DNA from: Oscillospiraceae bacterium
GTDB lineage: Bacteria > Bacillota > Clostridia > Oscillospirales > Oscillospiraceae
Length of the DNA: 64,000 nt
NCBI GenBank assembly: GCA_904501855.1
Contig: CAJGCI010000002.1
Location: forward strand, 1,182 to 65,181
Reading direction: 5' to 3'
Made by a program: the position numbers and the translations under genes. The notes beneath the pieces are model-generated. The model ran no database searches, had not been told where the DNA came from, and was given only the letters and a program-made list of their open reading frames with translations. Below, piece by piece: positions 1 through 64,000 of the stretch (positions are counted from its first letter, which is position 1; the number at the start of each line of letters is the position of its first letter).

Positions 1-1
1 G

Positions 2-559
2 ACCGCCATCAAGACACAGGAAGTGATCGCATCTGCGCTTGGCGGAGTACTGTTCATCGATGAAGCATATTCCCTCTCCTCCGGAGGAGAAAACGACTAC
101 GGCCGGGAAGCCATCGAGACTCTGCTGAAGGCCATGGAGGATCACCGGGATGAACTTGTAGTGATTGTTGCCGGCTATGATGAACCCATGGAAGCCTTCC
201 TCTCTTCCAATCCCGGACTGGAAAGCCGCTTTAACAAGTACTTTTATTTCCCGGATTATACCGGAGAAGAGCTGATGGGAATCTTCCAGCTGCAGTGCAA
301 GAAAAACGGTTATACTCTCTCGGAAGAGGCCGAGAAGCTGGCGAAGGAAGCATTCAACAAGATGTATGAAGAGCGCTCGGACAATTTCGGCAACGGCCGC
401 GATGTCCGCAATCGATTTGAAGATATGGTCTCCCGTCAGTCGGACCGCATCGCGCAGATGGAATCCCCCTCGAAAGAGGACCTCATGACCTTCCTGCCGG
501 AGGATCTGGTAAGTGCCGGTCTTATCGAGGACCCTTCCCTCTCCTCCGAAGATGTATGA
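2..559 (+). CDS. spoVK: AAA+ ATPase of the SpoVK/CbbX type, C-terminal part (5' end lies outside the window)
   Basis: The frame is open from the window edge. It contains GGVLFIDEAYSL (Walker B region), VVIVAGY, and SNPGLESRF (sensor/arginine finger region), all typical of SpoVK-like AAA+ proteins. Confidence 0.75.
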   Translation, partial: TAIKTQEVIASALGGVLFIDEAYSLSSGGENDYGREAIETLLKAMEDHRDELVVIVAGYDEPMEAFLSSNPGLESRFNKYFYFPDYTGEELMGIFQLQCKKNGYTLSEEAEKLAKEAFNKMYEERSDNFGNGRDVRNRFEDMVSRQSDRIAQMESPSKEDLMTFLPEDLVSAGLIEDPSLSSEDV

Positions 560-567
560 TTTAATAA

Positions 568-600
568 CAAAAAGTCCCGCTTCGAAGCGGGACTTTTTCT
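568..600. terminator. Bidirectional intrinsic terminator between convergent spoVK-like and coaX genes
   Basis: GC-rich hairpin gtcccgc/gcgggac flanked by an A-run upstream and a T-run downstream. Confidence 0.7.
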
Positions 601-602
601 TT

Positions 603-1367
603 TTATACGTTCTTATTATAAATTGTCATCAGGCCTTTCAGAAGCAGGTGGGGATCGATGAGGATCTCATGATGACAGTACGGGATAATCTTTCGGGCAT
701 GTCCGCCGGTGGAAACCACCGTACAGGTCTCTCCCAATTCTTCTTCGATACGCTCGATCGCGCCGTCGATGCTTCCCGCCGTGCTGTAGATGATACCGCT
801 TTTCATGCAGTCCACCGTGTTGGTTCCGATCACCTTTTTCGGGGCTTCCAGACTGATGTGAGGCAATTGTGAGGTGCGGTTTGCAAGAGAATCCAAAGAT
901 ACCTGGAGGCCGGGGATGATCATACCGCCCATAAAGTTCTTCTTACCATCGATCACGGAGATTGTCGTCGCCGTCCCCATATCCACGATGATCAGCGGGC
1001 ACGGATACTCTCCAATGGCACCCACCGCGTCCGCGACACGGTCGCTGCCCAGTTGTTTGGGGTCGTCCAGAAGGATGTTCAGTCCGGTCTTCATGCCGGA
1101 GCTGACCACCATCGCCTGCCGTCCGGTAAGACGGAAGATCGCCTGCTGCACGTTTTCCGTTACCGACGGAACGACGGAAGAGATAATGGCTCCGGTGATC
1201 TGTTCGTATTCCAGATGGTGCATCTCAAGACTTGTTTTGATGATGACGGCATACTCCAGCACCGTGGAGTCCCGGTCCGTGGACAGGCGGTCTTCAAACA
1301 GGATCTCCTTCTCGTCAAAACAACCCAGAACAATGTTGGAGTTTCCAATATCTACTGCAAGAATCAT
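603..1367 (-). CDS. coaX: Type III pantothenate kinase
   Basis: MILAVDIGNSN N-terminal ASKHA phosphate-1 motif and a length typical of CoaX. The ATG at 1367 is preferred because AAGGAG lies 8 nt upstream; the ORF track begins at 1385. Confidence 0.9.
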   Translation of the reverse strand: MILAVDIGNSNIVLGCFDEKEILFEDRLSTDRDSTVLEYAVIIKTSLEMHHLEYEQITGAIISSVVPSVTENVQQAIFRLTGRQAMVVSSGMKTGLNILLDDPKQLGSDRVADAVGAIGEYPCPLIIVDMGTATTISVIDGKKNFMGGMIIPGLQVSLDSLANRTSQLPHISLEAPKKVIGTNTVDCMKSGIIYSTAGSIDGAIERIEEELGETCTVVSTGGHARKIIPYCHHEILIDPHLLLKGLMTIYNKNV

Positions 1368-1388
1368 TGGGTTTTCTCCTTTCATTGA

Positions 1389-2006
1389 TCAGCGCTGCTC
1401 GGAAAGCGGAAGTGTTTTTGCTTTGTAAAGTGCAGCTCCCACCACACCGGTCACGAGTGTGGATGCAATCATTTCCACAACTGCATTGATTCCCACAAAT
1501 GCACAGATAAACACCAGTACGTTGCGGCCCGCCATCAGGCTCTGAACATATTCGGTATTGCCGAACAGAATAACCAAGGCGCTCATGAACAGCAGCGTAT
1601 TGAGAAATGCACTGGCAAAGCCAGCAATAAATACCGCAGATTCCGGCGCCATTTTTTTCGTACAGAACCGAAACAGATATCCGACCAGAAGACCGTCCAG
1701 TGCCCGCGGCACGAAACGCTGAATGAATGCCAGGAACGGATTAATGGAAAACAGCATCGCTCCCATTCCGCTGGGCACGCCGATCCCAATGCACTGCAGA
1801 AAGCTCAGAATGCCGAAAACAGATCCCATGGCAAGGCCGCCTTTGGGTCCCAAGGCAATCGCCGCAATGGCAACGGGAATGATGTTCAGTGTGATGGATA
1901 ACGGTCCGATGGGGATCGTTCCGATGGGCGTAAAGGAAAAAATGATAAGAATTGCCGTCATGAGGCTCATAATTACCAGCGCCCGGGTCTGATTACGTTT
2001 GACCAT
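1389..2006 (-). CDS. panT: ECF transporter S (substrate-binding) component, probably pantothenate-specific
   Basis: 205-aa polytopic membrane protein of about 6 TM helices with ECF S-component-like composition. Sits immediately upstream of coaX and divergent from coaBC. GGAGG lies 9-10 nt before the ATG. Confidence 0.6.
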   Translation of the reverse strand: MVKRNQTRALVIMSLMTAILIIFSFTPIGTIPIGPLSITLNIIPVAIAAIALGPKGGLAMGSVFGILSFLQCIGIGVPSGMGAMLFSINPFLAFIQRFVPRALDGLLVGYLFRFCTKKMAPESAVFIAGFASAFLNTLLFMSALVILFGNTEYVQSLMAGRNVLVFICAFVGINAVVEMIASTLVTGVVGAALYKAKTLPLSEQR

Positions 2007-2213
2007 ATTGAATTTTCCTCCTTGTTATTGCTCCCCAAAAGAGGATGCAGTACAATTTCGCGCTTATAATAGCATGACCGATCCAAGGAAGTAAATGGGT
2101 TTTTGTGAATAATTATCCGGGAAGGAAAGATTTTCTTTTCCGTCTCTTTCCCGGATTTCGTTCCTTTTTCTTTCATGGTATGATATAACAAAGGCGAATG
2201 GAGCGTGAGCAAG

Positions 2214-3407
2214 ATGCTAAAAAACAAAACCGTATTATTAGGTGTCACCGGCAGCATCGCTGCATATAAAATGGCCGGTGTGGTCAGATCACTGAAGAAG
2301 ATGGGCTGCCAGGTCCATGTTCTGATGACGGAGAATGCCACCCGTTTTATCTCCCCTATCACGTTTGAATCCCTTACCGGAAACAAATGTCTGGTGGATA
2401 CTTTTGACCGCAATTTTCAGTACAGCGTGGAGCACGTCGCTCTGGCAAAGCAGGCGGATGCTTTTCTCGTTGCCCCTGCAACAGCCAATGTGATCGGGAA
2501 GATTGCCAGCGGCATCGCCGATGATATGCTCACTACCACTATCATGGCGTGCACATGTCCGAAGATCATTGCTCCGGCAATGAATCACAACATGTATCAC
2601 AATCCCATTGTGCAGGACAATCTGGACAAGCTGGCCCGCTTCGGCTACGAGATCATCCCGCCGGAGTCCGGCATGCTGGCAAACGGCGACATGGGAGACG
2701 GCCGTCTGCCGGAAGAGTCCGTGCTGCTGGAATACGTTCTTCTGGCCTGTGCTTACGAACAGGACCTTCAGGGAACCAGTGTCCTGATCACGGCCGGTGC
2801 CACACGGGAATCGATGGATCCGGTGCGCTTTATTACCAATCACTCCTCTGGCAAAATGGGAGTCGCCCTGGCCCGGGCAGCAATGCTGCGCGGGGCGGAG
2901 GTCACGCTGGTTGCCGCGCATACGGATGTGGACCCGCCCATGTTCGTTCATACCATCCCCGTTGTTTCCGCGGAAGACATGTACCGGGAAGTCACTCAGC
3001 TGGCGCCGGATATGGATATCATCATAAAAGCTGCCGCAGTGTCGGATTACACTCCTGCAGTAACTGCTGATGAGAAAATGAAGAAGAAAGACGGAGAATT
3101 GTCCGTGGAACTCGTCCGCACAAAGGATATCCTGAAGCAGCTGGGTTCACAGAAGCGGGAGGATCAGTTCCTTTGCGGCTTCTCCATGGAAACGGAAAAT
3201 CTGCTGGAAAATTCCAGAAAGAAACTGGAGTCCAAAAACTGCGATATGATCTGTGCCAACAGTCTCCGGAAAGAAGGTTCCGGATTTGGTACCGACACCA
3301 ACATCATTACCCTGATCACCCTGGAGCAGATGGAAGAACTGCCTCTCATGAGCAAGGAAGAAGCTGCGCACCGCATTCTGGATACCATTCTCCGGCTGCG
3401 TGCCTGA
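2214..3407 (+). CDS. coaBC: Bifunctional phosphopantothenoylcysteine decarboxylase / phosphopantothenate-cysteine ligase
   Basis: N-terminal flavoprotein motif LLGVTGSIAAYK, the PAMNxxM region, and a C-terminal CoaB domain (ITAGATRESMDPVRFITNHSSGKMG). The ATG at 2214 is favoured over the GTG at 2205 on RBS spacing. Confidence 0.92.
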   Translation: MLKNKTVLLGVTGSIAAYKMAGVVRSLKKMGCQVHVLMTENATRFISPITFESLTGNKCLVDTFDRNFQYSVEHVALAKQADAFLVAPATANVIGKIASGIADDMLTTTIMACTCPKIIAPAMNHNMYHNPIVQDNLDKLARFGYEIIPPESGMLANGDMGDGRLPEESVLLEYVLLACAYEQDLQGTSVLITAGATRESMDPVRFITNHSSGKMGVALARAAMLRGAEVTLVAAHTDVDPPMFVHTIPVVSAEDMYREVTQLAPDMDIIIKAAAVSDYTPAVTADEKMKKKDGELSVELVRTKDILKQLGSQKREDQFLCGFSMETENLLENSRKKLESKNCDMICANSLRKEGSGFGTDTNIITLITLEQMEELPLMSKEEAAHRILDTILRLRA

Positions 3408-3419
3408 AACGATGTTGAT

Positions 3420-3466
3420 AAAAAAGAGTTCCTGAGACCGTCAAAATCTCAGGAACTTTGTTTTTT
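3420..3466. terminator. Bidirectional intrinsic terminator (coaBC / GDPD gene, convergent)
   Basis: Perfect 11-bp stem agttcctgaga/tctcaggaact with an A-run before and a T-run after. Confidence 0.75.
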
Positions 3467-3477
3467 CGGTTTTTCTG

Positions 3478-4587
3478 TTATATCTGGACCCATTTGCGGC
3501 GGATTTTCGGATCCGGAGTGTAATGCTCAAAGATCACGGAATCGTAATGTTTCTCGTTGCCTTCCTCCCGGCTCGTCCAGCAGAAGCGCATCGCACCCAT
3601 CTTTTCCGACATCTTCACGGACATCGGCTGCTTGCCGATCTTATATGCCACAAACTGCGGACGGCTCATGAAATTGAGCAGCCCGTTGCCCACCAGGAAC
3701 GCTCCCACCGGGTGCAGTTCCTCTTTTTTGAAGTCTTTTGGCCGTTTAGCCAGCTGTCCGCGCACCACATGGGGTGCATGGAACCGGAACCATGCAACGA
3801 TCCTGGGGTCGAAACTTTCAATGCAGTAATCCCCTTTGTAGCTTTTCAGCAGTTTCAGCGTCTTTCTGCATAACTCCCGGTTCTTCTTTCCGCTTTTCAG
3901 CTCCACCAGCAGCGTACTCCGTCCGTCAACACAGTCAAGCACATCCGAAAACAGCGGCACGGTCTGATCTGTTCCGCACAGGTGGATCTTTTTAAGTTCA
4001 TCGTATGTCTTGGAATCCACTCGTCCCTTCACTCCGCAGACGCGTTTCAGGGTATTATCATGGAACACCACGACCTTACCGTCTTTGGAGAGCTGAACAT
4101 CCAGCTCGATGCCGTACCCGGCTTCCGCTGCCCGCCGGAATGCTTCCATGGAATTTTCCGGAACGCTCTTGTCCTTCGTATGCAGCCCGCGGTGGGCGTA
4201 ATTGACATTTTTAAACTTCGCCTTATCCTTTTTTCTCGCCTGTCCCGGTGTGATCAGGAACGCGGCGAAGCCAGCCATCAGCGCCGCATTGCGGGTAATA
4301 TGGTATTCCCGGTTGATGCGGACGGCTTTCCGCCGGATCGTATTGATCCGGTTGATCTTCTGTATCTTTTTTGCTTCTTCATTCAGAGCTGTTCTGGCAG
4401 TATGCACGGCAGCCGCGACTCTTCCTGCGTCGGCAGCTCCGGACATCACCTTTCCCTGAGCGGAGAGCTTTTGTACTTCCTTTTTCAGTTTCTTGTTGAC
4501 CTTCTTCAGCCGGGCATTCTTCTTGTATGTACGTTCCAGTTTTCGAAGATCCCGTTTCACGTTTTTCAACGAACTCACATTAATCAC
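3478..4587 (-). CDS. Membrane-anchored glycerophosphodiester phosphodiesterase (GDPD) family protein with a long basic N-terminal extension
   Basis: GDPD core motifs HRGLH...ENSMEAFRRA...IELDVQLSKDGKVVVFHD. One TM segment (LMAGFAAFLI) is preceded by about 100 aa rich in Lys/Arg. The exact start is uncertain: GTG 4587 or GTG 4578. Confidence 0.8.
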   Translation of the reverse strand: MINVSSLKNVKRDLRKLERTYKKNARLKKVNKKLKKEVQKLSAQGKVMSGAADAGRVAAAVHTARTALNEEAKKIQKINRINTIRRKAVRINREYHITRNAALMAGFAAFLITPGQARKKDKAKFKNVNYAHRGLHTKDKSVPENSMEAFRRAAEAGYGIELDVQLSKDGKVVVFHDNTLKRVCGVKGRVDSKTYDELKKIHLCGTDQTVPLFSDVLDCVDGRSTLLVELKSGKKNRELCRKTLKLLKSYKGDYCIESFDPRIVAWFRFHAPHVVRGQLAKRPKDFKKEELHPVGAFLVGNGLLNFMSRPQFVAYKIGKQPMSVKMSEKMGAMRFCWTSREEGNEKHYDSVIFEHYTPDPKIRRKWVQI

Positions 4588-4722
4588 CTTCTTATGGTTT
4601 TATCATAATCTTCTCCATAACACAGTTCAACCACAAAAACTCACAGTTTTTTTAAAATCATATGGATTCTCCCTGCTGCATTGGGTACAATGGAACTATC
4701 ATCAAAATAGGAGCTGATTCCT

Positions 4723-6282
4723 TTGAAACTGAACTATAAACGCACGATCTGTGTGGGCTTTGCCTTTTTTCTGATCTGCGCATTCTGGCAAGCATATGAT
4801 AATACGATCCCGCTGATCCTGACCAACAAGTTTGGCATGAAGCAGACCTGGTCCGGTTTTATTATGGCGCTGGACAATATCCTTGCCCTGTTCCTGCTCC
4901 CTCTGTTCGGTTCTCTGTCGGACCGAAGCACCAGCCGGTTCGGACGGCGCACCCCGTTTATCGTCGCCGGCACACTGGTAGCGGTCGTGGCCTTTGTCGG
5001 ACTTTCCTTTGTGGATGCCGCTCAGCTGAAGCATCTGTCCGAGGTCTCCGCCATCGATGATCCCGTTGCCATGCAGACCATTTATTCCGCAGAACAGGAT
5101 CAGTCCCTTCTGACTCCGGAAGGTGATTCCTTCGTGCTTTCCGAACTGTATACCGCGGAGGAGTTCACGGCAATTCAGAGTCAGATCACTGAGGGCGATT
5201 CCACCATTACGAACCCGGATTATACCAATTATGTCGTCCCTGCACGTCAGGCGTATGCCTGGCAGACGACGGCGGAATCTCCCAGCACTCTGATATTCTT
5301 TATTCTTCTGTTGCTGATAGTTCTGGTATCCATGGCCATCGCACGATCTCCGGCTGTGGCGCTGATGCCGGACGTCACCATGAAGCCGCTCCGATCCAAG
5401 GCAAATGCCGTCATTAATCTCATGGGAAGCGCCGGCGGAATTCTGGTGCTGATCCTCGGAATGGTCTTTGCCACCAGTGCTGTTCGAAACTCCCTGATGA
5501 GCTATGTGGGATATTTCTCCACCATTGCCCTGATCATGATCATTGCTCTGGTAATCTTCCTCCTCACCGTCCGGGAACCCAAATTTGTGGCAGAAATGCA
5601 CAAGGACAGCGAGCGTTACGGTCTTCTGGAAGATGCCGATCCCGAAGAGGATCATGAACACAAAAAACTGGGGCCCGGCGAAAGGACTTCCCTGCTCCTG
5701 ATCCTGTCGTCCATTGTATTATGGTTTATGGGATACAACGCAATCACTTCCAAGTATTCCGTTTATGCCAGCAATATTCTCCACAAGGATTATAACTTCA
5801 CCCTGATCATTGCCCAGGCTGCAGCGATCATCTCCTACCTGCCCGTCGGCATCATTGCCTCCAAGATCGGCAGAAAGAAGACCATTATCGCGGGTGTCAT
5901 CATGCTGACAACAGCGTTCACCGCCGGTATCTTCATGCGGGCTGACAGTCCGACGCTGATCATGAACTGCATTTTTGCTCTTGCAGGAATCGCTTGGGCA
6001 ACGATCAACGTCAACTCCTTCCCCATGGTCGTGGAAATGTGTTCCGGCGGCGATGTGGGCAAATACACCGGCTATTATTATTCTGCTTCCATGGCAGCAC
6101 AGGTCGTTACACCGGTCTTTTCCGGTTATCTTATGGACAAGCTCGGTATGACGTCTCTGTTCCCATATGCTGCTATCTTTACCGGACTGGCCTTCTTCAC
6201 AATGCTCTTTGTCCGACACGGTGACTCAAGACCCGAAGCAAAACATGGGCTGGATGCGTTGGAAGATATGGATTCCGACTGA
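4723..6282 (+). CDS. MFS transporter (GPH/SLC45-like signature) with a large extra loop
   Basis: About 12 TM helices and GSLSDRSTSRFGRRTPF in the TM2-3 loop. An insertion of about 100 aa (residues ~95-195) is hydrophilic. TTG start with AGGAG 9 nt upstream. Confidence 0.8.
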   Translation: MKLNYKRTICVGFAFFLICAFWQAYDNTIPLILTNKFGMKQTWSGFIMALDNILALFLLPLFGSLSDRSTSRFGRRTPFIVAGTLVAVVAFVGLSFVDAAQLKHLSEVSAIDDPVAMQTIYSAEQDQSLLTPEGDSFVLSELYTAEEFTAIQSQITEGDSTITNPDYTNYVVPARQAYAWQTTAESPSTLIFFILLLLIVLVSMAIARSPAVALMPDVTMKPLRSKANAVINLMGSAGGILVLILGMVFATSAVRNSLMSYVGYFSTIALIMIIALVIFLLTVREPKFVAEMHKDSERYGLLEDADPEEDHEHKKLGPGERTSLLLILSSIVLWFMGYNAITSKYSVYASNILHKDYNFTLIIAQAAAIISYLPVGIIASKIGRKKTIIAGVIMLTTAFTAGIFMRADSPTLIMNCIFALAGIAWATINVNSFPMVVEMCSGGDVGKYTGYYYSASMAAQVVTPVFSGYLMDKLGMTSLFPYAAIFTGLAFFTMLFVRHGDSRPEAKHGLDALEDMDSD

Positions 6283-6305
6283 CAGAACACTGATAATCAA
6301 TAATA

Positions 6306-6347
6306 ATACGCAGGACCGTTTCTGACCGTGTCCTGCGTATTTCTTTT
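6306..6347. terminator. Bidirectional terminator between the MFS gene and the end of the orphan operon
   Basis: Perfect 11-bp stem atacgcaggac/gtcctgcgtat followed by ttctttttt on the plus strand. On the minus strand it starts 8 nt after the stop of the last operon gene. Confidence 0.7.
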
Positions 6348-7757
6348 TTATTTCAGCCGTTTATCCAGTGAATCCGGAATGATGTTTACGTGCTCGATGC
6401 GCTCATGCCGAAGCACCTTCTGATTGTACTGTTCAACGGCGGCTTCAACGGATCGGGCTGGATCTTTCACATAAAGATCTGCCGACAGCCGGTCACGGAC
6501 AAGGGTCAGATCTGCGCGGTGAATATTGGGATCAAGCGCACACAGCATTTCCGACAATGCCGTCACATCCATGGTCTCACCGTTGGAGCCCACCAGCGTT
6601 TTCTTCTTCCTCTGGAGCACGATCAGTTTGCCGTTTCGGATCTTGCCGATATCTCCGGTGTGGAAGTATCCGTTTTCATCAAAACACTCTTCTGTCAGCT
6701 GTTCATCCAGGTATCCGAGAAAGACATTTTCTCCCTTTACAATAATCTCCCCGACGCCCTGTTCATCCGGATCGAAGATTCTGGCATCAATGTTGGAGAA
6801 GATCGTACCGGCGCTGTCATCGTCCTGATCTCCCGGATAATCGATGGAGAAAGAGGCGGCAGTTTCGGACATTCCGAAAGCCTGCAGCATGGGAAGTCCG
6901 CGATAGGCTCTTCGAAGTTCCTTCGGGCATGGTGCCCCGCTGCAGAAAAGGAAGCGGATCCTTGACCCAAAAGCCTGCCCGATCTGATCTCCGTACTGAT
7001 CCAGCAGTTTCTTATACACAAGCGGAACCGCGCAGAAGAAGGTGGGCTGTGACTCCAGCAGTTCCTCCGCAATCTTTGAAGTGGACGATGCCAGGAAGAT
7101 CTGGTACCCGTCAATTAGAGACAAATAATAACAGTAGCAGCTGGCGTATACATGATTCAGAGGAAGAAACAGGTACACCCTGTCTTCCGTCGTATACTGG
7201 ACTCTCTTGGACAGCTCCGAATAGCCGAAAAAGATATTTCTCAGTGACAGCTGGACGCCTTTGGACGGCCCTGTTGTTCCGGAAGAGAACACGATTTTGC
7301 TGCAGACATCCGGATCCCGGGATGAAAGATGGAACAATTGTTCACTTTCCGGCAGGTGCGGGATCTCATCAAAGCAGAGCGTCCGGATCTTCATCGTCTC
7401 CGGGATCTTCCGAACGGTCTCTTCCTTCTCCGACGCATACAGGATCGCTCTGGCGCCGATGGCTTCTGCGAGCTTCCGAACGCTTTCCCCTTTCATATCT
7501 TTGGCTACCACAACGCTGATTCCCACAAATGCTGTAACGGCAAGATCCGCCACCATCAGGGAATAGGAATTTCTCCCGTAGATAATGACCTTTTCATCCG
7601 CCAGCCCGAGCCGGAGCAGGTACTCCGCCAGGCGATAGGTGTCTTCGGTGAACTGACCAAACGTCGTTCCCTCAAATCGTCCCTGTACCTTCTGGAAGAT
7701 ATACTGGTTGTTTTTCCATTTCTGGTAATCTTCTTTCAGCAGCTTATTGACATCCAC
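6348..7757 (-). CDS. AMP-forming adenylating enzyme (ANL superfamily), operon gene 8
   Basis: FSSGTTGPSKGV (A3/P-loop motif) and YFHTGDIG...GKLIVLQRKKK (A7/A8-like). 469 aa, which is shorter than typical acyl-CoA synthetases. Confidence 0.8.
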   Translation of the reverse strand: MDVNKLLKEDYQKWKNNQYIFQKVQGRFEGTTFGQFTEDTYRLAEYLLRLGLADEKVIIYGRNSYSLMVADLAVTAFVGISVVVAKDMKGESVRKLAEAIGARAILYASEKEETVRKIPETMKIRTLCFDEIPHLPESEQLFHLSSRDPDVCSKIVFSSGTTGPSKGVQLSLRNIFFGYSELSKRVQYTTEDRVYLFLPLNHVYASCYCYYLSLIDGYQIFLASSTSKIAEELLESQPTFFCAVPLVYKKLLDQYGDQIGQAFGSRIRFLFCSGAPCPKELRRAYRGLPMLQAFGMSETAASFSIDYPGDQDDDSAGTIFSNIDARIFDPDEQGVGEIIVKGENVFLGYLDEQLTEECFDENGYFHTGDIGKIRNGKLIVLQRKKKTLVGSNGETMDVTALSEMLCALDPNIHRADLTLVRDRLSADLYVKDPARSVEAAVEQYNQKVLRHERIEHVNIIPDSLDKRLK

Positions 7758-9186
7758 GTTTCTGTTCCTTTTCTACAAGTTTTTTCAGCTTCAGATAATT
7801 GATCTTCGTATGGTGCTTGATGTCTTTGGGAATGGGGTCCAGGCACACCACCTTGGCTTCCAGCCGGTAGTGCTCCCGGAGGAAGCTTCGGATCATCTCC
7901 GGTTCTGTGCTGCTCTTTTCATAAAACAGGACCGTTTCTCCGTTCTGGTATACAACTGCACATTTCGGGATCGCCGGGAACTGAAGGATCACCTGCTGTT
8001 CGATCTCATTTGCACAGAGCTGCTGTCCCTCGACGGGGACATAAAATCCGTGCTTTCCACGATACAGAAGCCTTTCTTCTTTCAGCATCCCCACATCGTG
8101 AGTGTCATAGTATCCGTCCTGCAGGCGGATGTCCTCAAAGGACTTCGTGAGAAGCGCATCGCTTCGTACCAGGATATGCCCGTTGTCATCGATCCGGACT
8201 GAAACGCCGTCACACACTCTTCCCAGGGAACAGATCCCTTCTTCTTTCAGGTCGCGGATGAATTCATCCAGCGTATTCATGGCTATGAGATTACACTCTG
8301 TGGAGCCGTAAATATAAATGATCCTGCAGTCAGGATATTTTTCCTTTATGATCTCCGCCTCATGGAGGTTCAGGACCGCGCCGCCGAAATACATCAGTTC
8401 CAGGTGCGGATACATATTGGGTGTGCGCAGACAGAAATCCGGGGACGTCATGATCCGGGTGATGGCCAGATCCTGGAACTTCTCCAGCTTGCGAATGATC
8501 TTTTCCGTATTCTTCCTGCCCAGATTCACGTTGGGAATGGCAGTCGTCATGCCCTGGATAAGGTTTGAAAAGATATAGATATAGGACGTCGTAAGAACGA
8601 TATCCTCATTCTTTTTCGCTTCATTGTTTCTGGTCGTCAGGCGAAGCTGCTCATACAGATCGCCATGAGACCGGAGAAACAGTTTCGGCGTCCCGGTCGA
8701 TCCAGTCGTTACTGTTATCAGCCCGGCCGCGTCTTCTTCGATCTCATCCGGAACATACTCCTTTTCCGGACGCTCACTGTAAACGTGATCGATATTGATC
8801 ACGCTGCGGATCTCCCGGAAAGCCGGAAATGCATTCCTTGCCAGCTTTGTGTGGTTGGAAACCAGGATGTGATGCGGTCTGGTCTTTTGAAAAATCTCCT
8901 GCAGACTTTCCTGTTTTGCATAGATGTCCACGTACATGACGGAAACACCCATGCACATAGTCGCCAGCATGAACAGACACAGCGTGTAGCCGGAACTGGT
9001 AAATGTAAGGACCCGGTCTCCGGACTGTACGCCGTGATGATGCAGTACCGATACCATTTCTTCGACTTCTTTTCTCAGTTCCGCAAAGGTCCGGCTCTCC
9101 CGCCTGTTTTTCCGGAGATAATACACCGCAGTGCGTTCTTTGTTCTCCTCGCACGATTTATAGAATTCCTGTACAATCCTGCTCAT
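7744..9186 (-). CDS. AMP-forming adenylating enzyme (ANL superfamily), operon gene 7
   Basis: VTTGSTGTPKLF (A3 motif), YGSTE (A5-like) and YYDTHDVG...YRGK (A7/A8-like). 480 aa. Overlaps the next gene by 14 nt. Confidence 0.8.
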   Translation of the reverse strand: MSRIVQEFYKSCEENKERTAVYYLRKNRRESRTFAELRKEVEEMVSVLHHHGVQSGDRVLTFTSSGYTLCLFMLATMCMGVSVMYVDIYAKQESLQEIFQKTRPHHILVSNHTKLARNAFPAFREIRSVINIDHVYSERPEKEYVPDEIEEDAAGLITVTTGSTGTPKLFLRSHGDLYEQLRLTTRNNEAKKNEDIVLTTSYIYIFSNLIQGMTTAIPNVNLGRKNTEKIIRKLEKFQDLAITRIMTSPDFCLRTPNMYPHLELMYFGGAVLNLHEAEIIKEKYPDCRIIYIYGSTECNLIAMNTLDEFIRDLKEEGICSLGRVCDGVSVRIDDNGHILVRSDALLTKSFEDIRLQDGYYDTHDVGMLKEERLLYRGKHGFYVPVEGQQLCANEIEQQVILQFPAIPKCAVVYQNGETVLFYEKSSTEPEMIRSFLREHYRLEAKVVCLDPIPKDIKHHTKINYLKLKKLVEKEQKRGCQ

Positions 9187-10253
9187 TTGTTCTCCCCAAC
9201 TTCGTAGACCACAAAATCACGGTAGAAATAAGACTTTGTTGCCATGGTCTGCCGTTCGGACAGCTCTTTCAGATAACGGAACTCCGTTCCCGGCAGATAT
9301 CGGCGGTTCTGCATGTTGTAATAGGCAACGCGGGCACCGGGTACAGAAAGCTCCCGGAGTTTCTGAATGTTCTCTTCAAACTGTTCCTCGCTCATATATT
9401 CGAAAATATCGGAAAGGTTGAAGAATCCGTACCTGCCGTCAAGTTCCTGCAGGGTGCCTCGTTTCACTTCGATGCGGTCCAGCCGGCTGCGTATCGTTTC
9501 ATGAAACTGCTCCTGCAGATAATACGGGAGCGCGTCTTCGGTAAACTGATTGGTCAGGACATAGGTCATGTAGGGGTTGTTCCAGTTTGGAATCCTTCCC
9601 ATTCCGGAATCCGCTGTCTTCTTGATGTTGGATGCGCTGTTCTCCTTGTCCTCCACATAATTGTAAAATGCACGGTCGCGCCCCAGTTTTCCCATCATGC
9701 GGAAGCCGAAGAACACCTTGAATATCGCTTTCATCCTCCGGTTGTTGACCCAGCGGTCATAATACTTTTTCTGTGCTTCGATATCATGAAATGCGGCCAG
9801 TTTTGCCATTTTTCTTTTCGTTGTGAACAGCGGAACCACCCGGTCGCGGAAGATCTGAAAGTATCGTTCAAATTTTCCGATATGGACGATCCCTTTTTCA
9901 AAGAATTCCGGATGTTCGTAAAAGTACCGGAACGCTTCCGGATCCATCACCGGTTCCAGAGACTGAAACAGCGCCCAGGACCGCTCTGTCCCTCCGATTC
10001 CGAGGAGGGCCAGAAGATCTCTGTGACTGAGCATCTCAAATCCCGCTTTTTTCAGGTAAAAAAGATGGATCTGGGTCGGGTTGATATCAAATGCCGTTAT
10101 CGATTCCGGGTCTCCCAGCAGCATGGCGAGAGTATTGTCTCCTGCAGAAAGGATGGACGCTCCTCTCCGTCCCCGAATCTCCAGTGATTTCAGCAGATTT
10201 TCCGAGTCCTCCCAGCAGTTCGAATAACGTATAAAATCAAATTTCGCTTCCAT
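9183..10253 (-). CDS. DUF3419 / BtaA-like putative S-adenosylmethionine 3-amino-3-carboxypropyl transferase, operon gene 6
   Basis: N-terminal YSNCWEDSE followed by ILSAGDNTLAML, which resembles the BtaA/DUF3419 signature (xQCWEDP ... SxGxN). 356 aa. Confidence 0.65.
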   Translation of the reverse strand: MEAKFDFIRYSNCWEDSENLLKSLEIRGRRGASILSAGDNTLAMLLGDPESITAFDINPTQIHLFYLKKAGFEMLSHRDLLALLGIGGTERSWALFQSLEPVMDPEAFRYFYEHPEFFEKGIVHIGKFERYFQIFRDRVVPLFTTKRKMAKLAAFHDIEAQKKYYDRWVNNRRMKAIFKVFFGFRMMGKLGRDRAFYNYVEDKENSASNIKKTADSGMGRIPNWNNPYMTYVLTNQFTEDALPYYLQEQFHETIRSRLDRIEVKRGTLQELDGRYGFFNLSDIFEYMSEEQFEENIQKLRELSVPGARVAYYNMQNRRYLPGTEFRYLKELSERQTMATKSYFYRDFVVYEVGENK

Positions 10254-12804
10254 GTTGATGCCTCTCCAAAATCTCGATGGTTCCGTTGATGCCGTCTACC
10301 CGCACCTTGTCTCCGTCATGGATCTGCTCCGTCAGGCCGCGGACGCCCACCACAAGGGGTATGCCCATCTCCCGTGCGATTACGGCGGAATGGGACAGAA
10401 CGCTTCCCCGTTCGATAATGATTGCCTCTGCCATGGGGAACAGAATGGTCCATCCCGGATCGGTTCGCTTTGCCATCAGGATGTGACCTTGAAGGAACGG
10501 ATCTTCCGGATCCTCGACATAACAGACGATACCTTCTGTGGCCTTTCCTCCTCCGGCAACGCCCCGGAGCACACCTTCCTCCGGTGCTGTTTCCTGCTGG
10601 CTGTATATCGGGATCATGTTTTCTCTGCAGATATCTCCATAGAAATACATCCGCTCAAACGTTTCTTTTTTCTTGTTTTCGCGGTATTCTTCTTTTCTTC
10701 CTTCAATCCGCTGACGGACATCGTCGGTCAGCGTTCCCTGAACTATTTCCGTGATCTCATCCTTTTCCAGATAGAAGATATCCCGGTAATGGTCAATGCG
10801 TCCTTCCTGTTCAAAATTTCTTCCGATCCCGAGGAAGATATTTCGAACGATGTCATAGATATAGGTCCTTCTCAGACGAAGCCGTTCCCGGTTACGTATA
10901 AAGAATTTGGTAATTCGGATGAGCAGCCGGACTTTCGGCCGTTCCAGCGGCTTGTAACACTGATAGATCTGCTGTTCCCGGTCTTCACCCGGTGTGTTTT
11001 CCTGCCCGAGGTTTTTTGCCGGATTCATTGCCAGATAGTTTTTTATCGTCTGGAACAGAAATGCCGGATCCTCCGTCATGGTGATGGTCTCAAGTTTCAG
11101 CTCATCCATGCTGCGGGATCCGAATCGGCGGATATAGTCCTTCAGCTTTTCCGCGATCTCGCTTCCGTCCTCCAGAGAAAACTCGTCATTCAGAACGCGC
11201 TGTTTCAGATCGCTGTCCCCGCGGATTTCTTCCACGATATCCAGCAGATCTGTCGTCTGCTTTGCGCTCTCAACATTTCCCTGACGGCTGAGCACGCTGC
11301 TCAGCGCGCCTTCACTGTCCGGGACACCGTGCTGCTGCAGGCTGTCCGTCAGCTTTCCGTAGAACACCATCGCGCCCATGTCATTCCCAATGGGCGTGGT
11401 AAATTCGTCCAGGATCTTTTCCTCCAGTTCTCCGTAGATTCCCAGTAGATCCTGACTGCTCAAGCCTTCAAATCTCTGATTCTGATATGGGCCTGTCACT
11501 TCTTCAAACCGGCGGAGAAACGCATCGCTGTCTTTCTTCATCCGGATCATTTTCTTCAAAAACTGCCGGTGGATCCTTGCTGCTCGTTCATTTGCCTGTT
11601 CCTCGGTTTCGACCAGCGGGACTTTAACTCCCATCATCTTCTCCATGTATCCCTTGTTCTTATCGTATCCCGGATACAGAGAAGTCATCCGATACCAGCT
11701 GTTCAGCTTGTAGTAGACCTTGTTTTCAAAAAAGACCAGCATGTTATTCAGATCATCATCCACATCACGAAGGACATCCTCGCTGACCAGAAAATTTCTG
11801 GCTGTCTGGTGATAGATCTTTCCGTATACTTCCTTTGCAAAGGTAAATGTCAGCGGTGTGGTCACACCGGAATAGCTCTCAATGATATTGGAATTGTCCA
11901 GGATCGTGCGCGGCTTCCGAAGATCCAGATGGCTGTATGCTGTAATGGCACGGCACTGCAGAAACCATATCGCGGAATCCTTTATGGCAAACTCCATGTC
12001 CTGACCCACTTTCGGATCATAACTGTCCTCTATGATCCTTGCCTGTCGGGCAAGTGTCCGGATTACATCCTCCGACAACCCGCTTTCCCCGTTTTTGAGG
12101 ATCTGTTCCTGCAGGTCGACAACATAATCCATGCTGTCTTTCTCGCCGGATACCAGCTGTTCGCCCAGGCCTTTCACGACGCTGATCAGTGTTTCATCGG
12201 GATTGTTCGTGTTGGGGTTGACCGTAAACAGAACCCCTGCATAATCCGCATCCACCATCTCCTGGATGATCACCGCAGCGGCGATCTCCCGGTTGATCAG
12301 ACCATGCTGCTGCCTGTAAGCCATGATACGGGGAGAGAAACAGGATCGGTAGCAGTCACAGATCGCCTTTTCGATCTCTTCTTCCGTGCTGACATTGAGC
12401 GTGGACTCCATCATTCCGGCAAAAGACTGATCTGCAGAGTCCTCATCCACGGCACTGGACCGCACAGCGACCTTCTCCGCACCGGCTAGTTCCTGTGTCA
12501 GGGCATCCTGAAGAAGATTCCTCTGCGCATCGGAAAAGCGGCAACGGTCTAGCAGTGCGAGGATCTTCTCCCTGGATTCCTCCTGATAATCGGCCAGAAG
12601 CCCCTCGTATTCCTCGCGGTGGTCTCCAAGAAACTCATAAAAGAACTCCGTAGTCAGACAGATCCATCGAGGCACGGAAATATCCGGAATGGTGTTCAGA
12701 TGTCCCAGATTATAGGCCTTTCCTCCTACTTTCCGCCGGGATAATTCTTCGCCTCTGCCATTCCAAATTGCGGTTTTTTCTGAATGGTTGTTCTTTCTTG
12801 ACAT
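10237..12804 (-). CDS. PEP-utilising / PPDK-N family phosphotransferase with rifampicin-phosphotransferase-like three-domain architecture, operon gene 5
   Basis: N-terminal ATP-grasp signature GGKAYNLGHL. The C-terminal swivelling phosphohistidine domain reads RTDPGW...ERGSVLSHSAVIAREMGIPLVVGV. 855 aa with a long central region and no recognisable PEP/pyruvate TIM barrel. Confidence 0.8.
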   Translation of the reverse strand: MSRKNNHSEKTAIWNGRGEELSRRKVGGKAYNLGHLNTIPDISVPRWICLTTEFFYEFLGDHREEYEGLLADYQEESREKILALLDRCRFSDAQRNLLQDALTQELAGAEKVAVRSSAVDEDSADQSFAGMMESTLNVSTEEEIEKAICDCYRSCFSPRIMAYRQQHGLINREIAAAVIIQEMVDADYAGVLFTVNPNTNNPDETLISVVKGLGEQLVSGEKDSMDYVVDLQEQILKNGESGLSEDVIRTLARQARIIEDSYDPKVGQDMEFAIKDSAIWFLQCRAITAYSHLDLRKPRTILDNSNIIESYSGVTTPLTFTFAKEVYGKIYHQTARNFLVSEDVLRDVDDDLNNMLVFFENKVYYKLNSWYRMTSLYPGYDKNKGYMEKMMGVKVPLVETEEQANERAARIHRQFLKKMIRMKKDSDAFLRRFEEVTGPYQNQRFEGLSSQDLLGIYGELEEKILDEFTTPIGNDMGAMVFYGKLTDSLQQHGVPDSEGALSSVLSRQGNVESAKQTTDLLDIVEEIRGDSDLKQRVLNDEFSLEDGSEIAEKLKDYIRRFGSRSMDELKLETITMTEDPAFLFQTIKNYLAMNPAKNLGQENTPGEDREQQIYQCYKPLERPKVRLLIRITKFFIRNRERLRLRRTYIYDIVRNIFLGIGRNFEQEGRIDHYRDIFYLEKDEITEIVQGTLTDDVRQRIEGRKEEYRENKKKETFERMYFYGDICRENMIPIYSQQETAPEEGVLRGVAGGGKATEGIVCYVEDPEDPFLQGHILMAKRTDPGWTILFPMAEAIIIERGSVLSHSAVIAREMGIPLVVGVRGLTEQIHDGDKVRVDGINGTIEILERHQHGSEI

Positions 12805-12852
12805 GCCTTGTCCGTTCCTTCCCGTTTTTCGTTCTTCATAGAAAATAGTTTT

Positions 12853-13338
12853 CTATTGCTCCGCCTCATTTTTGCGACGGCGCAGTTTGTACAAGTGAAA
12901 ACCTGCCGCGAGAACCAGACACACTCCCGCCGTGATCAGCGTCCGTTGGTCCTTCCATCCGAGATACATACTGAGATAGTAAAAGGTCAGAAGCGGCAGA
13001 AACAGCAGTTTCAGCGGCTCGACCCGGTTCATCCATGCCAGATATCCCAGCAGCAGAATGCTGGCCAGTCCGGGAATCCGGAAAAAAACAAGATGCAGCA
13101 GCAGAAAGACCGCCGCAAGTCCGATGATCAGGCTCCTCAGCTGCTGCCTGGTCAGCGGTTTTTCTTTTCTGTCCGTATCATAATCCAGATAGTCATCTGC
13201 CGCGCGTACCAGATAGAACGTACACAGGGCAACCGGGAGCATTTCCCAGCAGAAATGCCCCGTGACTATGCTGTAGAGGCCTGCGGCGATGACTGCCCCA
13301 ATGCCGTACACCCAGTAGTTCAGAAAGTACTTCGTCAT
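12853..13338 (-). CDS. Small polytopic membrane protein with a UbiA-like Asp-rich motif, operon gene 4
   Basis: 161 aa with 5-6 predicted TM segments. RAADDYLDYDTDRK fits DxxDxxxD, the first Asp-rich motif of UbiA-superfamily prenyltransferases. Its start overlaps the upstream stop by 4 nt. Confidence 0.55.
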   Translation of the reverse strand: MTKYFLNYWVYGIGAVIAAGLYSIVTGHFCWEMLPVALCTFYLVRAADDYLDYDTDRKEKPLTRQQLRSLIIGLAAVFLLLHLVFFRIPGLASILLLGYLAWMNRVEPLKLLFLPLLTFYYLSMYLGWKDQRTLITAGVCLVLAAGFHLYKLRRRKNEAEQ

Positions 13339-14390
13339 TTCCGTTTTCTCTTATAGAGCTCCGCCTTTGCCAGGAGAATGGTCGGGCTGACCTTTGCGTA
13401 CCTGCACAGTTCCTTCAGTTCTTCTTTCGGTTTTTCTACCATCTGTTCCTGCTCCAGCATCTCCAGCGCTTCCTCCCGGGACATCATTCCCATCCGTATC
13501 AGCACGCTGATCTCCGGCAGTCGGTGAGGCCTGCCCTCTGCACACTGATAGATATACTTTGTGGCATTGTGAATGGAGCAGTCATAGTGGTTATAGTCTT
13601 CGGGGGGCGTCCATCCTGTTTCCTCTTTCAGAAACCGGACGATCTCCTTTTCATCATATCGGTAATAGAGAAAATAGGGTACGAACTCCCGGAATTCAAT
13701 TCCATCCACCCCGTCGAACGCTATGCTCCGAATATCGTTGTAAATTCCTTCGTCCACTTTTTCCCGGACGCTTTCCAGCAGACCGGCATAGCTTTCCGCA
13801 ATGTCGATCTCGTGGATGCTCTTCAATCCCATGTCCACGAATCTGGTAAAGACATCATTGCCGTATCTTCGCAGCATCTGTTCCGGAGATCTGCCGTGAA
13901 CACACATACCTGCATCCACTTTTACGGCATAGTTGATCATCGCTGCATATCCCGTATAGGAACATGCGATACACGGAACCAGGAAATGCTTCATGGAATA
14001 ATGATACTGCCTCTGCTGCATGGCCCGGTCAAAAGTGATGTACTCGTGATCGACTCCGTATGTCCGCACCGTCTTGTCGATGTTCTTTTTGGCCTCCTTG
14101 GACAGAAAGCCGTTATCCAGTGTAAACGTGCAGACATGCAGACCGTGTTTTCGGACCAGCTCATGCAGGACAAATTCGCTGTCTTTTCCTCCGGAGATTC
14201 CCAGGGCTGCATCGTACCGGTGCTTGCCGCGCACTGCATCCACACGTTCCTGAAACAACTGGTGAAGTGCATTTTCATCCTCCAGTTGAGCTCCGATTTT
14301 CTCATAGTTTCGACAGAAGTTGCACACACCGGAGGAATCAAACGAGATCCCGCGGACAGTCTCGTCGTTCAGACATCTTTTACATCTCAT
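13335..14390 (-). CDS. PP-loop ATP pyrophosphatase, N-acetyl-sugar amidotransferase (WbpG/PseA-like) family, operon gene 3
   Basis: N-terminal Cys-pair ribbon CKRC...CNFC, followed by the PP-loop GISGGKDSEF. 351 aa. Confidence 0.75.
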   Translation of the reverse strand: MRCKRCLNDETVRGISFDSSGVCNFCRNYEKIGAQLEDENALHQLFQERVDAVRGKHRYDAALGISGGKDSEFVLHELVRKHGLHVCTFTLDNGFLSKEAKKNIDKTVRTYGVDHEYITFDRAMQQRQYHYSMKHFLVPCIACSYTGYAAMINYAVKVDAGMCVHGRSPEQMLRRYGNDVFTRFVDMGLKSIHEIDIAESYAGLLESVREKVDEGIYNDIRSIAFDGVDGIEFREFVPYFLYYRYDEKEIVRFLKEETGWTPPEDYNHYDCSIHNATKYIYQCAEGRPHRLPEISVLIRMGMMSREEALEMLEQEQMVEKPKEELKELCRYAKVSPTILLAKAELYKRKRK

Positions 14391-15277
14391 TCTGTCAGCT
14401 CCTTTACAAATACCGCATACCGTTTTTCCTGATCTTCCACAGTGCTGTCATAGCGTTTGAATGTGCTTCGCTGCTCACACTGGAAATGGTAGACGGTCTG
14501 GTCATAGCCCAGCTCTCGAACAAATTTTGTTCCGAAATACAGCAGTGCAACGTACAGTTTCTGCTTCTGAAACTCTTTCCGCACCCCTACCGTTTTCGAG
14601 ATATACTGAGCTGGATCGTATGGGTTTGCATAGCTCATCACATACCCGGCGGCTCTCCCGTCTTTAAAAGCTGCAAAAACATGGATCTCGGGAATCTTTT
14701 TGGTCCATTCCAGATAGATTTCCTGAAACACCTCAAAGGGAATCTCCGAATACAGAAGGCTTCCCTGAAACGCATCGATGGAGACATCAAAAATGTCTTT
14801 TACGATCTGATAGGATTCTTCTCCCCGGTAGAGTTTGAAGTCAAATCCTTCCTTCTGCTTTTTCCGGAAGATCTCTTCGCCGGACTCAAACAGAACATTG
14901 TTTGTGTTGATGTGAGCGCTTCGATAGGTGTACAGCTCCCGGTATCCCAGCTGTCGGATAAAATCAACATAGTACGGCGGGTTCTCGCAGTCGGGATAGT
15001 ATTTCTGATCATACTGGCTGATCGCCCATCGATAGCTCATCCACGTCGTATAATTCACCGGTCCGATCAGATGCTTCTGCCCCAGTTCCCGGGCTCTCGC
15101 TTCCACTTTTCGGAACAGCTCTTTCACTTCCTCCAGATCATCGGAAAATTCCGCAAATCCGAACATGCATGGGTACTCTTCCAGTTTGTTGTTAATGATC
15201 AGGTAACAGGAGGATCTTCCTTGCTCAAAGTATTCCTTGTAGTCTGCAAGCTGCAGGATGGCCAGTTCCTTATTCAT
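14387..15277 (-). CDS. Hypothetical protein, possibly a GNAT-fold acyltransferase, operon gene 2
   Basis: 296 aa. The C-terminal half contains a degenerate motif-A-like segment, VGVRKEFQKQKLYVALLY. There are no other strong motifs, so the assignment is weak. Confidence 0.45.
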   Translation of the reverse strand: MNKELAILQLADYKEYFEQGRSSCYLIINNKLEEYPCMFGFAEFSDDLEEVKELFRKVEARARELGQKHLIGPVNYTTWMSYRWAISQYDQKYYPDCENPPYYVDFIRQLGYRELYTYRSAHINTNNVLFESGEEIFRKKQKEGFDFKLYRGEESYQIVKDIFDVSIDAFQGSLLYSEIPFEVFQEIYLEWTKKIPEIHVFAAFKDGRAAGYVMSYANPYDPAQYISKTVGVRKEFQKQKLYVALLYFGTKFVRELGYDQTVYHFQCEQRSTFKRYDSTVEDQEKRYAVFVKELTE

Positions 15278-16359
15278 AGTAGTCCTCTCTCTCCTTCCTT
15301 CTGCTGAAAAAGATCCAGCAGGCGATTTGTGTTGATGAGAAGCTGTTCAATAAAATCAATTTCGATGGATTCGGAGACGATCCTCAGCAGGCTCAGTCTG
15401 TTGACGATGAACTCCCTGATACAGAAGAGTACCCGATCAAGGTATTCCTGTTCCGTCAGATCATACGGAGATTCTTCCCTCAGCCGGCAGTAGTACCGGT
15501 GAAGAAGCTCCCGGATCTCCTCATCCGAAACGGTCCCGCACTCATAAACAAGCAGTTCCGCAACGTCGTGCTCCGGAATCTGATAACAGGCCAGTTCAAA
15601 ATCATAAAACATGACCTCCTCTCCCTGAACAAAAAAGTTGCGGGATGAGAAATCATTGTGCGTCAGCGTTTTAAACGCGCTGTGGCGTTCCTCTTCCTCA
15701 TGGATCCTGTCAATAAAGGCGTGGATCTCTCGAATCCGTTCCGTTCCGTATGTGCGGTTGTTCTCTTCTTCCCGGAGATCAAACATCATATGAAGGCACG
15801 GTCTTGCTTTGTAATAGTCTCTGCTGCTGTATTTGTTCAGCTGGAGTTCTGCGGCCGCATCTTCCTTTCCCATATAGAAGATGTGAAACGGAAGGATCCG
15901 ATCCAGTACCGCCTGAAGATCCCCTGCATTCAGCTCTTTCTCTTTCCAGACATAGTACTTGAACAGCAGATTTCTCGTGCCGCTCCGGTGATCGTTGTAA
16001 CAACCGTAATAATCGATCATGGCATTTTTCAGCGACGGTTCGATCCCCCGGTAAAGAACATCTTCCCGGAGATAGCTTTGGTCATATCCCAGTACTTTCC
16101 TGTGAAGCAGCAGCTCCTTCATCAGCCGGAAATCTTTGCCGCTTACAAGATTGATGCCGTTCTTCACCACGTTGTTGGATTTGATCTTCATCAGCAGTTC
16201 CGCAGTCTTTCCGTCATCAAACTCAACATCGATATGGTAGATTCCGCAGCGCTTCAAGGCGACCAGATTGTTGATGCTGGATATCCCCTCCAGCTCTCTT
16301 TTTTCCATGTGCCGGATCTTTTTGTTCATGATCCGCGCAATCTGTTTTTCTTCCCTCAT
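15274..16359 (-). CDS. Protein-kinase-fold small-molecule phosphotransferase (APH / choline-ethanolamine kinase family), operon gene 1
   Basis: Catalytic loop LTHNDFSSRNFF (HxDxxxxN) and metal-binding YDFE. The ATG at 16359 is preferred because AGGAG lies 5 nt upstream; the ORF track extends to 16494, across a terminator. Confidence 0.7.
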   Translation of the reverse strand: MREEKQIARIMNKKIRHMEKRELEGISSINNLVALKRCGIYHIDVEFDDGKTAELLMKIKSNNVVKNGINLVSGKDFRLMKELLLHRKVLGYDQSYLREDVLYRGIEPSLKNAMIDYYGCYNDHRSGTRNLLFKYYVWKEKELNAGDLQAVLDRILPFHIFYMGKEDAAAELQLNKYSSRDYYKARPCLHMMFDLREEENNRTYGTERIREIHAFIDRIHEEEERHSAFKTLTHNDFSSRNFFVQGEEVMFYDFELACYQIPEHDVAELLVYECGTVSDEEIRELLHRYYCRLREESPYDLTEQEYLDRVLFCIREFIVNRLSLLRIVSESIEIDFIEQLLINTNRLLDLFQQKEGERGLL

Positions 16360-16482
16360 ATGGTTCTCCTGTGCGAGGTTTTTCTTTATATCTTTAAAAG
16401 ACGCAATAATAACCCATTTTTTCCTTTTTACCAAATTATTCTGTCTGATACAAGCGTTTGCCATATTTTCCCATGCAATATT

Positions 16483-16520
16483 AAAAAAGACCACCGTCAG
16501 CCGCCCGGCTGTCAGTGGTC
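16483..16520 (-). terminator. Intrinsic terminator after the DUF4914-like gene
   Basis: On the minus strand: gaccactgacagcc-gggc-ggctgacggtggtc (14-bp stem with one mismatch and one GU pair) followed by tttttt. Starts about 20 nt after the stop at 16540. Confidence 0.7.
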
Positions 16521-16539
16521 TTTGCTCTGTTTTTGGGGT

Positions 16540-18438
16540 TTACCGAATATTCATCGGTGTGATGGCAAGATATTCCTCCAGAGGAGCATCATTCAGTGCC
16601 AGTTCAATGATGTTGCGGCCGATGGGATTGAGCCCGTTGGTATTGAACGGGGCAATCTGCTCTTTGATAAAGTCGGTTAGGATCTTCGCACCGGCATCAT
16701 AGCCGTCAAAGCCGACCTTGGACTGCAGCTCCGGACGAAGGAACGTTCTGCGGATATGCTGTCCGTCGATCTTCATGTCGGCCAGGGAATACCCGAACAA
16801 CGGACAGCGTGCTTCCACCAGGTCCTTCATTCGGACATTGCCCGTTCTTCTGGCAAGATATTCTCTCACCAGCCACTCGCCGGCAAAACCGATGTGATAC
16901 GCACCGATATACTGGTTGGGGATCAGCACGTTCAGCGTCGCCTGCGTGTTCATCATCTGGTGAAGGAGCAGGTTTGCCTGGGTGATCTTCTGTCCTGTGG
17001 CGAAGGGCCAGTAGGAACCGACGCCCTCGGCCTTCAGTCCGCTTCCCGCATTGGAATCGGCAATGGAAGGATTCTTGAATCCGCGGGGGCACACCAGCCG
17101 CCACAGCCATGCCAGAGAGATGGGAACGAACTGAACCATTCCCATAATTCCGTAATTGGGATTTTCCACCGTGGAAGGCGGCATGCGGACTCCGAAGGAT
17201 CGGATATTGACTTCCACCGGTTCATTGCCGGGGATGATGTTGTCGATCATCTCCCGGGGGATGATTACCCGGGGATTCGTACAGGGCTTTCCGGTGGACT
17301 CTTCCACATGTTCCCAAATGAGACATGTCGCGCCTGGAACACCATCCATATTGAAGAATTCCAGCGGTTCCGGCGGGTGAATGCTGATCCGCTCATACAT
17401 GGGGCTGTTGCCGTAGTAGTTGTCGCCGTCCATCCGCAAAAACCAGCCGTCTTCCGCGTCCGCAATGACCAGATGTCCGGATCCGTTCTGCATGTCCTTA
17501 TGCGCAAGGACCATATCATCTGCGATCGGATGGATCTTGCAGGTCTCACTGATGGTCAGATAATGTTTCTCGCCGCTGACCGTGTGGGTTCCCACCAGGA
17601 TCTGTCCGTTTTCCTCCTTATGGATCTCCTCCAGCATCTCGCTTTTGCCGCCGCCGGATGCGCCCTCATGCATGAAAACGACTTCATTCTCATACGGTGT
17701 CTCCAGCAGTGCCGCAGATGCGTGGTTGGTGATCCACCCTTCATGCTCGCCGATATCCAGCAGCACGGAGAAAACGCCCTTCTTCGCAGACGGACCGGGA
17801 TACAGATTGTATGCAAACACTTCGTGCAGATCCTCACTGCGCTGATGGACGACTACCTGTTTTCCCTTAAAGTGTGTGACACGGAACGGCGGCGCCACAT
17901 AGATGATGGCGCGTGGCTTGTAGTTCTCCCCGATCTCATGGATGCCCACAAATCCCTGCATGTTGGCAAGAGAAAGAGCGAAGAATGCCGCATTGGAAGG
18001 ACATACCATCAGAGAATCATATCCGTAGTATTTTCCTCCGGCGCGGAAAGGCAGCAGGATCACGCTCTGATCCTTAAACCACTCCATGGTCTCTTTACGC
18101 AGTTTGGAAAACTCATATCCGTAACGGTCCTTAAAATACGGCTTGTCCGACGGCAGATCATCTCCGATGCACATGCAGTCGGGATCGCGGCGGCGCATAT
18201 AGTCTTCCATAAAGTTGACAACCGGGCCGTTTTTGCATCGTACGACCTCCGCTTCTTTAAAAACTCCCTTGCCGGGAATGGTATATGTAACATCGAACCG
18301 GGAGCTGTGTGTGGGTCCGAAACACAGTTCCTCCAGCTGTTCTTTGGTCTCCGGATAACAGCGCCACTGGCAGTTTGTCACAGCGTCGGTCAGGTCCTCC
18401 GGCAGAACAAATCGATTGAAATAGGAATCTATCAACAC
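16540..18438 (-). CDS. P-loop protein resembling the HprK/PEP-carboxykinase fold (likely the DUF4914 family)
   Basis: 632 aa. The Walker A HEGASGGGKSEMLEEI closely resembles the HPr kinase GDSGxGKSE and PEPCK GxSGTGKT loops. GTG start with AAGGTGA about 7 nt upstream. Confidence 0.65.
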   Translation of the reverse strand: MLIDSYFNRFVLPEDLTDAVTNCQWRCYPETKEQLEELCFGPTHSSRFDVTYTIPGKGVFKEAEVVRCKNGPVVNFMEDYMRRRDPDCMCIGDDLPSDKPYFKDRYGYEFSKLRKETMEWFKDQSVILLPFRAGGKYYGYDSLMVCPSNAAFFALSLANMQGFVGIHEIGENYKPRAIIYVAPPFRVTHFKGKQVVVHQRSEDLHEVFAYNLYPGPSAKKGVFSVLLDIGEHEGWITNHASAALLETPYENEVVFMHEGASGGGKSEMLEEIHKEENGQILVGTHTVSGEKHYLTISETCKIHPIADDMVLAHKDMQNGSGHLVIADAEDGWFLRMDGDNYYGNSPMYERISIHPPEPLEFFNMDGVPGATCLIWEHVEESTGKPCTNPRVIIPREMIDNIIPGNEPVEVNIRSFGVRMPPSTVENPNYGIMGMVQFVPISLAWLWRLVCPRGFKNPSIADSNAGSGLKAEGVGSYWPFATGQKITQANLLLHQMMNTQATLNVLIPNQYIGAYHIGFAGEWLVREYLARRTGNVRMKDLVEARCPLFGYSLADMKIDGQHIRRTFLRPELQSKVGFDGYDAGAKILTDFIKEQIAPFNTNGLNPIGRNIIELALNDAPLEEYLAITPMNIR

Positions 18439-18471
18439 AGTATTTCACCTTTTCTTTGTGAGATACTGTCG

Positions 18472-18500
18472 ATTCTACCATCGTTTTTGGTCAAGTTCAA
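18472..18500 (-). promoter_or_regulatory. Sigma-70-type promoter for the DUF4914-like gene
   Basis: Minus strand TTGAAC - 17 nt - TAGAAT, with TGg immediately upstream of the -10 (extended -10). Lies about 30 nt upstream of the start codon. Confidence 0.55.
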
Positions 18501-18642
18501 CGAGTAGATTAACTGAATTCTGTAACTTTCGCCCACTTTGTCTTTGTTGCTATTATCACAGTTTTCCGGCAAATAACGCGATTTGATCCTTTTTTCGCAC
18601 ATATTGTTCCGCAGAGATCCCGGTAACAGGCCAAAAATGCGC

Positions 18643-18680
18643 AAAAAACTGCCTCTGTACCACAACAGATACAGAGGCAG
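18643..18680 (-). terminator. Intrinsic terminator after the galactokinase-like gene
   Basis: Minus strand ctgcctctgta-loop-tacagaggcag (perfect 11 bp) followed by tttttt. Confidence 0.75.
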
Positions 18681-18692
18681 CTCCTATTTTAT

Positions 18693-19769
18693 TCAGATTT
18701 TCAGGACCTGGCAGGAACCGGCTCCGAACCGCGCCTCCATGCCCTTTTTATATTCTTCGAAATACTCGTGGGGCATCAGTGCCTGAACACATCCTGCAAA
18801 TCCGCCTCCGTGGACGCGCCATGCGCCTTTCCCTTCCAGCAGTTTTGCGCTCAGCTCCAGACCTTCTTCCAGCTTGGTATCTCCGGTGGCGCTGGTCACG
18901 ATATTATTCAGATACTGCTCCGAAGATCTGCCCGACGCATTCATAAGCTTCATGTACGTTTCCCCGTCTTTGCGGAGGAGGGCATCTCTCATTTTGGGAA
19001 CACGCTCGTTCTCATCGAAGAAGTGTTTTGCCCTGCGGACCGGCCGGTAGGACACATCCCATTCCCGGGATCGGAACTCCGCCGGATCGACCTCCGAAAG
19101 AACGCCTTTGTCAAAAAGACTCGCGATGTAGGTCATATCGGACGGGATCATCGCATAGGAGGTCTCAAGCCCGGCGTGACTGCCTCCCGTATTGGTCAGG
19201 CACAGTGTCAGGCCCATTTCATCGAATCTCGTTTCAATGGGGAGGATCTCATCGGTAGCGAAGTCCACGTATACACAGGATCCCAGAGAGCTTGCCAGCT
19301 GATCCATCAGTCCGCACGGCTTGCCGAAGTGCTGATTTTCCGCCTGCTGTGCCAGCCGTGCAATCACGATGGGCTCCAGTTTCCCGTCGTTGTAGTAAGC
19401 GTTGAGAATCTTTCCCATCAGCACCGCAAATGCCGCGGAGGAAGAAAGCCCCGAACCCGCCGGCAGATTGCTGGTCACGACCGCGTCAAACCCGCCGATA
19501 TCCAGACAGAAATCCTGCATTGCCGCGGCAACACCGCGAACCAGGGCTCTGGTTGTGCCGAATTCCTCCGGTTTGACATCCAGATATCTCAGACGGATCT
19601 CGTCCTCTCCAAAACCTTCGGACCGAATCCGGATAACATTGTCATTGTTCTTGACGCAGTGGGCTGTAAGACCGGTATCTACGGCAGCTGCAATGACACG
19701 TCCCTTTTGATGGTCGGTATGATTTCCTGCCAGCTCCGTGCGTCCGGGAGCAAAGAAAACATCACTCAT
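18693..19769 (-). CDS. GHMP kinase of the galactokinase family
   Basis: APGRTELAGNHTDHQKG resembles the galactokinase signature GRVNLIGEHTDY, and the GHMP ATP motif PAGSGLSSSAAF is present. 358 aa. There are no galT/galE neighbours. Confidence 0.75.
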   Translation of the reverse strand: MSDVFFAPGRTELAGNHTDHQKGRVIAAAVDTGLTAHCVKNNDNVIRIRSEGFGEDEIRLRYLDVKPEEFGTTRALVRGVAAAMQDFCLDIGGFDAVVTSNLPAGSGLSSSAAFAVLMGKILNAYYNDGKLEPIVIARLAQQAENQHFGKPCGLMDQLASSLGSCVYVDFATDEILPIETRFDEMGLTLCLTNTGGSHAGLETSYAMIPSDMTYIASLFDKGVLSEVDPAEFRSREWDVSYRPVRRAKHFFDENERVPKMRDALLRKDGETYMKLMNASGRSSEQYLNNIVTSATGDTKLEEGLELSAKLLEGKGAWRVHGGGFAGCVQALMPHEYFEEYKKGMEARFGAGSCQVLKI

Positions 19770-19936
19770 TTCTTACCGTTTTTTCCTTTCCTTAAACGCT
19801 AGAATCTCTCGTTTTCCATCCTGTCGTATTTTTCTCTGAATAAATCATATTACTGCCATAAAACAATGTCAATGAACGGTATTTTACAATTCTTTCCTTC
19901 ATTTTGAGTTCTTTTTTTGCATTCTGTCAGCCGTCT

Positions 19937-19959
19937 AGATAGGTGTCTTAACATTATCT
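19937..19959. promoter_or_regulatory. Candidate NiaR operator upstream of pncB
   Basis: Imperfect palindrome agataGGTGTCTTAACAttatct. It shares the GTGTCTT(G/A)ACA core with the site at 22088-22115. Confidence 0.45.
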
Positions 19960-19990
19960 CATTTTTGTCAATGTTTCCCTGCCGTTTTCA

Positions 19991-20019
19991 TTGCTTTGCA
20001 TTCCGGCAAAGGATATAAT
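19991..20019 (+). promoter_or_regulatory. Candidate promoter of pncB-niaR
   Basis: TTGCTT - 17 nt - TATAAT, about 30 nt upstream of the ATG at 20051. Confidence 0.5.
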
Positions 20020-20050
20020 TGATACCATCAAACCTCAAGGAGGTATCCTG

Positions 20051-21511
20051 ATGGACAAGACAAGTAACATTAATTTATCAATGCTGTTCGATTTCTACGA
20101 GCTTACCATGGGAAATGGCTATTTCCAGAACAACATGGGAAATGAGATCTCTTATTTTGATGTGTTCTACCGTTCCGTCCCGGACAAGGGAGGCTTTGCC
20201 ATTGCTGCAGGGCTGGAGCAGGTAATCGATTACATAAAAGATCTTCACTTCAACGAGGAAGATATTGCTTATCTCCGCGGCCGCAACCTCTTCTCCGAAG
20301 GGTTTTTAGAGTATCTGGCAAACTTCAAGTTTACCGGAGATATCTGGGCGGTCCCCGAAGGAACTCCCATCTTCCCCATGGAACCGTTTATGACGGTAAA
20401 GGCTCCCTCGATCCAGGCTCAGCTCATCGAGACTTATGTTCTGCTGGCTCTGAATCACCAGAGCCTCATCGCCACAAAAGCAAACCGCATCGTCCGCGCA
20501 GCCAAGGGCCGTGCCGTGATGGAATTCGGCTCCCGTCGCGCCCAGGGTATTACCGCTGCCGTGACCGGTGCCCGTGCCGCATATATCGGCGGCTGCATCG
20601 GAACCGCCTGTGCGGTCTCTGATGAGATCTATGGTGTTCCCGCACTGGGAACCATGGCGCACTCTTGGGTCCAGATGTTCGACTCCGAATATGAGGCGTT
20701 CGTTGCTTACTGCAAATGCTATCCCAACAGCGCCACTTTGCTGGTGGACACCTATAATTCCCTGAAATCCGGTGTTCCCAACGCGATCCGCGCGTTCAAT
20801 GAAGTCCTGAAACCGCTGGGCATCACAAAATGCGGAATCCGATTCGATTCCGGTGACATGACCTATCTCACCGTAAAAGCACGCAAGATGCTGGATGAGG
20901 CCGGATGGCCGGAATGCAAGATCACCGTATCCAACTCTCTGGATGAACGTCTGATCACGGAACTTCTGCATCAGGGCGCGGCCATCGACAACTTCGGTGT
21001 TGGCGAACGTCTTATTACCTCCAGTTCCTCTCCGGTATTCGGCGGTGTATACAAACTGTGCGCAGTGGAAGACGATGACGGTACCATTATTCCCAAGATC
21101 AAGATCAGCGAAAACACCGCCAAGATCACGAACCCGGGATTCAAGCACACCTATCGGTTTTACGACAAGGAGACCGGCATGGCGGAAGCGGATTATATCT
21201 GCCTCCATGATGAGACCGTGGACGACTCTCAGCCCATCACCATCTGTGACCCCGAGGCGCGCTGGAAAAAGAAGACCTATGACAACTATGTTGCCAAGGA
21301 ACTTCTGGTTCCCATTTTCCAGAACGGCGAGCTCGTTTACGAGATGCCGACGCTCAAGGAAATCCAGGCCTACTGCAAGGAACAGGTGGATACACTCTGG
21401 CCGGAAGTCAAGCGCTTCGACAACCCGCATAACTACTATGTCGATCTGTCCGAAAAGCTGATGGCGCTGAAGGACAAGATGCTTAACGAAAGCTCGGGAA
21501 AGGACTCCTAA
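20051..21511 (+). CDS. pncB: Nicotinate phosphoribosyltransferase
   Basis: LFDFYELTMGNGYF N-terminus, the GTMAHSWVQ motif and a length of about 486 aa. The ATG at 20051 has GGAGG 7 nt upstream; the ORF track starts at an upstream TTG. Confidence 0.9.
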   Translation: MDKTSNINLSMLFDFYELTMGNGYFQNNMGNEISYFDVFYRSVPDKGGFAIAAGLEQVIDYIKDLHFNEEDIAYLRGRNLFSEGFLEYLANFKFTGDIWAVPEGTPIFPMEPFMTVKAPSIQAQLIETYVLLALNHQSLIATKANRIVRAAKGRAVMEFGSRRAQGITAAVTGARAAYIGGCIGTACAVSDEIYGVPALGTMAHSWVQMFDSEYEAFVAYCKCYPNSATLLVDTYNSLKSGVPNAIRAFNEVLKPLGITKCGIRFDSGDMTYLTVKARKMLDEAGWPECKITVSNSLDERLITELLHQGAAIDNFGVGERLITSSSSPVFGGVYKLCAVEDDDGTIIPKIKISENTAKITNPGFKHTYRFYDKETGMAEADYICLHDETVDDSQPITICDPEARWKKKTYDNYVAKELLVPIFQNGELVYEMPTLKEIQAYCKEQVDTLWPEVKRFDNPHNYYVDLSEKLMALKDKMLNESSGKDS

Positions 21512-21513
21512 CA

Positions 21514-22041
21514 ATGACAGCCAAGGTGCGAAGAGAACGGCTTCTGCAGATTCTTCTTGATTCCTCTTCCCCGGTAAGTGCCACAAAGCTCGCTTCCCAG
21601 TTTGATGTCAGCCGGCAGATCATCGTTGGTGATATTGCTCTCCTGCGTGCTGCAGGAGAACAGATCATCGCAACCCCTCGCGGATACACGATGGCCCAAA
21701 GCCGTCGTCCCGCAGGTTATCTCGGATCTGTCGCCTGTGTGCACGAGGATCCGGAAGACATGCGGCGTGAACTGAATATTATGGTCGACAACGGATGTAC
21801 CGTTGTGGATGTCATCGTGGAACACCCGGTTTACGGACAGATCATCGGGTCGCTGGACATCTCTTCCCGCTACGACGTTACCGTTTTTATGGAAAAGATC
21901 AGCTCGGAACAGGCACAGCCCCTGTCTGCCCTTACCGGCGGGATCCATCTTCACACCCTGTCCTGTGACGGAAGGGAGACCTACGACCGGACCTGCAGAG
22001 AATTGAAGCAGGCAGGCCTGCTTTTCCACGAGAATAGTTAA
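21514..22041 (+). CDS. niaR: Niacin-responsive transcriptional repressor NiaR (YrxA family; HTH plus 3H domain)
   Basis: N-terminal HTH (RRERLLQILLDSSSPVSATKLASQFDVSRQIIVGDIALLR) and a C-terminal His-containing 3H domain (VHED...EHPVYG...IHLHTL). Begins 3 nt after pncB. Confidence 0.85.
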   Translation: MTAKVRRERLLQILLDSSSPVSATKLASQFDVSRQIIVGDIALLRAAGEQIIATPRGYTMAQSRRPAGYLGSVACVHEDPEDMRRELNIMVDNGCTVVDVIVEHPVYGQIIGSLDISSRYDVTVFMEKISSEQAQPLSALTGGIHLHTLSCDGRETYDRTCRELKQAGLLFHENS

Positions 22042-22055
22042 TCTTTTAATTACCG

Positions 22056-22084
22056 TTGACAAACAATACCCTGCCATCTATATT
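22056..22084 (+). promoter_or_regulatory. Promoter of the EIIC-like permease gene
   Basis: TTGACA - 17 nt - TATATT. Confidence 0.55.
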
Positions 22085-22087
22085 GAG

Positions 22088-22115
22088 ATACACAGATGTC
22101 TTGACACCTGTGTAT
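22088..22115. promoter_or_regulatory. NiaR-type operator (28-bp palindrome) overlapping the predicted transcription start
   Basis: ATACACAGaTGTCTTGACAcCTGTGTAT. The outer 8-nt arms are perfectly complementary. It begins 3 nt after the -10 hexamer and lies directly downstream of niaR. Confidence 0.6.
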
Positions 22116-22141
22116 CTTATTGTTTTATGGAGAATAATCCT

Positions 22142-23260
22142 ATGAGCAAAGTTAAAGCATTCATGAAGCGCAAGGACATTGAGATCTCTCTGAAGCGCTA
22201 CGGAATCGACGCATTGGGCGCCATGGCGCAGGGCCTGTTCTGCACCCTGCTGGTGGGCACCATCCTCAACACGCTCGGTTCCCAGTGTCACATCGGATTC
22301 TTAAATGCTCCCATCGTTACCATGGGCAGCGGGGATGCTGCCACAACATATACCATCGGTGGACTTGCTTCTGCCATGGTCGGTCCCGGTATGGCCGTGG
22401 CCATCGGCTACGCGCTGCATGCCCCGGCAATGGTCCTGTTTTCACTGATCCCCGTGGGATTTGCCACCAACGCACTGGGCGGCGCAGGCGGGCCGCTTTC
22501 GGTATATTTCGTCGCACTGATCGCTTCCGAATTCGGTAAGGCGGTATCCAAGGAAACCAAGATCGATATCCTTGTTACTCCTATCGTCACGATTCTCGTC
22601 GGAATCGGACTTGCCTATCTGATCGCTGCTCCCATCGGACGCGCGGCAACGGCAATCGGTTACTTTATCATGTGGGCAACCGAGCTTCGGCCGTTCCTCA
22701 TGGGCGTTATTGTCAGTGTAGTCGTCGGTATCGTCCTGACGCTCCCCATTTCCTCGGCCGCCATCTGCGCAGCTTTTTCCCTGACCGGTCTTGCCGGCGG
22801 CGCTGCGGTTGCCGGGTGCTGTGCCAATATGATCGGATTTGCTGTTATGTCCTTTAAAGAAAACCGCTGGGGTGGTCTGGTCTCTCAGGGACTGGGAACC
22901 TCCATGCTTCAGATGGGCAACATCGTGCGCAATCCGAAGATCTGGATTCCGCCCATTATCGCCTCCGCGATCACCGGACCCATCGCCACCTGTCTGTTCA
23001 AAATGGAAATGAACGGCACCCCGGTTTCCTCCGGAATGGGTACCTGCGGACTTGTCGGCCCCATCGGTGTATGGACCGGCTGGGTCACTCCCAGTGAGGC
23101 CGCCATTGCCAACGGCGCTTCCGCTATCACGCCCAACGCCATGAACTGGCTCGGTATGATCCTGATCTGTTTCGTTCTTCCTGCAATCCTCTCCTGGATT
23201 TTCGGGCAGATCGCAAGAAAGATCGGCTGGATCCGCGAAGGAGATCTGACGCTGGAATAA
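22142..23260 (+). CDS. Polytopic membrane protein, PTS EIIC-like permease without partner EIIA/EIIB genes
   Basis: About 370 aa, Gly/Ala-rich, with about 10 TM segments. The N-terminal amphipathic segment KAFMKRKDIEISLKRYGIDALGAMAQG resembles the stand-alone EIIC_2-type family. The ATG at 22142 has GGAG 10 nt upstream. Confidence 0.55.
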   Translation: MSKVKAFMKRKDIEISLKRYGIDALGAMAQGLFCTLLVGTILNTLGSQCHIGFLNAPIVTMGSGDAATTYTIGGLASAMVGPGMAVAIGYALHAPAMVLFSLIPVGFATNALGGAGGPLSVYFVALIASEFGKAVSKETKIDILVTPIVTILVGIGLAYLIAAPIGRAATAIGYFIMWATELRPFLMGVIVSVVVGIVLTLPISSAAICAAFSLTGLAGGAAVAGCCANMIGFAVMSFKENRWGGLVSQGLGTSMLQMGNIVRNPKIWIPPIIASAITGPIATCLFKMEMNGTPVSSGMGTCGLVGPIGVWTGWVTPSEAAIANGASAITPNAMNWLGMILICFVLPAILSWIFGQIARKIGWIREGDLTLE

Positions 23261-23276
23261 GTTTTCTCATAGCCAT

Positions 23277-23313
23277 CTGCCGCAGAGAGCATCTTCTCTG
23301 CGGCAGTTTTTTT
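23277..23313 (+). terminator. Intrinsic terminator after the permease gene
   Basis: Perfect 12-bp stem ctgccgcagaga/tctctgcggcag followed by ttttttt. Confidence 0.8.
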
Positions 23314-23374
23314 GTCCCGACACAATATACAACACGGCATTTTCAGTAGCCGATCAATTCCAACGGTTTGTACA

Positions 23375-23403
23375 TTGACTTTAGCGCGCTAATGTGCTAC
23401 TCT
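23375..23403 (+). promoter_or_regulatory. Candidate his operon promoter with an embedded 12-bp perfect palindrome
   Basis: TTGACT - 17 nt - TACTCT with TGc (extended -10). The spacer begins with TTAGCGCGCTAA (23381-23392), a perfect palindrome. Confidence 0.45.
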
Positions 23404-23439
23404 GCTAATCAAGTAACACAACATCTGAGAGGTGATCCC

Positions 23440-23745
23440 ATGGGTTTACCAGAAACCGAACAGCTTCATATGCTGTTTCAATCCATTCTGGCTCTGAAAA
23501 ACGAAGACGAGTGCCGCCGCTATTTTGAAGACCTCTGTACCATCAAGGAAGCTCAGGATCTGGCGCAGCGGCTGGACATAGCCCGCCGGCTGGCCAGAGG
23601 CGATTCCTATAACGAGACCGCACATCAGACCGGCGCCAGTTCCGCCACTATCAGCCGTGTGAACCGCTGTCTGGAATACGGCGCGCAGGGCTATGCCCTG
23701 ATCCTGGACCGCCTGCCGAAACTTGAACCAAAGGAAGAAACGTGA
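23440..23745 (+). CDS. yerC: YerC/YecD family TrpR-like DNA-binding protein (putative his operon regulator)
   Basis: About 100 aa with FEDLCTIKEAQDLAQRLDIARRL...ETAHQTGASSATISRVNRCL (TrpR-like HTH). Its stop overlaps the hisZ start (GTGA). Confidence 0.8.
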   Translation: MGLPETEQLHMLFQSILALKNEDECRRYFEDLCTIKEAQDLAQRLDIARRLARGDSYNETAHQTGASSATISRVNRCLEYGAQGYALILDRLPKLEPKEET

Positions 23746-24842
23746 GTATGAATACTACTGTCAGCGAAGACCAGATCCGTTCCCGGCTGATCCTGCTGTA
23801 TCAGTCTTACGGGTATCTGCCCTACAAAGTAAATAAATTCGAGGAATACGACCTGTATGCACAGTATAAGAATTTTCTTGCATGCAAGCAGATCCTCACG
23901 TTCAGTGATACCGACGGACGTCTCATGGCCTTAAAACCGGACGTGACCCTGTCGGTTATCAAAAGCGCCTCGGACCGCTGTCCTGTACATAAGGTCTTTT
24001 ACAACGAGAATGTCTACCGTGTTCCGGAAGACGGTGACGGCTTCAGCGAGATCCCCCAAACGGGACTGGAGTGCATCGGCGAAATCGGTCTTTATGAATC
24101 CGCCGAAGTGGTCATGCTTGCCGCCAGAAGTCTGGAGAGCATCCATTCTTCCTATGTCCTGAACCTGTCCCACATCGGGGTCGTCTCCGGAATCCTGAAT
24201 CAGGCCGGCATCCGACCGGAAGATCAGCCCGAATTCTTTGCTGTGCTCGGTGCCAAAAACGGTCCTGCGCTGACAGATCTGTGCCGTCGCTTTGACATGG
24301 AATCTCAGGCCGTTTCGAATCTCGTGATGTTAACAGAACTGTACGGTCCGACCGAGGAGGTTCTGGCGCAGCTGAACGCCCTTCCCCTTCCGGAGGAAAG
24401 CCGTTGCGCAGTGGAGGAGCTGAAGGAACTTGACGCTCTTCTCAAGGCATTCGGGCCGTCCCGCATCCATCTGGATTTTTCCGTTGTGGATGATATCGAA
24501 TACTATAACGGCATCGTGTTTGCAGGATTCATCGAAGGCATTTCCTCCAGTGTTCTCTCCGGAGGAAAGTATGATCGTCTGGTTTCGCGCATGAACAGGT
24601 CCGGTGGCGCTGTGGGCTTTGCCGTTTATTTCAACACACTGGAGCCGCTTTGGTTCACGGAGAAGGAATTCGATTTTGATGTCGTTCTGGTCTGTCCCTC
24701 CGAATCGGACCTGCCGCTTGCGATCCGGGAAGCCAACCGCTGCATTGCAGCCGGAGAGACCGTCCGCGTTCAATGCTCGGAACCCAAGGGCTTCTCGTTC
24801 CGGACCAGATATGATGTGAGAAACGGGGCGGTGGAATCATGA
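23742..24842 (+). CDS. hisZ: ATP phosphoribosyltransferase regulatory subunit
   Basis: HisRS-like paralogue without an anticodon-binding domain. Lies immediately upstream of a short-form hisG, with which it overlaps. Confidence 0.85.
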   Translation: MSMNTTVSEDQIRSRLILLYQSYGYLPYKVNKFEEYDLYAQYKNFLACKQILTFSDTDGRLMALKPDVTLSVIKSASDRCPVHKVFYNENVYRVPEDGDGFSEIPQTGLECIGEIGLYESAEVVMLAARSLESIHSSYVLNLSHIGVVSGILNQAGIRPEDQPEFFAVLGAKNGPALTDLCRRFDMESQAVSNLVMLTELYGPTEEVLAQLNALPLPEESRCAVEELKELDALLKAFGPSRIHLDFSVVDDIEYYNGIVFAGFIEGISSSVLSGGKYDRLVSRMNRSGGAVGFAVYFNTLEPLWFTEKEFDFDVVLVCPSESDLPLAIREANRCIAAGETVRVQCSEPKGFSFRTRYDVRNGAVES

Positions 24843-25483
24843 CAGAAAAAAAGATGATAAATGTCGCCCTCCCCAAAGGACGTCTGGGCGAGATCGTTTA
24901 CGGGATGATGGAACAGGCCGGCTATGAATGTCCGGAAGTTCTGAACCCGAAACGGAAACTGACTTTTGAAAACGAGGCCTGCGGTGTCCGATACTTCTGG
25001 GTAAAACCATCGGACGTTCCCATTTATGTGGAGCGGGGCGCCGCAGATGTGGGAGTTGCCGGCAAGGACATCCTGCTGGAGCATTCGCCTCGCGTCTATG
25101 AACTGCTGGATCTCGGCATCGGAAAATGCCGTATGTGTGTGGCCGGCCCCAAAACATTCCGGGATGACGAGTCGCGCACGCTGAAAGTCGCAACCAAATT
25201 CCCGCATATTGCCAGAAGATACTATGAATCACAGGGCCGTGACATCAGCATAATCAAGCTGAACGGTTCCATAGAGATCGCACCCATCCTCGGTCTTTCC
25301 GATGTGATCGTAGACATCGTGGAGACCGGAAAAACACTGAAAGAAAACGGGCTGGATGCGCTGGAAACTATCGTTCCCATAAGTGCCCGTTTCATTGCCA
25401 ACAAAGCAAGTTTTCAGTTTAAACATGACGAGATCGCGGCGATGAGCCAGGCCCTTTCCGCAGTCTGTCAGACCAAGGAGTAA
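24839..25483 (+). CDS. hisG: ATP phosphoribosyltransferase (short form)
   Basis: VALPKGRL N-terminus and DIVETGKTLKENGL motif. 214 aa. Confidence 0.92.
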   Translation: MTEKKMINVALPKGRLGEIVYGMMEQAGYECPEVLNPKRKLTFENEACGVRYFWVKPSDVPIYVERGAADVGVAGKDILLEHSPRVYELLDLGIGKCRMCVAGPKTFRDDESRTLKVATKFPHIARRYYESQGRDISIIKLNGSIEIAPILGLSDVIVDIVETGKTLKENGLDALETIVPISARFIANKASFQFKHDEIAAMSQALSAVCQTKE

Positions 25484-25486
25484 CAC

Positions 25487-26764
25487 ATGATCAAGATCTA
25501 TAAATACGGAGAAGTTCCTAACGAGACTCTGTTTATCCGCTCTCCCCTGTTTCAGGATGTTGGAGCCGTGGTCACTGAAATCCTGAACAAAGTTCAGGAA
25601 GAGGGAGATGCCGCTCTGAAATACTACACCAGGAAGTTTGACGGCGCCGATCTTTCCGATCTCATCGTATCCAACGAAGAGATCGAAGAGGCGTTTACTT
25701 CCACCAGCGAGGAGTACCGCAAGGTGCTCCAGCAGGCATGGGACAACATTGCGGAGTATCACTCTCACCAGATTCGTCCCGGATTTGTTATGACGCGGGA
25801 AAACGGAGTTGTTCTGGGCCAGAAGATCACACCCATCGAAAAGGTCGGTCTTTATGTTCCCAACGGGACGGCAGCCTATCCTTCCTCGCTGATTATGAAT
25901 TGCGTTCCCGCCAAGCTGGCTGGTTGCTCCGAACTGATCATCGTCACACCGCCGGACCGCAACGGAAAAGTCAATTCCGCGATCCTGGCTGCCGCCAAGA
26001 TCTGCAATGTGGACAAGATTGTGAAAGTAGGCGGTGCGCAGGCGGTTGCTGCACTTGCTTTCGGAACCGAGAGCGTTCCCAAAGTCGACAAGATCGTCGG
26101 TCCGGGCAATGCTTATGTCGCCGAAGCGAAAAAGCAGGTCTTTGGCAAGGTAGCAATCGACACGATTGCCGGCCCAAGCGAGGTGCTTATCGTCGCAGAC
26201 AAGAATAACGACCCCAGAATCCTCGCCGCTGATATGCTGGCGCAGGCGGAGCATGATGTCATGGCCACCTCGGTCCTCGTCACAGACTCGGAAGAGCTGG
26301 CAAACCGGGTGGCGCAGGAACTGGAGACGCAGCTGGCGGTTCTCCCCCGTGAAAACATTGCCCGACCGTCGATTGAGAACAACGGCAAGATCGTAATCGC
26401 CTCCTCACTGGATGAAGCCGTGGAGTGTGCCAATGAAATCGCTCCGGAACACCTGGAGATCAGCGTGGACGATCCCTTCTCCTATCTAGGAAAAATCAAG
26501 AACGCCGGTTCCATTTTCCTGGGTAAAGATGCTCCGGAGGCGCTGGGTGACTACATGGCCGGGCCGAATCACACGCTCCCCACCACGGGAACCGCCCGAT
26601 TCGGAAGCCCTCTTTCCGTGGATGATTTCGTAAAAAAATCCCAGTACACCTACTTCTCGCATGAGGCGCTGGAGGAGATCAAAGACAGCATCATGCTGTT
26701 TGCGGAAGAGGAAGGGCTGCACGGACACGCCAACAGTATCGACATCCGTTTTCGCGAGGACTGA
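25487..26764 (+). CDS. hisD: Histidinol dehydrogenase
   Basis: IAGPSEVLIVAD, QAEHD and APEHLE motifs. 425 aa. Confidence 0.93.
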   Translation: MIKIYKYGEVPNETLFIRSPLFQDVGAVVTEILNKVQEEGDAALKYYTRKFDGADLSDLIVSNEEIEEAFTSTSEEYRKVLQQAWDNIAEYHSHQIRPGFVMTRENGVVLGQKITPIEKVGLYVPNGTAAYPSSLIMNCVPAKLAGCSELIIVTPPDRNGKVNSAILAAAKICNVDKIVKVGGAQAVAALAFGTESVPKVDKIVGPGNAYVAEAKKQVFGKVAIDTIAGPSEVLIVADKNNDPRILAADMLAQAEHDVMATSVLVTDSEELANRVAQELETQLAVLPRENIARPSIENNGKIVIASSLDEAVECANEIAPEHLEISVDDPFSYLGKIKNAGSIFLGKDAPEALGDYMAGPNHTLPTTGTARFGSPLSVDDFVKKSQYTYFSHEALEEIKDSIMLFAEEEGLHGHANSIDIRFRED

Positions 26765-26767
26765 TTT

Positions 26768-27835
26768 ATGAGTCGCTTTTTTGTTTCCAGATTTGATGAC
26801 CTGACGCCCTATACCCCCGGGGAGCAGCCCCGGGATCAGGTCTTTGTAAAACTCAACACGAATGAATCCCCCTTCCCTCCTTCTCCCGAAGTGGTCAAAG
26901 CGGCATCGGACGCTGCTGCAACGCTCCGCCTGTATTCCGATCCGGATTCCACCGATCTGACGCAGGCCGTTGCCGGATACTTCGGGGTTCGTCCGGAGGA
27001 AGTGCTTATGACCAATGGATCCGATGAGATCCTGAATTTTGCTTTCATGGCATTTGGGGATGCCGCCTGCGGATTTGTCTTTCCGGATATCACCTATGGT
27101 TTTTATGAAGTAATCGCAGACCTCAACGGGATCCCGTATCGAAAGATCCCGCTGGACGAAGATTTTACCATCCGGGCAGAAGATTATTTCGGGGTGGGCT
27201 GCAATATTGTGATCCCCAATCCCAACGCACCCACCGGAATTCCCCTCGCGATCCCTCAGATCCGTTCCATCGTGGAATCCAACAGGGATCATATCGTAAT
27301 CATCGACGAGGCGTATGTGGATTTCGGCGGGGAGAGCTGTATTCCCCTGATCCGGGAGTATGATAACCTGCTGGTGACCCAGACCTTTTCCAAATCGCGG
27401 TCTCTGGCCGGAGGGCGACTCGGATTCGGGATCGGCAACCCGGATCTGATTCGGGATCTGAACACGCTGAAGTATTCCTGCAACCCGTATAATGTCAACC
27501 GGATGACTTCCGCCGCGGGGATCGCCGCCATTCAGGATGACGTGTATTTCCGGAAAAACATTGCAGAGATCCAGCGTGTGCGGGAATACACCCGTGGCCA
27601 GCTGGAGCAGCGTGGCTTTACCGTCCTTCCCTCGGTCTCCAATTTCCTGTTTGTCCGATCGAATTTCGGAACCGCGGAAGACCTGTACGGCGCCCTGCGG
27701 GAGCTGGGCGTTCTGATCCGGTACTGGAAGACCCCCCGGATACAGGACTGGTGCCGCATCACCATCGGCACACGGGCGCAGATGGATACGCTGCTGAATG
27801 CAGTGGACACGATACGAAAGGAGCGCGGACTATGA
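26768..27835 (+). CDS. hisC: Histidinol-phosphate aminotransferase
   Basis: Class II aminotransferase with the TFSKSRSLAGGRLG PLP-lysine motif. Operon context supports the call. Confidence 0.9.
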   Translation: MSRFFVSRFDDLTPYTPGEQPRDQVFVKLNTNESPFPPSPEVVKAASDAAATLRLYSDPDSTDLTQAVAGYFGVRPEEVLMTNGSDEILNFAFMAFGDAACGFVFPDITYGFYEVIADLNGIPYRKIPLDEDFTIRAEDYFGVGCNIVIPNPNAPTGIPLAIPQIRSIVESNRDHIVIIDEAYVDFGGESCIPLIREYDNLLVTQTFSKSRSLAGGRLGFGIGNPDLIRDLNTLKYSCNPYNVNRMTSAAGIAAIQDDVYFRKNIAEIQRVREYTRGQLEQRGFTVLPSVSNFLFVRSNFGTAEDLYGALRELGVLIRYWKTPRIQDWCRITIGTRAQMDTLLNAVDTIRKERGL

Positions 27836-28419
27836 GAACAGCTTCTGTAGAACGCAACACCGCCGAAACACAGATCAAACTCACTCTGAATCTGGACGGA
27901 AGTGGAAAAAGCGATATCGATTCCGGTGTGGGCTTTCTTGATCACATGCTCACATTGTTTGCCGCACACAGCGGCTACGATCTCAGCCTGATTTGTCATG
28001 GAGACACACAGGTGGACGATCACCACACCACGGAAGATATCGGCATCGCTCTTGGGGATGCTTTCCGGCAGGCTCTTGGGGAACGGAAGGGCATCATTCG
28101 GTACGGCAGCATGTGGCTTCCCATGGATGAAGCGCTGGTTCTCTGTGCCGTGGACATCTCCGGCAGAAGCCATCTGGACTACCGCCTGTGTATTCCAGCG
28201 CAGAAAGTCGGTACTTTTGATACCGAACTGGTGGAAGAATTCTACACCGCCTTTGTGAGAAAGGCAGAACTGACCCTGCACCTGCTTCAGTTTGAAGGCA
28301 AAAATTCGCATCACATTATCGAAGCCTCTTTCAAGGGGTTCGGCCGCGCTCTGGCCCAGGCCACTGCCATTGATGAAAAAAGACCGGATACCGTTCCGTC
28401 AACCAAAGGAGTGCTGTAA
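27832..28419 (+). CDS. hisB: Imidazoleglycerol-phosphate dehydratase
   Basis: ERNTAETQI, GFLDHML and DxHHTxED motifs. The ATG at 27832 overlaps the hisC stop. Confidence 0.92.
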   Translation: MRTASVERNTAETQIKLTLNLDGSGKSDIDSGVGFLDHMLTLFAAHSGYDLSLICHGDTQVDDHHTTEDIGIALGDAFRQALGERKGIIRYGSMWLPMDEALVLCAVDISGRSHLDYRLCIPAQKVGTFDTELVEEFYTAFVRKAELTLHLLQFEGKNSHHIIEASFKGFGRALAQATAIDEKRPDTVPSTKGVL

Positions 28420-29034
28420 ATGCTTGCTATCGTAGATTACGGTGTTGGAAACCTGTTTTCCCTTCACAGTTCTTTAAATATGATCGATGTTCCTTCCGTC
28501 GTCACCTCGGACGAGAACGAGCTTCGAAACGCCGACAAGATCATCCTTCCCGGAGTGGGTGCTTTTGAGGATGCCGCCCGAAAACTCAAAGAGAGCGGGC
28601 TGGGTGATGTCGTTGCAGAAGAGGCACGAAACGGAAAGCCCACCATGGGCATCTGTCTCGGAATGCAGATGCTGTTTGACCGCAGTTTTGAATACGGTAC
28701 TCACGAGGGGCTCGGCCTGATTCCGGGAGATGTCGTCGATATGACGCCCCATATTCCGGAGGATCTGAAAGTGCCGCACATCGGTTGGAACGCGCTGAAC
28801 ATGAAGCAGCCGGACCACCCCCTGTTTCGGTATATCAAAGACGGTGACTTCGTATACTTCGTCCACACTTACTTCGCCACGCGCTGTGAGGATTATACGC
28901 TGGCTACGACGGAGTACGGTGCGGATCTGACCGCCTGTGTTGCCCGTGATCAGACTGTCGGCTGTCAGTTCCATCCGGAAAAAAGCGGACGGATCGGCCT
29001 GAACATTCTGCGAGCTTTCTGTGAAATGAGGTGA
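28420..29034 (+). CDS. hisH: Imidazole glycerol phosphate synthase, glutamine amidotransferase subunit
   Basis: Class I GATase with GICLGMQ nucleophile elbow and FHPEKS. Confidence 0.92.
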   Translation: MLAIVDYGVGNLFSLHSSLNMIDVPSVVTSDENELRNADKIILPGVGAFEDAARKLKESGLGDVVAEEARNGKPTMGICLGMQMLFDRSFEYGTHEGLGLIPGDVVDMTPHIPEDLKVPHIGWNALNMKQPDHPLFRYIKDGDFVYFVHTYFATRCEDYTLATTEYGADLTACVARDQTVGCQFHPEKSGRIGLNILRAFCEMR

Positions 29035-29040
29035 CCGGAC

Positions 29041-29757
29041 ATGCTTTTATTTCCGGCCATCGACATGTTCGACCATAAAGCCGTTCGTCTGTTCAAAGGT
29101 GACTATCAGCAGATGACAATCTACAGCAAAGATCCTCTTTCCGTCGCCAAACGATTTGAGCGTTCCGGTGCAAAATGGGTCCATCTTGTGGATCTTCAGG
29201 GCGCAAAAGACGGAACCACGCCCCATGCGGATCTTGTTGCAAGCATTACGAAAGAAACCTCTCTTCAGGTCGAAATCGGCGGGGGGATCCGATCCGAAGA
29301 TACGATCCTCCGTTATCTGGACTGTGGTGTATCACGAGTGATTCTCGGCACTGCGGCTCTGGGAGACCCCGGTTTTCTGCAGAAGGTCGTCGCAAAGTAC
29401 GGCTCCTCCATCGCGGTTGGTGTAGACTCCCGCAGCGGCATGGTTGCAACCCATGGATGGACCAAAACAAGTTCGGTGACCGCCGACGAGTTTTGCCACC
29501 GGCTGGATGAGATCGGAGTGTCCACCATCATCGCAACAGATATCTCCAAAGACGGCGCCATGCAGGGCCCGAATCTGGAACTGTATCGTCAGTTGAAGCG
29601 TTCTTTCTCCGGCAATATCACGGCCTCCGGCGGAGTCTCCAGTCTTGATGATCTGGAAGCGCTGAATTCGCTGGATCTGTACGGAGCGATTTTGGGGAAA
29701 GCCTATTACACCGGAGCAGTAGATTTGGAAGAAGCAGTAAAGAAGGTACAAGTATGA
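29041..29757 (+). CDS. hisA: ProFAR isomerase (1-(5-phosphoribosyl)-5-[(5-phosphoribosylamino)methylideneamino]imidazole-4-carboxamide isomerase)
   Basis: PAIDMFDHKAVRL N-terminus and GGGIRS motif. Confidence 0.92.
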   Translation: MLLFPAIDMFDHKAVRLFKGDYQQMTIYSKDPLSVAKRFERSGAKWVHLVDLQGAKDGTTPHADLVASITKETSLQVEIGGGIRSEDTILRYLDCGVSRVILGTAALGDPGFLQKVVAKYGSSIAVGVDSRSGMVATHGWTKTSSVTADEFCHRLDEIGVSTIIATDISKDGAMQGPNLELYRQLKRSFSGNITASGGVSSLDDLEALNSLDLYGAILGKAYYTGAVDLEEAVKKVQV

Positions 29758-30512
29758 TCACAAAACGAATCATCCCCTGTCTGGATGTAAAAGACGGCAG
29801 AGTCGTCAAGGGGGTCAATTTCCTGAACGTCAATGATGTCAACGATCCCGTTGCGCTTGGTCAGTACTATTCCGACCACGGCGCCGACGAACTGGTTTTT
29901 TATGATATTACCGCCTCCGTGGAAGGCCGCAGCCTGTTTACGGAAATCCTGACACGGGTGGCGGAGACCATCTTTATCCCGCTGACTGTTGGCGGCGGAA
30001 TCAACACGTTGGATGACTTTGACCGTGTTCTGAAATGCGGTGCTGACAAGGTCAGCGTAAACTCCGGTGCCATCCGGAATCCTTCCCTCATCCCCGAAGC
30101 CGCACAGCGGTACGGCGATCAGTGCGTGGTGCTTTCCGTAGACGCCAAACGAGTGGGCGGACAGTTTCATGTGTTTACAAAAGGCGGCCGTGAAGACACC
30201 GGAATGGATGCCATCGAATGGATTCGAAATGGCGTAAAAAACGGTGCCGGTGAGATCGTTCTGAATTCCATCGACACGGATGGTGTGAAAAACGGCTTTG
30301 ATCTGGAAATGCTCAAGGCTGTGAGCGATGTGGTAAACGTCCCCGTGATCGCCTCCGGCGGAGCCGGTTGCGCACAGGACTTTGTCACTCTGTTTCAGAC
30401 TCTTCCGAAAGTCGACGCCGGTCTCGCCGCATCCATTTTCCATTTCGGTGAGGTTCGCATCGAGGACCTGAAAGCCCTGCTTGCGCAGGAAGGGATCAAC
30501 GTAAGACGATAA
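29754..30512 (+). CDS. hisF: Imidazole glycerol phosphate synthase, cyclase subunit
   Basis: RIIPCLDVKDGRVVKG, TVGGGI and ASGGAG motifs. Confidence 0.93.
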   Translation: MITKRIIPCLDVKDGRVVKGVNFLNVNDVNDPVALGQYYSDHGADELVFYDITASVEGRSLFTEILTRVAETIFIPLTVGGGINTLDDFDRVLKCGADKVSVNSGAIRNPSLIPEAAQRYGDQCVVLSVDAKRVGGQFHVFTKGGREDTGMDAIEWIRNGVKNGAGEIVLNSIDTDGVKNGFDLEMLKAVSDVVNVPVIASGGAGCAQDFVTLFQTLPKVDAGLAASIFHFGEVRIEDLKALLAQEGINVRR

Positions 30513-30524
30513 GGAGACGTTTCA

Positions 30525-31172
30525 ATGACAGACATCAGCGAACTCAAGTTTGATCAGAATGGACTGATCCCGGCCATCGTCACGGAGACGGGAACCGGCA
30601 AGGTCCTCATGATGGCATATATGAACGAAGAAAGCCTGAAGATCTCCATGGAAAAAGGCCTTGCATGTTTCTGGAGCCGTAGCCGTCAGGAGCTCTGGCT
30701 GAAAGGTGATACCTCCGGCAATTACCAGCACATCGTCAGCATCACCGCAGACTGCGATTATGACACTCTTCTCGTGGAGGTCCGCAAAGACGGTCCGGCA
30801 TGCCACACGGGAGAAGAGAGCTGCTTCCATCACCCGCTGTTCGAAGGGTCCGAACCGCAGGGCTTTACCTATGAGGCATTGCTGGAAATGCTGAAGGGCA
30901 GAAAAGAAAATCCGAAGGAAGGTTCTTATACGTCCTACCTGTTCGAAAAGGGTGACGACAAGATCTTAAAGAAGATCGGCGAAGAGTCTACCGAAGTGGT
31001 CATCGCCGCAAAGGACAGAGATCTTCCCAATACCGTTTATGAGCTTTGTGATCTTATGTATCACGCTATGGTCCTGATGGTTGACATGGGGATCAGCCTG
31101 GAAGACATTCGTAAAGAGATGTCCTCCCGGCACGTGGTGGATCACAAGGTAAAGCAGGAAAAGATGGTCTGA
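30525..31172 (+). CDS. hisIE: Bifunctional phosphoribosyl-AMP cyclohydrolase / phosphoribosyl-ATP pyrophosphatase
   Basis: HisI core ([26 protein letters not shown]) fused to a HisE-like C-terminus (SYTSYLF...EESTEVVIA). Confidence 0.9.
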
Positions 31173-31174
31173 TT

Positions 31175-31978
31175 ATGCAGGATCTTCATTTACACACAAC
31201 TTATGATGACGGAGGAAACTCCGTACGGGAAATGACAGAGAAAGGCCTTCTCTCCGGCTTTTCTTCCATCGGGCTGTGCGTTCACAGTCCGATACCGGGA
31301 GAGTCCTGGTGTGCAACAGAGGACGGTGTCCGGCAGTTCATATCCGATGTTCACGAGGCGGCGGATGCCCTCCGCGGAAAGATGCCTGTCTACTGCGGGA
31401 TTGAATTCGATTCCGTTTCCGAATGTGACCTTTCGCTGTTTGATTATGTCATCGGATCGGTCCATGTGCTTCAGGCCGCTGGCGGACCGTGGTACTATGA
31501 CGCCTCCCGGGAAGAAACTCTGCGGATGATCGAAACAGTATATTGCGGCGACAGGGATCAGGCGGCAGAGGACTATTTCGCCCGCGTTGGTTCTCTGGCG
31601 GAACTCGCCGCCGTGGATATCGTCGGACACTTTGACCTTCTGACCAAGTTCGACGAACCGGAGTGTGTCTATGATGTGCACAGCAGCCGCTATCGGGATG
31701 CTGCACATTTTGCCATGGAGCGGCTCGTCAACGCCGGAAAGATCTTTGAGATCAACACCGGGGCGGTCAGTCGGGGTTATCGAACGAGTTTCTATCCCTC
31801 GGATGCGCTTCTGAAGGAACTGTTTTCCATGGGCGGGAAAGTATGCCTTTCCTCCGATTCCCACAGCGTGGATACTCTGGGTTTTCAGCGCGACAAGGCA
31901 AAAGCATGTGCGGTTGCCGCCGGTTTTGATGCCGTTTGGGAATGGAATGGTTCTGACTTCGTGCCGGAAAAGATCTGA
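31175..31978 (+). CDS. hisK: Histidinol-phosphatase, PHP family
   Basis: DLHLHT N-terminal PHP motif, further His-containing PHP segments (GSVH, VGHFD) and last position in the his operon. Confidence 0.8.
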   Translation: MQDLHLHTTYDDGGNSVREMTEKGLLSGFSSIGLCVHSPIPGESWCATEDGVRQFISDVHEAADALRGKMPVYCGIEFDSVSECDLSLFDYVIGSVHVLQAAGGPWYYDASREETLRMIETVYCGDRDQAAEDYFARVGSLAELAAVDIVGHFDLLTKFDEPECVYDVHSSRYRDAAHFAMERLVNAGKIFEINTGAVSRGYRTSFYPSDALLKELFSMGGKVCLSSDSHSVDTLGFQRDKAKACAVAAGFDAVWEWNGSDFVPEKI

Positions 31979-32142
31979 CCCAATTACAGTGGCAATAACT
32001 CCGCAGGAAATCAGGCGGAAGGCAACATAATCCCCCGCCCTTTTTCCTCTTTTTTCCGGCACCTCTTTTTCGCCGCTGGATTTTATCTAATTGATACCAA
32101 ATATGGCTTTATTTACTCTTCTGATTTCGGATAATACGATAA

Positions 32143-32171
32143 TTGACTTTACTATATATAAAAGATAAGAT
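32143..32171 (+). promoter_or_regulatory. Candidate pur operon promoter
   Basis: TTGACT - 17 nt - TAAGAT, about 130 nt upstream of the purE start. Confidence 0.5.
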
Positions 32172-32243
32172 TTAGGAGTATTGAGACGACGCAGATTTGC
32201 CCTGATTTTTCATGGTTTCTGCCGCAGTAAAAAAACCATCCAC

Positions 32244-32281
32244 GACAGTCCTGCATAAAGAAAAAACAGGACGGTCTTTTT
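32244..32281 (+). terminator. Leader terminator (attenuator) in front of purE
   Basis: Stem gacagtcctg/caggacggtc (10 bp, one mismatch) followed by ttttt, ending about 20 nt before the purE RBS. Confidence 0.6.
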
Positions 32282-32303
32282 CACTTTTTAGGAGGAAACT
32301 GCA

Positions 32304-32798
32304 TTGAAGAAAATTGCGATTATCATGGGAAGTGACAGTGACTTGCCCATCGTAGAAAAAGCGATGAAAATGCTGGATCAGTTTGAGGTTCCCTATGAAG
32401 CTCACGTGTATTCCGCACATCGTACACCGGAACAGGCGCGGGAATTTGCTGTGAATGCAAAGGCCAACGGTTTCGGTGCCATCATCGCGGCTGCAGGCAT
32501 GGCTGCGCATCTTGCCGGGGCCTTTGCGGCCAATACAACTCTGCCGGTCGTCGGTATTCCCGTCAGTTCCGGATCTCTCAACGGCGTTGACGCTCTGTAT
32601 TCCACTGTTCAGATGCCCACAGGAATCCCCGTGGCTACTGTTGCTGTGAACGGAGCTGCTAACGCCGCTTTGCTTTGTGTGGAGATGCTGGCCATCAGTG
32701 ACGATGTGCTGGCAGAGAAGCTGGAAGAATATCGGAAAGCAGATACCCAGAAGACGCTGAACAAGAACAGCGCCGTGGAAGAGAAATATAATCATTAA
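32304..32798 (+). CDS. purE: N5-carboxyaminoimidazole ribonucleotide mutase
   Basis: [16 protein letters not shown] and AGMAAHLAG motifs. TTG start with GGAGG upstream. Confidence 0.92.
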
Positions 32799-32823
32799 GG
32801 GAATTCTCAGGAGGAACAAAACC

Positions 32824-33531
32824 ATGGAAATGCGTGAAATGCTGTACGAAGGAAAAGCCAAGAAAGTTTATGCTACGGAAGATCCGGATCTTCTCATCGT
32901 CTCTTACAAGGACGACGCCACTGCTTTCAACGGAAAGAAAAAAGGCACCATTACCGGAAAGGGAGCCATCAACAACCGCGTCACCAACTTCATGATGCAG
33001 CGGCTGGAAGAGCAGGGTGTTCCCACTCATTTTGTAGAAGAGCTGAACGACCGTGAGACCGTAGTGAAAAAAGTGGAGATCGTTCCTCTGGAAGTGATTA
33101 TCCGCAACATTTCAGCCGGCAGCTTTGCCAAGCGTTACGGTGTGGAAGAAGGAATCCCGTTTGAGAATCCCACGATAGAATTTTCCTACAAGAACGACGA
33201 TCTGGACGATCCTCTTATCAACGAATATCACATTCAGGCGCTGAAACTTGCTACTCCCGAAGAAGTCGACACCATCAAGAAGATGGCTTTCAAGGTCAAT
33301 GCGGTAATGAAAGAGTTCTTTGCTCAGCGCAATGTGGATCTGGTTGACTTCAAGCTGGAGTTTGGCAAGACCTCTGACGGCACTATCGTTCTGGCAGACG
33401 AGATCAGTCCGGACACCTGCCGTTTCTGGGATTCGGAAACTCATGAAAAGCTGGATAAAGACCGTTTCCGCAGAGATCTCGGAAATGTAGAAGATGCTTA
33501 CGATGAAATGCTGAAGCGCATTATCGGATAA
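32824..33531 (+). CDS. purC: Phosphoribosylaminoimidazole-succinocarboxamide (SAICAR) synthase
   Basis: [11 protein letters not shown]-terminus and [14 protein letters not shown] motif. Confidence 0.93.
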
Positions 33532-33611
33532 TTGTGTTTCTGTATTTTTGAGATGACAGCATACCGGAACCGACCGGTTTGAAAACAAACAACGCGAAAG
33601 GAATAAGGTTG

Positions 33612-34649
33612 ATGAAAAGTCAAAGTGACAGCTACGCTTCCGCCGGTGTTGATATTACCGCCGGCTACAAAGCAGTCGAATTAATGAAAAGCCATATTGC
33701 AAGAACCACCACAGACGGGGTGATCGGATCAATCGGCGGCTTTGGCGGACTGTTTCAGCCCAACCTGGCCGGGATGGAAGAACCGATCCTGGTCTCCGGC
33801 ACAGACGGCGTCGGCACGAAGTTGCGCATTGCTTTCCTGATGGACAAACATGACACCGTCGGCATCGACTGTGTTGCCATGTGCGTCAATGACATCGTAT
33901 GCTGCGGCGCCCGTCCGCTGTTCTTCCTGGACTATATCGCCTGCGGCAAGAACTATCCCGACCGTATTGCTTCTATCGTTTCCGGCGTTGCAGAGGGCTG
34001 TGTTCAGTCCGGCGCGGCGCTTATCGGAGGAGAGACCGCCGAGATGCCCGGGTTTTATCCTGTGGATGAATATGATCTGGCCGGATTTGCTGTCGGCATT
34101 GTAGACAAGAAAAAAATGATCGACAATTCCGCTATTCGGGCTGGAGATGTCATCATTGCCCTTCCTTCCAGCGGAGTTCATTCCAACGGCTTCTCTCTGG
34201 TCCGCAAGGTCTTTGATGTTGAAAACAGCGATATCAAAACACCCAACGAGCGCCTCGGCGGAAAATCCATCGGAGAGGCTTTGCTGGCACCCACGAAGAT
34301 CTATGTAAAGCCGGTGCTGGCGGTACAGGAAGCGGTTACCATCAAAGGCGTATCTCATATCACCGGCGGTGGTTTTTACGAGAATGTCCCCCGCAGCATT
34401 CCTTCGGGCTACACCGCAAAGATCGAAAAGGCAAGCATTCGCACTCCGGTCCTTTTTGATCTTATTGCAGAGGCCGGCAACATTCCGGAAAGAGATATGT
34501 TCAACACCTTCAACATGGGTGTTGGCATGTGTATGATCGTTGAACGAAATGATGTGGATACTGCCATTTCGGTTCTGAAAAAACAGGGCGAAGCCGCCTA
34601 TGTGATCGGCGAAGTAGTAGAAGGAAGTGAGGGGGTCATCCTGTGCTGA
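33612..34649 (+). CDS. purM: Phosphoribosylformylglycinamidine cyclo-ligase (AIR synthetase)
   Basis: [18 protein letters not shown], and GGETAEMPG motifs. The ATG at 33612 is preferred over the upstream TTG. Confidence 0.93.
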
Positions 34650-35227
34650 ACATTGCTGTTATGGTATCCGGCGGAGGAACTAATCTGCAGGCCCTGATCG
34701 ACGCTCAGAAGAGCGGTGTCATCCGGGACGGAAAGATCACCCTGGTCGTTTCCAGTTCGCCGACCGCCTACGCCCTGACAAGAGCGGAGCAGAACGGGAT
34801 CGAGGGTCTCGTATGCAACGATGAGGAAGAACTCATTCGCATCATGGATGAGCATCAGATCTCCCTGATCGTTCTTGCCGGTTACATGACCATTCTCAGT
34901 GAAAACTTTGTGAAACGTTATCCGGAACGGATCATCAACGTCCACCCGGCATTGATCCCGTCCTTTTGCGGAAAGGGTTTTTACGGACTTCGTGTCCATG
35001 AGGCAGCCCTGAATTACGGAGTTAAAATCACCGGAGCCACGGTTCATTACGTTAACGAGATCCCCGACGGCGGGAAGATCATTCTTCAGAAAGCCGTAGA
35101 GATCCAGGAGGATGACACTCCCAAGACTCTTCAGAAACGCGTAATGGAAGAAGCGGAATGGGTCATTCTTCCCCAGGCCGTTCAGTTGGTGTGTGAAAAA
35201 ATATTATCGGAGGAAAATCATGGCTAA
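34643..35227 (+). CDS. purN: Phosphoribosylglycinamide formyltransferase
   Basis: [24 protein letters not shown] and [10 protein letters not shown] motifs. Confidence 0.92.
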
Positions 35228-35927
35228 GTATGATATTGCAACTTTACTGAAGACCAATGCATATCCCGGCAGAGGGATCATCCTGGGCCGCAGCGTCGAT
35301 GACAAGTATGCCGTTGCTGCATATTTCATCATGGGCCGCAGCGCCAACAGCCGCAATCGTATTTTCACGGAAACCGAAGACGGCATCAAGACAGAGGCTT
35401 TTGATCCCGCTGCAATGGAAGACCCTTCCCTGATCATTTACCACCCGGTTCGGGAGCTGAAGGGACAGCTCATCGTAACCAACGGTGATCAGACCGATAC
35501 TATTCGGGACGGACTGGCAGAAGGCAAGACGATGAGCGAAGCTCTGAAGAGCCGCGAGTTTGAGCCGGATCAGCCCAACTACACCCCGAGAATCTCCGGT
35601 GTCATTCATGCAGACGGAAGCTATGAGATGTCTATTCTCAAATCACTCTACGGCGATCCTTCCTGCTGCTGCCGCTACACTTTTGATTATGACAAACCTC
35701 AGGCCGGCCTTGCACATTTTATCCACACCTACGTGGGCGATGGCAGCCCGCTTCCCTCCTTCGTCGGAGAACCGGAGGACGTTTCCATCGACTGCCCGGA
35801 CCCGCAGTCCCTCGCACAGCTCCTTTGGGAGAGCCTGAACGAAGACAACAAGGTCTCTCTTTACGTATGCTACACCGAGCTTTCCACTGGCAAGCGCAGT
35901 GTCGTCATTTGCAATAAGAATCAGTAA
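35220..35927 (+). CDS. IMP cyclohydrolase, stand-alone PurO-like type
   Basis: About 235 aa with YPGRGIILG...YFIMGRSANSRNR...ITNGDQTD. Lies directly upstream of an AICAR-transformylase-only purH. Confidence 0.75.
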   Translation: MAKYDIATLLKTNAYPGRGIILGRSVDDKYAVAAYFIMGRSANSRNRIFTETEDGIKTEAFDPAAMEDPSLIIYHPVRELKGQLIVTNGDQTDTIRDGLAEGKTMSEALKSREFEPDQPNYTPRISGVIHADGSYEMSILKSLYGDPSCCCRYTFDYDKPQAGLAHFIHTYVGDGSPLPSFVGEPEDVSIDCPDPQSLAQLLWESLNEDNKVSLYVCYTELSTGKRSVVICNKNQ

Positions 35928-35941
35928 CGGAGGAAAACAAA

Positions 35942-37120
35942 ATGAAAAAGATAGAACTGAAATACGGTTGCAATCCCAACCAGAAACCCTCCAGCATCTA
36001 TGTGGCTGACGGACGGGATCTTCCCGTGGAAGTCCTGAACGGCCGGCCCGGATATATCAATTTTATGGACGCTCTCAACTCCTGGCGTCTGGTCAGCGAA
36101 CTTAAGAAGAACACCGGTCTTCCCGCCGCCGCTTCCTTCAAACACGTCTCTCCTGCCGGTGCAGCTGTTGCGAAGGAGCTTTCGGAGCTGGAACGTCAGA
36201 TGTATTTTGTCTCTCCGGATCTGGACGTCACCCCCATTGCCAGCGCCTATATCCGCGCCCGCGGAACGGATCGTCTGTGCTCTTACGGAGACTGGGCAGC
36301 GCTGTCCGACACCTGTGACAAGACTACCGCTCTGTATCTGAAGGATGAAGTTTCCGATGGCATTATTGCTCCGGATTATACCGAAGAAGCTCTGGAGATC
36401 CTGAAAACCAAGAAAAAAGGCAACTACAACATCGTAAAAATTGATGCCTCTTTTGTTCCCGATCCTATTGAGCATCGTGAGATTTACGGCATCACCTTTG
36501 AGCAAGGCATCAATGACTATGCTGTCACGGATGATACCTTTGCCAACATCGTTACCTCGAACACCGACCTCACCGAGGCAGTGCGTCGGGACATGACCAT
36601 CGCGCTGCTCACTCTGAAATACACCCAGTCCAACTCCGTCTGTTATGTGAAAGATGGTCAGGCCATCGGCGTTGGCGCCGGTCAGCAGAGCCGTATCCAC
36701 TGCACCAGACTGGCTGGCAACAAGGCCGACAACTGGCTGCTGCGTCAGCATCCGAAAGTGCTCGGTCTGGACTTCATCGACGGAATCCGCCGCCCCAACC
36801 GCGACAACGCCATCGATGTCTATATTTCTGACGAGTATGAAGACGTCCTCCGTGACGGTGTGTGGCAAGAGACTTTCAAGACTCGTCCCGAGCCTCTGAC
36901 TCTGGAAGAAAAGAAAGCCTGGATTGCAACACAGTCCGGACTTACTGTCGGCTCCGATGCGTTCTTCCCCTTCGGTGACAATATTGAGCGGGCAAGAAAA
37001 TCCGGTGTGAACTACGTAATTCAGCCCGGCGGAAGCATCCGGGACGACAATGTTATCGATACTTGCAATCAGTACGGTATGCTCATGATCTTCACGGGCT
37101 CCCGTCTGTTCCATCATTAA
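35942..37120 (+). CDS. purH: Phosphoribosylaminoimidazolecarboxamide (AICAR) formyltransferase, transformylase domain only
   Basis: 392 aa with no MGS-like IMP cyclohydrolase domain. Conserved C-terminal AICARFT segments: GVGAGQQSRI, SDAFFPF, and IQPGGSIRD. Confidence 0.85.
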   Translation: MKKIELKYGCNPNQKPSSIYVADGRDLPVEVLNGRPGYINFMDALNSWRLVSELKKNTGLPAAASFKHVSPAGAAVAKELSELERQMYFVSPDLDVTPIASAYIRARGTDRLCSYGDWAALSDTCDKTTALYLKDEVSDGIIAPDYTEEALEILKTKKKGNYNIVKIDASFVPDPIEHREIYGITFEQGINDYAVTDDTFANIVTSNTDLTEAVRRDMTIALLTLKYTQSNSVCYVKDGQAIGVGAGQQSRIHCTRLAGNKADNWLLRQHPKVLGLDFIDGIRRPNRDNAIDVYISDEYEDVLRDGVWQETFKTRPEPLTLEEKKAWIATQSGLTVGSDAFFPFGDNIERARKSGVNYVIQPGGSIRDDNVIDTCNQYGMLMIFTGSRLFHH

Positions 37121-37136
37121 TCGAATCCTATCCAAC

Positions 37137-37160
37137 ATTCCGCGCTGAATAGCGCGGAAT
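37137..37160 (+). other. Intra-operon perfect hairpin between purH and purD
   Basis: attccgcgct-gaat-agcgcggaat, a 10-bp perfect stem with a tetraloop and no U-tract. Confidence 0.6.
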
Positions 37161-37198
37161 TTGGCCATTAATAATCTTGTGTGGAGAGGAATACTGTT

Positions 37199-38476
37199 AT
37201 GAAGATCATGGTCGTAGGTGGCGGCGGACGTGAACATGCCGTCATCAAAGCACTGAAAAAGAATCCTGAGATCACTGAGATCGTTGCCCTCCCCGGGAAC
37301 GGCGGCATTGCAGCGGATGCTACCTGTGTTCCCGTCGGTGCCACGGATCTGGACGGCCTTGTGAAATACGCATGTGAAAATGCAGTGGATTTTGCCGTTG
37401 TGACCCCGGATGATCCCCTGGTCATGGGTGCTGTTGATCTGCTGGAAGCGGCAGGGATCCCCTGTTTCGGCCCGAACAAAAATGCCGCAATTCTGGAAGG
37501 CAGCAAGGTCTTTTCCAAAAACCTGATGAAAAAATACGGAATTCCAACTGCTGCCTATGAAGTGTTTACCTCTTCCTCCGAAGCGCTGGATTATGTGGAA
37601 ACTGCTCCCCTTCCTCTGGTCGTTAAGGCAGATGGTCTTGCTCTTGGAAAGGGCGTTCTCATTGCACAGACCCGCCAGGAGGCAGTCGAGGCTGTCAAGA
37701 CCATTATGGAAGACAAGAAATTCGGTGCCAGCGGTAATCAGATCGTTGTCGAGGAGTTCCTGGAAGGCCCGGAAGTGTCCGTTCTTGCCTTTACCGACGG
37801 TAAGACGGTCGTTCCCATGGTCTCATCCATGGATCACAAACGAGCGAAAGATCATGATGAAGGTCTGAATACCGGTGGAATGGGAACCATCGCTCCCAAC
37901 CCCTACTACACACCATCTGTGGCAGACACCTGCATGGAACAGATCTTCCTTCCCACCATCCGTGCGATGGCTGAAGAAGGCCGTCCCTTCCGCGGCTGTC
38001 TGTACTTTGGTCTGATGGTCACCAAAAACGGACCGAAAGTTATTGAATACAACTGTCGCTTCGGCGACCCGGAAGCTCAGGTTGTGCTTCCCCTGCTGGA
38101 AAGTGATCTTTTCACTGTCATGCAGGCCTGCCGCAACGGATTGCTGGCGGAGACGGACGTCTCCTTCTCCTCTGACAGCGCGTGCTGTGTCATCATGGCA
38201 AGTGACGGATATCCATCCAGTTACCAGAAAGGATTTGCTATCTCTTTTGATCCGGATCTTTCCGCTGACGTTTATGTTGCCGGAGCAAAACTGGAGAACG
38301 AAAAACTGCTTACCAGCGGAGGTCGTGTTCTGGGTGTGACCTGCAAGGCGGAAACACTGAAAGATGCTATTGCCCTTGCTTATGAGCAGGTGAAAAAGAT
38401 ACATTTTGACAACGCTTATTATCGCAAAGACATCGGGCAGCGCGCGCTGAACGCAGGCGCTGTGCAGGAGGGATAA
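37199..38476 (+). CDS. purD: Phosphoribosylamine-glycine ligase
   Basis: MKIMVVGGGGREHA N-terminus and ATP-grasp body. The ATG at 37199 has GGAGAGG upstream. Confidence 0.93.
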   Translation: MKIMVVGGGGREHAVIKALKKNPEITEIVALPGNGGIAADATCVPVGATDLDGLVKYACENAVDFAVVTPDDPLVMGAVDLLEAAGIPCFGPNKNAAILEGSKVFSKNLMKKYGIPTAAYEVFTSSSEALDYVETAPLPLVVKADGLALGKGVLIAQTRQEAVEAVKTIMEDKKFGASGNQIVVEEFLEGPEVSVLAFTDGKTVVPMVSSMDHKRAKDHDEGLNTGGMGTIAPNPYYTPSVADTCMEQIFLPTIRAMAEEGRPFRGCLYFGLMVTKNGPKVIEYNCRFGDPEAQVVLPLLESDLFTVMQACRNGLLAETDVSFSSDSACCVIMASDGYPSSYQKGFAISFDPDLSADVYVAGAKLENEKLLTSGGRVLGVTCKAETLKDAIALAYEQVKKIHFDNAYYRKDIGQRALNAGAVQEG

Positions 38477-38479
38477 CTC

Positions 38480-41400
38480 ATGGTATACCGTATTTATGTT
38501 GAGAAAAAAGAAGAGCTTGCCAACGAAGCAAGAGAACTGGCCGGTGAAGCACGGGATTTTCTGGGAATCCAGTCTCTGGAGAAAGTCCGTATCCTGAACC
38601 GTTATGATGTGGAAAATATTGATAAGGATCTCTTTGATCAGGCGGTTCGCACCGTCTTTTCCGAACCTCAGCTGGATCAGACCTTTGAGCATCTCCCGGA
38701 GACCGATGCTCAGGTATTTGCCGTGGAGTTTCTTCCCGGACAGTACGATCAGCGGGCAGATTCCGCTGCGCAGTGTATTCAGATCATCTCCCAGGGCGAC
38801 CGCCCTGCGGTTCACACGGCGAAGGTCTACCTTCTGTATGGCGATCTTTCCGCAGAAGATCTTGCCGCAATAAAAAAGCACGTCATCAATCCGGTGGAAA
38901 GCCGGGAAGCCTCTCTGGATCGTGTGGAGACTCTGGCCGTTCAGTATGAGATTCCGGAGACCGTAGATATCCTGAACGGTTTTATTTCCTATGACGAAAA
39001 TCAGCTGGCGGCATTTGCCCGGGAAAAAGGCCTGGCCATGGATCTGGGCGATCTGGTATGCTGCCGGGACTACTTCCGTTCCGAAGGACGGGATCCCAGC
39101 ATCACGGAGATCCGCGTCATTGATACCTACTGGTCCGATCACTGCCGTCACACCACGTTCAACACGGTAATCGATTCCATTGAGACCGATGATCCCGAGC
39201 TCCGGAACGCCTATAATGAATACATCCGCACCCGCGAGGAGCTCCACCGCACAAAGCCCGTTACTCTGATGGATATGGGCACCATCGGTGCCCGTTATCT
39301 GAAGTCCGTGGGCATGCTGGATAAGCTGGATGAATCCGAGGAGATCAATGCCTGTACCGTAAAGATCAAGGTTAATGTCAACGGAAAAGCCCAGGACTGG
39401 CTCCTTCTTTTCAAAAACGAAACCCACAACCACCCGACGGAAATCGAACCCTTTGGCGGTGCTGCCACCTGCATCGGCGGTGCAATTCGTGATCCGCTTT
39501 CCGGACGCAGCTACGTTTATTCCGCAATGCGTGTTACAGGTGCTGCCAATCCGCTGCGAAGCGTCAGCGAGACTCTGAAAGGCAAACTGCCTCAGAAAAA
39601 GCTTGTCACTACTGCAGCCGCCGGTTACTCTTCCTACGGCAACCAGATCGGTCTTGCTACGGGGCAGGTTGACGAACTCTATCACGATGGTTATGCTGCC
39701 AAACGCATGGAGATCGGCGCTGTTGTTGCTGCTGCTCCCGCTGAAAATGTTCGCCGTGAACGTCCCTCCGGCGGAGATGTCATCATTCTTCTCGGCGGAC
39801 GTACCGGACGAGACGGCTGCGGCGGTGCTACCGGTTCCTCCAAAGCGCATACGGTAGAATCTCTGGACACCTGCGGTGCAGAAGTTCAGAAGGGCAATGC
39901 TCCCGAAGAACGCAAGCTTCAGCGACTGTTCCGCAATCCGGAAGCGTCCCGCATGATCAAACGCTGCAACGATTTTGGTGCCGGCGGTGTTTCCGTTGCA
40001 GTCGGCGAACTTGCAGACGGTCTGGATATTGATCTGAATACCGTTCCGAAGAAGTATGACGGTCTGGACGGCACAGAGCTGGCGATCTCCGAATCACAGG
40101 AGCGCATGGCCGTGGTCGTTGCCGGAGAGGATGCCGAAAAGTTCCGTGCTCTGGCTGCAGAAGAGAATCTGGAATCCACGGTGATCGCAAAGGTTACTGA
40201 AGACCGCAGACTGAAAATGAAATGGAACGGTGCCACTATCGTGGACATTTCCCGCGATTTTCTGGATACCAACGGTGCGGAAAAGCATATGTCCGCGTCT
40301 CTCCCGAAAACGAGATCGTGGGCAAAGACCATTCCCGCCTCATTCAACGAAGGCCTGCTTTCTCTGGCTGACGATCTGAATGTGTGTTCCAAGCGTGGGC
40401 TGTCGGAACGGTTTGACTCTACGATCGGCGCCGGAACGGTGCTCATGCCGTTCGGAGGCAAGACGCAGACCACGCCGATCCAGGCCATGGTCAACAAAGT
40501 TTCCTGTGAAAAAGAGGATACCGACACCTGTTCCGTGATGGCTTGGGGATTCAACCCCTTTATCATGGAAAATTCCCCCTTCCACGGGGCTTATCTTTCC
40601 GTGGTGGAATCGGTTGCCAAACTTATCGCCACCGGTGCCGGATATGAAGATATTTATCTTTCCTTCCAGGAATATTTCCCCCATCTGGGTCAGGATCCGG
40701 AAAAATGGGGGCAGCCGGTATCTGCGCTCCTCGGAGCTTTCCGTGCGCAGAAAGACTTTGGTGTCGCCGCCATTGGCGGAAAAGACTCCATGTCCGGAAC
40801 ATTTGAAAACATGTCCGTTCCTCCCACGCTGGTATCCTTTGCCATTACCACCACCTGTGTGGACAACATCGTATCCAACGAACTGAAGGGTGCCGGACAT
40901 TCCCTGTACTGGTTCAAACCCGACTATCTGGAAAACGGTCTGCCGGATGCGGACTCGCTGAAGGATATTATGAAGACCGTACATGCGCTGGTCAAAGAAG
41001 GAAAGATTCTTACCGCGTATACGCCGGGTTACGGCGGTGTGGCAGAAGCGCTGATGAAGATGTGCTTCGGCAACCGCATTGGTGTGAAGCTGGACGGCGG
41101 CTGTTCTCTGGAAGATATATTCGGATACCGTTACGGTTCCTTTGTTGTGGAATCCGAAGAAGATCTCTCCTCCTGCGGAGCAGTTCTTCTCGGCACCACA
41201 TCGGAAGATCCCGTGTTCTGCTGCGGTGACTCCTGCGTTGCTCTGGAACATCTCTCCGAGGTATATGAGAACAAACTGGAGTCGGTCTACCCCATGAATG
41301 TGGATACTCAGGCCGATGAAGAGGTTCCCGCATACAGCTTCTCTGCAGAGAGCCGGGTCTCCCCTGCAGTCAAAACCGCAAAACCCAAGGTGCTGATCCC

Positions 41401-42178
41401 GGTCTTCCCCGGAACGAACTGTGAATACGATTCCGCAAAAGCCTTTGCCCGTGCAGGTGCCGATCCGGAGATCGTGGTCATTCGCAACATGACTTCCGCC
41501 GATATTACCGAATCGGTTCAGTATATCGCCAAGCAGATCAAGCAGTCCCAGATCATCTTCATCCCGGGAGGTTTCTCCGGCGGTGATGAGCCGGAAGGAA
41601 GCGCAAAATTCATTACCGCCTTCTTCCGCAATCAGGAGATCTCGGATGCCGTCAGCGATCTCCTGGAAAACCGGGATGGTCTCATGGCCGGTATCTGCAA
41701 CGGGTTCCAGGCTCTGGTGAAACTGGGTCTTGTTCCTTATGGAAAGATCATGGATACCGATGCGTCTTGCCCGACGCTGACCTACAACACAATCGGACGC
41801 CATCAGTCCATGCTGGTCCGCACTCGCATTGCCTCCAACATGTCTCCGTGGCTTGCCAATACGCAGCCCGGTGAGATCTATACGGTTCCCATCTCTCACG
41901 GCGAAGGCCGTTTCTATGCTTCACGTGATCTGGTGGAACAGCTGGCAAAACAGGGTCAGATAGCCACACAGTATGTGGATCTGTCCGGAAAGCCCACCAT
42001 GGACATCGCGGCGAACCCCAACGGCTCCATTTGCGCCATCGAGGGAATCACCTCGCCGGACGGCCGTGTATTCGGCAAGATGGGCCACGCAGAACGTGTT
42101 GGCTACGGCCTGTACAAAAATGTTGAAGGTGACTTTAACATCGGCATGTTTGACTCTGCGGTAAAATATTTCAAATAA
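38480..42178 (+). CDS. purL: Phosphoribosylformylglycinamidine synthase, single-chain large form
   Basis: 1232 aa. ETHNHPTEIEPFGGAATCIGG (FGAM synthetase core) plus a C-terminal class I GATase (GICNGFQ...ISHGEG). Confidence 0.92.
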   Translation: MVYRIYVEKKEELANEARELAGEARDFLGIQSLEKVRILNRYDVENIDKDLFDQAVRTVFSEPQLDQTFEHLPETDAQVFAVEFLPGQYDQRADSAAQCIQIISQGDRPAVHTAKVYLLYGDLSAEDLAAIKKHVINPVESREASLDRVETLAVQYEIPETVDILNGFISYDENQLAAFAREKGLAMDLGDLVCCRDYFRSEGRDPSITEIRVIDTYWSDHCRHTTFNTVIDSIETDDPELRNAYNEYIRTREELHRTKPVTLMDMGTIGARYLKSVGMLDKLDESEEINACTVKIKVNVNGKAQDWLLLFKNETHNHPTEIEPFGGAATCIGGAIRDPLSGRSYVYSAMRVTGAANPLRSVSETLKGKLPQKKLVTTAAAGYSSYGNQIGLATGQVDELYHDGYAAKRMEIGAVVAAAPAENVRRERPSGGDVIILLGGRTGRDGCGGATGSSKAHTVESLDTCGAEVQKGNAPEERKLQRLFRNPEASRMIKRCNDFGAGGVSVAVGELADGLDIDLNTVPKKYDGLDGTELAISESQERMAVVVAGEDAEKFRALAAEENLESTVIAKVTEDRRLKMKWNGATIVDISRDFLDTNGAEKHMSASLPKTRSWAKTIPASFNEGLLSLADDLNVCSKRGLSERFDSTIGAGTVLMPFGGKTQTTPIQAMVNKVSCEKEDTDTCSVMAWGFNPFIMENSPFHGAYLSVVESVAKLIATGAGYEDIYLSFQEYFPHLGQDPEKWGQPVSALLGAFRAQKDFGVAAIGGKDSMSGTFENMSVPPTLVSFAITTTCVDNIVSNELKGAGHSLYWFKPDYLENGLPDADSLKDIMKTVHALVKEGKILTAYTPGYGGVAEALMKMCFGNRIGVKLDGGCSLEDIFGYRYGSFVVESEEDLSSCGAVLLGTTSEDPVFCCGDSCVALEHLSEVYENKLESVYPMNVDTQADEEVPAYSFSAESRVSPAVKTAKPKVLIPVFPGTNCEYDSAKAFARAGADPEIVVIRNMTSADITESVQYIAKQIKQSQIIFIPGGFSGGDEPEGSAKFITAFFRNQEISDAVSDLLENRDGLMAGICNGFQALVKLGLVPYGKIMDTDASCPTLTYNTIGRHQSMLVRTRIASNMSPWLANTQPGEIYTVPISHGEGRFYASRDLVEQLAKQGQIATQYVDLSGKPTMDIAANPNGSICAIEGITSPDGRVFGKMGHAERVGYGLYKNVEGDFNIGMFDSAVKYFK

Positions 42179-42198
42179 ATTATGAGGGAGGAACGTAA

Positions 42199-43494
42199 AT
42201 GCTCCACTCCAATCTGAATATCAATGATCTAGATCATCTGGAATTTGCCGGCGTCGATGCGGTGGAAATGGCAAAAAAATACGGAACGCCTCTTTATCTG
42301 ATGGATGAAGACCGCATCCGTGATCGCTGCCGTGAATATATCCGCTGTATGCATACTTATCTGGGCGAGGCGTCCCATCCTCTGTTTGCAAGCAAAGCCT
42401 GCAGTTTTAAGCAGATGTACCGCATCGCCAAAGAAGAAGGAATGTATATCGACGTTGTCTCCGGCGGGGAACTCCACACTGCTGTTTCCGTAGACTTTCC
42501 TGCCGACCGCATCTTCTTCCACGGCAACTACAAATCTCCGGCAGAAATCCGGTATTCCATGGAGGTCGGACTGGGTTATATCGTGGTTGACAACCCCGAT
42601 GAGCTTCACCTTGTTGATGAACTCGCCGGCGAGATGGGAATCCGGCAGAAGATCCTTCTCCGTATCACTCCCGGTGTAGATGCCCATACCAACAAAAAGA
42701 TCAACACCGGTCTGGTAGACTCCAAGTTTGGCGCTACCATCGAAACGGGACATGCGGAAATGATCGTTCAGGAGGCGCTTTCGTGCAAAAATGTAGAGCT
42801 GAAAGGCTTCCACTGCCATGTCGGCTCTCAGATCTTTACGGCAACGCCGTTTATGGAAGCAACCGACATCATGATCGCTTTCTGCAAATCCATTCTGAAC
42901 CGCTATGGATTTACCGCCGAGATTCTGAACCTCGGCGGCGGACTCGGCGTACGATATATCAAATCCGATCCCACGCTGAACATCGACGTGGTCGTCCGTC
43001 AGATCTCGGAAGAGCTTGTCCGGATCTGCAAGATCATGAAATATCCTCAGCCGGCAATCTTTCTGGAGCCGGGAAGAAGCATCGTAGCAGACTCCGGCAT
43101 CACCATGTATACCGTGGGCAGCATCAAACAGATCACGGATGACATCTGCTATGTTGCCATTGACGGCGGCATGACAGATAACCCCCGCTATACGCTGTAT
43201 CAGGCAGAGCACACATTTCTTCTTGCAAACCGCATGAGCGCCCCGGTGGATTTCAAGGCAACAATCGCCGGTCGCTGCTGCGAAAGCGGCGACGTGTTGA
43301 AGGAGCGCGCCTGGATTCCGAAGCCAATGGTCGGTGATAACATCGCCACACTGGTAACGGGAGCATACAACTACTCCATGGCCTCCAATTACAACCGGAT
43401 CCCCCGTGCACCTGTTGTCATGATCCGCAACAAAGAAGATTATGTGGCAGTGAAGCGGGAAAACTACGACGATCTGCTTCGCAACGATGTCTAA
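42199..43494 (+). CDS. lysA: Diaminopimelate decarboxylase
   Basis: Fold-III PLP decarboxylase with FASKAC (PLP lysine), HCHVGSQI, GGGLGV and EPGRSIVA motifs. Confidence 0.9.
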   Translation: MLHSNLNINDLDHLEFAGVDAVEMAKKYGTPLYLMDEDRIRDRCREYIRCMHTYLGEASHPLFASKACSFKQMYRIAKEEGMYIDVVSGGELHTAVSVDFPADRIFFHGNYKSPAEIRYSMEVGLGYIVVDNPDELHLVDELAGEMGIRQKILLRITPGVDAHTNKKINTGLVDSKFGATIETGHAEMIVQEALSCKNVELKGFHCHVGSQIFTATPFMEATDIMIAFCKSILNRYGFTAEILNLGGGLGVRYIKSDPTLNIDVVVRQISEELVRICKIMKYPQPAIFLEPGRSIVADSGITMYTVGSIKQITDDICYVAIDGGMTDNPRYTLYQAEHTFLLANRMSAPVDFKATIAGRCCESGDVLKERAWIPKPMVGDNIATLVTGAYNYSMASNYNRIPRAPVVMIRNKEDYVAVKRENYDDLLRNDV

Positions 43495-43519
43495 TTGCGG
43501 ATCCCGATTCCTATTCAAA

Positions 43520-43565
43520 CAAAAAATCACCCCAAAGGACCAAGCCTTTGGGGTGATGCTTTTTC
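43520..43565. terminator. Bidirectional terminator between lysA and efp
   Basis: Perfect 13-bp stem atcaccccaaagg/cctttggggtgat flanked by an A-run and a T-run. Confidence 0.8.
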
Positions 43566-43571
43566 TGTTTG

Positions 43572-44129
43572 TTATACGCGGGAAAGATACTCTCCGGTAC
43601 GGGTGTCGATCTTGATGGTCTCGCCCTGCTCAATGAACAGAGGAACCTTAATTTCAGCACCGGTTTCCAGTGTCGCCGGTTTCGTCGCGTTAGTTGCTGT
43701 GTTTCCTGCAAAGCCGGGGTCGGTAGCCGTAACTTCCAGTTCAACGAACATCGGAGGCTCAACATTAAACACGCTTCCCTTATAGGAAGATACGATACAG
43801 CTCATGTTTTCTTTTACGAATTTGAAGTTGTCGTTCAGAACACTCTTTTCGATCGGCTCCAGCTCGTAGGTCTCCGGATCCATGAAATAATAAAGATCGC
43901 CATCTACATAGCTGAATTCCATGGTCTTTCTGTCAACTGTCGCATTCTCAAATTTTGCCGTGGGGTTGAAAGAAGTTTCCGTAACGGCACCGGTTATAAC
44001 ATTCTTCATCTTGGTACGGACGAATGCAGCGCCTTTACCCGGCTTGACGTGCTGGAATTCCACGACCTGCATAACCTGTCCATCCATCTCGAATGTAACA
44101 CCATTTCTAAAATCGCCTGCTGTAATCAT
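43572..44129 (-). CDS. efp: Elongation factor P
   Basis: 185 aa with the conserved loop [19 protein letters not shown]. Confidence 0.95.
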
Positions 44130-44169
44130 AAAGGATCTCCTCCTAGTAGTATATCAAGTCTTTCGGCTT

Positions 44170-44198
44170 ATTCTACAATATATATAGGGTTTTTGCAA
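44170..44198 (-). promoter_or_regulatory. Candidate efp promoter
   Basis: Minus strand TTGCAA - 17 nt - TAGAAT, about 40 nt upstream of the efp ATG. Confidence 0.5.
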
Positions 44199-44256
44199 CC
44201 TTATTTTCCCGCTGCCGGACGCCGTGCAACGGACCATTTTTCTCCTGTTTTTCTGG

Positions 44257-44457
44257 CTATTTTCCCTTTCTTGCGAGGGAAAGAATCATGTAGATTACCA
44301 GAAGACATGTTCCCAGTCCGTACAGGATAACATAGAGTACTGACGGCGCTTTTGGAATGCAGAAATTAACGATCGCTGTGATTGCGACAATCAGCAGTCC
44401 CGTAAAAAGCCATCGGTTTACCCCTTCCAGAAACGTTTTTTTCGCTTTTTTCAGCAT
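44257..44457 (-). CDS. Small hypothetical membrane protein (66 aa, two TM segments)
   Basis: ORF with two hydrophobic stretches, located 13 nt downstream of the peptidase gene. No recognisable motif. Confidence 0.4.
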   Translation of the reverse strand: MLKKAKKTFLEGVNRWLFTGLLIVAITAIVNFCIPKAPSVLYVILYGLGTCLLVIYMILSLARKGK

Positions 44458-44470
44458 AGTCGTTCCTCCA

Positions 44471-45541
44471 TTATAAAATGATCAGCTGTTTCGGCGCTTC
44501 CGTGATCACTTCCGCATGATCCCTGCGCAGTATCATGACATCTTCGATTCGAACACCGAACCGGCCGGGAAGATAGATCCCCGGTTCCGCCGACACCACG
44601 GCGCCCTCCGGCATGATAGTCTGAGATCTCGGCATTGCATTGGGTGCCTCATGGATATCCAGACCCAAACTGTGTCCGAAGCTGTGCCCGAAATACGCTC
44701 CGTATCCGGCATTGTCTATTACATCTCGTGCCGCCTTGTCGATCTCTGCTCCGGTAATGCCTGCCCTGGCATTTTCGATTCCCCGCAGCTGTGCCTCCAG
44801 CACGATCTCATAGATTTTTTTCATCTCATCCGTCACGTGTCCCACCGCAACGGTCCTGGTCATATCCGAACAATATCCTCCTTTGAGGCACCCGAAGTCC
44901 ATGGTGACGAAATCTCCGTCCTGGACGGCCACATCTCCGGGAACCCCGTGGGGCATACTGGTCTTTTTTCCGGTGATGGAAATGGTATCGAAGGAGTTGC
45001 CTTCCGCACCGTATTTCATCATCCGGTAGTTCAACTCTGCTGCGATCTCGCGCTCTGTGATTCCGGGCCGGATGAGGCCAAGAACATCTTCCAGTGCTCG
45101 CTCCGAAATCTTCTGCGCAGCTCTCATGTATTCCAGCTCATCTTCCGATTTGGAGGCTCTGAGATCCTGAAAGATTTTCTGTGCCGGGATCATATGCAGG
45201 CCAAGGACTTCTTCATAACGGAGATACTCCTGATAGGAAAGCTTTTCCTCTTCCGCGCCCAGTTTTTCGATCTTCTCCTTCTGAAGAATCTCCTGAATAC
45301 ACGGAACGAGACGGCGTTCCTGTCCGAAAAGGATTACCTGTGTACGCTCCGATACGGCATGCTCCGCCGCTTCGACGTATCTGGAATCCGTAATGAGATA
45401 GGCATGTTCTCTTGTGACGATCACGGCGCCGTCTGTAAAGGCAAACCCTGTTGCGTAACGCTGATTTTTTTCATCGGTGATCAGTACCGCGTCCAGTTCT
45501 CTCTCCTGCAGTTTATTCTGTATCTCTCTAATCTTGTCCAT
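44471..45541 (-). CDS. M24 family Xaa-Pro aminopeptidase
   Basis: Creatinase/prolidase N-domain plus pita-bread metal ligands (DFG...D, HSFGHSLG, EPG, IED). The peptidase-efp synteny is common in Firmicutes. Confidence 0.88.
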   Translation of the reverse strand: MDKIREIQNKLQERELDAVLITDEKNQRYATGFAFTDGAVIVTREHAYLITDSRYVEAAEHAVSERTQVILFGQERRLVPCIQEILQKEKIEKLGAEEEKLSYQEYLRYEEVLGLHMIPAQKIFQDLRASKSEDELEYMRAAQKISERALEDVLGLIRPGITEREIAAELNYRMMKYGAEGNSFDTISITGKKTSMPHGVPGDVAVQDGDFVTMDFGCLKGGYCSDMTRTVAVGHVTDEMKKIYEIVLEAQLRGIENARAGITGAEIDKAARDVIDNAGYGAYFGHSFGHSLGLDIHEAPNAMPRSQTIMPEGAVVSAEPGIYLPGRFGVRIEDVMILRRDHAEVITEAPKQLIIL

Positions 45542-47015
45542 TGAAAAATCCTTCTTCGATAGTCTCTTTTGTTGCGGTACAGGGAGGTCCTTTCGGCAGG
45601 GTCACGATGAATCGTGTTCCCTGCGGCTCCACATCTTCCACATCGATGGTTCCCCGGTGCTGAATCACTGCATCATGCGCAATGCTGAGCCCCAGACCGC
45701 TGCCTCCGGCTTCTCTGGACCGGGCTTTGTCGACACGATAAAACCGGTGGAAGATGGATTCCCGTTCGTTCTCCGGGATTCCGATTCCCGTATCTTCCAC
45801 TTCCATGCGAATCCGGTCTCCGGCGGTGCGCAGCGTTACCGTAACTTTCCCATTTGGTACGTTGTATTTGATCGCGTTTTCCACCAGATTGAACACGACA
45901 TGATAAAGATCATTTTCCGTGGCCAATACGATGCTGTCCGGTTCGAGATCCAGCCGAATCTCCACATTCTGCTCGGACGACAGCGGCTTCAGGAGCGCGA
46001 CGGCCTCTTCGGTCACCTTCGTCATGTTTACCGGCACCGAGTTTCCGGCTGTTCCATCATCCAGCCTGCTCAGATCCAGCAGTTCCTCCGTCATTTTCTG
46101 GAGTCGGTTGCTTTCGTGTACGATATCGGCGACAAATTCCCGGATCGTCTCCTCGTCCATATTCTCATTCTGAACGATACTGTCTGCAAGCAATGTAATC
46201 GCAGCAATCGGCGTTTTCAGTTCGTGGGAGGCATCGGAAACAAATTGTCTGCGCTGTTTCTCCGTGGTCTCCAGCCTCTGCGTCAGGCGGTTAAATTCCC
46301 TTCCGAGTTCCGCCACTTCGTCTTCTCCCTCTGTGAGGAATCTCTGGGAATAGTCTCCCTCTGCAACTTTCTTCGTCATTTCCGCCAGCGTTACGATGCG
46401 CTTGGTAAGAAGGCTCGTCATCAGAATATCCGCCAGCAGAGCAAGTATGCATATAAATGCGGAAATCGTCCGGATCCTGCTCTGGATCCCGGTGATGATT
46501 CCTGCCTGTTCCTCGTCCTTTTCGTCCAGATATACTGCTCCGACCACTTTTGCATCCCGGAGGATGGGCACCGCAACGTGGCTGAAAAAAGCCTCGCTGG
46601 TGAAACGGGAATAAAAAGAGGTCTTTCCTTCCATTGCACGGGCAATCGCTTTTATCTCCGGCTGCTGTCCGGTCTGGTTTTCCTCTGCGGCAGAGTCATA
46701 AAGGACCCGGCCTTTCTCATTGGTCACCAGAACTCTTTCATAATTGTCCAGCTCCAGCAGATTCAGAACCTCTGCGATACTCTCCCGGGAAAGGTGGTCC
46801 AGTGAGGCCAGGGAGGATGCTGCTGTACCCGCCTGGTTTGTCATCGCAGTCTGTTTTTCGGAAAAGACCAGATCGCGGGAAGAACGGATGGGATAGGAGT
46901 TGAGCAGTGCCAGCAGAATCACTACAAGGGCGGTCGTCAGTCCGACGAACTTGAACCGCACACCGGTAAGGTGTTTCCGGATGTTTCGCTTTGCCTCATC
47001 TTTTTTATTCTGCAA
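45528..47015 (-). CDS. Sensor histidine kinase (two TM segments, HAMP, HisKA, HATPase_c)
   Basis: H-box SHELKTPIAAI, N-box NLVENAIKY, G1 DTGIGI and G2 GSGLGLSI. Confidence 0.9.
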   Translation of the reverse strand: MQNKKDEAKRNIRKHLTGVRFKFVGLTTALVVILLALLNSYPIRSSRDLVFSEKQTAMTNQAGTAASSLASLDHLSRESIAEVLNLLELDNYERVLVTNEKGRVLYDSAAEENQTGQQPEIKAIARAMEGKTSFYSRFTSEAFFSHVAVPILRDAKVVGAVYLDEKDEEQAGIITGIQSRIRTISAFICILALLADILMTSLLTKRIVTLAEMTKKVAEGDYSQRFLTEGEDEVAELGREFNRLTQRLETTEKQRRQFVSDASHELKTPIAAITLLADSIVQNENMDEETIREFVADIVHESNRLQKMTEELLDLSRLDDGTAGNSVPVNMTKVTEEAVALLKPLSSEQNVEIRLDLEPDSIVLATENDLYHVVFNLVENAIKYNVPNGKVTVTLRTAGDRIRMEVEDTGIGIPENERESIFHRFYRVDKARSREAGGSGLGLSIAHDAVIQHRGTIDVEDVEPQGTRFIVTLPKGPPCTATKETIEEGFFNGQD

Positions 47016-47691
47016 AGTGATATCCCACCCCCCGTTTTGTGATTATGTATCTGGGATGAGCAGGGTCCCGCTCCAGCTTTTCTCTCAAGCGGCGGACGTG
47101 AACGTCGACCGTTCGGATCTCTCCCTGATAGTCGTATTCCCATACCATGCTGAGAAGCTGTTCGCGGGAGTACACAATTCCCGGATGTTCCATCAGAAAT
47201 TCCAAAAGATCAAATTCTTTCAGCGTCAGCTCCACGGGCTGTCCGTTTTTCTCTACAAAACGGGTCTTGGGTGTCAGTGACAGCTCTCCGAAGCGAAGGA
47301 CGCGCTCGCCTTCTTTCGCCGCGGTGGCCACAATTCCCGCCCGTCGAATCAGCGCCCTGACACGGGCTTTCAGTTCCATGATGCTGAAAGGCTTTGTAAT
47401 ATAATCATCCGCTCCGGATTCAAAACCGAGCAGTTTGTCGGATTCCTCTCCCTTCGCGGTAAGCATGATCACCGGAACCGTGGAAAATGTGCGTATCTCG
47501 CGGCAGGCCTGCAATCCATCCTTTTTCGGCATCATCAGATCCAGAATGATGAGATCATATTCGGTCTGTTTTGCCTGCAGTATCGCGGCTTCCCCATCAT
47601 ACGCGACATCCACTTCGTATCCCTCGGTCTGAAGGTTGAACTTGATTCCTTTTACAAATGCTTTTTCATCATCGACTACCAATATTTTCAA
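47005..47691 (-). CDS. OmpR/PhoB-family response regulator
   Basis: Receiver domain (ILVVDDE, LIILDLMMP, MLTAK) plus a winged-helix C-terminus (RTVDVHVRRLREKL...GVGY). Confidence 0.92.
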   Translation of the reverse strand: MKILVVDDEKAFVKGIKFNLQTEGYEVDVAYDGEAAILQAKQTEYDLIILDLMMPKKDGLQACREIRTFSTVPVIMLTAKGEESDKLLGFESGADDYITKPFSIMELKARVRALIRRAGIVATAAKEGERVLRFGELSLTPKTRFVEKNGQPVELTLKEFDLLEFLMEHPGIVYSREQLLSMVWEYDYQGEIRTVDVHVRRLREKLERDPAHPRYIITKRGVGYHFAE

Positions 47692-47820
47692 ACAAGTCCC
47701 ACCTTTCTCCTCTCAAGGAATACTGTTCCACACGTTGCTTTTCGTCCAGATAATACATATAATAAATTCATATGTATGGTTATTATATAACATAACCCTG
47801 AAAATTTGGAGTAATTATCG

Positions 47821-49458
47821 ATGGTAAAATCACTAAAACCCATTATCGTCCTGCTTCTGTTGAGTTTTTGCCTTTGGTTCCTCCAGCCGGTAATCCACGT
47901 CTGGGCAGAGCCGGATTCCGAGGCTGTCACGGAATCAGCAGAATCCGACGCGGAGGAAAAAGACGAGGAGTCGGAAGAGGAGGACGAGGCGGAGGAGAAG
48001 GCCGAAACCAACGAGGACGGTCTTACCATGCCGACCCTGAATTCCAAAAGCATCCTTCTTATGGACCGTGATTCGGGAAAGATTCTTTATTCCCGCAACC
48101 CCGACAAAAAGATGGAGCCGGCAAGTCTTACCAAGATCGTTACCTGTCTGCTTGCCGTAGAGGCCATTGAGGCCGGAACCATTTCCGAAGACGAAAAGTT
48201 CGAGGCGTCCAAGCACTGTCTGGACGGACTGGATGAGGAATCTTCATCCACCGGAATCGTTCCCGGCGAGCGGCTTACCATGAAGGAACTGCTTTACTGC
48301 GCCCTTCTGGGTTCTGCCGGAGAGGCCTGCAATATCATTGCGGAAGCGCTTGCTGGCAGCATTTCGGATTTCGTCGACGAGATGAATGAATGGGTACTGG
48401 ATCTGGGTTGTACCGGAACACATTTTGTCAACACCCACGGAATGCCGGCAAATGATCACTATTCCACTGCCAGTGATATGATGCTCATCTCTGAGGAGGC
48501 CATGGGTCATCCGATGTTTGCAGAAATCTGCAATACTCCCTCCTATACGGTTCCCTCAACGAACAAAGCTGACGAGCGAGTCATATACAATTCCAACGCA
48601 CTTATCAGTTCTCAGGGTATTTACGGCGGCAATTTCCTATACAGCAATGCTTCCGGCATCAAAACCGGGCATACCACAGCGGCGGGATATTGTCTTTCCT
48701 CTACCGCGGAGAAAGACGGCGTCCGGCTGATGTGTGTCGTTCTTGGCGGCGGAACTTCCCTTCGGGATGACATGGCGACGGACTTTCAGAATTTCTCTGA
48801 TACCATCCACCTGTATGACTGGGCATTCGAAAACTACTCCTATTACACGGTCCTCCATTCCGATGATCTGGTAAAAGAGATCTCTCTTCTGTATGCGCCG
48901 TCCGATGCCTCCACGGTCACACTGCATCCGGACAAGGATCTTTCCGTTCTTCTTCCTTCCAATGTGAATCCCGAGGATTTTGAGTTGCGGATCTCGCTGT
49001 ATGAAGAAAATCCTGCCGCCCCGGTGGATGCCGGTCAGGCGATGGGAGATGTTACGGTCTCTCTGAACGGTGTGGATTACGGAAAAGCCAAACTGTTGAC
49101 AACTTCGTCGGTTGACGTTTCTCAGTCTCAGATCCTAAAGGCGCAGCTCCGGAAGGCATTCGGACACACCTGGCTCTGGCTCCTCCTTCTGATCATCCTG
49201 CTCTTCATTCTTCTCTATGCCTTTATGGTGATAAATTACCGCCGCAAGCGGCAGAGACAATTGCAGAGAAAGCGTCAACAGGCGCAGGCCAGAGTGCAGC
49301 AGAAAACACAGCATGCGCGGAATCAGATGGCTCCCCGAACCGGAAAGATGCGGGATTACGATTCCTCCGGAAGACCAAAAGATCCCAACGCAGAAAAGCA
49401 CGACTATTTTGAAGAATTCTTCCGGAATGAAGAAAAAATGAATAAGAAGCGGCATTGA
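47821..49458 (+). CDS. Serine-type D-alanyl-D-alanine carboxypeptidase (PBP5-like) with an acidic N-terminal spacer and C-terminal TM/basic tail
   Basis: Signal peptide, then PASLTKI (SxxK), YNSNAL (SxN-like) and IKTGHT (KTG). One C-terminal TM segment is followed by an RRKRQRQLQRKRQQ tail. Confidence 0.88.
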   Translation: MVKSLKPIIVLLLLSFCLWFLQPVIHVWAEPDSEAVTESAESDAEEKDEESEEEDEAEEKAETNEDGLTMPTLNSKSILLMDRDSGKILYSRNPDKKMEPASLTKIVTCLLAVEAIEAGTISEDEKFEASKHCLDGLDEESSSTGIVPGERLTMKELLYCALLGSAGEACNIIAEALAGSISDFVDEMNEWVLDLGCTGTHFVNTHGMPANDHYSTASDMMLISEEAMGHPMFAEICNTPSYTVPSTNKADERVIYNSNALISSQGIYGGNFLYSNASGIKTGHTTAAGYCLSSTAEKDGVRLMCVVLGGGTSLRDDMATDFQNFSDTIHLYDWAFENYSYYTVLHSDDLVKEISLLYAPSDASTVTLHPDKDLSVLLPSNVNPEDFELRISLYEENPAAPVDAGQAMGDVTVSLNGVDYGKAKLLTTSSVDVSQSQILKAQLRKAFGHTWLWLLLLIILLFILLYAFMVINYRRKRQRQLQRKRQQAQARVQQKTQHARNQMAPRTGKMRDYDSSGRPKDPNAEKHDYFEEFFRNEEKMNKKRH

Positions 49459-49474
49459 TTCCGTTGTTTTTTAA

Positions 49475-49505
49475 GGGCAGGCTTTTCGAGGCCTGCTCTT
49501 CTTAT
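49475..49505 (+). terminator. Weak terminator-like hairpin after the carboxypeptidase gene
   Basis: gggcaggc-loop-gcctgctc (8 bp, one mismatch) followed by ttcttat. Confidence 0.35.
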
Positions 49506-49616
49506 GTCCGTTTCTTCTGCGGGGTTTGCAATCTTTGCCCAGATATGCTAATATCCATTTTTGTGTGTAAGAAATAATGGAACAAAATTCATGCTGCAGG
49601 AAGGGATGCAACTACT

Positions 49617-51437
49617 ATGTCACAAATCCGAAATGTTGCTATTATCGCCCACGTCGACCATGGCAAGACGACACTGGTTGACGAGATGTTAAAGCAGTCT
49701 GGTGTATATCGTGAAAACCAGGAGATTGTCGAGCGCGTCATGGACTCCAACGATCTGGAGCGGGAGCGCGGAATCACCATCATGGCTAAAAACACCGCAG
49801 TCACTTACGGCGACACGAAAATAAACATCGTTGACACCCCGGGCCACGCCGATTTCGGCGGTGAAGTGGAACGGATTCTGAAGATGGTCAATGGAGTTAT
49901 TCTGCTGGTGGATGCCGCAGAGGGCCCCATGCCTCAGACCCGTTTCGTTCTGAGCCGTGCTCTGGAACTGGGACATCGGGTCATCGTCGTCATCAACAAG
50001 ATCGACCGTCCGGACCAGCGCGTCCACGAAGTGATCGATGAGGTTCTGGAACTTCTTATTGACCTTAATGCTACTGATGAGCAGCTGGACTCTCCCATGC
50101 TGTTCTGTTCCGGCCGTCAGGGTACTGCAAGCTACTCTCCCGACGTGATCGGCACGGATCTGAAACCGCTGTTTGAAACAATTCTTGAATATATCCCCGA
50201 ACCGGAGCGAAATCTCGATGCTCCGTTCCAGATGCTCGTCTCCAACATCGACTATAACGAGTTTGTCGGACGAATCGCCATCGGCCTGATCCAGCGCGGA
50301 ACGATCCATCAGAACCAGGAGATCGAGGTCAGCAATTTCCACACCCCTGACGAGGCGCCTCGCAAGGCAAAGGCGGTCTCCCTTTATGAGTTTGACGGAC
50401 TGGAGCGCAACCCCGTAACGGAAAGCTCTGCCGGGAACATCATTGCAATGAGCGGAATCGGTGACGTGACCATTGGAGATACGATCTGTGAAAAGGGACA
50501 GTCGGAAGCGCTTCCCTTTGTAAAGATTTCAGAACCGACGCTGGAAATGACCTTCTCTGTCAACGACTCTCCTTTCGCCGGAAGAGAAGGTAAATTCGTC
50601 ACCTCACGTCAGATTCGCGACCGTCTGTTCCGTGAGACCCTGAAAGATGTTTCTCTCCGTGTCTCGGAGATTGAAAATGCCACCGACAGTTTTGCGGTTG
50701 CCGGACGCGGCGAGATGAGTCTTTCCATTCTCATCGAGACCATGCGTCGGGAAGGATATGAATTTCAGGTCTCTCCTCCCCGTGTACTGTATCGAACAAT
50801 CGACGGCCAGCAGTGTGAACCCATCGAACGGGTCGTCGTAGACGTCCCTCAGGAATATGTCGGCTCCGTCATTGAAAAGCTTGGCTCCCGTAAAGGAGAG
50901 CTGCTGGAAATGACGCCGGTCGGAAAGCGTTCAAAAGTGGAGTTCCTTGTCCCGTCCCGCGGTCTGTTCGGATATCGCAACGAATTTCTCACGGACACAA
51001 AGGGCGAGGGGATCCTGGCATCTGTGTTTGAAAAATATGAACCGTACAAAGGAGATATCTCCCGCCGCAATTCCGGTTCTCTGATCGCCTACGAGACCGG
51101 CGAGAGCGTGACCTATGGTCTGTTTGCCGCGCAGGACCGCGGCGCGCTGTTCATTGGCCCCGGCGTGCCGGTGTACGGCGGAATGATCGTGGGGCAGTGT
51201 CCGAAACAGGAAGATATCACGGTCAACGTGTGCAAGAAAAAACAGCTGACGAACACCCGAGCCTCCGGCAGCGACGAAGCGCTTCGTCTGGTTCCTCCCA
51301 GAAGACTGAGTTTGGAACAGTGTCTGGAATTTCTGGCAGATGACGAGCTTCTGGAGGTCACACCGGAAAATCTCCGTCTGAGAAAAAGCATACTGAACCA
51401 CGAAAAACGCATGAAGACCCTGATGCGCAACCGTTAA
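49617..51437 (+). CDS. typA: Translational GTPase TypA/BipA
   Basis: [25 protein letters not shown] and NKID G-motifs. 606 aa with EF-G-like domain order. Confidence 0.95.
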
Positions 51438-51442
51438 CAAGC

Positions 51443-51486
51443 AAAAATCTGCACCATCAAAATCGATGGTGCAGATTTATTTTTTG
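51443..51486. terminator. Bidirectional terminator between typA and the hypothetical gene
   Basis: Perfect 14-bp stem aaatctgcaccatc/gatggtgcagattt followed by a T-run. Confidence 0.8.
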
Positions 51487-51493
51487 TTTAAGA

Positions 51494-52144
51494 TCAGCCT
51501 CGGAACCCAGTCGGCATGACGCTGTGCGCACGCATGGCGACCTGATAGGTCTGATTCTGTCTGCGCACCCGGTTTGCCTCGTCATAATCAAAAGAGGGAT
51601 CGGTGATAAACACCTGCTTTACACCGAGCACACGGGGATTTTTCTTCATTTCTGCGATATAGCTGTTTCCAAGCTGCCGGAAGCTGACGCCTCTTTTCTG
51701 GACTTCCCGGGAAATAAAGAGCACTTCATATTTTCCTGCCTGAAAATTGCTTTCTTCAATGCCCTGAGGATGGATGTGATGCTTGCTGTTCTGAAGATCA
51801 AGGATCATATTGAACAGCTGGATCTCTGACAGCCCTTCATCATCCAGTACCATAAAGGTGATCCGTCCGTAGGGTGCTCCGTCCTTTACTTCGCTCATAT
51901 CCGGTCCGTACAGCAGGACCTGGTCTTCAATTCCCAGTTTGGTATCGCCTGTTGGTATCGTATAGTTTACGCCACCGGGGAGCGAGCCTCCGATATTGAT
52001 CCCATCCTGTTCCAGCAGATACACTTCATTAGAGTTTTCCAGAACATCATTCTCATCATATGCCCAGACCGTTGGCGTCATTCCCTCAAACAACGCATCG
52101 GTCTTTTTGATGATCATATCGAACAATCGATCGTATTGTACCAT
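51494..52144 (-). CDS. Hypothetical protein (216 aa, soluble)
   Basis: Long ORF with normal composition, bounded by a terminator. I recognise no motif. Confidence 0.55.
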   Translation of the reverse strand: MVQYDRLFDMIIKKTDALFEGMTPTVWAYDENDVLENSNEVYLLEQDGINIGGSLPGGVNYTIPTGDTKLGIEDQVLLYGPDMSEVKDGAPYGRITFMVLDDEGLSEIQLFNMILDLQNSKHHIHPQGIEESNFQAGKYEVLFISREVQKRGVSFRQLGNSYIAEMKKNPRVLGVKQVFITDPSFDYDEANRVRRQNQTYQVAMRAHSVMPTGFRG

Positions 52145-52220
52145 CGCTATCTCCTTCCTTCTGGATCTTGTTGCGATTATAGCGTATCTTTCAGATTGCT
52201 GTCAATTTCCCGGCCACAGA

Positions 52221-53165
52221 TTACCAGGTAGGAGATTCTTCAAACAGTGCCGTGGAGAGATATCGGTCTCCTGTATCCGGGAGCATCACGACGACTGTCT
52301 TTCCGGTATTCTCTTCTTTCTTTGCCAGTTCAATTCCGGCATACAGCGCAGCGCCGGCTGTAATTCCTACCAGAAGGCCTTCCTTTTTTCCTATGATCCG
52401 TCCGCACTCATAGGCGTCATCATCACAGACGGTAACGACTTCATCATAGATGGATGTATCCAGAACCTCCGGGACAAAACCAGCACCGATTCCCTGCAGA
52501 TTATGCGGGCCTGCCTTTTCTCCGGAGAGCACGGCAGAGGTGCTCGGTTCCACCGCTATAACCTTAACGTCTGCTTTCTTTTCTTTCAGATATTGTCCTG
52601 TGCCGGTGATTGTTCCGCCGGTGCCGACTCCTGCCACGAAGAAATCCACTTTTCCTTCCGTATCTTCCCAGATCTCCGGTCCGGTAGTCAGATAGTGTGC
52701 TTCCGCATTGGCAGGATTTACAAACTGTCCAGGAATAAAGGAGTCCGGAATCTCGTCTGCCAGTTCCTTCGCCTTTTCAATCGCTCCTGTCATTCCCTTG
52801 GCGCCCTCTGTAAGGACCAGTTCTGCGCCATATGCTTTCATCAGTTTTTTGCGCTCTTCGGACATCGTTTCCGGCATGACGATAATTGCCCGGTATCCGC
52901 GCACGGCTGCTACGACAGCCAGTCCAATTCCGGTATTTCCGGAAGTTGGCTCTATGATGACCGACCCTTTCTTCAGAAGGCCCTTCTTCTCCGCGTCATC
53001 GATGAGATTCAACGCAACACGGTCTTTTACCGATCCGCCGGGGTTGTAACTCTCCAGTTTTCCCAGCAGTCTGGCTTTCAGCTGGTATTCCTGTTCCAGT
53101 CCTTTCAGCTCCATGAGAGGGGTTTTGCCGATCAGCTGCTCTGCAGATGTATAGATCTTTCCCAT
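52221..53165 (-). CDS. cysK: Cysteine synthase A (O-acetylserine sulfhydrylase)
   Basis: NPGGSVKDR (PLP lysine), EPTSGNTGIGLA and GVGTGGTITG motifs. Confidence 0.93.
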   Translation of the reverse strand: MGKIYTSAEQLIGKTPLMELKGLEQEYQLKARLLGKLESYNPGGSVKDRVALNLIDDAEKKGLLKKGSVIIEPTSGNTGIGLAVVAAVRGYRAIIVMPETMSEERKKLMKAYGAELVLTEGAKGMTGAIEKAKELADEIPDSFIPGQFVNPANAEAHYLTTGPEIWEDTEGKVDFFVAGVGTGGTITGTGQYLKEKKADVKVIAVEPSTSAVLSGEKAGPHNLQGIGAGFVPEVLDTSIYDEVVTVCDDDAYECGRIIGKKEGLLVGITAGAALYAGIELAKKEENTGKTVVVMLPDTGDRYLSTALFEESPTW

Positions 53166-53200
53166 GATGAACTCCTTTCTCCTCTATGATTATTCCATTC

Positions 53201-54256
53201 TTACACTGTTCTTTTCGGAAGTATGGTTCCTCCTCCCAGCACAAAATCCCCGTCATACAGCACCACGCTCTGTCCCGGAGTAATGGCTCTCTGCGGCGTA
53301 TCAAAAACGATATGTGCGGAAGAGTCCCCTTCGGGATACACCGTACAGGGCTCTTCTTCATGATGATATCGGATCTTTGCCCGGCAACGCACCGGCTGCG
53401 TCGGAGCGCTTCCTGTAATCCAGTTGAACTCTTCCGCATCCAGTTCCCGGCTGAACAGTTTTTCCCGGTATCCCAGCACAACTGTGTTCTGTTCCGGATC
53501 GATCCGGCACACGTAAAGAGGTTCCGGTGCCGCAATTCCAAGTCCACGGCGCTGACCTACGGTATAGTGGATAATTCCACGGTGCGTGCCTATCACGGCG
53601 CCTTCCGTATCAACAAACGGACCCGGCCTGCTGCCTTCTTTCGTATACTCTTCAATAACTCGGGCATAATCTCCGTCCGGAACAAAACAGATATCCTGAC
53701 TGTCTTTCTGTCGGGCGTTGACAAATCCCCAGGCTTCCGCCATCTCCCGGATTTTGGTCTTTTGGTATGTGCCCAGCGGAAACCGGCTTTTCTCCAGCTG
53801 TTCCTGTGAGAGGCGATACAGCATATAGCTCTGATCTTTATTTCGGTCTTCTGCTTTCCTCAGAAGGTACGTGTCCGAATCCTTTTCTATCTGAGCATAA
53901 TGTCCAGTAACGATCTTGTCGCAACTCAGTTGCTCGGCCCGCTCCATCAGCTTTCCGAATTTCAGTTTCTTGTTGCACACGATGCACGGATTCGGTGTCT
54001 GTCCGTGAAGATACGCCTGAACGAACGAATCGATAATTTCTTTTTTAAATTCTTCCTGATAATCCTCTACGTAGAAGGGGATTCCGAGCCGTTTCGCAAC
54101 TGCTCTTGCTGCGGCAGTATCATCGGTATGTTCGACTGCGTTCTTCGGGAACAGTGACATGGTCAATCCGACACAGTCCTCACCCTGTTCCTGCATAAGG
54201 CGTACCGCAACACTGGAATCCACACCTCCGCTCATTGCTATCAATGCTTTTCCCAT
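53201..54256 (-). CDS. mnmA: tRNA 2-thiouridine(34) synthase
   Basis: PP-loop AMSGGVDSSV, catalytic-cysteine region NPCIVCN, and QDICFV. Confidence 0.93.
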   Translation of the reverse strand: MGKALIAMSGGVDSSVAVRLMQEQGEDCVGLTMSLFPKNAVEHTDDTAAARAVAKRLGIPFYVEDYQEEFKKEIIDSFVQAYLHGQTPNPCIVCNKKLKFGKLMERAEQLSCDKIVTGHYAQIEKDSDTYLLRKAEDRNKDQSYMLYRLSQEQLEKSRFPLGTYQKTKIREMAEAWGFVNARQKDSQDICFVPDGDYARVIEEYTKEGSRPGPFVDTEGAVIGTHRGIIHYTVGQRRGLGIAAPEPLYVCRIDPEQNTVVLGYREKLFSRELDAEEFNWITGSAPTQPVRCRAKIRYHHEEEPCTVYPEGDSSAHIVFDTPQRAITPGQSVVLYDGDFVLGGGTILPKRTV

Positions 54257-54289
54257 AGAATTGTCTCTTTCATTTTTCTGATTAATGGC

Positions 54290-54318
54290 ATCTTATTCCC
54301 CACAGGTTTTTCTGTCAA
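54290..54318 (-). promoter_or_regulatory. Candidate mnmA-cysK promoter
   Basis: Minus strand TTGACA - 17 nt - TAAGAT, about 35 nt upstream of the mnmA ATG. Confidence 0.55.
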
Positions 54319-54340
54319 TAGCACTCCGGAACGAGCCGTC

Positions 54341-54374
54341 AAAAAAGGAGCTGTTCCGAGGAACTGCTCCTTTT
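54341..54374 (-). terminator. Intrinsic terminator after the anti-sigma gene
   Basis: Minus strand ggagcagttcc/ggaacagctcc stem (one central mismatch) followed by tttttt. Confidence 0.65.
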
Positions 54375-54397
54375 GTCAGGACAATCTTATGTTTTGA

Positions 54398-55465
54398 TTA
54401 TTCCGTCACTTCTTCCATCGGAGGAAGCGATGGGGCGGCCGTAACTTCCGGCGTGGGCGTCGGAATCTGTGTCGCCGTAGGTGTCGGTTCTTCAGTCTCT
54501 GCCGGCGGAATCGTCGCAGTGGGAGACGGCGTCGGATTCGGAGCCGTTGTCTGCGTCGGAGTCGGTTTCGGCGGCAGCGTTACGGTTGCCGAAGGCTTCG
54601 GAGCCGTTGTCGGTCCCGGTTTGTTGCTGGACCCCGGCGTTGAACTGCTGGCGCCCGGTGTGGCCGGGGACGCACTTTCCTTCGGCTCTTCCGTCGAAGT
54701 CACATCCTCCACGGCCTTTCCTGTGTCGCCAAGATGCTCGCTGACTGTATTGGACAGCTGGCTCATGGACATCGTAGACAGGCTGTCGAACTTCGCTTCG
54801 GGTACGACATCGGCAATGGTCTGAATAAACGCCGCTTTCCCTTCCGAAATCCCATACTGATCTGCCAGTTCTTTCAGTGTGTCCTGAGATCGCAAATGCT
54901 GTTTATACACTTTCAGTTTGATACCGCTTTCCTTCTGTGTGCTGACGGCAGCATCTACTGCGATCTTTTCCAGTTTCTGTGTGCGTTTGTCATTGTTTCC
55001 GATAACGGAAATCAGAATCGCGTTTTCCTTTTTGTTGATATATCCCTCATCGATCAGGGAAAGGACCGTTCCTCGAACGATATCTTTAGGAGAGCTTGCT
55101 TCTGCTTTCTCCTTTTCAATGATCTTGGAGGCATCTTTATTCAGTCCCTGATAGTTTACTACATCTCCATAACGGTTCACTTCGATCGCCACGCTTGGAT
55201 TAACGTCGATCTGAATCACATCCGTCGGGATCTTGGTGGAACGATAGCCGACGATTCCGGTGCCAAGCACCAGGAACAGCACGGCCGCCCAAGCCAGTTT
55301 CATCAAATTGGAGACCGCATGTTTGTTCGAGCGAGTTTCCTTTTCTTTCTGATCCCTGGAGTTCTGTATTCTTTCAAGTATGATATCAAAATTGTCCGGA
55401 GTAGCGGCACTGAATTCCTCGCGGATCAACGCCTCTAGTTCTTTGTCATTCAATATCATCACCAC
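54398..55465 (-). CDS. Membrane-anchored anti-sigma factor-like protein with a Pro/Thr-rich C-terminal tail
   Basis: Overlaps the stop of the ECF sigma gene. Has a short cytoplasmic N-domain, one TM segment (AWAAVLFLVLGTGIVGY), an extracytoplasmic domain, and about 100 aa of PT-rich low complexity. Confidence 0.7.
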   Translation of the reverse strand: MVMILNDKELEALIREEFSAATPDNFDIILERIQNSRDQKEKETRSNKHAVSNLMKLAWAAVLFLVLGTGIVGYRSTKIPTDVIQIDVNPSVAIEVNRYGDVVNYQGLNKDASKIIEKEKAEASSPKDIVRGTVLSLIDEGYINKKENAILISVIGNNDKRTQKLEKIAVDAAVSTQKESGIKLKVYKQHLRSQDTLKELADQYGISEGKAAFIQTIADVVPEAKFDSLSTMSMSQLSNTVSEHLGDTGKAVEDVTSTEEPKESASPATPGASSSTPGSSNKPGPTTAPKPSATVTLPPKPTPTQTTAPNPTPSPTATIPPAETEEPTPTATQIPTPTPEVTAAPSLPPMEEVTE

Positions 55466-56030
55466 CTATTATTCTTCTCATTTTTTCAAGAGAACGCTTG
55501 TACTTCGTAAGTACGGTGGGCAGAGGAATCTTCATGATCTCCGCGATTTCGCGGTGTTTCATTCCGGTCATCGCATGCAGTATAACAATCTGCCGATCTT
55601 CGTCCTTTAATTCATTCAAGGCCTTTCGAAGCATGAGCCGCCGGTCGCTTTGGGCGAAATCATCGGACTTTGCCACATCCATATAGTCCTCTAACGAAGA
55701 ATTGCGGTTATCCATCCGCTTCAGCTTCATCAGGGCTATATTCTTTGTGATGGTCATGATCCAGGCCATGGGCTTGCCTTGGGACACATACTTTTCTGCA
55801 TTCTGTGCGATGTTCACGAAGGCATCCTGCATGACGTCTTCCGCTGTCGTCGGATTCTGAATAATGGACAGTGCATATGTATAGACGGCTGAAGAGACCC
55901 GCTCATAAAGATCTCTCAGCGCATCCATGTCCCCGTCCGCCACTTTCTGTAACAGAAGGTCCAGGATCTCGACATCGCTCAGGCTGCTGATGTTCTCTTT
56001 TTCGGAAATTGAGTGGTTCATTAAAACCAT
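55446..56030 (-). CDS. ECF-type RNA polymerase sigma-70 family factor
   Basis: Region 2 (LYERVSSAVYTYALSIIQNPTTAEDVMQDAFV) and a region 4 HTH (ILHAMTGMKHREIAEIMKIPLPTVLTKYKRSLEKMR). Confidence 0.88.
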   Translation of the reverse strand: MVLMNHSISEKENISSLSDVEILDLLLQKVADGDMDALRDLYERVSSAVYTYALSIIQNPTTAEDVMQDAFVNIAQNAEKYVSQGKPMAWIMTITKNIALMKLKRMDNRNSSLEDYMDVAKSDDFAQSDRRLMLRKALNELKDEDRQIVILHAMTGMKHREIAEIMKIPLPTVLTKYKRSLEKMRRIIGGDDIE

Positions 56031-56116
56031 CTCCCCTCCCTATAATAATAAATCGTAAGGTGGTCGTTTTATTGCAAAGTTCCTAAAGAAATCTTAACTA
56101 TTTTTTCTTATGCGGT

Positions 56117-56143
56117 GAAAGCCAGTCCTGAGGACTGGCTTTC
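56117..56143 (-). terminator. Hairpin immediately 3' of tRNA-Leu (terminator or processing signal)
   Basis: Perfect 12-bp stem gaaagccagtcc/ggactggctttc with a 3-nt loop. There is no U-tract on the minus strand, so termination is uncertain. Confidence 0.45.
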
Positions 56144-56232
56144 TGGTGCCGGTAGCCGGGGTCGAACCGGCACGATGTTTTATCATCGAGGGATTTTAAG
56201 TCCCTTGCGTCTGCCAATTCCGCCATACCGGC
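56144..56232 (-). tRNA. tRNA-Leu (anticodon UAA), type II with long variable arm, CCA encoded
   Basis: Hand-folded reverse complement. Acceptor stem GCCGGTA/TACCGGC; anticodon stem AGGGA/TCCCT with loop CTTAAAA; variable arm CGATG-ATAAAA-CATCG; T arm GCCGG-TTCGACC-CCGGC; discriminator A then CCA. Confidence 0.9.
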
Positions 56233-56246
56233 GTTGGAACAGTGTT

Positions 56247-56276
56247 AATTTACCATTTCGTAAAGGGCGATGTCAA
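56247..56276 (-). promoter_or_regulatory. Candidate promoter of tRNA-Leu
   Basis: Minus strand TTGACA - 18 nt - TAAATT with TGg (extended -10), about 15 nt upstream of the mature 5' end. Confidence 0.55.
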
Positions 56277-56388
56277 GAGTCCCTCTTTCCCTTGCGATTT
56301 GTCTGACTGAATGATATTATTAACTTGCTTATTACTATATTATAAGAAAGAACTTTTTTCGGGTTCTTTTTTCAGTTTTTGGGACGTT

Positions 56389-58395
56389 ATGAACTATCAG
56401 AACTGGAAAATTCCATATCGACAGCCTGCCCTTTCCCCCCAATGTTCCGAGGCAGGCTATCCTCCTTTATTGGCCCTTTTGCTTTCTCAGAAGGAGCTTT
56501 CGGAGGGGCTTGATCCGGAGAATTATCTTCGTTGTGATATCTCTCAGCTTCAGGATCCTTATCTGCTCCGCGGAATGGAGCCCGCAGTGGAACGCATTAA
56601 GGAGGCCATCTCTGCGCAGGAGACTGTCGCCGTTTTCGGAGATTATGATGTTGACGGTATCACCTCCACCTGTCTGATGACGGATTTTCTTACGCAATGC
56701 GGCCTTACCGTGTTCCCGTACATTCCCGATCGTCTGGATGAGGGATATGGTCTGAACAACGATGCCATCTCCAACTTTTGCGATCACGGAGTCTCTCTGA
56801 TTGTCACGGTGGACTGCGGAATCACTGCGGCGGAAGAAGTTTCCTTTGCTTCCGAGCTTGGTATTGACGTCATTATTACCGATCACCATGAGTGCCAGGA
56901 AGGGATTCCAAAGGACGCTGTCGCCGTGGTAAATCCGCGTCAGACGAACTGCCACTATCCCAACAAGGATCTTGCAGGAGTCGGCGTCGCGCTGAAAGTC
57001 GCCTGTGCCGTTTCCGGGCAGGAGGAGAAAATGCTCCGCCGGTATGGCGAATGGGCCGCCATCGGAACCATCGCCGATGTGATGCCGCTGACAGAGGAAA
57101 ACCGATTTCTGGTTAAATACGGTCTGGATAAGATTGCGCACAATCCGTCCCCCGGAGTCGATGCGCTTCTCATACAGTCCGGGACAAAAGGAAAGAAAAT
57201 CACCTCAACCTCCGTGGGCTACACCCTGGCTCCGCGCCTCAATGCGTCCGGCCGTCTGGGTCAGGCAATGGTAGCGTATCGGCTTCTGACGGAAACCGAT
57301 CCGCGGAAAGCACAGCTTCTGGCAGAAGAACTTTGTGAACTGAACCGGCAGCGACAGGAGATCGAGACGGAGATCTGGAACGAGGCGCATCATATGATAC
57401 AGGATTCCGCCCCCATGGGTCCCATCGTCCTGTCCAGCGACCACTGGCATCCCGGTGTCATAGGCATTGCTGCCTCCCGGCTGGCAGATCAGTACTCCTT
57501 CCCGGCTGTCATGATCTACCTGAACGGCAATCTGGGAAAAGGCTCTTGCCGCAGCTATGGCTCTTTTAATATTTTCGATGCGCTTTCCGCCTGCTCCTCC
57601 CATCTGGAAGGATTCGGCGGACATGCTCAGGCCGCAGGCCTTACCATCCGAAAGGAACAGATCCCCGCTTTCTGTGCTGCGCTCCGTGAATACTACCAGG
57701 AGAACGCCACGGAAGAGAGTATGGAGCTGTCCTGTGACCTTCTTGTTCAGGATCCGTCGCTCCTTTCCCGCACCAACGTGCAGGCACTGGATCTGCTGGA
57801 GCCGTTTGGCAACGGAAATCCGGCACCCGTGCTTTGCGTACAGGGTGCTACGATCTATGACTGTCGTTCCATTGGAAACGGAAAACACGTTCGCTTCCGG
57901 CTGGCTTTTCAGGGTGCCTGGTTTGATTGTGTCTTTTTCTCACACGCCATTACCCAGATGCCTGTCCGCGACGGAGATGTTGTCGACATGGCATTTCATG
58001 CACAGATTAACGACTATAACGGCGTACAGTCCGTACAGCTTCTGGTCGTGGACATCCGGCCACACCAGCCGGAAGAGCTATGCAGAGCGCTGACCGCTGC
58101 ACCGGAAAATGTCCTGTGGTGCTGTCATCAGTTCTGCCCTTCCCGCAATGATTTTGTTTCCGTGTGGAAAGCCTTGACGACCCACGGATCCGAACTGCCA
58201 GCCTCTTTCGGCATGCTGCTCTCCCGGTGTCCCGACGGTGTTGCTCCGGAGGCTTATCTGATTTGTCTGCAGGTATGGCTGGAGCTTGGGCTGCTCGTTC
58301 CCGGTCCGGACGGTTCCGTTCTCGGCGCCCGGGTGGAGCCGGAACAAAGAAAAATCAATCTGCAGGATTCAAAGATTCTGCAGGAACTTCAATAA
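56389..58395 (+). CDS. recJ: Single-stranded-DNA-specific exonuclease RecJ
   Basis: DHH motifs (FGDYDVDGITS, VTVDCG, ITDHH), a DHHA1 region (GGHAQAAG) and a C-terminal OB-like extension. The ATG at 56389 is preferred over the upstream ORF-track start. Confidence 0.9.
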   Translation: MNYQNWKIPYRQPALSPQCSEAGYPPLLALLLSQKELSEGLDPENYLRCDISQLQDPYLLRGMEPAVERIKEAISAQETVAVFGDYDVDGITSTCLMTDFLTQCGLTVFPYIPDRLDEGYGLNNDAISNFCDHGVSLIVTVDCGITAAEEVSFASELGIDVIITDHHECQEGIPKDAVAVVNPRQTNCHYPNKDLAGVGVALKVACAVSGQEEKMLRRYGEWAAIGTIADVMPLTEENRFLVKYGLDKIAHNPSPGVDALLIQSGTKGKKITSTSVGYTLAPRLNASGRLGQAMVAYRLLTETDPRKAQLLAEELCELNRQRQEIETEIWNEAHHMIQDSAPMGPIVLSSDHWHPGVIGIAASRLADQYSFPAVMIYLNGNLGKGSCRSYGSFNIFDALSACSSHLEGFGGHAQAAGLTIRKEQIPAFCAALREYYQENATEESMELSCDLLVQDPSLLSRTNVQALDLLEPFGNGNPAPVLCVQGATIYDCRSIGNGKHVRFRLAFQGAWFDCVFFSHAITQMPVRDGDVVDMAFHAQINDYNGVQSVQLLVVDIRPHQPEELCRALTAAPENVLWCCHQFCPSRNDFVSVWKALTTHGSELPASFGMLLSRCPDGVAPEAYLICLQVWLELGLLVPGPDGSVLGARVEPEQRKINLQDSKILQELQ

Positions 58396-58416
58396 GAAAG
58401 AAAGGAGGTGCTGAAG

Positions 58417-60672
58417 ATGTCTGAAGTACTCAACGCTACTGCCCCGCAACTGGATCCCGATGCCATGTTTCTGTCTCTGAAGGAGGCCGTTGAAAATGGT
58501 ACCATCGCCATGGATATTGACCGTATCACGGCCGCTTATGAATACGCACGATCTGCACATGAAGGCCAGCTGCGCAAGGACGGTTCCCCTTATGTGACTC
58601 ATTGTGTCGCTGCGGCACATATAGCTTTGGAAATGGGACTGGACGAAGATTCCATCGTCGCGTCGCTGCTTCACGACGTCATCGAAGACACCTCCTCCGG
58701 ATATGATGAACTCTCCCGTCTGTTCGGTTCCACCGTTGCCGATCTTGTGGAAGGCGTTACCAAGCTGACCCGTGTCCAGTACACCAGCAAAGAAGACGAA
58801 CAGATGGAGAACATGCGCAAGATGCTCATGGCCATGACGAAGGACATTCGCGTCATCCTCATCAAAATCGCGGATCGTCTCCATAACATGCGCACCATGG
58901 AGTATCAGACGGAAGAGAAGCAGAGGACAAAATCACTGGAAACCATGGAGATCTATGCACCTCTGGCCCACCGTCTCGGAATGCAGCGAGCCAAATGGGA
59001 GCTGGAAGATCTCTCTCTGAAGTATCTGGATCCGGAAGGATACCAGGAAATCACCGATGTGCTGGACACAAAAATGCAGGTTCTGGAAGAATTCATGCAT
59101 TCGGTAGACTCCCAGATCGAGGCGCGTCTGTCCTCTGATCACATCAACGCCACCGTGTACAGCCGCATCAAACATATTTACAGTATTTACCGCAAAATGT
59201 ATGCCCAGAAACTGGACATCAACGGCATTTTTGATCTTTGTGCCTTCCGGGTAATCGTGGACACGATCCCCGACTGCTATAACGTATTGGGAATTATCCA
59301 TGATATGTTCAAACCCGTGCCCGGTCGTTTTAAAGATTATATCTCCACGCCGAAGCCCAATATGTACCAGTCGGTACACACCACCGTTATCGGCTCAGAG
59401 GGCATTCCCTTTGAAGTGCAGATCCGCACCTGGGAAATGCATCGCATGGCAGAGTACGGCATCGCCGCTCATTGGAAATACAAAATGGGCAATGTTCCCG
59501 TAAAGTCAGGGGACGAGGAAAACTACGCGTGGATCCGGCGTCTTCTGGAAAGCCAGCAGGAATCCGACGCTTCGGACTTTTTCCACAACATGAAGATCGA
59601 CATGTTTGCCGACGAAGTCTTCGTATTCTCCCCCAAGGGAGATGTCATTAATCTTCCTGCCGGAGCGACTCCCATCGATTTTGCGTACAGCATCCACTCC
59701 GGAGTTGGAAACACCATGGTTGGTGCATCCGTTAACGGGCGGATCGTCACGTTCGATCATGTCCTGCAGAACGGAGACATCGTAGAGATCCGAACCTCCA
59801 AAAACGCTCCCGGTCCCAGCCGAGACTGGCTGACGCTGGCCAAAAGCGGGTCCGCACGCACCAAGATCAAACAATGGTTCAAAAAAGAACGCCGGGAGGA
59901 GAACATCGAGACCGGAAAGGCCATGTTCGAAGCGGAGGCTCATTCCCGAAATCTTTCCGTAACAGCATTGACCAACGAAGAGATGTTGCCTCTTCTGCTG
60001 AAGAGAGTATCCTTCCCCACACTGGATGATCTGTATGCTGCCATCGGTTACGGTGGAATGACGGCTACCCGTGCAGTAAACCGTATGAACGATGAACTGC
60101 AGCGTCACCAGCGATCCGCAGAGAAGAAGACCGTTGTAGATAAGGTCAATGAGGCCGCAGAACGACGAAACCAGCAGGAGGCCCATCGAAGAGGAAAGCC
60201 GGTACACGGAGTGCTGGTAGAGGGACTGGACAACTGTCTGATCAAATTCTCCCGCTGCTGTACGCCGGTACCGGGTGATGATATCGTCGGTTATATTACC
60301 AGAGGCCAGGGCGTATCCATTCATCGAAAAGACTGTGAAAACTACCTGCGTCATCCTCACTCGATGGAGGAAGACGGCCGATGGATCCCCGTCAGCTGGG
60401 CCGAAGAAATCGATGATACCTACAACACCAACATCACGGTTGTCTCCACAGAACGGCAGGGTCTTGTTCTGGATGTTGCAACCATCCTCAATGCGCTCAA
60501 TTCCAAAGTTCGTTCTCTGAACGCCCGTGATACCGGTGACGGTCTCAGCCTTGTGGCGGTTTCTCTTGAGGTCCACTCTCTGAACGAACTGCAGTCCATC
60601 ATCAACCGACTGAGCGGTATCCGCGGGGTTTCGCAGGTCGTGCGAAATGGAGCGAGCCAAAAAGACCTATAA
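58417..60672 (+). CDS. relA: Bifunctional (p)ppGpp synthetase / hydrolase (long RSH, Rel)
   Basis: HD hydrolase motif (HCVAAAHI...LLHDVIEDT), synthetase domain (YRSLHTTV-like YQSVHTTV, EVQIRT), and TGS and ACT-like C-terminal domains. The ATG at 58417 has GGAGG upstream. Confidence 0.93.
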   Translation: MSEVLNATAPQLDPDAMFLSLKEAVENGTIAMDIDRITAAYEYARSAHEGQLRKDGSPYVTHCVAAAHIALEMGLDEDSIVASLLHDVIEDTSSGYDELSRLFGSTVADLVEGVTKLTRVQYTSKEDEQMENMRKMLMAMTKDIRVILIKIADRLHNMRTMEYQTEEKQRTKSLETMEIYAPLAHRLGMQRAKWELEDLSLKYLDPEGYQEITDVLDTKMQVLEEFMHSVDSQIEARLSSDHINATVYSRIKHIYSIYRKMYAQKLDINGIFDLCAFRVIVDTIPDCYNVLGIIHDMFKPVPGRFKDYISTPKPNMYQSVHTTVIGSEGIPFEVQIRTWEMHRMAEYGIAAHWKYKMGNVPVKSGDEENYAWIRRLLESQQESDASDFFHNMKIDMFADEVFVFSPKGDVINLPAGATPIDFAYSIHSGVGNTMVGASVNGRIVTFDHVLQNGDIVEIRTSKNAPGPSRDWLTLAKSGSARTKIKQWFKKERREENIETGKAMFEAEAHSRNLSVTALTNEEMLPLLLKRVSFPTLDDLYAAIGYGGMTATRAVNRMNDELQRHQRSAEKKTVVDKVNEAAERRNQQEAHRRGKPVHGVLVEGLDNCLIKFSRCCTPVPGDDIVGYITRGQGVSIHRKDCENYLRHPHSMEEDGRWIPVSWAEEIDDTYNTNITVVSTERQGLVLDVATILNALNSKVRSLNARDTGDGLSLVAVSLEVHSLNELQSIINRLSGIRGVSQVVRNGASQKDL

Positions 60673-60696
60673 TGATAAGGGAAGGAGTAATCCGAT

Positions 60697-61308
60697 ATGC
60701 TGATTAAAACACTTCCGGTTGGGCAGCTGGAAACCAACTGTTATGTCGTTACCGATGAAACCTCGATGGACTGTGCTGTCATCGATCCCGGCGACGAATC
60801 CAATTCCATCTTAAACTATCTCGAAGAGCATAAAATGAACTGCCGCGCGATCCTGATCACTCACGGACACTGGGATCACACCGGGGCGGCTGCTGCAATC
60901 GTCGAGGAGACCGGTGCAGATCTTTATATCCACCAGCTGGATACGACTTCTAATCCTATGGAAGCAAGATATAAATATCTGGCTCCGGAAAATACCCGCT
61001 TCTATGATGAAGGCGATGAGATCCACATTGGTTCTCTTGTCTTTCGGGTCATGTTCACTCCCGGCCATTCTCCCGGCGGAGTCACTTTGGTCTGTGAGGA
61101 CGCAGTTTTCTGCGGCGACACTCTATTCCGCGGCAGTTGCGGCCGCACCGATCTTCCCGGCGGCGATATCAATGAGGAACTTCGCTCCATTCTGCGGATC
61201 TGCAAACTGCCCGGGGAATATGATGTTTTTCCCGGCCACATGGATTCCACAACACTGGAGCGGGAAAGAAATTTCAACTATTACTGCCGTCAGGCACTTG
61301 GTTTGTGA
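60697..61308 (+). CDS. MBL-fold metallo-hydrolase (glyoxalase II-like)
   Basis: ITHGHWDH (HxHxDH) motif plus a downstream TPGHSPG. 203 aa. Confidence 0.88.
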   Translation: MLIKTLPVGQLETNCYVVTDETSMDCAVIDPGDESNSILNYLEEHKMNCRAILITHGHWDHTGAAAAIVEETGADLYIHQLDTTSNPMEARYKYLAPENTRFYDEGDEIHIGSLVFRVMFTPGHSPGGVTLVCEDAVFCGDTLFRGSCGRTDLPGGDINEELRSILRICKLPGEYDVFPGHMDSTTLERERNFNYYCRQALGL

Positions 61309-61320
61309 GAAGAAAAAGAA

Positions 61321-61355
61321 AAAAGGCTCTCTGCAATTGCTGCAGGGAGCCTTTT
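61321..61355. terminator. Bidirectional terminator between the MBL hydrolase gene and pnp
   Basis: Stem ggctctctgca/tgcagggagcc flanked by an A-run and a T-run. Confidence 0.75.
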
Positions 61356-61368
61356 CCTTTTTCGTTTA

Positions 61369-63492
61369 TCAGGCTTCGCCGCGCTCTTTCAGAGCGTCCT
61401 TGCGGCTCAGATCGATACGTCCGCGATCATCCACGTTCATAACCTTAACCCAGGTCATGTCGCCAATGTTCAGAACGTCTTCGACTTTCTCGGTGCGCTT
61501 GAACTCAAGATCCTTGATCTTGATCAGCCCGTCCTTGCCGGGAGCAAGCTCGACCCATGCACCGAAATCAGAGCGGATGTTGGAAACCTTTCCATAATAC
61601 AGAGCTCCGATTTCCGGCTCGAACACGATATCTTCAATGCTCTTTCTTGCTGCACGGCAGGCTTCGATATCCTTGGAGGCGATATAGATTGTTCCATCGT
61701 CTTCGATGTCAATTTTGCATCCGGTTTCTGCGGTAAGTTTCTGAATGACTTTTCCGCCGGTTCCGATGACTTCACGGATCTTATCCGGGTTGATGCTCAT
61801 CTTGATCATCTTCGGAGCAGATGCTGCCAGCGGTCTCGGCTCGCTGATGGCCGGAAGCATGATGTTATCCAGAATCTGATAACGTGCTTCTCTGGTCATT
61901 TCAAATGCGCTCTTTACGATCTCATGTTTCAGACCGTCGTTCTTAAGGTCCATCTGAATGGCCGTGATTCCGTCTTTGGTTCCTGCTACTTTGAAGTCCA
62001 TCTCACCGTGGAAATCTTCCACGCCCTGAATGTCGATGAAGGTGGTGAAATCATCGCCATCCTGGATCAGACCGCAGCTGATACCCGCGACCGGAGCCTT
62101 CAGGGGAACGCCTGCGTCCAGCAGAGCCATGGTGGTTCCGCAGATGGATCCCTGAGAGGTGGAACCGTTGGAAGAAAGGATCTCGGATACAACACGGATT
62201 GCGTAGGGGAAATCTTCCACTTCGGGAATTACGCTGTCAAGAGCCTTCTCGACCAGCGCACCATGTCCGTATTCACGACGGCCGGTGGAGCGGGCCGCTC
62301 TGGCTTCGCCGCAGGAATACGGCGGCATATTGTAATGATGCATGAAACGCTTCTCTTCTTCCGGCCAGATGGTATCGATCTTCTGGCTGTCGGAAAGAGT
62401 GGACAGCGTTGCAATGGACAGAACCTGTGTCTGACCGCGGGTAAACATTGCGGAACCATGTACCAGCGGAACAACATCCACCTCTGCATCCAGCGGACGG
62501 ATCTCGTTCATCTTTCTTCCGTCAACACGGTGGCCTGCAAGCAGCCATCTCTTAACGATCTGTTTCTGCATCTTGTACAGGATCTCATCCATATAATCCA
62601 TCATGTCAGGATGCTCTTCTTCGTATTTCTCTTCCACCTTGGTGATCCACTCGTTGACACGGGACTCGCGGACATTCTTGTCATCGGTATCCATGCAGTA
62701 TTCCATGCCTTCCATCTCGTTGGCGCAGAGAAGATCAAACAGTTCCTGATCAAAGGAAGCATGCTCGTACTCGAACTTGGGCTTTCCAACCTCTTCCACC
62801 ATCTTGTCGATGAGATCCAGAACGGGCTGCACATGCTCATGAGCCTCTACAATACCTTCAAACATCACATCATCCGGAACCTGATCTGCTTCCGACTCGA
62901 TCATGACGATCTTCTTATGGGTGGCAGCGATGGTTGTGATCATGCGGTTGTTTTCTTTTTCTGCTGCGGTGGGGTTAAACAGGTATTTCTCGCCATCCCA
63001 ACCCAGAACGATTCCGGCAATGGGACCGTTGAAGGGGACATCGGAAATGGATACGGCTGCAGAAGCGCCGATCATTGCGGTGATCTCCGGCGAACAATCG
63101 GGATCTACGCTGAGGACTTCGCAGGCCAGAACCACATCGTTCCTCAGATCATAGGGAAACAGAGGGCGCATGGGACGGTCGATCAGGCGGCTTGCCAGCA
63201 CGGCGTTCAGGCTGGGTTTGCCCTCACGGCGCATAAAGGATCCGGGGATGCGGCCGACCGCATACAGCTTCTCGTTGAAGTCGACGGAAAGCGGGAAATA
63301 ATCGATTCCGTCTTTGGGGCGTGCCGATGCCGTGCATGTCACGAGGATTGTGGTGTTGCCGTATTTGGTCAGCACCGCTGCGTTGCACAGTTCACCCATC
63401 TTGCCGACTTCCATGGAGAGAGGACGGCCTTCGTACTCGATTTCGAATTTCTTGTACTTGGGGAATTCTTTTTTGGTAGTAATGATTTCCAT
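61369..63492 (-). CDS. pnp: Polyribonucleotide nucleotidyltransferase (PNPase)
   Basis: Two RNase PH domains, KH (REVIGTGGKVIQKL) and S1 (GKVSNIRSDFGAWVEL). The ATG at 63492 has GGAG upstream; the ORF track extends further upstream. Confidence 0.95.
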   Translation of the reverse strand: MEIITTKKEFPKYKKFEIEYEGRPLSMEVGKMGELCNAAVLTKYGNTTILVTCTASARPKDGIDYFPLSVDFNEKLYAVGRIPGSFMRREGKPSLNAVLASRLIDRPMRPLFPYDLRNDVVLACEVLSVDPDCSPEITAMIGASAAVSISDVPFNGPIAGIVLGWDGEKYLFNPTAAEKENNRMITTIAATHKKIVMIESEADQVPDDVMFEGIVEAHEHVQPVLDLIDKMVEEVGKPKFEYEHASFDQELFDLLCANEMEGMEYCMDTDDKNVRESRVNEWITKVEEKYEEEHPDMMDYMDEILYKMQKQIVKRWLLAGHRVDGRKMNEIRPLDAEVDVVPLVHGSAMFTRGQTQVLSIATLSTLSDSQKIDTIWPEEEKRFMHHYNMPPYSCGEARAARSTGRREYGHGALVEKALDSVIPEVEDFPYAIRVVSEILSSNGSTSQGSICGTTMALLDAGVPLKAPVAGISCGLIQDGDDFTTFIDIQGVEDFHGEMDFKVAGTKDGITAIQMDLKNDGLKHEIVKSAFEMTREARYQILDNIMLPAISEPRPLAASAPKMIKMSINPDKIREVIGTGGKVIQKLTAETGCKIDIEDDGTIYIASKDIEACRAARKSIEDIVFEPEIGALYYGKVSNIRSDFGAWVELAPGKDGLIKIKDLEFKRTEKVEDVLNIGDMTWVKVMNVDDRGRIDLSRKDALKERGEA

Positions 63493-63589
63493 TGAAACTC
63501 CTTTCCTGATGAGCTTCCTGCACTTAAGTACTTGAAAAAAGATCCGTCGCGACAGGTCCTTTTTCAAATACCAAAGCGTCAGGCCGCTC

Positions 63590-63625
63590 AAAAAAATAGG
63601 AGGACAGTATTCACTTGTCCTCCTA
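63590..63625 (-). terminator. Terminator/attenuator hairpin between rpsO and pnp
   Basis: Minus strand taggaggaca/tgtcctccta (perfect 10 bp) followed by ttttttt. Confidence 0.7.
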
Positions 63626-63678
63626 CAAAACGTTCATACCCTTCAAATCAGCGTTCCGCTGAAACAACATGGACCAGA

Positions 63679-63945
63679 TTACTTTCTGATGCCAAGCTTT
63701 GCAATAATTGCACGATAGCGCTCGATGTCCTTCTTTGCCAGATAGTCGAGCAGTCTGCGGCGTTTACCAACCATTTTATACATGCCCAGACGGCTGTGGT
63801 CGTCGTTGGGATGCTGTTTCAGATGCTCGGTGAGCTGCTTGATGCGCTCGGAGAGGATGGCAATCTGGACTTCCGGAGATCCGGTGTCGCCTTCATGAGT
63901 CTTGTTTGCTTCGATGACAACATTTTTCTGTTCTTTTGTGATCAT
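63679..63945 (-). CDS. rpsO: 30S ribosomal protein S15
   Basis: 88 aa with [25 protein letters not shown]...[22 protein letters not shown]. Confidence 0.96.
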
Positions 63946-64000
63946 GATAGTTTTTCCTTTCTGTTTATATCTACCCTGCTTCTAAGCAAGAGGTGGAAAG

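Follow-up and report, generated by a model that had tools for sequence, protein, structure and literature searches.

What is made by an operon of eight genes that matches no described pathway? The operon lies in a 64,000-nucleotide stretch of an Oscillospiraceae bacterium genome (GCA_904501855.1, CAJGCI010000002.1:1182-65181; hereafter the window), where eight intact minus-strand ORFs run from 16359 to 6348, at exactly the coordinates given by a first-pass annotation. In transcription order the first four genes are joined by three overlaps of 4 nt, a 48-nt gap separates genes 4 and 5, and the remaining genes overlap by 17, 4 and 14 nt. This pattern was likewise reproduced exactly, and the eight genes are one translationally coupled operon of ATP-using enzymes. 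Five such enzymes have their motifs intact, in line with the earlier proposal of at least five ATP-costing steps. Carrier proteins, condensation domains, glycosyltransferases, regulators and mobility genes are all absent from the operon, as had been claimed; the further claim that there is no exporter holds within the operon, but a convergent MFS transporter gene (4723-6282, plus strand) adjoins it and shares its 3′ hairpin.

Strong hairpins lie on both sides of the operon, and both the terminator-bearing spacer and the 3′ hairpin had been recognised in the first-pass annotation. In the 180-nt upstream spacer (16360-16539), a hairpin that folds at -23.6 kcal/mol (z = -4.4) precedes a T-run; this element (16480-16521, minus strand) is assigned as the intrinsic terminator for the DUF4914 gene that lies upstream. 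Two overlapping sigma-70-like promoter candidates (16406-16464, minus strand), each with 9/12 consensus matches, are weak evidence, and the consensus scan returned no more sites than expected from shuffling. Downstream, a bidirectional terminator hairpin (6305-6341, both strands) is common to the operon and the MFS gene; it folds at -22.8 kcal/mol on the minus strand (z = -7.4) and at -21.6 kcal/mol on the plus strand, which has the better U-tract.

All eight family assignments of the first-pass annotation, including the UbiA-type motif in a 161-aa membrane protein, were reproduced by HMMs and motif conservation (gene coordinates below are on the minus strand). Gene 1 (15274-16359, 361 aa) encodes a small-molecule kinase of the APH/choline-kinase fold (Pfam APH, 37.1 bits versus a cutoff of 23.2), with its HNDxxxRN and D-x-E (yD.E) motifs kept across 41 homologues. 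It starts at an ATG with the ribosome-binding site AGGAGA at 16370-16365; the ORF can be extended to a GTG at 16494, but on a public contig of identical sequence the gene is called from the ATG. Gene 2 (14387-15277, 296 aa), whose family marks the cassette, encodes a predicted tandem-GNAT acyl- or aminoacyl-transferase: it scores 22.2 bits against Pfam Acetyltransf_1 (cutoff 20.7), and its AF2 model (pLDDT 91) contains two GNAT folds in one chain. The best Foldseek matches were tandem GNATs (CBG, MAB_4324, Eis, MprF, FemX and Sba18), the leading ones (2WPW, 7Q3A and 3FRM) with a probability of 1.0, and TM-scores were 0.5-0.58 for the CoA-dependent tandem GNATs versus about 0.4-0.45 for MprF and FemX. 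Gene 2 has the predicted two-domain fold, at high confidence, in common with MshD, the clavulanate-pathway CBG and Eis and with the aminoacyl-tRNA users FemX, MprF and Sba18, but it is about 10% identical to all of them. The canonical acetyl-CoA motif Q/R-x-x-G-x-G/A was not found in its cassette family, where the CoA pyrophosphate-binding glycines give way to QKxKxY (Q-K-x-K-[LI]-Y); the GNAT of a Brevibacillus variant keeps a near-canonical QGYKIG. Because this tandem GNAT departs from the Q/RxxGxG motif its donor is uncertain, and it could be acyl-CoA, acyl-AMP or an aminoacyl-tRNA.

Gene 3 (13335-14390, 351 aa) encodes a PP-loop ATP pyrophosphatase akin to WbuX/WbpG/PseA, to which it is linked by a full-length alignment to TIGR03573 (E = 1e-47), a match to PDB 8wex (E = 3e-6), the SGGKDS motif (GISGGKDS in at least 95% of 43 homologues) and an N-terminal Cys ribbon (CxxC...CxxC) kept across homologues. 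Assignment as a WbuX N-acetyl sugar amidotransferase was rejected on its TIGR03573 score of 163.3 bits, below the curated cutoff of 203.2. Unlike those enzymes, gene 3 has neither nucleotide-sugar genes nor a HisH/HisF-type glutaminase partner nearby, and some cassettes dispense with it. Gene 4 (12853-13338) encodes the 161-aa polytopic membrane protein, which has about five to six helices and resembles a half-size UbiA unit. The pattern R..DDxxDxxxD is invariant after helix 2 in an alignment of 27 homologues, and the motif, R..D[DE]xxDxxxD, is placed at the helix-2 end like the first Asp-rich motif of UbiA enzymes (DGGGPS, MenA and EboC types). These differ in having two such motifs, where gene 4 has one in about 160 aa and stays below the Pfam threshold. 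The window's own protein gave no UbiA match, and the support comes from its family: 6 of the 27 members show sub-threshold matches (10-18 bits versus the PF01040 cutoff of 34.2), the family HMM matches the N-terminal half of a full-length UbiA at the same cassette position in Roseinatronobacter (E = 3e-7), and hhalign relates the family to UbiA with a probability of 81% (E = 1.3e-5). As judged from these alignments, the motif region is homologous to bona fide UbiA proteins; identity as a full PF01040 UbiA was rejected, because the gathering score is not reached and such enzymes have a pair of Asp-rich motifs across about 8-9 transmembrane helices. The AF2 model of gene 4 is poor (pLDDT 55).

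Gene 5 (10237-12804, 855 aa) encodes an Rph/PigC-type dikinase composed of an ATP-grasp domain, a central substrate domain and a swivelling-His domain, with Pfam matches to PPDK_N and PEP-utilizers and a further match to Rph_4th. Its closest PDB match is the Listeria rifampin phosphotransferase (5FBS/5HV1), and the His motif SHSAV.ARE is kept across homologues. A search of the protein for the C-terminal PEP/pyruvate-binding TIM barrel (PEP-utilizers_C) turned up nothing beyond PPDK_N, Rph_4th and the mobile His domain; on this absence, and with all PEP synthase equivalogs below cutoff, phosphoenolpyruvate synthase/PPDK was rejected. The three-part architecture lacking a TIM barrel is that of Rph and PigC/RedH, but the central domain carries strongly conserved motifs of its own. 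Scores of 249-271 bits lie far below cutoffs of 999-1350, and on them equivalence to Rph (NF041857, 249 versus 999), PigC (263 versus 1300) and RedH (271 versus 1350) was likewise rejected. Gene 6 (9183-10253, 356 aa) encodes a DUF3419 (BtaA-family) protein, presumably a SAM-dependent transferase, with 4011 homologues at E <= 1e-10; it matches PF11899 over its full length (199.6 bits versus a gathering score of 28.2; residues 4-338 on profile positions 5-362 of 385).

Genes 7 (7744-9186, 480 aa) and 8 (6348-7757, 469 aa) encode ANL adenylating enzymes with AMP-binding domains (Pfam 105 and 182 bits, respectively) and conserved A3 P-loop, A5 and A7 motifs (TGSTGxPK and SSGTTGxxKG; YGxTE and GxSET; TGD). 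By profile matches and motifs the former is a divergent member of the PRK09274/OleC-like type that retains A3, A5 and A10-like Lys motifs. The latter may also be a CoA ligase, its nearest relatives being MenE and the malonyl- and oxalyl-CoA synthetases; as a MenE o-succinylbenzoate-CoA ligase it was rejected (TIGR01923, 144.8 bits, below the cutoff of 330). Gene 8 stands at the operon front in Lachnospiraceae and is missing in some Saccharibacteria.

The first-pass annotation had called the operon an orphan. Searches of the literature, PADLOC and Rfam found no described system matching it, PADLOC models gave zero matches for all eight proteins, and no characterised pathway for such a gene combination was found; the cassette is not rare, however. 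The neighbourhood search suggested by that annotation located this gene set, in unchanged order, at nearly all of 48 species-level genome loci from two phyla. All eight genes show dN/dS of 0.04-0.23, indicating purifying selection, and catalytic motifs are kept across 34-48 homologues per gene. With this order and this selection, the arrangement is far beyond chance. The eight genes form one coupled operon, as claimed, but they are not the minimal unit, since for each of the kinase, PP-loop, membrane and ANL genes there are lineages that do without it. The universal core consists of the tandem GNAT, the Rph/PigC-type dikinase and DUF3419; two reduced cassettes (L037 and L044) retain these plus the kinase, and such four-gene versions lack the membrane protein and both ANLs.

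More distant variants place a full-length UbiA prenyltransferase where the small membrane protein stands, and some gain HMG-CoA reductase or a CdsA/dolichol-kinase-type membrane protein. A Roseinatronobacter plasmid locus carries UbiA, dikinase, DUF3419, a 439-aa membrane protein, GNAT and ANL; Brevibacillus laterosporus has the same set flanked by HMG-CoA reductase and a P450. The 439-aa protein aligns (E = 3e-6) with the CTP_transf_1 domain of a CTP_transf_1::GNAT fusion (P0290). HAD::GNAT fusions occur in six proteins (P0232 and five others), and a relative of gene 7 is fused to UbiA (L065). Both an ANL enzyme and a membrane protein of the UbiA type are repeatedly linked to the core, genetically and physically. 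Gene 1 is missing from some cassettes, and in one (L061) a HAD domain takes its place; this replacement of the APH kinase by a HAD phosphatase in a sister clade argues for a phospho-ester intermediate.

We tentatively favour, at somewhat less than even confidence, a membrane-associated pathway that makes, at the cytoplasmic membrane, a cell-bound, lipid- or prenyl-linked amphipathic molecule whose SAM-derived head group is acylated, amidated and phosphorylated. The half-size UbiA unit, possibly as a dimer, would bind or transfer a (di)phosphorylated lipid or prenyl substrate via its Mg-binding Asp motif, and DUF3419 would act on this acceptor as BtaA acts on diacylglycerol, moving the 3-amino-3-carboxypropyl group from SAM to a hydroxyl. 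One or both ANLs may activate carboxylic acids, fatty-acid-like for gene 7 and small or dicarboxylic for gene 8, and the tandem GNAT would pass an acyl group to the new amine. The PP-loop enzyme might adenylate and then amidate a carbonyl or carboxyl group, with the dikinase and the APH kinase phosphorylating or activating hydroxyl or carbonyl groups. The lipid or prenyl carrier suggested by the first-pass annotation gains independent support from the variants with full-length UbiA, HMG-CoA reductase, a CTP_transf_1-type membrane protein and ANL::UbiA, while the product itself remains inferred; that no exporter adjoining the cassette is conserved also counts in its favour. BtaA is the SAM:diacylglycerol 3-amino-3-carboxypropyl transferase of the BtaA/BtaB betaine-lipid (DGTS) pathway, and its lipid acceptor would suit the membrane partners of gene 6. 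No cassette locus holds a BtaB-like methyltransferase gene, however, and gene 6 is always coupled to the dikinase and tandem GNAT; its subfamily shares only 23-35% identity with the other DUF3419 proteins identified, a distance that weighs against the lipid reading in a family with one characterised activity. Also counted against it are the four-gene cassettes, which imply that the core chemistry may be soluble, the Brevibacillus variant, which looks like a secondary-metabolite cluster, the lack of a UbiA match for the window's own membrane protein, and the uncertain donor of the tandem GNAT. In diphthamide formation, aminocarboxypropyl transfer by Dph2 is followed by PP-loop amidation by Dph6; the pairing of a similar transferase with an ATP-dependent amidating enzyme in the cassette is an analogy only, as the transfer-step families are unrelated and nothing indicates a protein substrate.

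The P450 and HMG-CoA reductase of that variant, typical of natural-product clusters, would fit the alternative of a biosynthetic gene cluster whose product is diffusible: a secondary metabolite, possibly prenylated, such as a signal, antibiotic or metallophore, and not a membrane component. So would the convergent MFS transporter, the ABC transporters near several loci, the dikinase architecture common to PigC/RedH and tambjamine-type condensing enzymes, and amide-linked small molecules as products of ANL and GNAT chemistry. We regard this as possible but rather unlikely: conservation with the cassette across the 48 loci extends to neither a transporter nor a regulator nor an immunity gene, and the membrane-enzyme partners and fusions (UbiA, CTP_transf_1) indicate a lipid-phase substrate. 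Saccharibacteria, moreover, seldom retain secondary metabolism, and there the cassette is kept on contigs of 706 and 735 kb, at about 1% of roughly 0.7-Mb genomes.

A system like Dlt, MprF, Fem or Lic, decorating an envelope polymer or its lipid-linked precursor (a surface glycan, teichoic acid or peptidoglycan/lipid II), appears improbable. DltA is weakly nearest to gene 7 in the PDB, FemX and the MprF synthase domain are among the matches of the gene 2 model, and the nearest family of the PP-loop enzyme amidates N-acetyl sugars of surface glycans; the TM-scores, however, favour the CoA-dependent tandem GNATs, and gene 3 does not reach the WbuX cutoff and has no counterpart in some cassettes. 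Neither in the cassette nor conserved nearby is there a carrier protein, MBOAT, glycosyltransferase, nucleotidyltransferase or flippase. A multi-drug resistance island, with antibiotic-modifying families side by side by chance, is disfavoured and extremely doubtful. Rifampin phosphotransferase is among the best PDB/NCBIfam relatives, and an Eis-like tandem GNAT fold and an APH-fold kinase are present, but scores lie far below every resistance equivalog cutoff (for Rph, 249 bits versus 999), in 48 genomes strict translational coupling and fixed order join these genes to DUF3419, the PP-loop gene, the membrane protein and two ANLs, and the HAD::GNAT, CTP_transf_1::GNAT and ANL::UbiA fusions are sensible only for a pathway.

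The cassette occurs in Oscillospiraceae, Ruminococcus, Lachnospiraceae, Filifactor, Tissierellia and about ten Candidatus Saccharibacteria MAGs, every one a host-associated bacterium with a Gram-positive-type envelope, which would also fit envelope decoration. Cassette-positive strains include Catonella morbi ATCC 51271, Filifactor villosus CCUG 46385 and Oribacterium sp. F0262. Its flanks are unlike between lineages, and the accessory island proposed by the first-pass annotation, which is not fully supported, rests on this variation; composition gives no such signal: GC is 0.500 in the cassette versus 0.518 in its flanks, and cassette GC matches each host. The region is best explained as a self-contained operon with an evolutionary history of horizontal transfer, now carried by Clostridia of the gut, rumen and mouth and by Saccharibacteria with tiny genomes, in which it may direct synthesis of a cell-bound amphipathic molecule.

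The cluster proved to be laid out exactly as the first-pass annotation had read it, with eight minus-strand ORFs at the same positions (16359 to 6348 in transcription order) joined successively by overlaps of 4, 4 and 4 nt, a single 48-nt gap, and overlaps of 17, 4 and 14 nt. The ATG at 16359, which stands behind an AGGAGA ribosome-binding site and is also the start called on an identical public contig, is most likely the start of gene 1. The terminator placed in the 180-nt spacer upstream of the operon was recovered as a hairpin (-23.6 kcal/mol) with a trailing T-run, belonging to the preceding DUF4914 gene, and fold computation likewise bore out the strong hairpin at the operon 3′ end (-22.8 kcal/mol, z = -7.4). 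The latter is bidirectional and also serves as terminator for a convergent MFS transporter gene (MFS_1_like, 519 aa, 4723-6282, plus strand), on whose side the U-tract is better; no conserved adjacency of this MFS gene to the cassette was found in other lineages. Directly upstream of the operon and co-directional with it (16540-19769, minus strand) lie a gene for a GHMP (GalK-like) kinase, an ORF of 77 aa and the gene for a DUF4914 protein of 631 aa that contains the P-loop-like motif GASGGGKSE. The terminator separates this group from the operon; of the other loci, only the closest relatives, L011 and L045, share the group. Rfam revealed no riboswitch or T-box upstream of the cassette in the window and four other loci, and its sole match in the window was a tRNA gene (56147-56232, minus strand).

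HMM searches reproduced each of the family calls that had been made from motifs. Gene 1 (15274-16359; all eight genes are on the minus strand) encodes an APH-fold kinase scoring above the Pfam APH cutoff. Gene 2 (14387-15277) is barely a GNAT by sequence, and a PDB profile search was uninformative, so that a fold search was needed instead. Its AF2 model (pLDDT 91) submitted to Foldseek identified it as a tandem GNAT, matching both CoA-dependent tandem GNATs (CBG, MAB_4324, Eis and MshD) and users of aminoacyl-tRNA (FemX, MprF and Sba18); since the CoA-binding glycines are replaced, its acyl donor is uncertain. Gene 3 (13335-14390) encodes a PP-loop enzyme akin to WbuX/WbpG/PseA, with a full-length match of 163 bits against a cutoff of 203, and gene 4 (12853-13338) a small membrane protein of 161 aa without a family match of its own. 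Gene 5 (10237-12804) was assigned as an Rph/PigC-type dikinase with ATP-grasp, Rph_4th and swivelling-His domains; HMM searches detected no PEP/pyruvate barrel, and its score fell far under every equivalog cutoff. Its conserved swivel His sits in an SHSAV motif, at about residue 805. Gene 6 (9183-10253) gave a full-length Pfam match to DUF3419, the BtaA family. The last two genes encode ANL adenylating enzymes, of which gene 7 (7744-9186) is divergent and PRK09274/OleC-like, while gene 8 (6348-7757) is nearest to MenE and the malonyl-/oxalyl-CoA ligases. Several components missed the curated thresholds for named functions (WbuX, Rph, PigC, MenE, PEP synthase and UbiA). The catalytic motifs are conserved in all seven enzymes (34-48 homologues per gene), and the earlier count of five ATP-using enzymes stands.

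Co-localisation of these genes in other genomes, a check named in the first-pass annotation, was evident from a scan of one genome per species with a profile of the cassette's marker family, the tandem GNAT. The scan found 48 loci, and an HMM census revealed the order kinase, GNAT, PP-loop, membrane protein, dikinase, DUF3419, ANL, ANL in nearly all of them. The cassette occurs in Oscillospiraceae and Ruminococcus from the rumen and gut, in Lachnospiraceae of the mouth (Catonella morbi ATCC 51271, Johnsonella and Oribacterium F0262), in Filifactor and Tissierellia, in uncultured Bacilli and in some ten Candidatus Saccharibacteria MAGs, in one of which it sits on a 735-kb contig; another Saccharibacteria-type copy lies on a 706-kb contig. 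The organism of the window is nearest to rumen Ruminococcaceae/Oscillospiraceae MAGs (92-95% identity). The flanks of the cassette are unrelated from lineage to lineage, and clustering of the flanking ORFs of all loci yielded lineage-specific synteny only. Cassette GC matches that of each host over a range of 0.35-0.56, on which basis recent transfer was rejected. In neighbour-joining trees, the Saccharibacteria copies fall among Clostridia copies on long branches, which indicates old horizontal exchange followed by retention. Comparison of the window with two close relatives gave dN/dS values of 0.04-0.23 for every cassette gene; none of the eight is therefore a pseudogene, and the decay that the first-pass annotation had considered is ruled out.

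Two uncultured Catonella MAGs (L030 and L055) carry cassettes in which all genes are frameshifted and split over several frames. Because every gene is affected and the copy in the cultured Catonella morbi (L031) is intact, we provisionally attribute this apparent fragmentation to assembly error, not decay. The Catonella morbi locus also contains a group II intron D1-D4 fragment (L031, 8275-8358) about 0.5 kb upstream of the cassette kinase gene. A gene for a glycerophosphodiester phosphodiesterase (GDPD) lies a few kb or less from the cassette in four loci, namely the window (3478-4587, minus strand) and three Saccharibacteria loci (L037, 4153-4848; L044; L047), too few to count; its proximity may be fortuitous, or it may hint at a connection with glycerophospholipids.

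Comparison of the variants distinguished dispensable genes from an invariant core. The kinase gene is missing in several cassettes, ANL2 is missing in some Saccharibacteria and stands at the operon front in Lachnospiraceae, L056 is a cassette without the PP-loop gene, and L037 and L044 are reduced to kinase, GNAT, dikinase and DUF3419. The core that remains consists of the tandem GNAT, the dikinase and DUF3419. Lineage-specific insertions occur within the cassette of Filifactor villosus, where two small GNAT-like ORFs lie between the dikinase and DUF3419 genes (L039, 15025-16118), and in that of Oribacterium, where a family-2 glycosyltransferase-like gene in opposite orientation lies between DUF3419 and ANL1 (L051, 17482-18774).

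In the family of the 161-aa membrane protein, the second helix ends in an invariant R..DDxxDxxxD motif. Sub-threshold UbiA matches were obtained for 6 of the 27 family members, to either half of the UbiA profile; a PDB profile search with gene 4 found nothing, and its AF2 model (pLDDT 55, from a shallow alignment) was too poor for use. Two distant cassettes came to light when plasmid records were searched by tblastn with gene 6 as query, one in Roseinatronobacter sp. S2 (UbiA, dikinase, DUF3419, a 439-aa membrane protein, tandem GNAT and ANL) and one in Brevibacillus laterosporus B9, which has the same genes in the same order, preceded by HMG-CoA reductase and followed by a P450. The HMM of the small membrane family matches the Roseinatronobacter UbiA in its N-terminal half (E = 3e-7), and profile-profile comparison aligned the motif region with UbiA at 81% probability. 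The 439-aa membrane protein alone had no Pfam, NCBIfam or PDB match; it aligns (E = 3e-6) with the N-terminal domain of P0290, a CTP_transf_1::GNAT fusion, through which its link to CTP_transf_1 exclusively runs.

A library-wide search with the GNAT profile returned 35 representatives at E <= 1e-30 and 1089 at E <= 1e-10, and brought out several instructive fusions. The CTP_transf_1::GNAT fusion, whose first domain belongs to the CdsA/dolichol-kinase/phytol-kinase family, is followed by an ANL gene; in L061, a cassette otherwise typical, a HAD phosphatase::GNAT fusion stands in for the APH kinase; and in L065 the dikinase, GNAT and DUF3419 genes have as their neighbour an ANL1-type::UbiA fusion of 823 aa. 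Judged from gene content, the distant variants and fusions show the soluble core in a predicted partnership with membrane-bound enzymes that act in lipid or prenyl-phosphate metabolism, and they also indicate that a phospho-ester intermediate takes part. Adjoining the ANL::UbiA fusion is a partial gene for a Shikimate_DH/semialdehyde-dehydrogenase-type NAD-binding domain (L065, 1-1338), which, together with the Brevibacillus HMG-CoA reductase, hints at a thioester or acyl reductase in the company of some variants. A bona fide btaA/btaB pair was sought among the plasmid matches; the Rhizobium sp. match (L067, plasmid pMK-2, CP041205.1, 98102-107127) instead placed DUF3419 in a different co-directional cluster of KAS III, NAD(P) oxidoreductase, MBL hydrolase, F390-synthetase-like adenylating enzyme, DUF3419 and a hypothetical protein, so that DUF3419 recurs next to adenylating enzymes beyond betaine-lipid operons.

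As the best of the readings, we tentatively propose a membrane-associated pathway leading to a cell-bound amphipathic product. The UbiA-like protein would handle a lipid or prenyl acceptor, onto which DUF3419 would place the aminocarboxypropyl group of S-adenosylmethionine (SAM); the tandem GNAT would acylate the amine with an acid activated by an ANL enzyme, the PP-loop enzyme would amidate a carbonyl or carboxyl group, and the two kinases would phosphorylate or activate hydroxyl or carbonyl groups. That the product is instead a secondary metabolite, diffusible and possibly prenylated, seems unlikely, since no exporter is conserved with the cassette and Saccharibacteria have retained it, although the P450 and HMG-CoA reductase of the Brevibacillus variant and the MFS gene adjoining the operon would fit such a product.

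A role in decorating an envelope polymer or lipid II would suit the FemX/MprF-like fold of gene 2 and the presence of a WbuX-like enzyme, but the cassette is without carrier, glycosyl or nucleotidyl functions, and we regard this reading as improbable. The fixed operon structure and the fusions make an antibiotic-resistance island very hard to credit. An anti-phage defence system was also considered and rejected, PADLOC giving no match. Returning to the membrane-associated pathway, its fullest form is rather doubtful: a new class of membrane lipid or prenyl conjugate, with an N-acylated, amidated and phosphorylated SAM-aminocarboxypropyl head group, made with a new half-size UbiA-type membrane transferase and a carrier-free ANL enzyme, and a trait exchanged among rumen, gut and oral Clostridia and Saccharibacteria that the latter may have kept as an envelope part.

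Full-text literature searches did not find the cassette described, and the one gene-cluster paper found to include DUF3419 had it as a flanking gene only. The view that no characterised pathway combines these families thus held within the searchable literature, with the core now defined as GNAT, Rph/PigC-type dikinase and DUF3419. By sequence, every component belongs or relates to a known family, and several fall under curated thresholds; we therefore rate the cassette as an uncharacterised biosynthetic operon and not as a new category of system. Its points of note are the breadth of hosts, the retention in Saccharibacteria, the half-size UbiA-like protein and the existence of cultured carriers (Catonella morbi ATCC 51271, Filifactor villosus CCUG 46385 and Oribacterium sp. 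F0262), besides the distant variant available in Brevibacillus laterosporus B9. Solving the product would give the large DUF3419 family a second function and the Rph-like dikinase a natural substrate, and would also test catalysis by a half-size UbiA unit. The cassette is widespread in host-associated anaerobes of the rumen, gut and mouth, and that Saccharibacteria, with genomes of ~0.7 Mb, keep it at a cost of ~1% of their coding capacity speaks for an important role in the envelope or in interactions.

Follow-up and report, generated by a model that had tools for sequence, protein, structure and literature searches.

Central carbon metabolism has its main switch point at the PEP-pyruvate-oxaloacetate node. 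The only PEPCKs listed in a recent review are those dependent on ATP, GTP or PPi (PMC8100219). The gene considered here encodes a member of the DUF4914 family, and our search of the literature for DUF4914, for its Pfam entry PF16260 or for a new class of PEPCK found nothing. The gene lies on the minus strand at positions 16540–18438 of the window, the whole stretch of 64,000 nucleotides of Oscillospiraceae DNA that was analysed, where a frame of 632 amino acids is open from a GTG start. An in-frame TGA is found just 5′ of this GTG, whose position corresponds to the ATG of relatives (beginning MFIDSFF in locus L004), and a Shine-Dalgarno sequence, AGGTGA (18445–18450, minus strand), lies 6 nt 5′ of the start and is conserved in L002 and L003, the two related loci that belong to the same lineage as the window.

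The protein matches PF16260 over profile positions 1–611 of 612 with an E value of 2.4e-293 and a score of 974.3 bits, against a gathering cut-off of 25.7, which bears out the family membership proposed by an earlier sequence-only reading of this DNA. DUF4914 is an extremely conserved family, with about 50% identity across phyla, and the gene in the window is a typical and very strongly conserved member. In an alignment of 128 relatives, 33–92% identical to the window protein, 75 columns were invariant; the columns were defined on the window protein, which carries all of them. Purifying selection is strong: dN/dS is 0.014–0.015 at a dS of 0.43–0.72 in comparisons with L002 and L003. About 9% of the genomes sampled from the phylum carry the family, which also occurs in Thermotoga maritima. 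The GC profile gave no mark of foreign origin for the gene or for the adjoining operon.

The relationship of DUF4914 to known enzymes only comes into view when profiles or structures are compared. At a threshold of E ≤ 10 DUF4914 was the sole Pfam match of the protein and the PEPCK_ATP model was not among the matches; NCBIfam returned no match, and neither did a search of PDB sequences with the single protein. Homology to ATP-PEPCK was seen only by profile-profile alignment, in which hhalign matched residues 14–614 of the DUF4914 protein to residues 4–518 of PckA over 493 columns with a probability of 97% (E 9e-11); the less diverse profile of 128 sequences gave the same alignment at 56% (E 1e-4). 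When PDB sequences were searched with a profile, the ATP-PEPCKs 1j3b and 1ytm were the only near-significant matches. An AlphaFold (AF2) model of the protein, predicted with a pLDDT of 93.7 and a pTM of 0.92, was compared with the PDB using Foldseek, and the best 50 matches were all ATP-, GTP- or PPi-PEPCKs, covering both domains with E values down to 6.7e-23 and TM scores of 0.62–0.78. By its modelled two-domain fold, the DUF4914 protein is thus a member of the PEPCK superfamily.

The sequence-only reading had described an uncharacterised P-loop phosphotransferase of the HprK/PEPCK class, on the strength of a Walker A motif that we confirmed by direct reading as HEGASGGGKSEMLEEI (residues 257–272; 17623–17670, minus strand). 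The class is upheld, and the likeness to PEPCK extends over the full length, both domains and all the catalytic motifs, whilst the likeness to HprK is limited to the P-loop. A protein kinase/phosphorylase resembling HPr kinase, acting on a protein substrate, might have been expected from the core of the loop, GASGGGKSE, which resembles GDSGVGKSE of the host's HprK and is likewise followed by an (I/V)ADD motif. However, hhalign gave a probability of just 3.9% for HprK, over 77 columns in the P-loop region, the Hpr_kinase_C model was unmatched even at E ≤ 10, every one of the 50 leading structural matches was a PEPCK, and the host genome has a separate, genuine HprK gene at another place. We consider it extremely improbable that DUF4914 is such a kinase.

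Within the PEPCK fold, the residues conserved in DUF4914 are those expected of an active site. The P-loop pairs with GLSGTGKTT of ATP-PEPCK in the profile alignment, and its residues H257, G259, S261, G262, K265, S266 and E267 are invariant in the 128 relatives. The motif YPGPSAKK (residues 213–220; 17779–17802, minus strand) is the counterpart of the PEPCK-specific YxGExKK motif for substrate and Mn binding; it pairs with YAGEIKK of PckA, and Y213, P214, G215, P216, S217, K219 and K220 do not vary. Further invariant positions are R82, R84, H239, D307, D308, E329, R335, N388 and R390, and together the invariant residues map onto the PEPCK motifs TGRSP, YxGExKK, MHCSAN, GxSGTGKT, GDDE, FEGGCYAK and NTR. 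The aligned residues R84, Y213, K219/K220, H239, S261/K265/S266, D307/D308 and R390, all of them invariant, are counterparts of catalytic, metal-site and substrate-site residues of PckA, which in the E. coli numbering are R65, Y207, K212/K213, H232, S250/K254/T255, D268/D269 and R333.

The catalysis, substrate and direction of the reaction are proposed here from sequence, by homology to PEPCK, from which DUF4914 would be an active enzyme. The N-terminal domain and the constellation of YPGPSAKK, H239 and D308 would provide the binding site for a divalent metal and a small oxo-acid, with R84, Y213 and R390 taking the places of R65, Y207 and R333, which bind oxaloacetate and CO2 in E. coli PckA. 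K265 and S266 of the P-loop may hold the phosphoryl donor together with a second metal, and phosphoryl transfer would go hand in hand with decarboxylation or carboxylation. A PEPCK-type carboxykinase is the most likely function, and the most likely reaction would be oxaloacetate + NTP ↔ PEP + CO2 + NDP, with NTP as a tentative donor.

Several features of the same protein would also suit a PEPCK-fold enzyme that carries out a different reaction dependent on metal and nucleotide, with no interconversion of PEP and oxaloacetate. Candidates for such a reaction are a carboxylation or decarboxylation of another kind with a link to inorganic carbon, either acting on a different oxo-acid or enol substrate or serving AIR carboxylation in purine synthesis. 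The score of DUF4914 falls below every PEPCK model in Pfam and NCBIfam, an insertion of ~25 residues, with a hairpin at residues 270–303, separates the P-loop from the DD motif, and positions of the base pocket are altered: W522 and L528 align with R449 and T455 of the adenine pocket of PckA, in a part of the alignment that is less certain. Against this, the equivalents of R65, Y207 and R333 and both metal sites are invariant.

The gene neighbourhood of DUF4914 in other genomes provides evidence for both of these possibilities. Housekeeping genes (truA, ddl, potABCD) lie beside DUF4914 in most of the close relatives, an arrangement that reflects shared ancestry and was rejected as a clue to function, and the ABC-ATPase matches near many DUF4914 loci were discarded as generic cross-matches. 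The context in distant lineages points to genes for CO2 and oxaloacetate. Carbonic anhydrase and pyruvate carboxylase lie beside DUF4914 in one lineage; in another, the gene for the bicarbonate transporter SbtA follows it directly and an MpsC-family gene is found upstream. Elsewhere the gene is near carbonic anhydrase, an MpsC-family gene and PurE, near PurK/PurE and 2-oxoacid:ferredoxin oxidoreductases, or near an MpsC-family gene and FBPase; no MpsC-family gene was found in the host genome. In a close relative with an 83% identical protein, genes for an OadA-like protein, BCCP and OAD_beta, forming an oxaloacetate decarboxylase operon, follow on the same strand 18 bp 3′ of DUF4914. Co-occurrence of OAD_beta with DUF4914 was not enriched among the genomes sampled, with OAD_beta in 16 of the 26 carriers compared with 161 of all 301 genomes. 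The adjacency to purE/purK in several lineages, and neighbours that are MpsC-family genes, carbonic anhydrase or SbtA and not genes of the TCA cycle, favour a different reaction, whereas the operon with oxaloacetate decarboxylase and the adjacent pyruvate carboxylase speak against one.

The distribution of other PEPCKs can likewise be read in two ways. Pyruvate kinase (PK), PPDK and pyruvate carboxylase (PYC) are present in the host genome, where no PEPCK_ATP, PEPCK_GTP or PEPC was recognised; the genome is 90.6% complete, so their absence is unproven. Thermotoga maritima, used as a control, has DUF4914 and neither canonical PEPCK. Among 26 genomes with intact DUF4914, 16 have no other PEPCK, which argues against a different reaction, and 10 also encode an ATP- or GTP-PEPCK, which argues for one; GTP-PEPCK and DUF4914 occur together in three genomes of one family. 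Roughly half of the genomes lacking DUF4914 carry a canonical PEPCK, and compared with 10 of the 26 carriers this phyletic complementarity is weak, so we dropped it as an argument in either direction. The presence of a canonical PEPCK in 10 carriers does suggest that DUF4914 has a distinct reaction, direction or regulation and is not a simple replacement for PEPCK. A reaction other than that of PEP and oxaloacetate is possible but the less probable reading, and for a carboxykinase linking PEP and oxaloacetate the role in this rumen Oscillospiraceae genome would be to provide a direct connection between the two.

In the window, DUF4914 adjoins an operon of eight genes that include an APH-like kinase and a PEP-synthase-like enzyme, and the sequence-only reading had suggested that the protein might supply or recycle a phosphorylated intermediate for that system. 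The adjacency, together with its retention in L002 and L003, would fit such a service. These two loci, from near-identical genomes, are the only others that show it, and they represent one lineage with the window, their DUF4914 proteins being 98–99% identical to the window protein. At the 78 other loci examined (70–83% identity), none had an operon gene within 8 kb of DUF4914. Of 301 genomes sampled from the phylum, only 3 have the operon marker DUF3419, and the two besides the host have no DUF4914; conversely, DUF3419 was not found in the 27 other genomes matching DUF4914, so that among the 300 other genomes the two never occur together. The family is therefore distributed independently of the operon, an outcome that the sequence-only reading had itself named as a refutation. 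Operon proteins also diverge much faster (76–95% identity, against 98–99% for DUF4914), and the gene is divided from the operon by a terminator and by a distinct, conserved promoter. The proposed service to the operon is highly improbable, and the position of DUF4914 is an accident of gene order specific to this lineage, with no functional association.

The signals that would set the gene apart from its surroundings are conserved in their own right. The sequence-only reading had pointed to a near-consensus promoter, and a predicted site of the sigma-70 type with an extended −10 element, TTGAAC-17-TGgTAGAAT, is indeed present at 18472–18500 on the minus strand. A scan for consensus promoters was at chance overall (9 sites, against 9.0 expected), so the match of TTGAAC-17-TAGAAT alone proves nothing. 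Its conservation is more telling, as the −35 element, the spacer, TGgTAGAAT, the leader and the Shine-Dalgarno sequence are invariant in the window, L002 and L003 despite a synonymous divergence of 0.43–0.72, whilst the DNA farther 5′ is scrambled by substitutions and indels. Furthermore, the pattern TTGnnn-N13-16-TGnTAnnnT recurs 5′ of the gene in relatives, in 95 of 158 non-identical regions, compared with 4.4 in shuffled sequences (maximum 8) and none in a control stretch of equal length within the gene. Directly 5′ of the −35 element, a block of ~65 nt (18501–18567, minus strand) containing TGTGATAATAGCAACA is nearly invariant between the window and L002 and largely kept in L003, beyond which the sequence cannot be aligned; this may be a site for a regulator or an UP element. 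The leader is only about 27 nt long, and Rfam had no match between 16000 and 20200, which indicates that no known leader RNA precedes the gene.

The bracketing intrinsic terminators that had been claimed along with the promoter also hold up well. Both are predicted as a strong hairpin followed by six U residues: that of the DUF4914 gene at 16480–16523 (−25.7 kcal/mol, z −6.26) ends in UUUUUU, and that of the upstream galK-like gene, which would insulate the DUF4914 promoter, lies at 18641–18685 (−28.2 kcal/mol, z −5.83), each on the minus strand. In neither case did any of 200 shuffles fold as well. Pairing in the first stem is preserved in L002 and L003 although bases have changed, and in the second stem compensatory changes affect one pair in L002 (C-G to T-A) and a different position in L003; a simple terminator scan picked up neither hairpin. 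From the sequence and conservation of these elements, the gene is probably transcribed alone, as a monocistronic unit, from its own promoter between the two terminators.

In conclusion, the window protein is very probably an enzyme of the PEPCK superfamily that is unrelated to the neighbouring operon, and its proper annotation is that of a PEPCK-like enzyme, one not to be counted with that orphan operon. For the fuller statement, that it catalyses a reaction of PEP and oxaloacetate, is transcribed by itself and has no link to the operon, we estimate a probability of about 0.5. With a complete PEPCK active site, extreme conservation and a presence in ~9% of the genomes sampled from the phylum, DUF4914 is a concrete candidate for a reaction, missing or additional, at the node. 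More tentatively, and as something we would put rather below an even chance, DUF4914 could represent a fourth, hitherto unrecognised class of PEPCK, or a carboxykinase that uses a new phosphoryl donor or oxo-acid substrate, and so connect PEP with oxaloacetate in many anaerobes that seemingly have no PEPCK, among them Clostridia of the gut and rumen, Thermotoga, Verrucomicrobia and Anaerolineae. If this were true, in some of these anaerobes the enzyme would feed a Na+-pumping oxaloacetate decarboxylase or work with pyruvate carboxylase under CO2-responsive control. The organisms concerned are important for fermentation in the rumen and gut, and in present metabolic models this reaction is either left blank or wrongly assigned.

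Considering the described enzymes one by one, the ATP-dependent class (PckA, EC 4.1.1.49; PF01293; PDB 1AQ2, 1OEN, 1YLH and 1J3B) has the two-domain fold in common with DUF4914 over the full length (Foldseek E 6.7e-23, TM 0.64/0.76), and counterparts of all the noted active-site residues and of K288 are present and invariant in DUF4914. The two are only 13–15% identical in sequence, however, and DUF4914 is ~100 residues longer, has GKSE in the P-loop where PckA has GKTT, a Y..KK motif that is longer by one residue, the insertion of ~25 residues after the P-loop, W522/L528 at the aligned adenine-pocket positions and a different helical C-terminal end. GTP-PEPCK (EC 4.1.1.32; PF00821; 4WOU from M. 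tuberculosis and the rat cytosolic enzyme 2RK8) is of similar size at ~600 amino acids and has the same fold and catalytic core (TM 0.60–0.69 to the DUF4914 model), but there was no match to its sequence model and the DUF4914 profile aligns better with the ATP class. HPr kinase/phosphorylase (HprK/P; PF07475) belongs to the same PEPCK-like structural class of P-loop proteins and shares the loop GxSGxGKSE and the ADD motif that follows, yet the likeness is confined to ~77 residues and DUF4914 has no HprK N-terminal domain. The highest query-normalised TM scores, 0.65–0.72, were obtained with PPi-PEPCK (EC 4.1.1.38; PDB 6K31 and 8E1U). This enzyme is about 1100–1130 amino acids long (1108–1126 in the targets) and has extra domains, against 632 amino acids for DUF4914; only the core aligns, at about 11% identity, and DUF4914 retains the classical P-loop GxxGxGK(S/T). 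PPi-PEPCK shows that the PEPCK core can use a phosphoryl donor that is not a nucleotide.

The DUF4914 gene at 16540–18438 on the minus strand is open over 632 codons and, as a sequence-only reading had reported, encodes a Walker A loop, HEGASGGGKSEMLEEI, at residues 257–272 (17670–17623, minus strand). Its GTG start codon, with an AGGTGA Shine-Dalgarno 6 nt upstream and an in-frame TGA immediately 5′, lies at the position of the ATG start of relatives (e.g. MFIDSFF in locus L004 of another genome). Many database entries with 98% identity (P0004-P0035) are annotated as 646 aa; for a 47%-identical relative (P0123) the annotated length is 831 aa, the N-terminal extension being of low complexity. 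Such lengths look like the product of start codons placed differently or too far upstream. The suspected family assignment held, with a full-length match to PF16260 (611 of 612 profile positions, E 2.4e-293), and nothing else was matched in NCBIfam or, even at E ≤ 10, in Pfam. A single-sequence search of PDB sequences gave no match, our literature search found no paper mentioning DUF4914 or PF16260, and named relatives are labelled only ‘DUF4914 family protein’ or ‘hypothetical protein’. Conservation across the family is striking: identity is 70–83% among rumen and gut Oscillospiraceae, about 47–54% to members in Verrucomicrobia, Kiritimatiellia, Anaerolineae and Halanaerobiales, and 27–40% to a few divergent branches, while dN/dS within the lineage of the window is 0.014–0.015.

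A DUF4914 profile, made from ten diverse members, was compared with a profile of eleven ATP-dependent PEP carboxykinases (ATP-PEPCKs) from genomes of the same phylum, and the two aligned over their whole length (probability 97%, E 9e-11, 493 columns), residues 14–614 of DUF4914 pairing with 4–518 of PckA. A less diverse profile of 128 sequences gave the same alignment at 56% (E 1e-4), and a truncated template gave 83%. The only near-significant matches in a profile search of PDB sequences were the ATP-PEPCKs of T. thermophilus and A. succiniciproducens (E 0.016 and 0.04). The motifs correspond one-to-one across the alignment, DUF4914 first: YMRRRDPD with YTGRSPND, YPGPSAKKGVFSVL with YAGEIKKSIFSVM, NHASAA with MHCSAN, GASGGGKSE with GLSGTGKTT, DAEDGWFLR with NFEGGCYAK, NPRV with NTRA, and SFGVRMPP with AFGVLPP. 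In E. coli PckA numbering we take R65, Y207 and R333 to be the residues for oxaloacetate/CO2, K213, H232 and D269 those for Mn2+, and K254 and T255 those for phosphate/Mg2+. Their counterparts in DUF4914, respectively R84, Y213 and R390, K220, H239 and D308, and K265 and S266, are invariant across 128 relatives of 33–92% identity.

The 128-relative alignment yielded a confident AlphaFold2 model (mean pLDDT 93.7, pTM 0.92). In a Foldseek search of the PDB with this model, PEP carboxykinases (ATP, GTP and PPi types) take all of the 50 top places, with E values down to 6.7e-23 and TM scores of 0.62–0.72 normalised on the query and 0.72–0.78 on ATP-type targets. The protein had been described as HprK/PEPCK-like. 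Its PEPCK half now extends over the whole length of the protein, whereas likeness to the HPr kinase of the same genome reaches a probability of 3.9% and covers the P-loop alone. The structural test thus points to PEPCK and not to HprK.

The metabolic setting was considered in the host assembly, which is 90.6% complete. It encodes pyruvate carboxylase, PPDK, enzyme I, three pyruvate kinase-like genes and HprK, and gave no match to PEPCK_ATP, PEPCK_GTP, either PEPC family, OAD_beta or MpsC. Since neither PEPCK nor PEPC was found at this level of completeness, DUF4914 is the only candidate for a direct link between PEP and oxaloacetate. Thermotoga maritima, used as a control, likewise has DUF4914 and OAD_beta and neither canonical PEPCK. 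DUF4914 was matched in 28 genomes of a 301-genome phylum sample (26 intact copies, two decayed). It is not a strict PEPCK substitute, because ATP-PEPCK accompanies it in 7 of the 26 genomes with an intact copy and GTP-PEPCK in three; OAD_beta is not enriched among the 26. The decayed genes, with many in-frame stops, lie at G111:C1:1076688-1078554 and G284:C14:19334-19952, and the second of these genomes retains an intact GTP-PEPCK elsewhere, with DUF4914 present as decayed fragments only. The sample also holds ORFs of 546–590 aa with weak PEPCK_ATP matches (E 1e-17 to 2e-22, profile positions about 21–447; G154:C7:46553-47716, G192:C5:658-1893, G230:C6:37550-38785 and G222:C65:5179-6357), which may form another divergent PEPCK-like group of the phylum.

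In close relatives DUF4914 is flanked by a divergent truA, ddl and potABCD, a neighbourhood that reflects shared ancestry, not function. The protein encoded at L006, a locus in a rumen Oscillospiraceae MAG, is 83% identical. There DUF4914 is the first gene of a cluster on one strand (8001–14623), and the four genes behind it, the nearest 18 bp away, encode an OadA-type carboxyltransferase, a biotin carrier, the beta subunit of the Na+-pumping oxaloacetate decarboxylase and a member of the acetyl-CoA hydrolase/transferase family. Neighbours in distant lineages recurrently concern CO2, bicarbonate or oxaloacetate: carbonic anhydrase with pyruvate carboxylase, or with purC and purK; an MpsC-family gene on the upstream side with SbtA, a bicarbonate transporter, immediately downstream; carbonic anhydrase, an MpsC-family gene, Sua5 and PurE; an MpsC-family gene with class-3 FBPase; and 2-oxoacid:ferredoxin oxidoreductase with PurK and PurE. 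Several Bacillota families have PFOR with isocitrate dehydrogenase, or OFOR subunits. MpsC is the commonest Pfam family among immediate neighbours (19 non-redundant loci). Such neighbours are absent from four of ten distant contexts. The theme fits an enzyme using or releasing CO2 at the oxaloacetate level; the substrate of PEPCK is CO2, not bicarbonate (PMC8100219). Where an MpsC-family (DUF2294) gene lies 5′ of DUF4914, a non-coding gap of 80–840 nt separates the two (L206 7220–8000, L116 7297–8000, L096, L104-L106, L179 and L193); in the window the leader is only about 27 nt, and no MpsC-family gene was found in the assembly.

The gene had also been credited with its own promoter and bracketing terminators. 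A consensus scan located TTGAAC-17-TAGAAT with a TG extension at 18500–18472 (minus strand), a match that alone is no evidence for a promoter because the scan found nine sites in the region against 9.0 in shuffled sequence. Conservation was judged on two loci of the same lineage, L002 (Ruminococcaceae MAG RUG14779) and L003 (a rumen Oscillospiraceae MAG), which share the gene arrangement around DUF4914 and whose silent sites in that gene are well diverged (dS 0.43 and 0.72). The −35 element, 17-nt spacer, TGgTAGAAT, short leader and Shine-Dalgarno are invariant in all three, and TTGnnn-N13-16-TGnTAnnnT, most commonly TGGTAAAAT, occurs in 95 of 158 non-identical upstream regions of relatives, against 4.4 in shuffles (maximum 8) and none in an equal-length stretch within the gene. 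A simple terminator scan picked up neither flanking terminator; each folds into a strong hairpin ahead of a run of six U (−25.7 and −28.2 kcal/mol; z-scores −6.3 and −5.8, with equally good folding in 0 of 200 shuffles). The upstream stem is maintained by compensatory changes that affect one pair in L002 and another in L003, and the stem of DUF4914’s own terminator is preserved despite changed bases. A stand-alone, insulated arrangement is well supported at the sequence level, because the promoter and terminator signals are conserved and the promoter pattern is family-wide. A block of about 65 nt 5′ of the −35 element (18501–18567, minus strand) is largely invariant in these three diverged genomes, while the stretch from there to the upstream terminator carries many substitutions and large indels. 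The block, a candidate regulator site, contains TGTGATAATAGCAACA, which loosely resembles the CRP/FNR-type TGTGA-N6-TCACA. An Rfam search of the region matched no family.

DUF4914 had further been proposed to serve the adjoining eight-gene orphan operon. The two do adjoin in L002 and L003, together with the upstream galK-like gene; these were the only cases among 80 loci in other genomes searched with fifteen neighbouring proteins of the window, and at the other 78 (70–83% identity) none of these genes lies within 8 kb of DUF4914. DUF3419, the operon marker, was matched in 3 of the 301 genomes, and only the window’s own genome has both families. By the criterion set out with the proposal, this independent occurrence refutes it. 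Operon proteins are 76–95% identical between the window and L002/L003, against 96–99% for DUF4914 and the genes flanking it away from the operon and 90–99% for the flanking genes overall (DUF4914, GHMP kinase, NAPRT, hisZ/hisG), so the operon (6348–16359) evolves faster than its surroundings. It has a separately conserved promoter, TTGGTA-17-TATTAT (16434–16406, minus strand), downstream of the DUF4914 terminator. The longest ORF of its first gene, an APH-like kinase (15274–16494, minus strand, 406 aa), overlaps that terminator; translation probably begins at the conserved ATG at 16359 (MREEKQ; minus strand), which has AGGAGA as its ribosome site, for a protein of about 361 aa. The galK-like GHMP kinase (18693–19769, minus strand), which accompanies DUF4914 in the two near-identical genomes only, scores far under every galactokinase equivalog cut-off (e.g. 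173 vs 499 bits), and its substrate is probably not galactose.

In conclusion, the sequence-only observation is confirmed; its interpretation stands for the family, the structural class and the insulated layout of the gene, and fails for the proposed tie to the operon. The best reading, to which we give a probability of about 0.5 with the PEP/oxaloacetate reaction included, is that the DUF4914 protein would be an active PEPCK-type carboxykinase, transcribed alone. The window contributes a clear-cut negative result for linkage with the adjacent orphan operon, an oxaloacetate-decarboxylase operon with DUF4914 in a close relative, and a family-wide promoter together with a measure of selection. 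Compared with PckA, DUF4914 has about 25 additional residues inserted after the P-loop and ahead of the DD motif, a P-loop reading GKSE in place of GKTT, W522 and L528 at positions aligned with the adenine pocket, and a longer C-terminal helical part.
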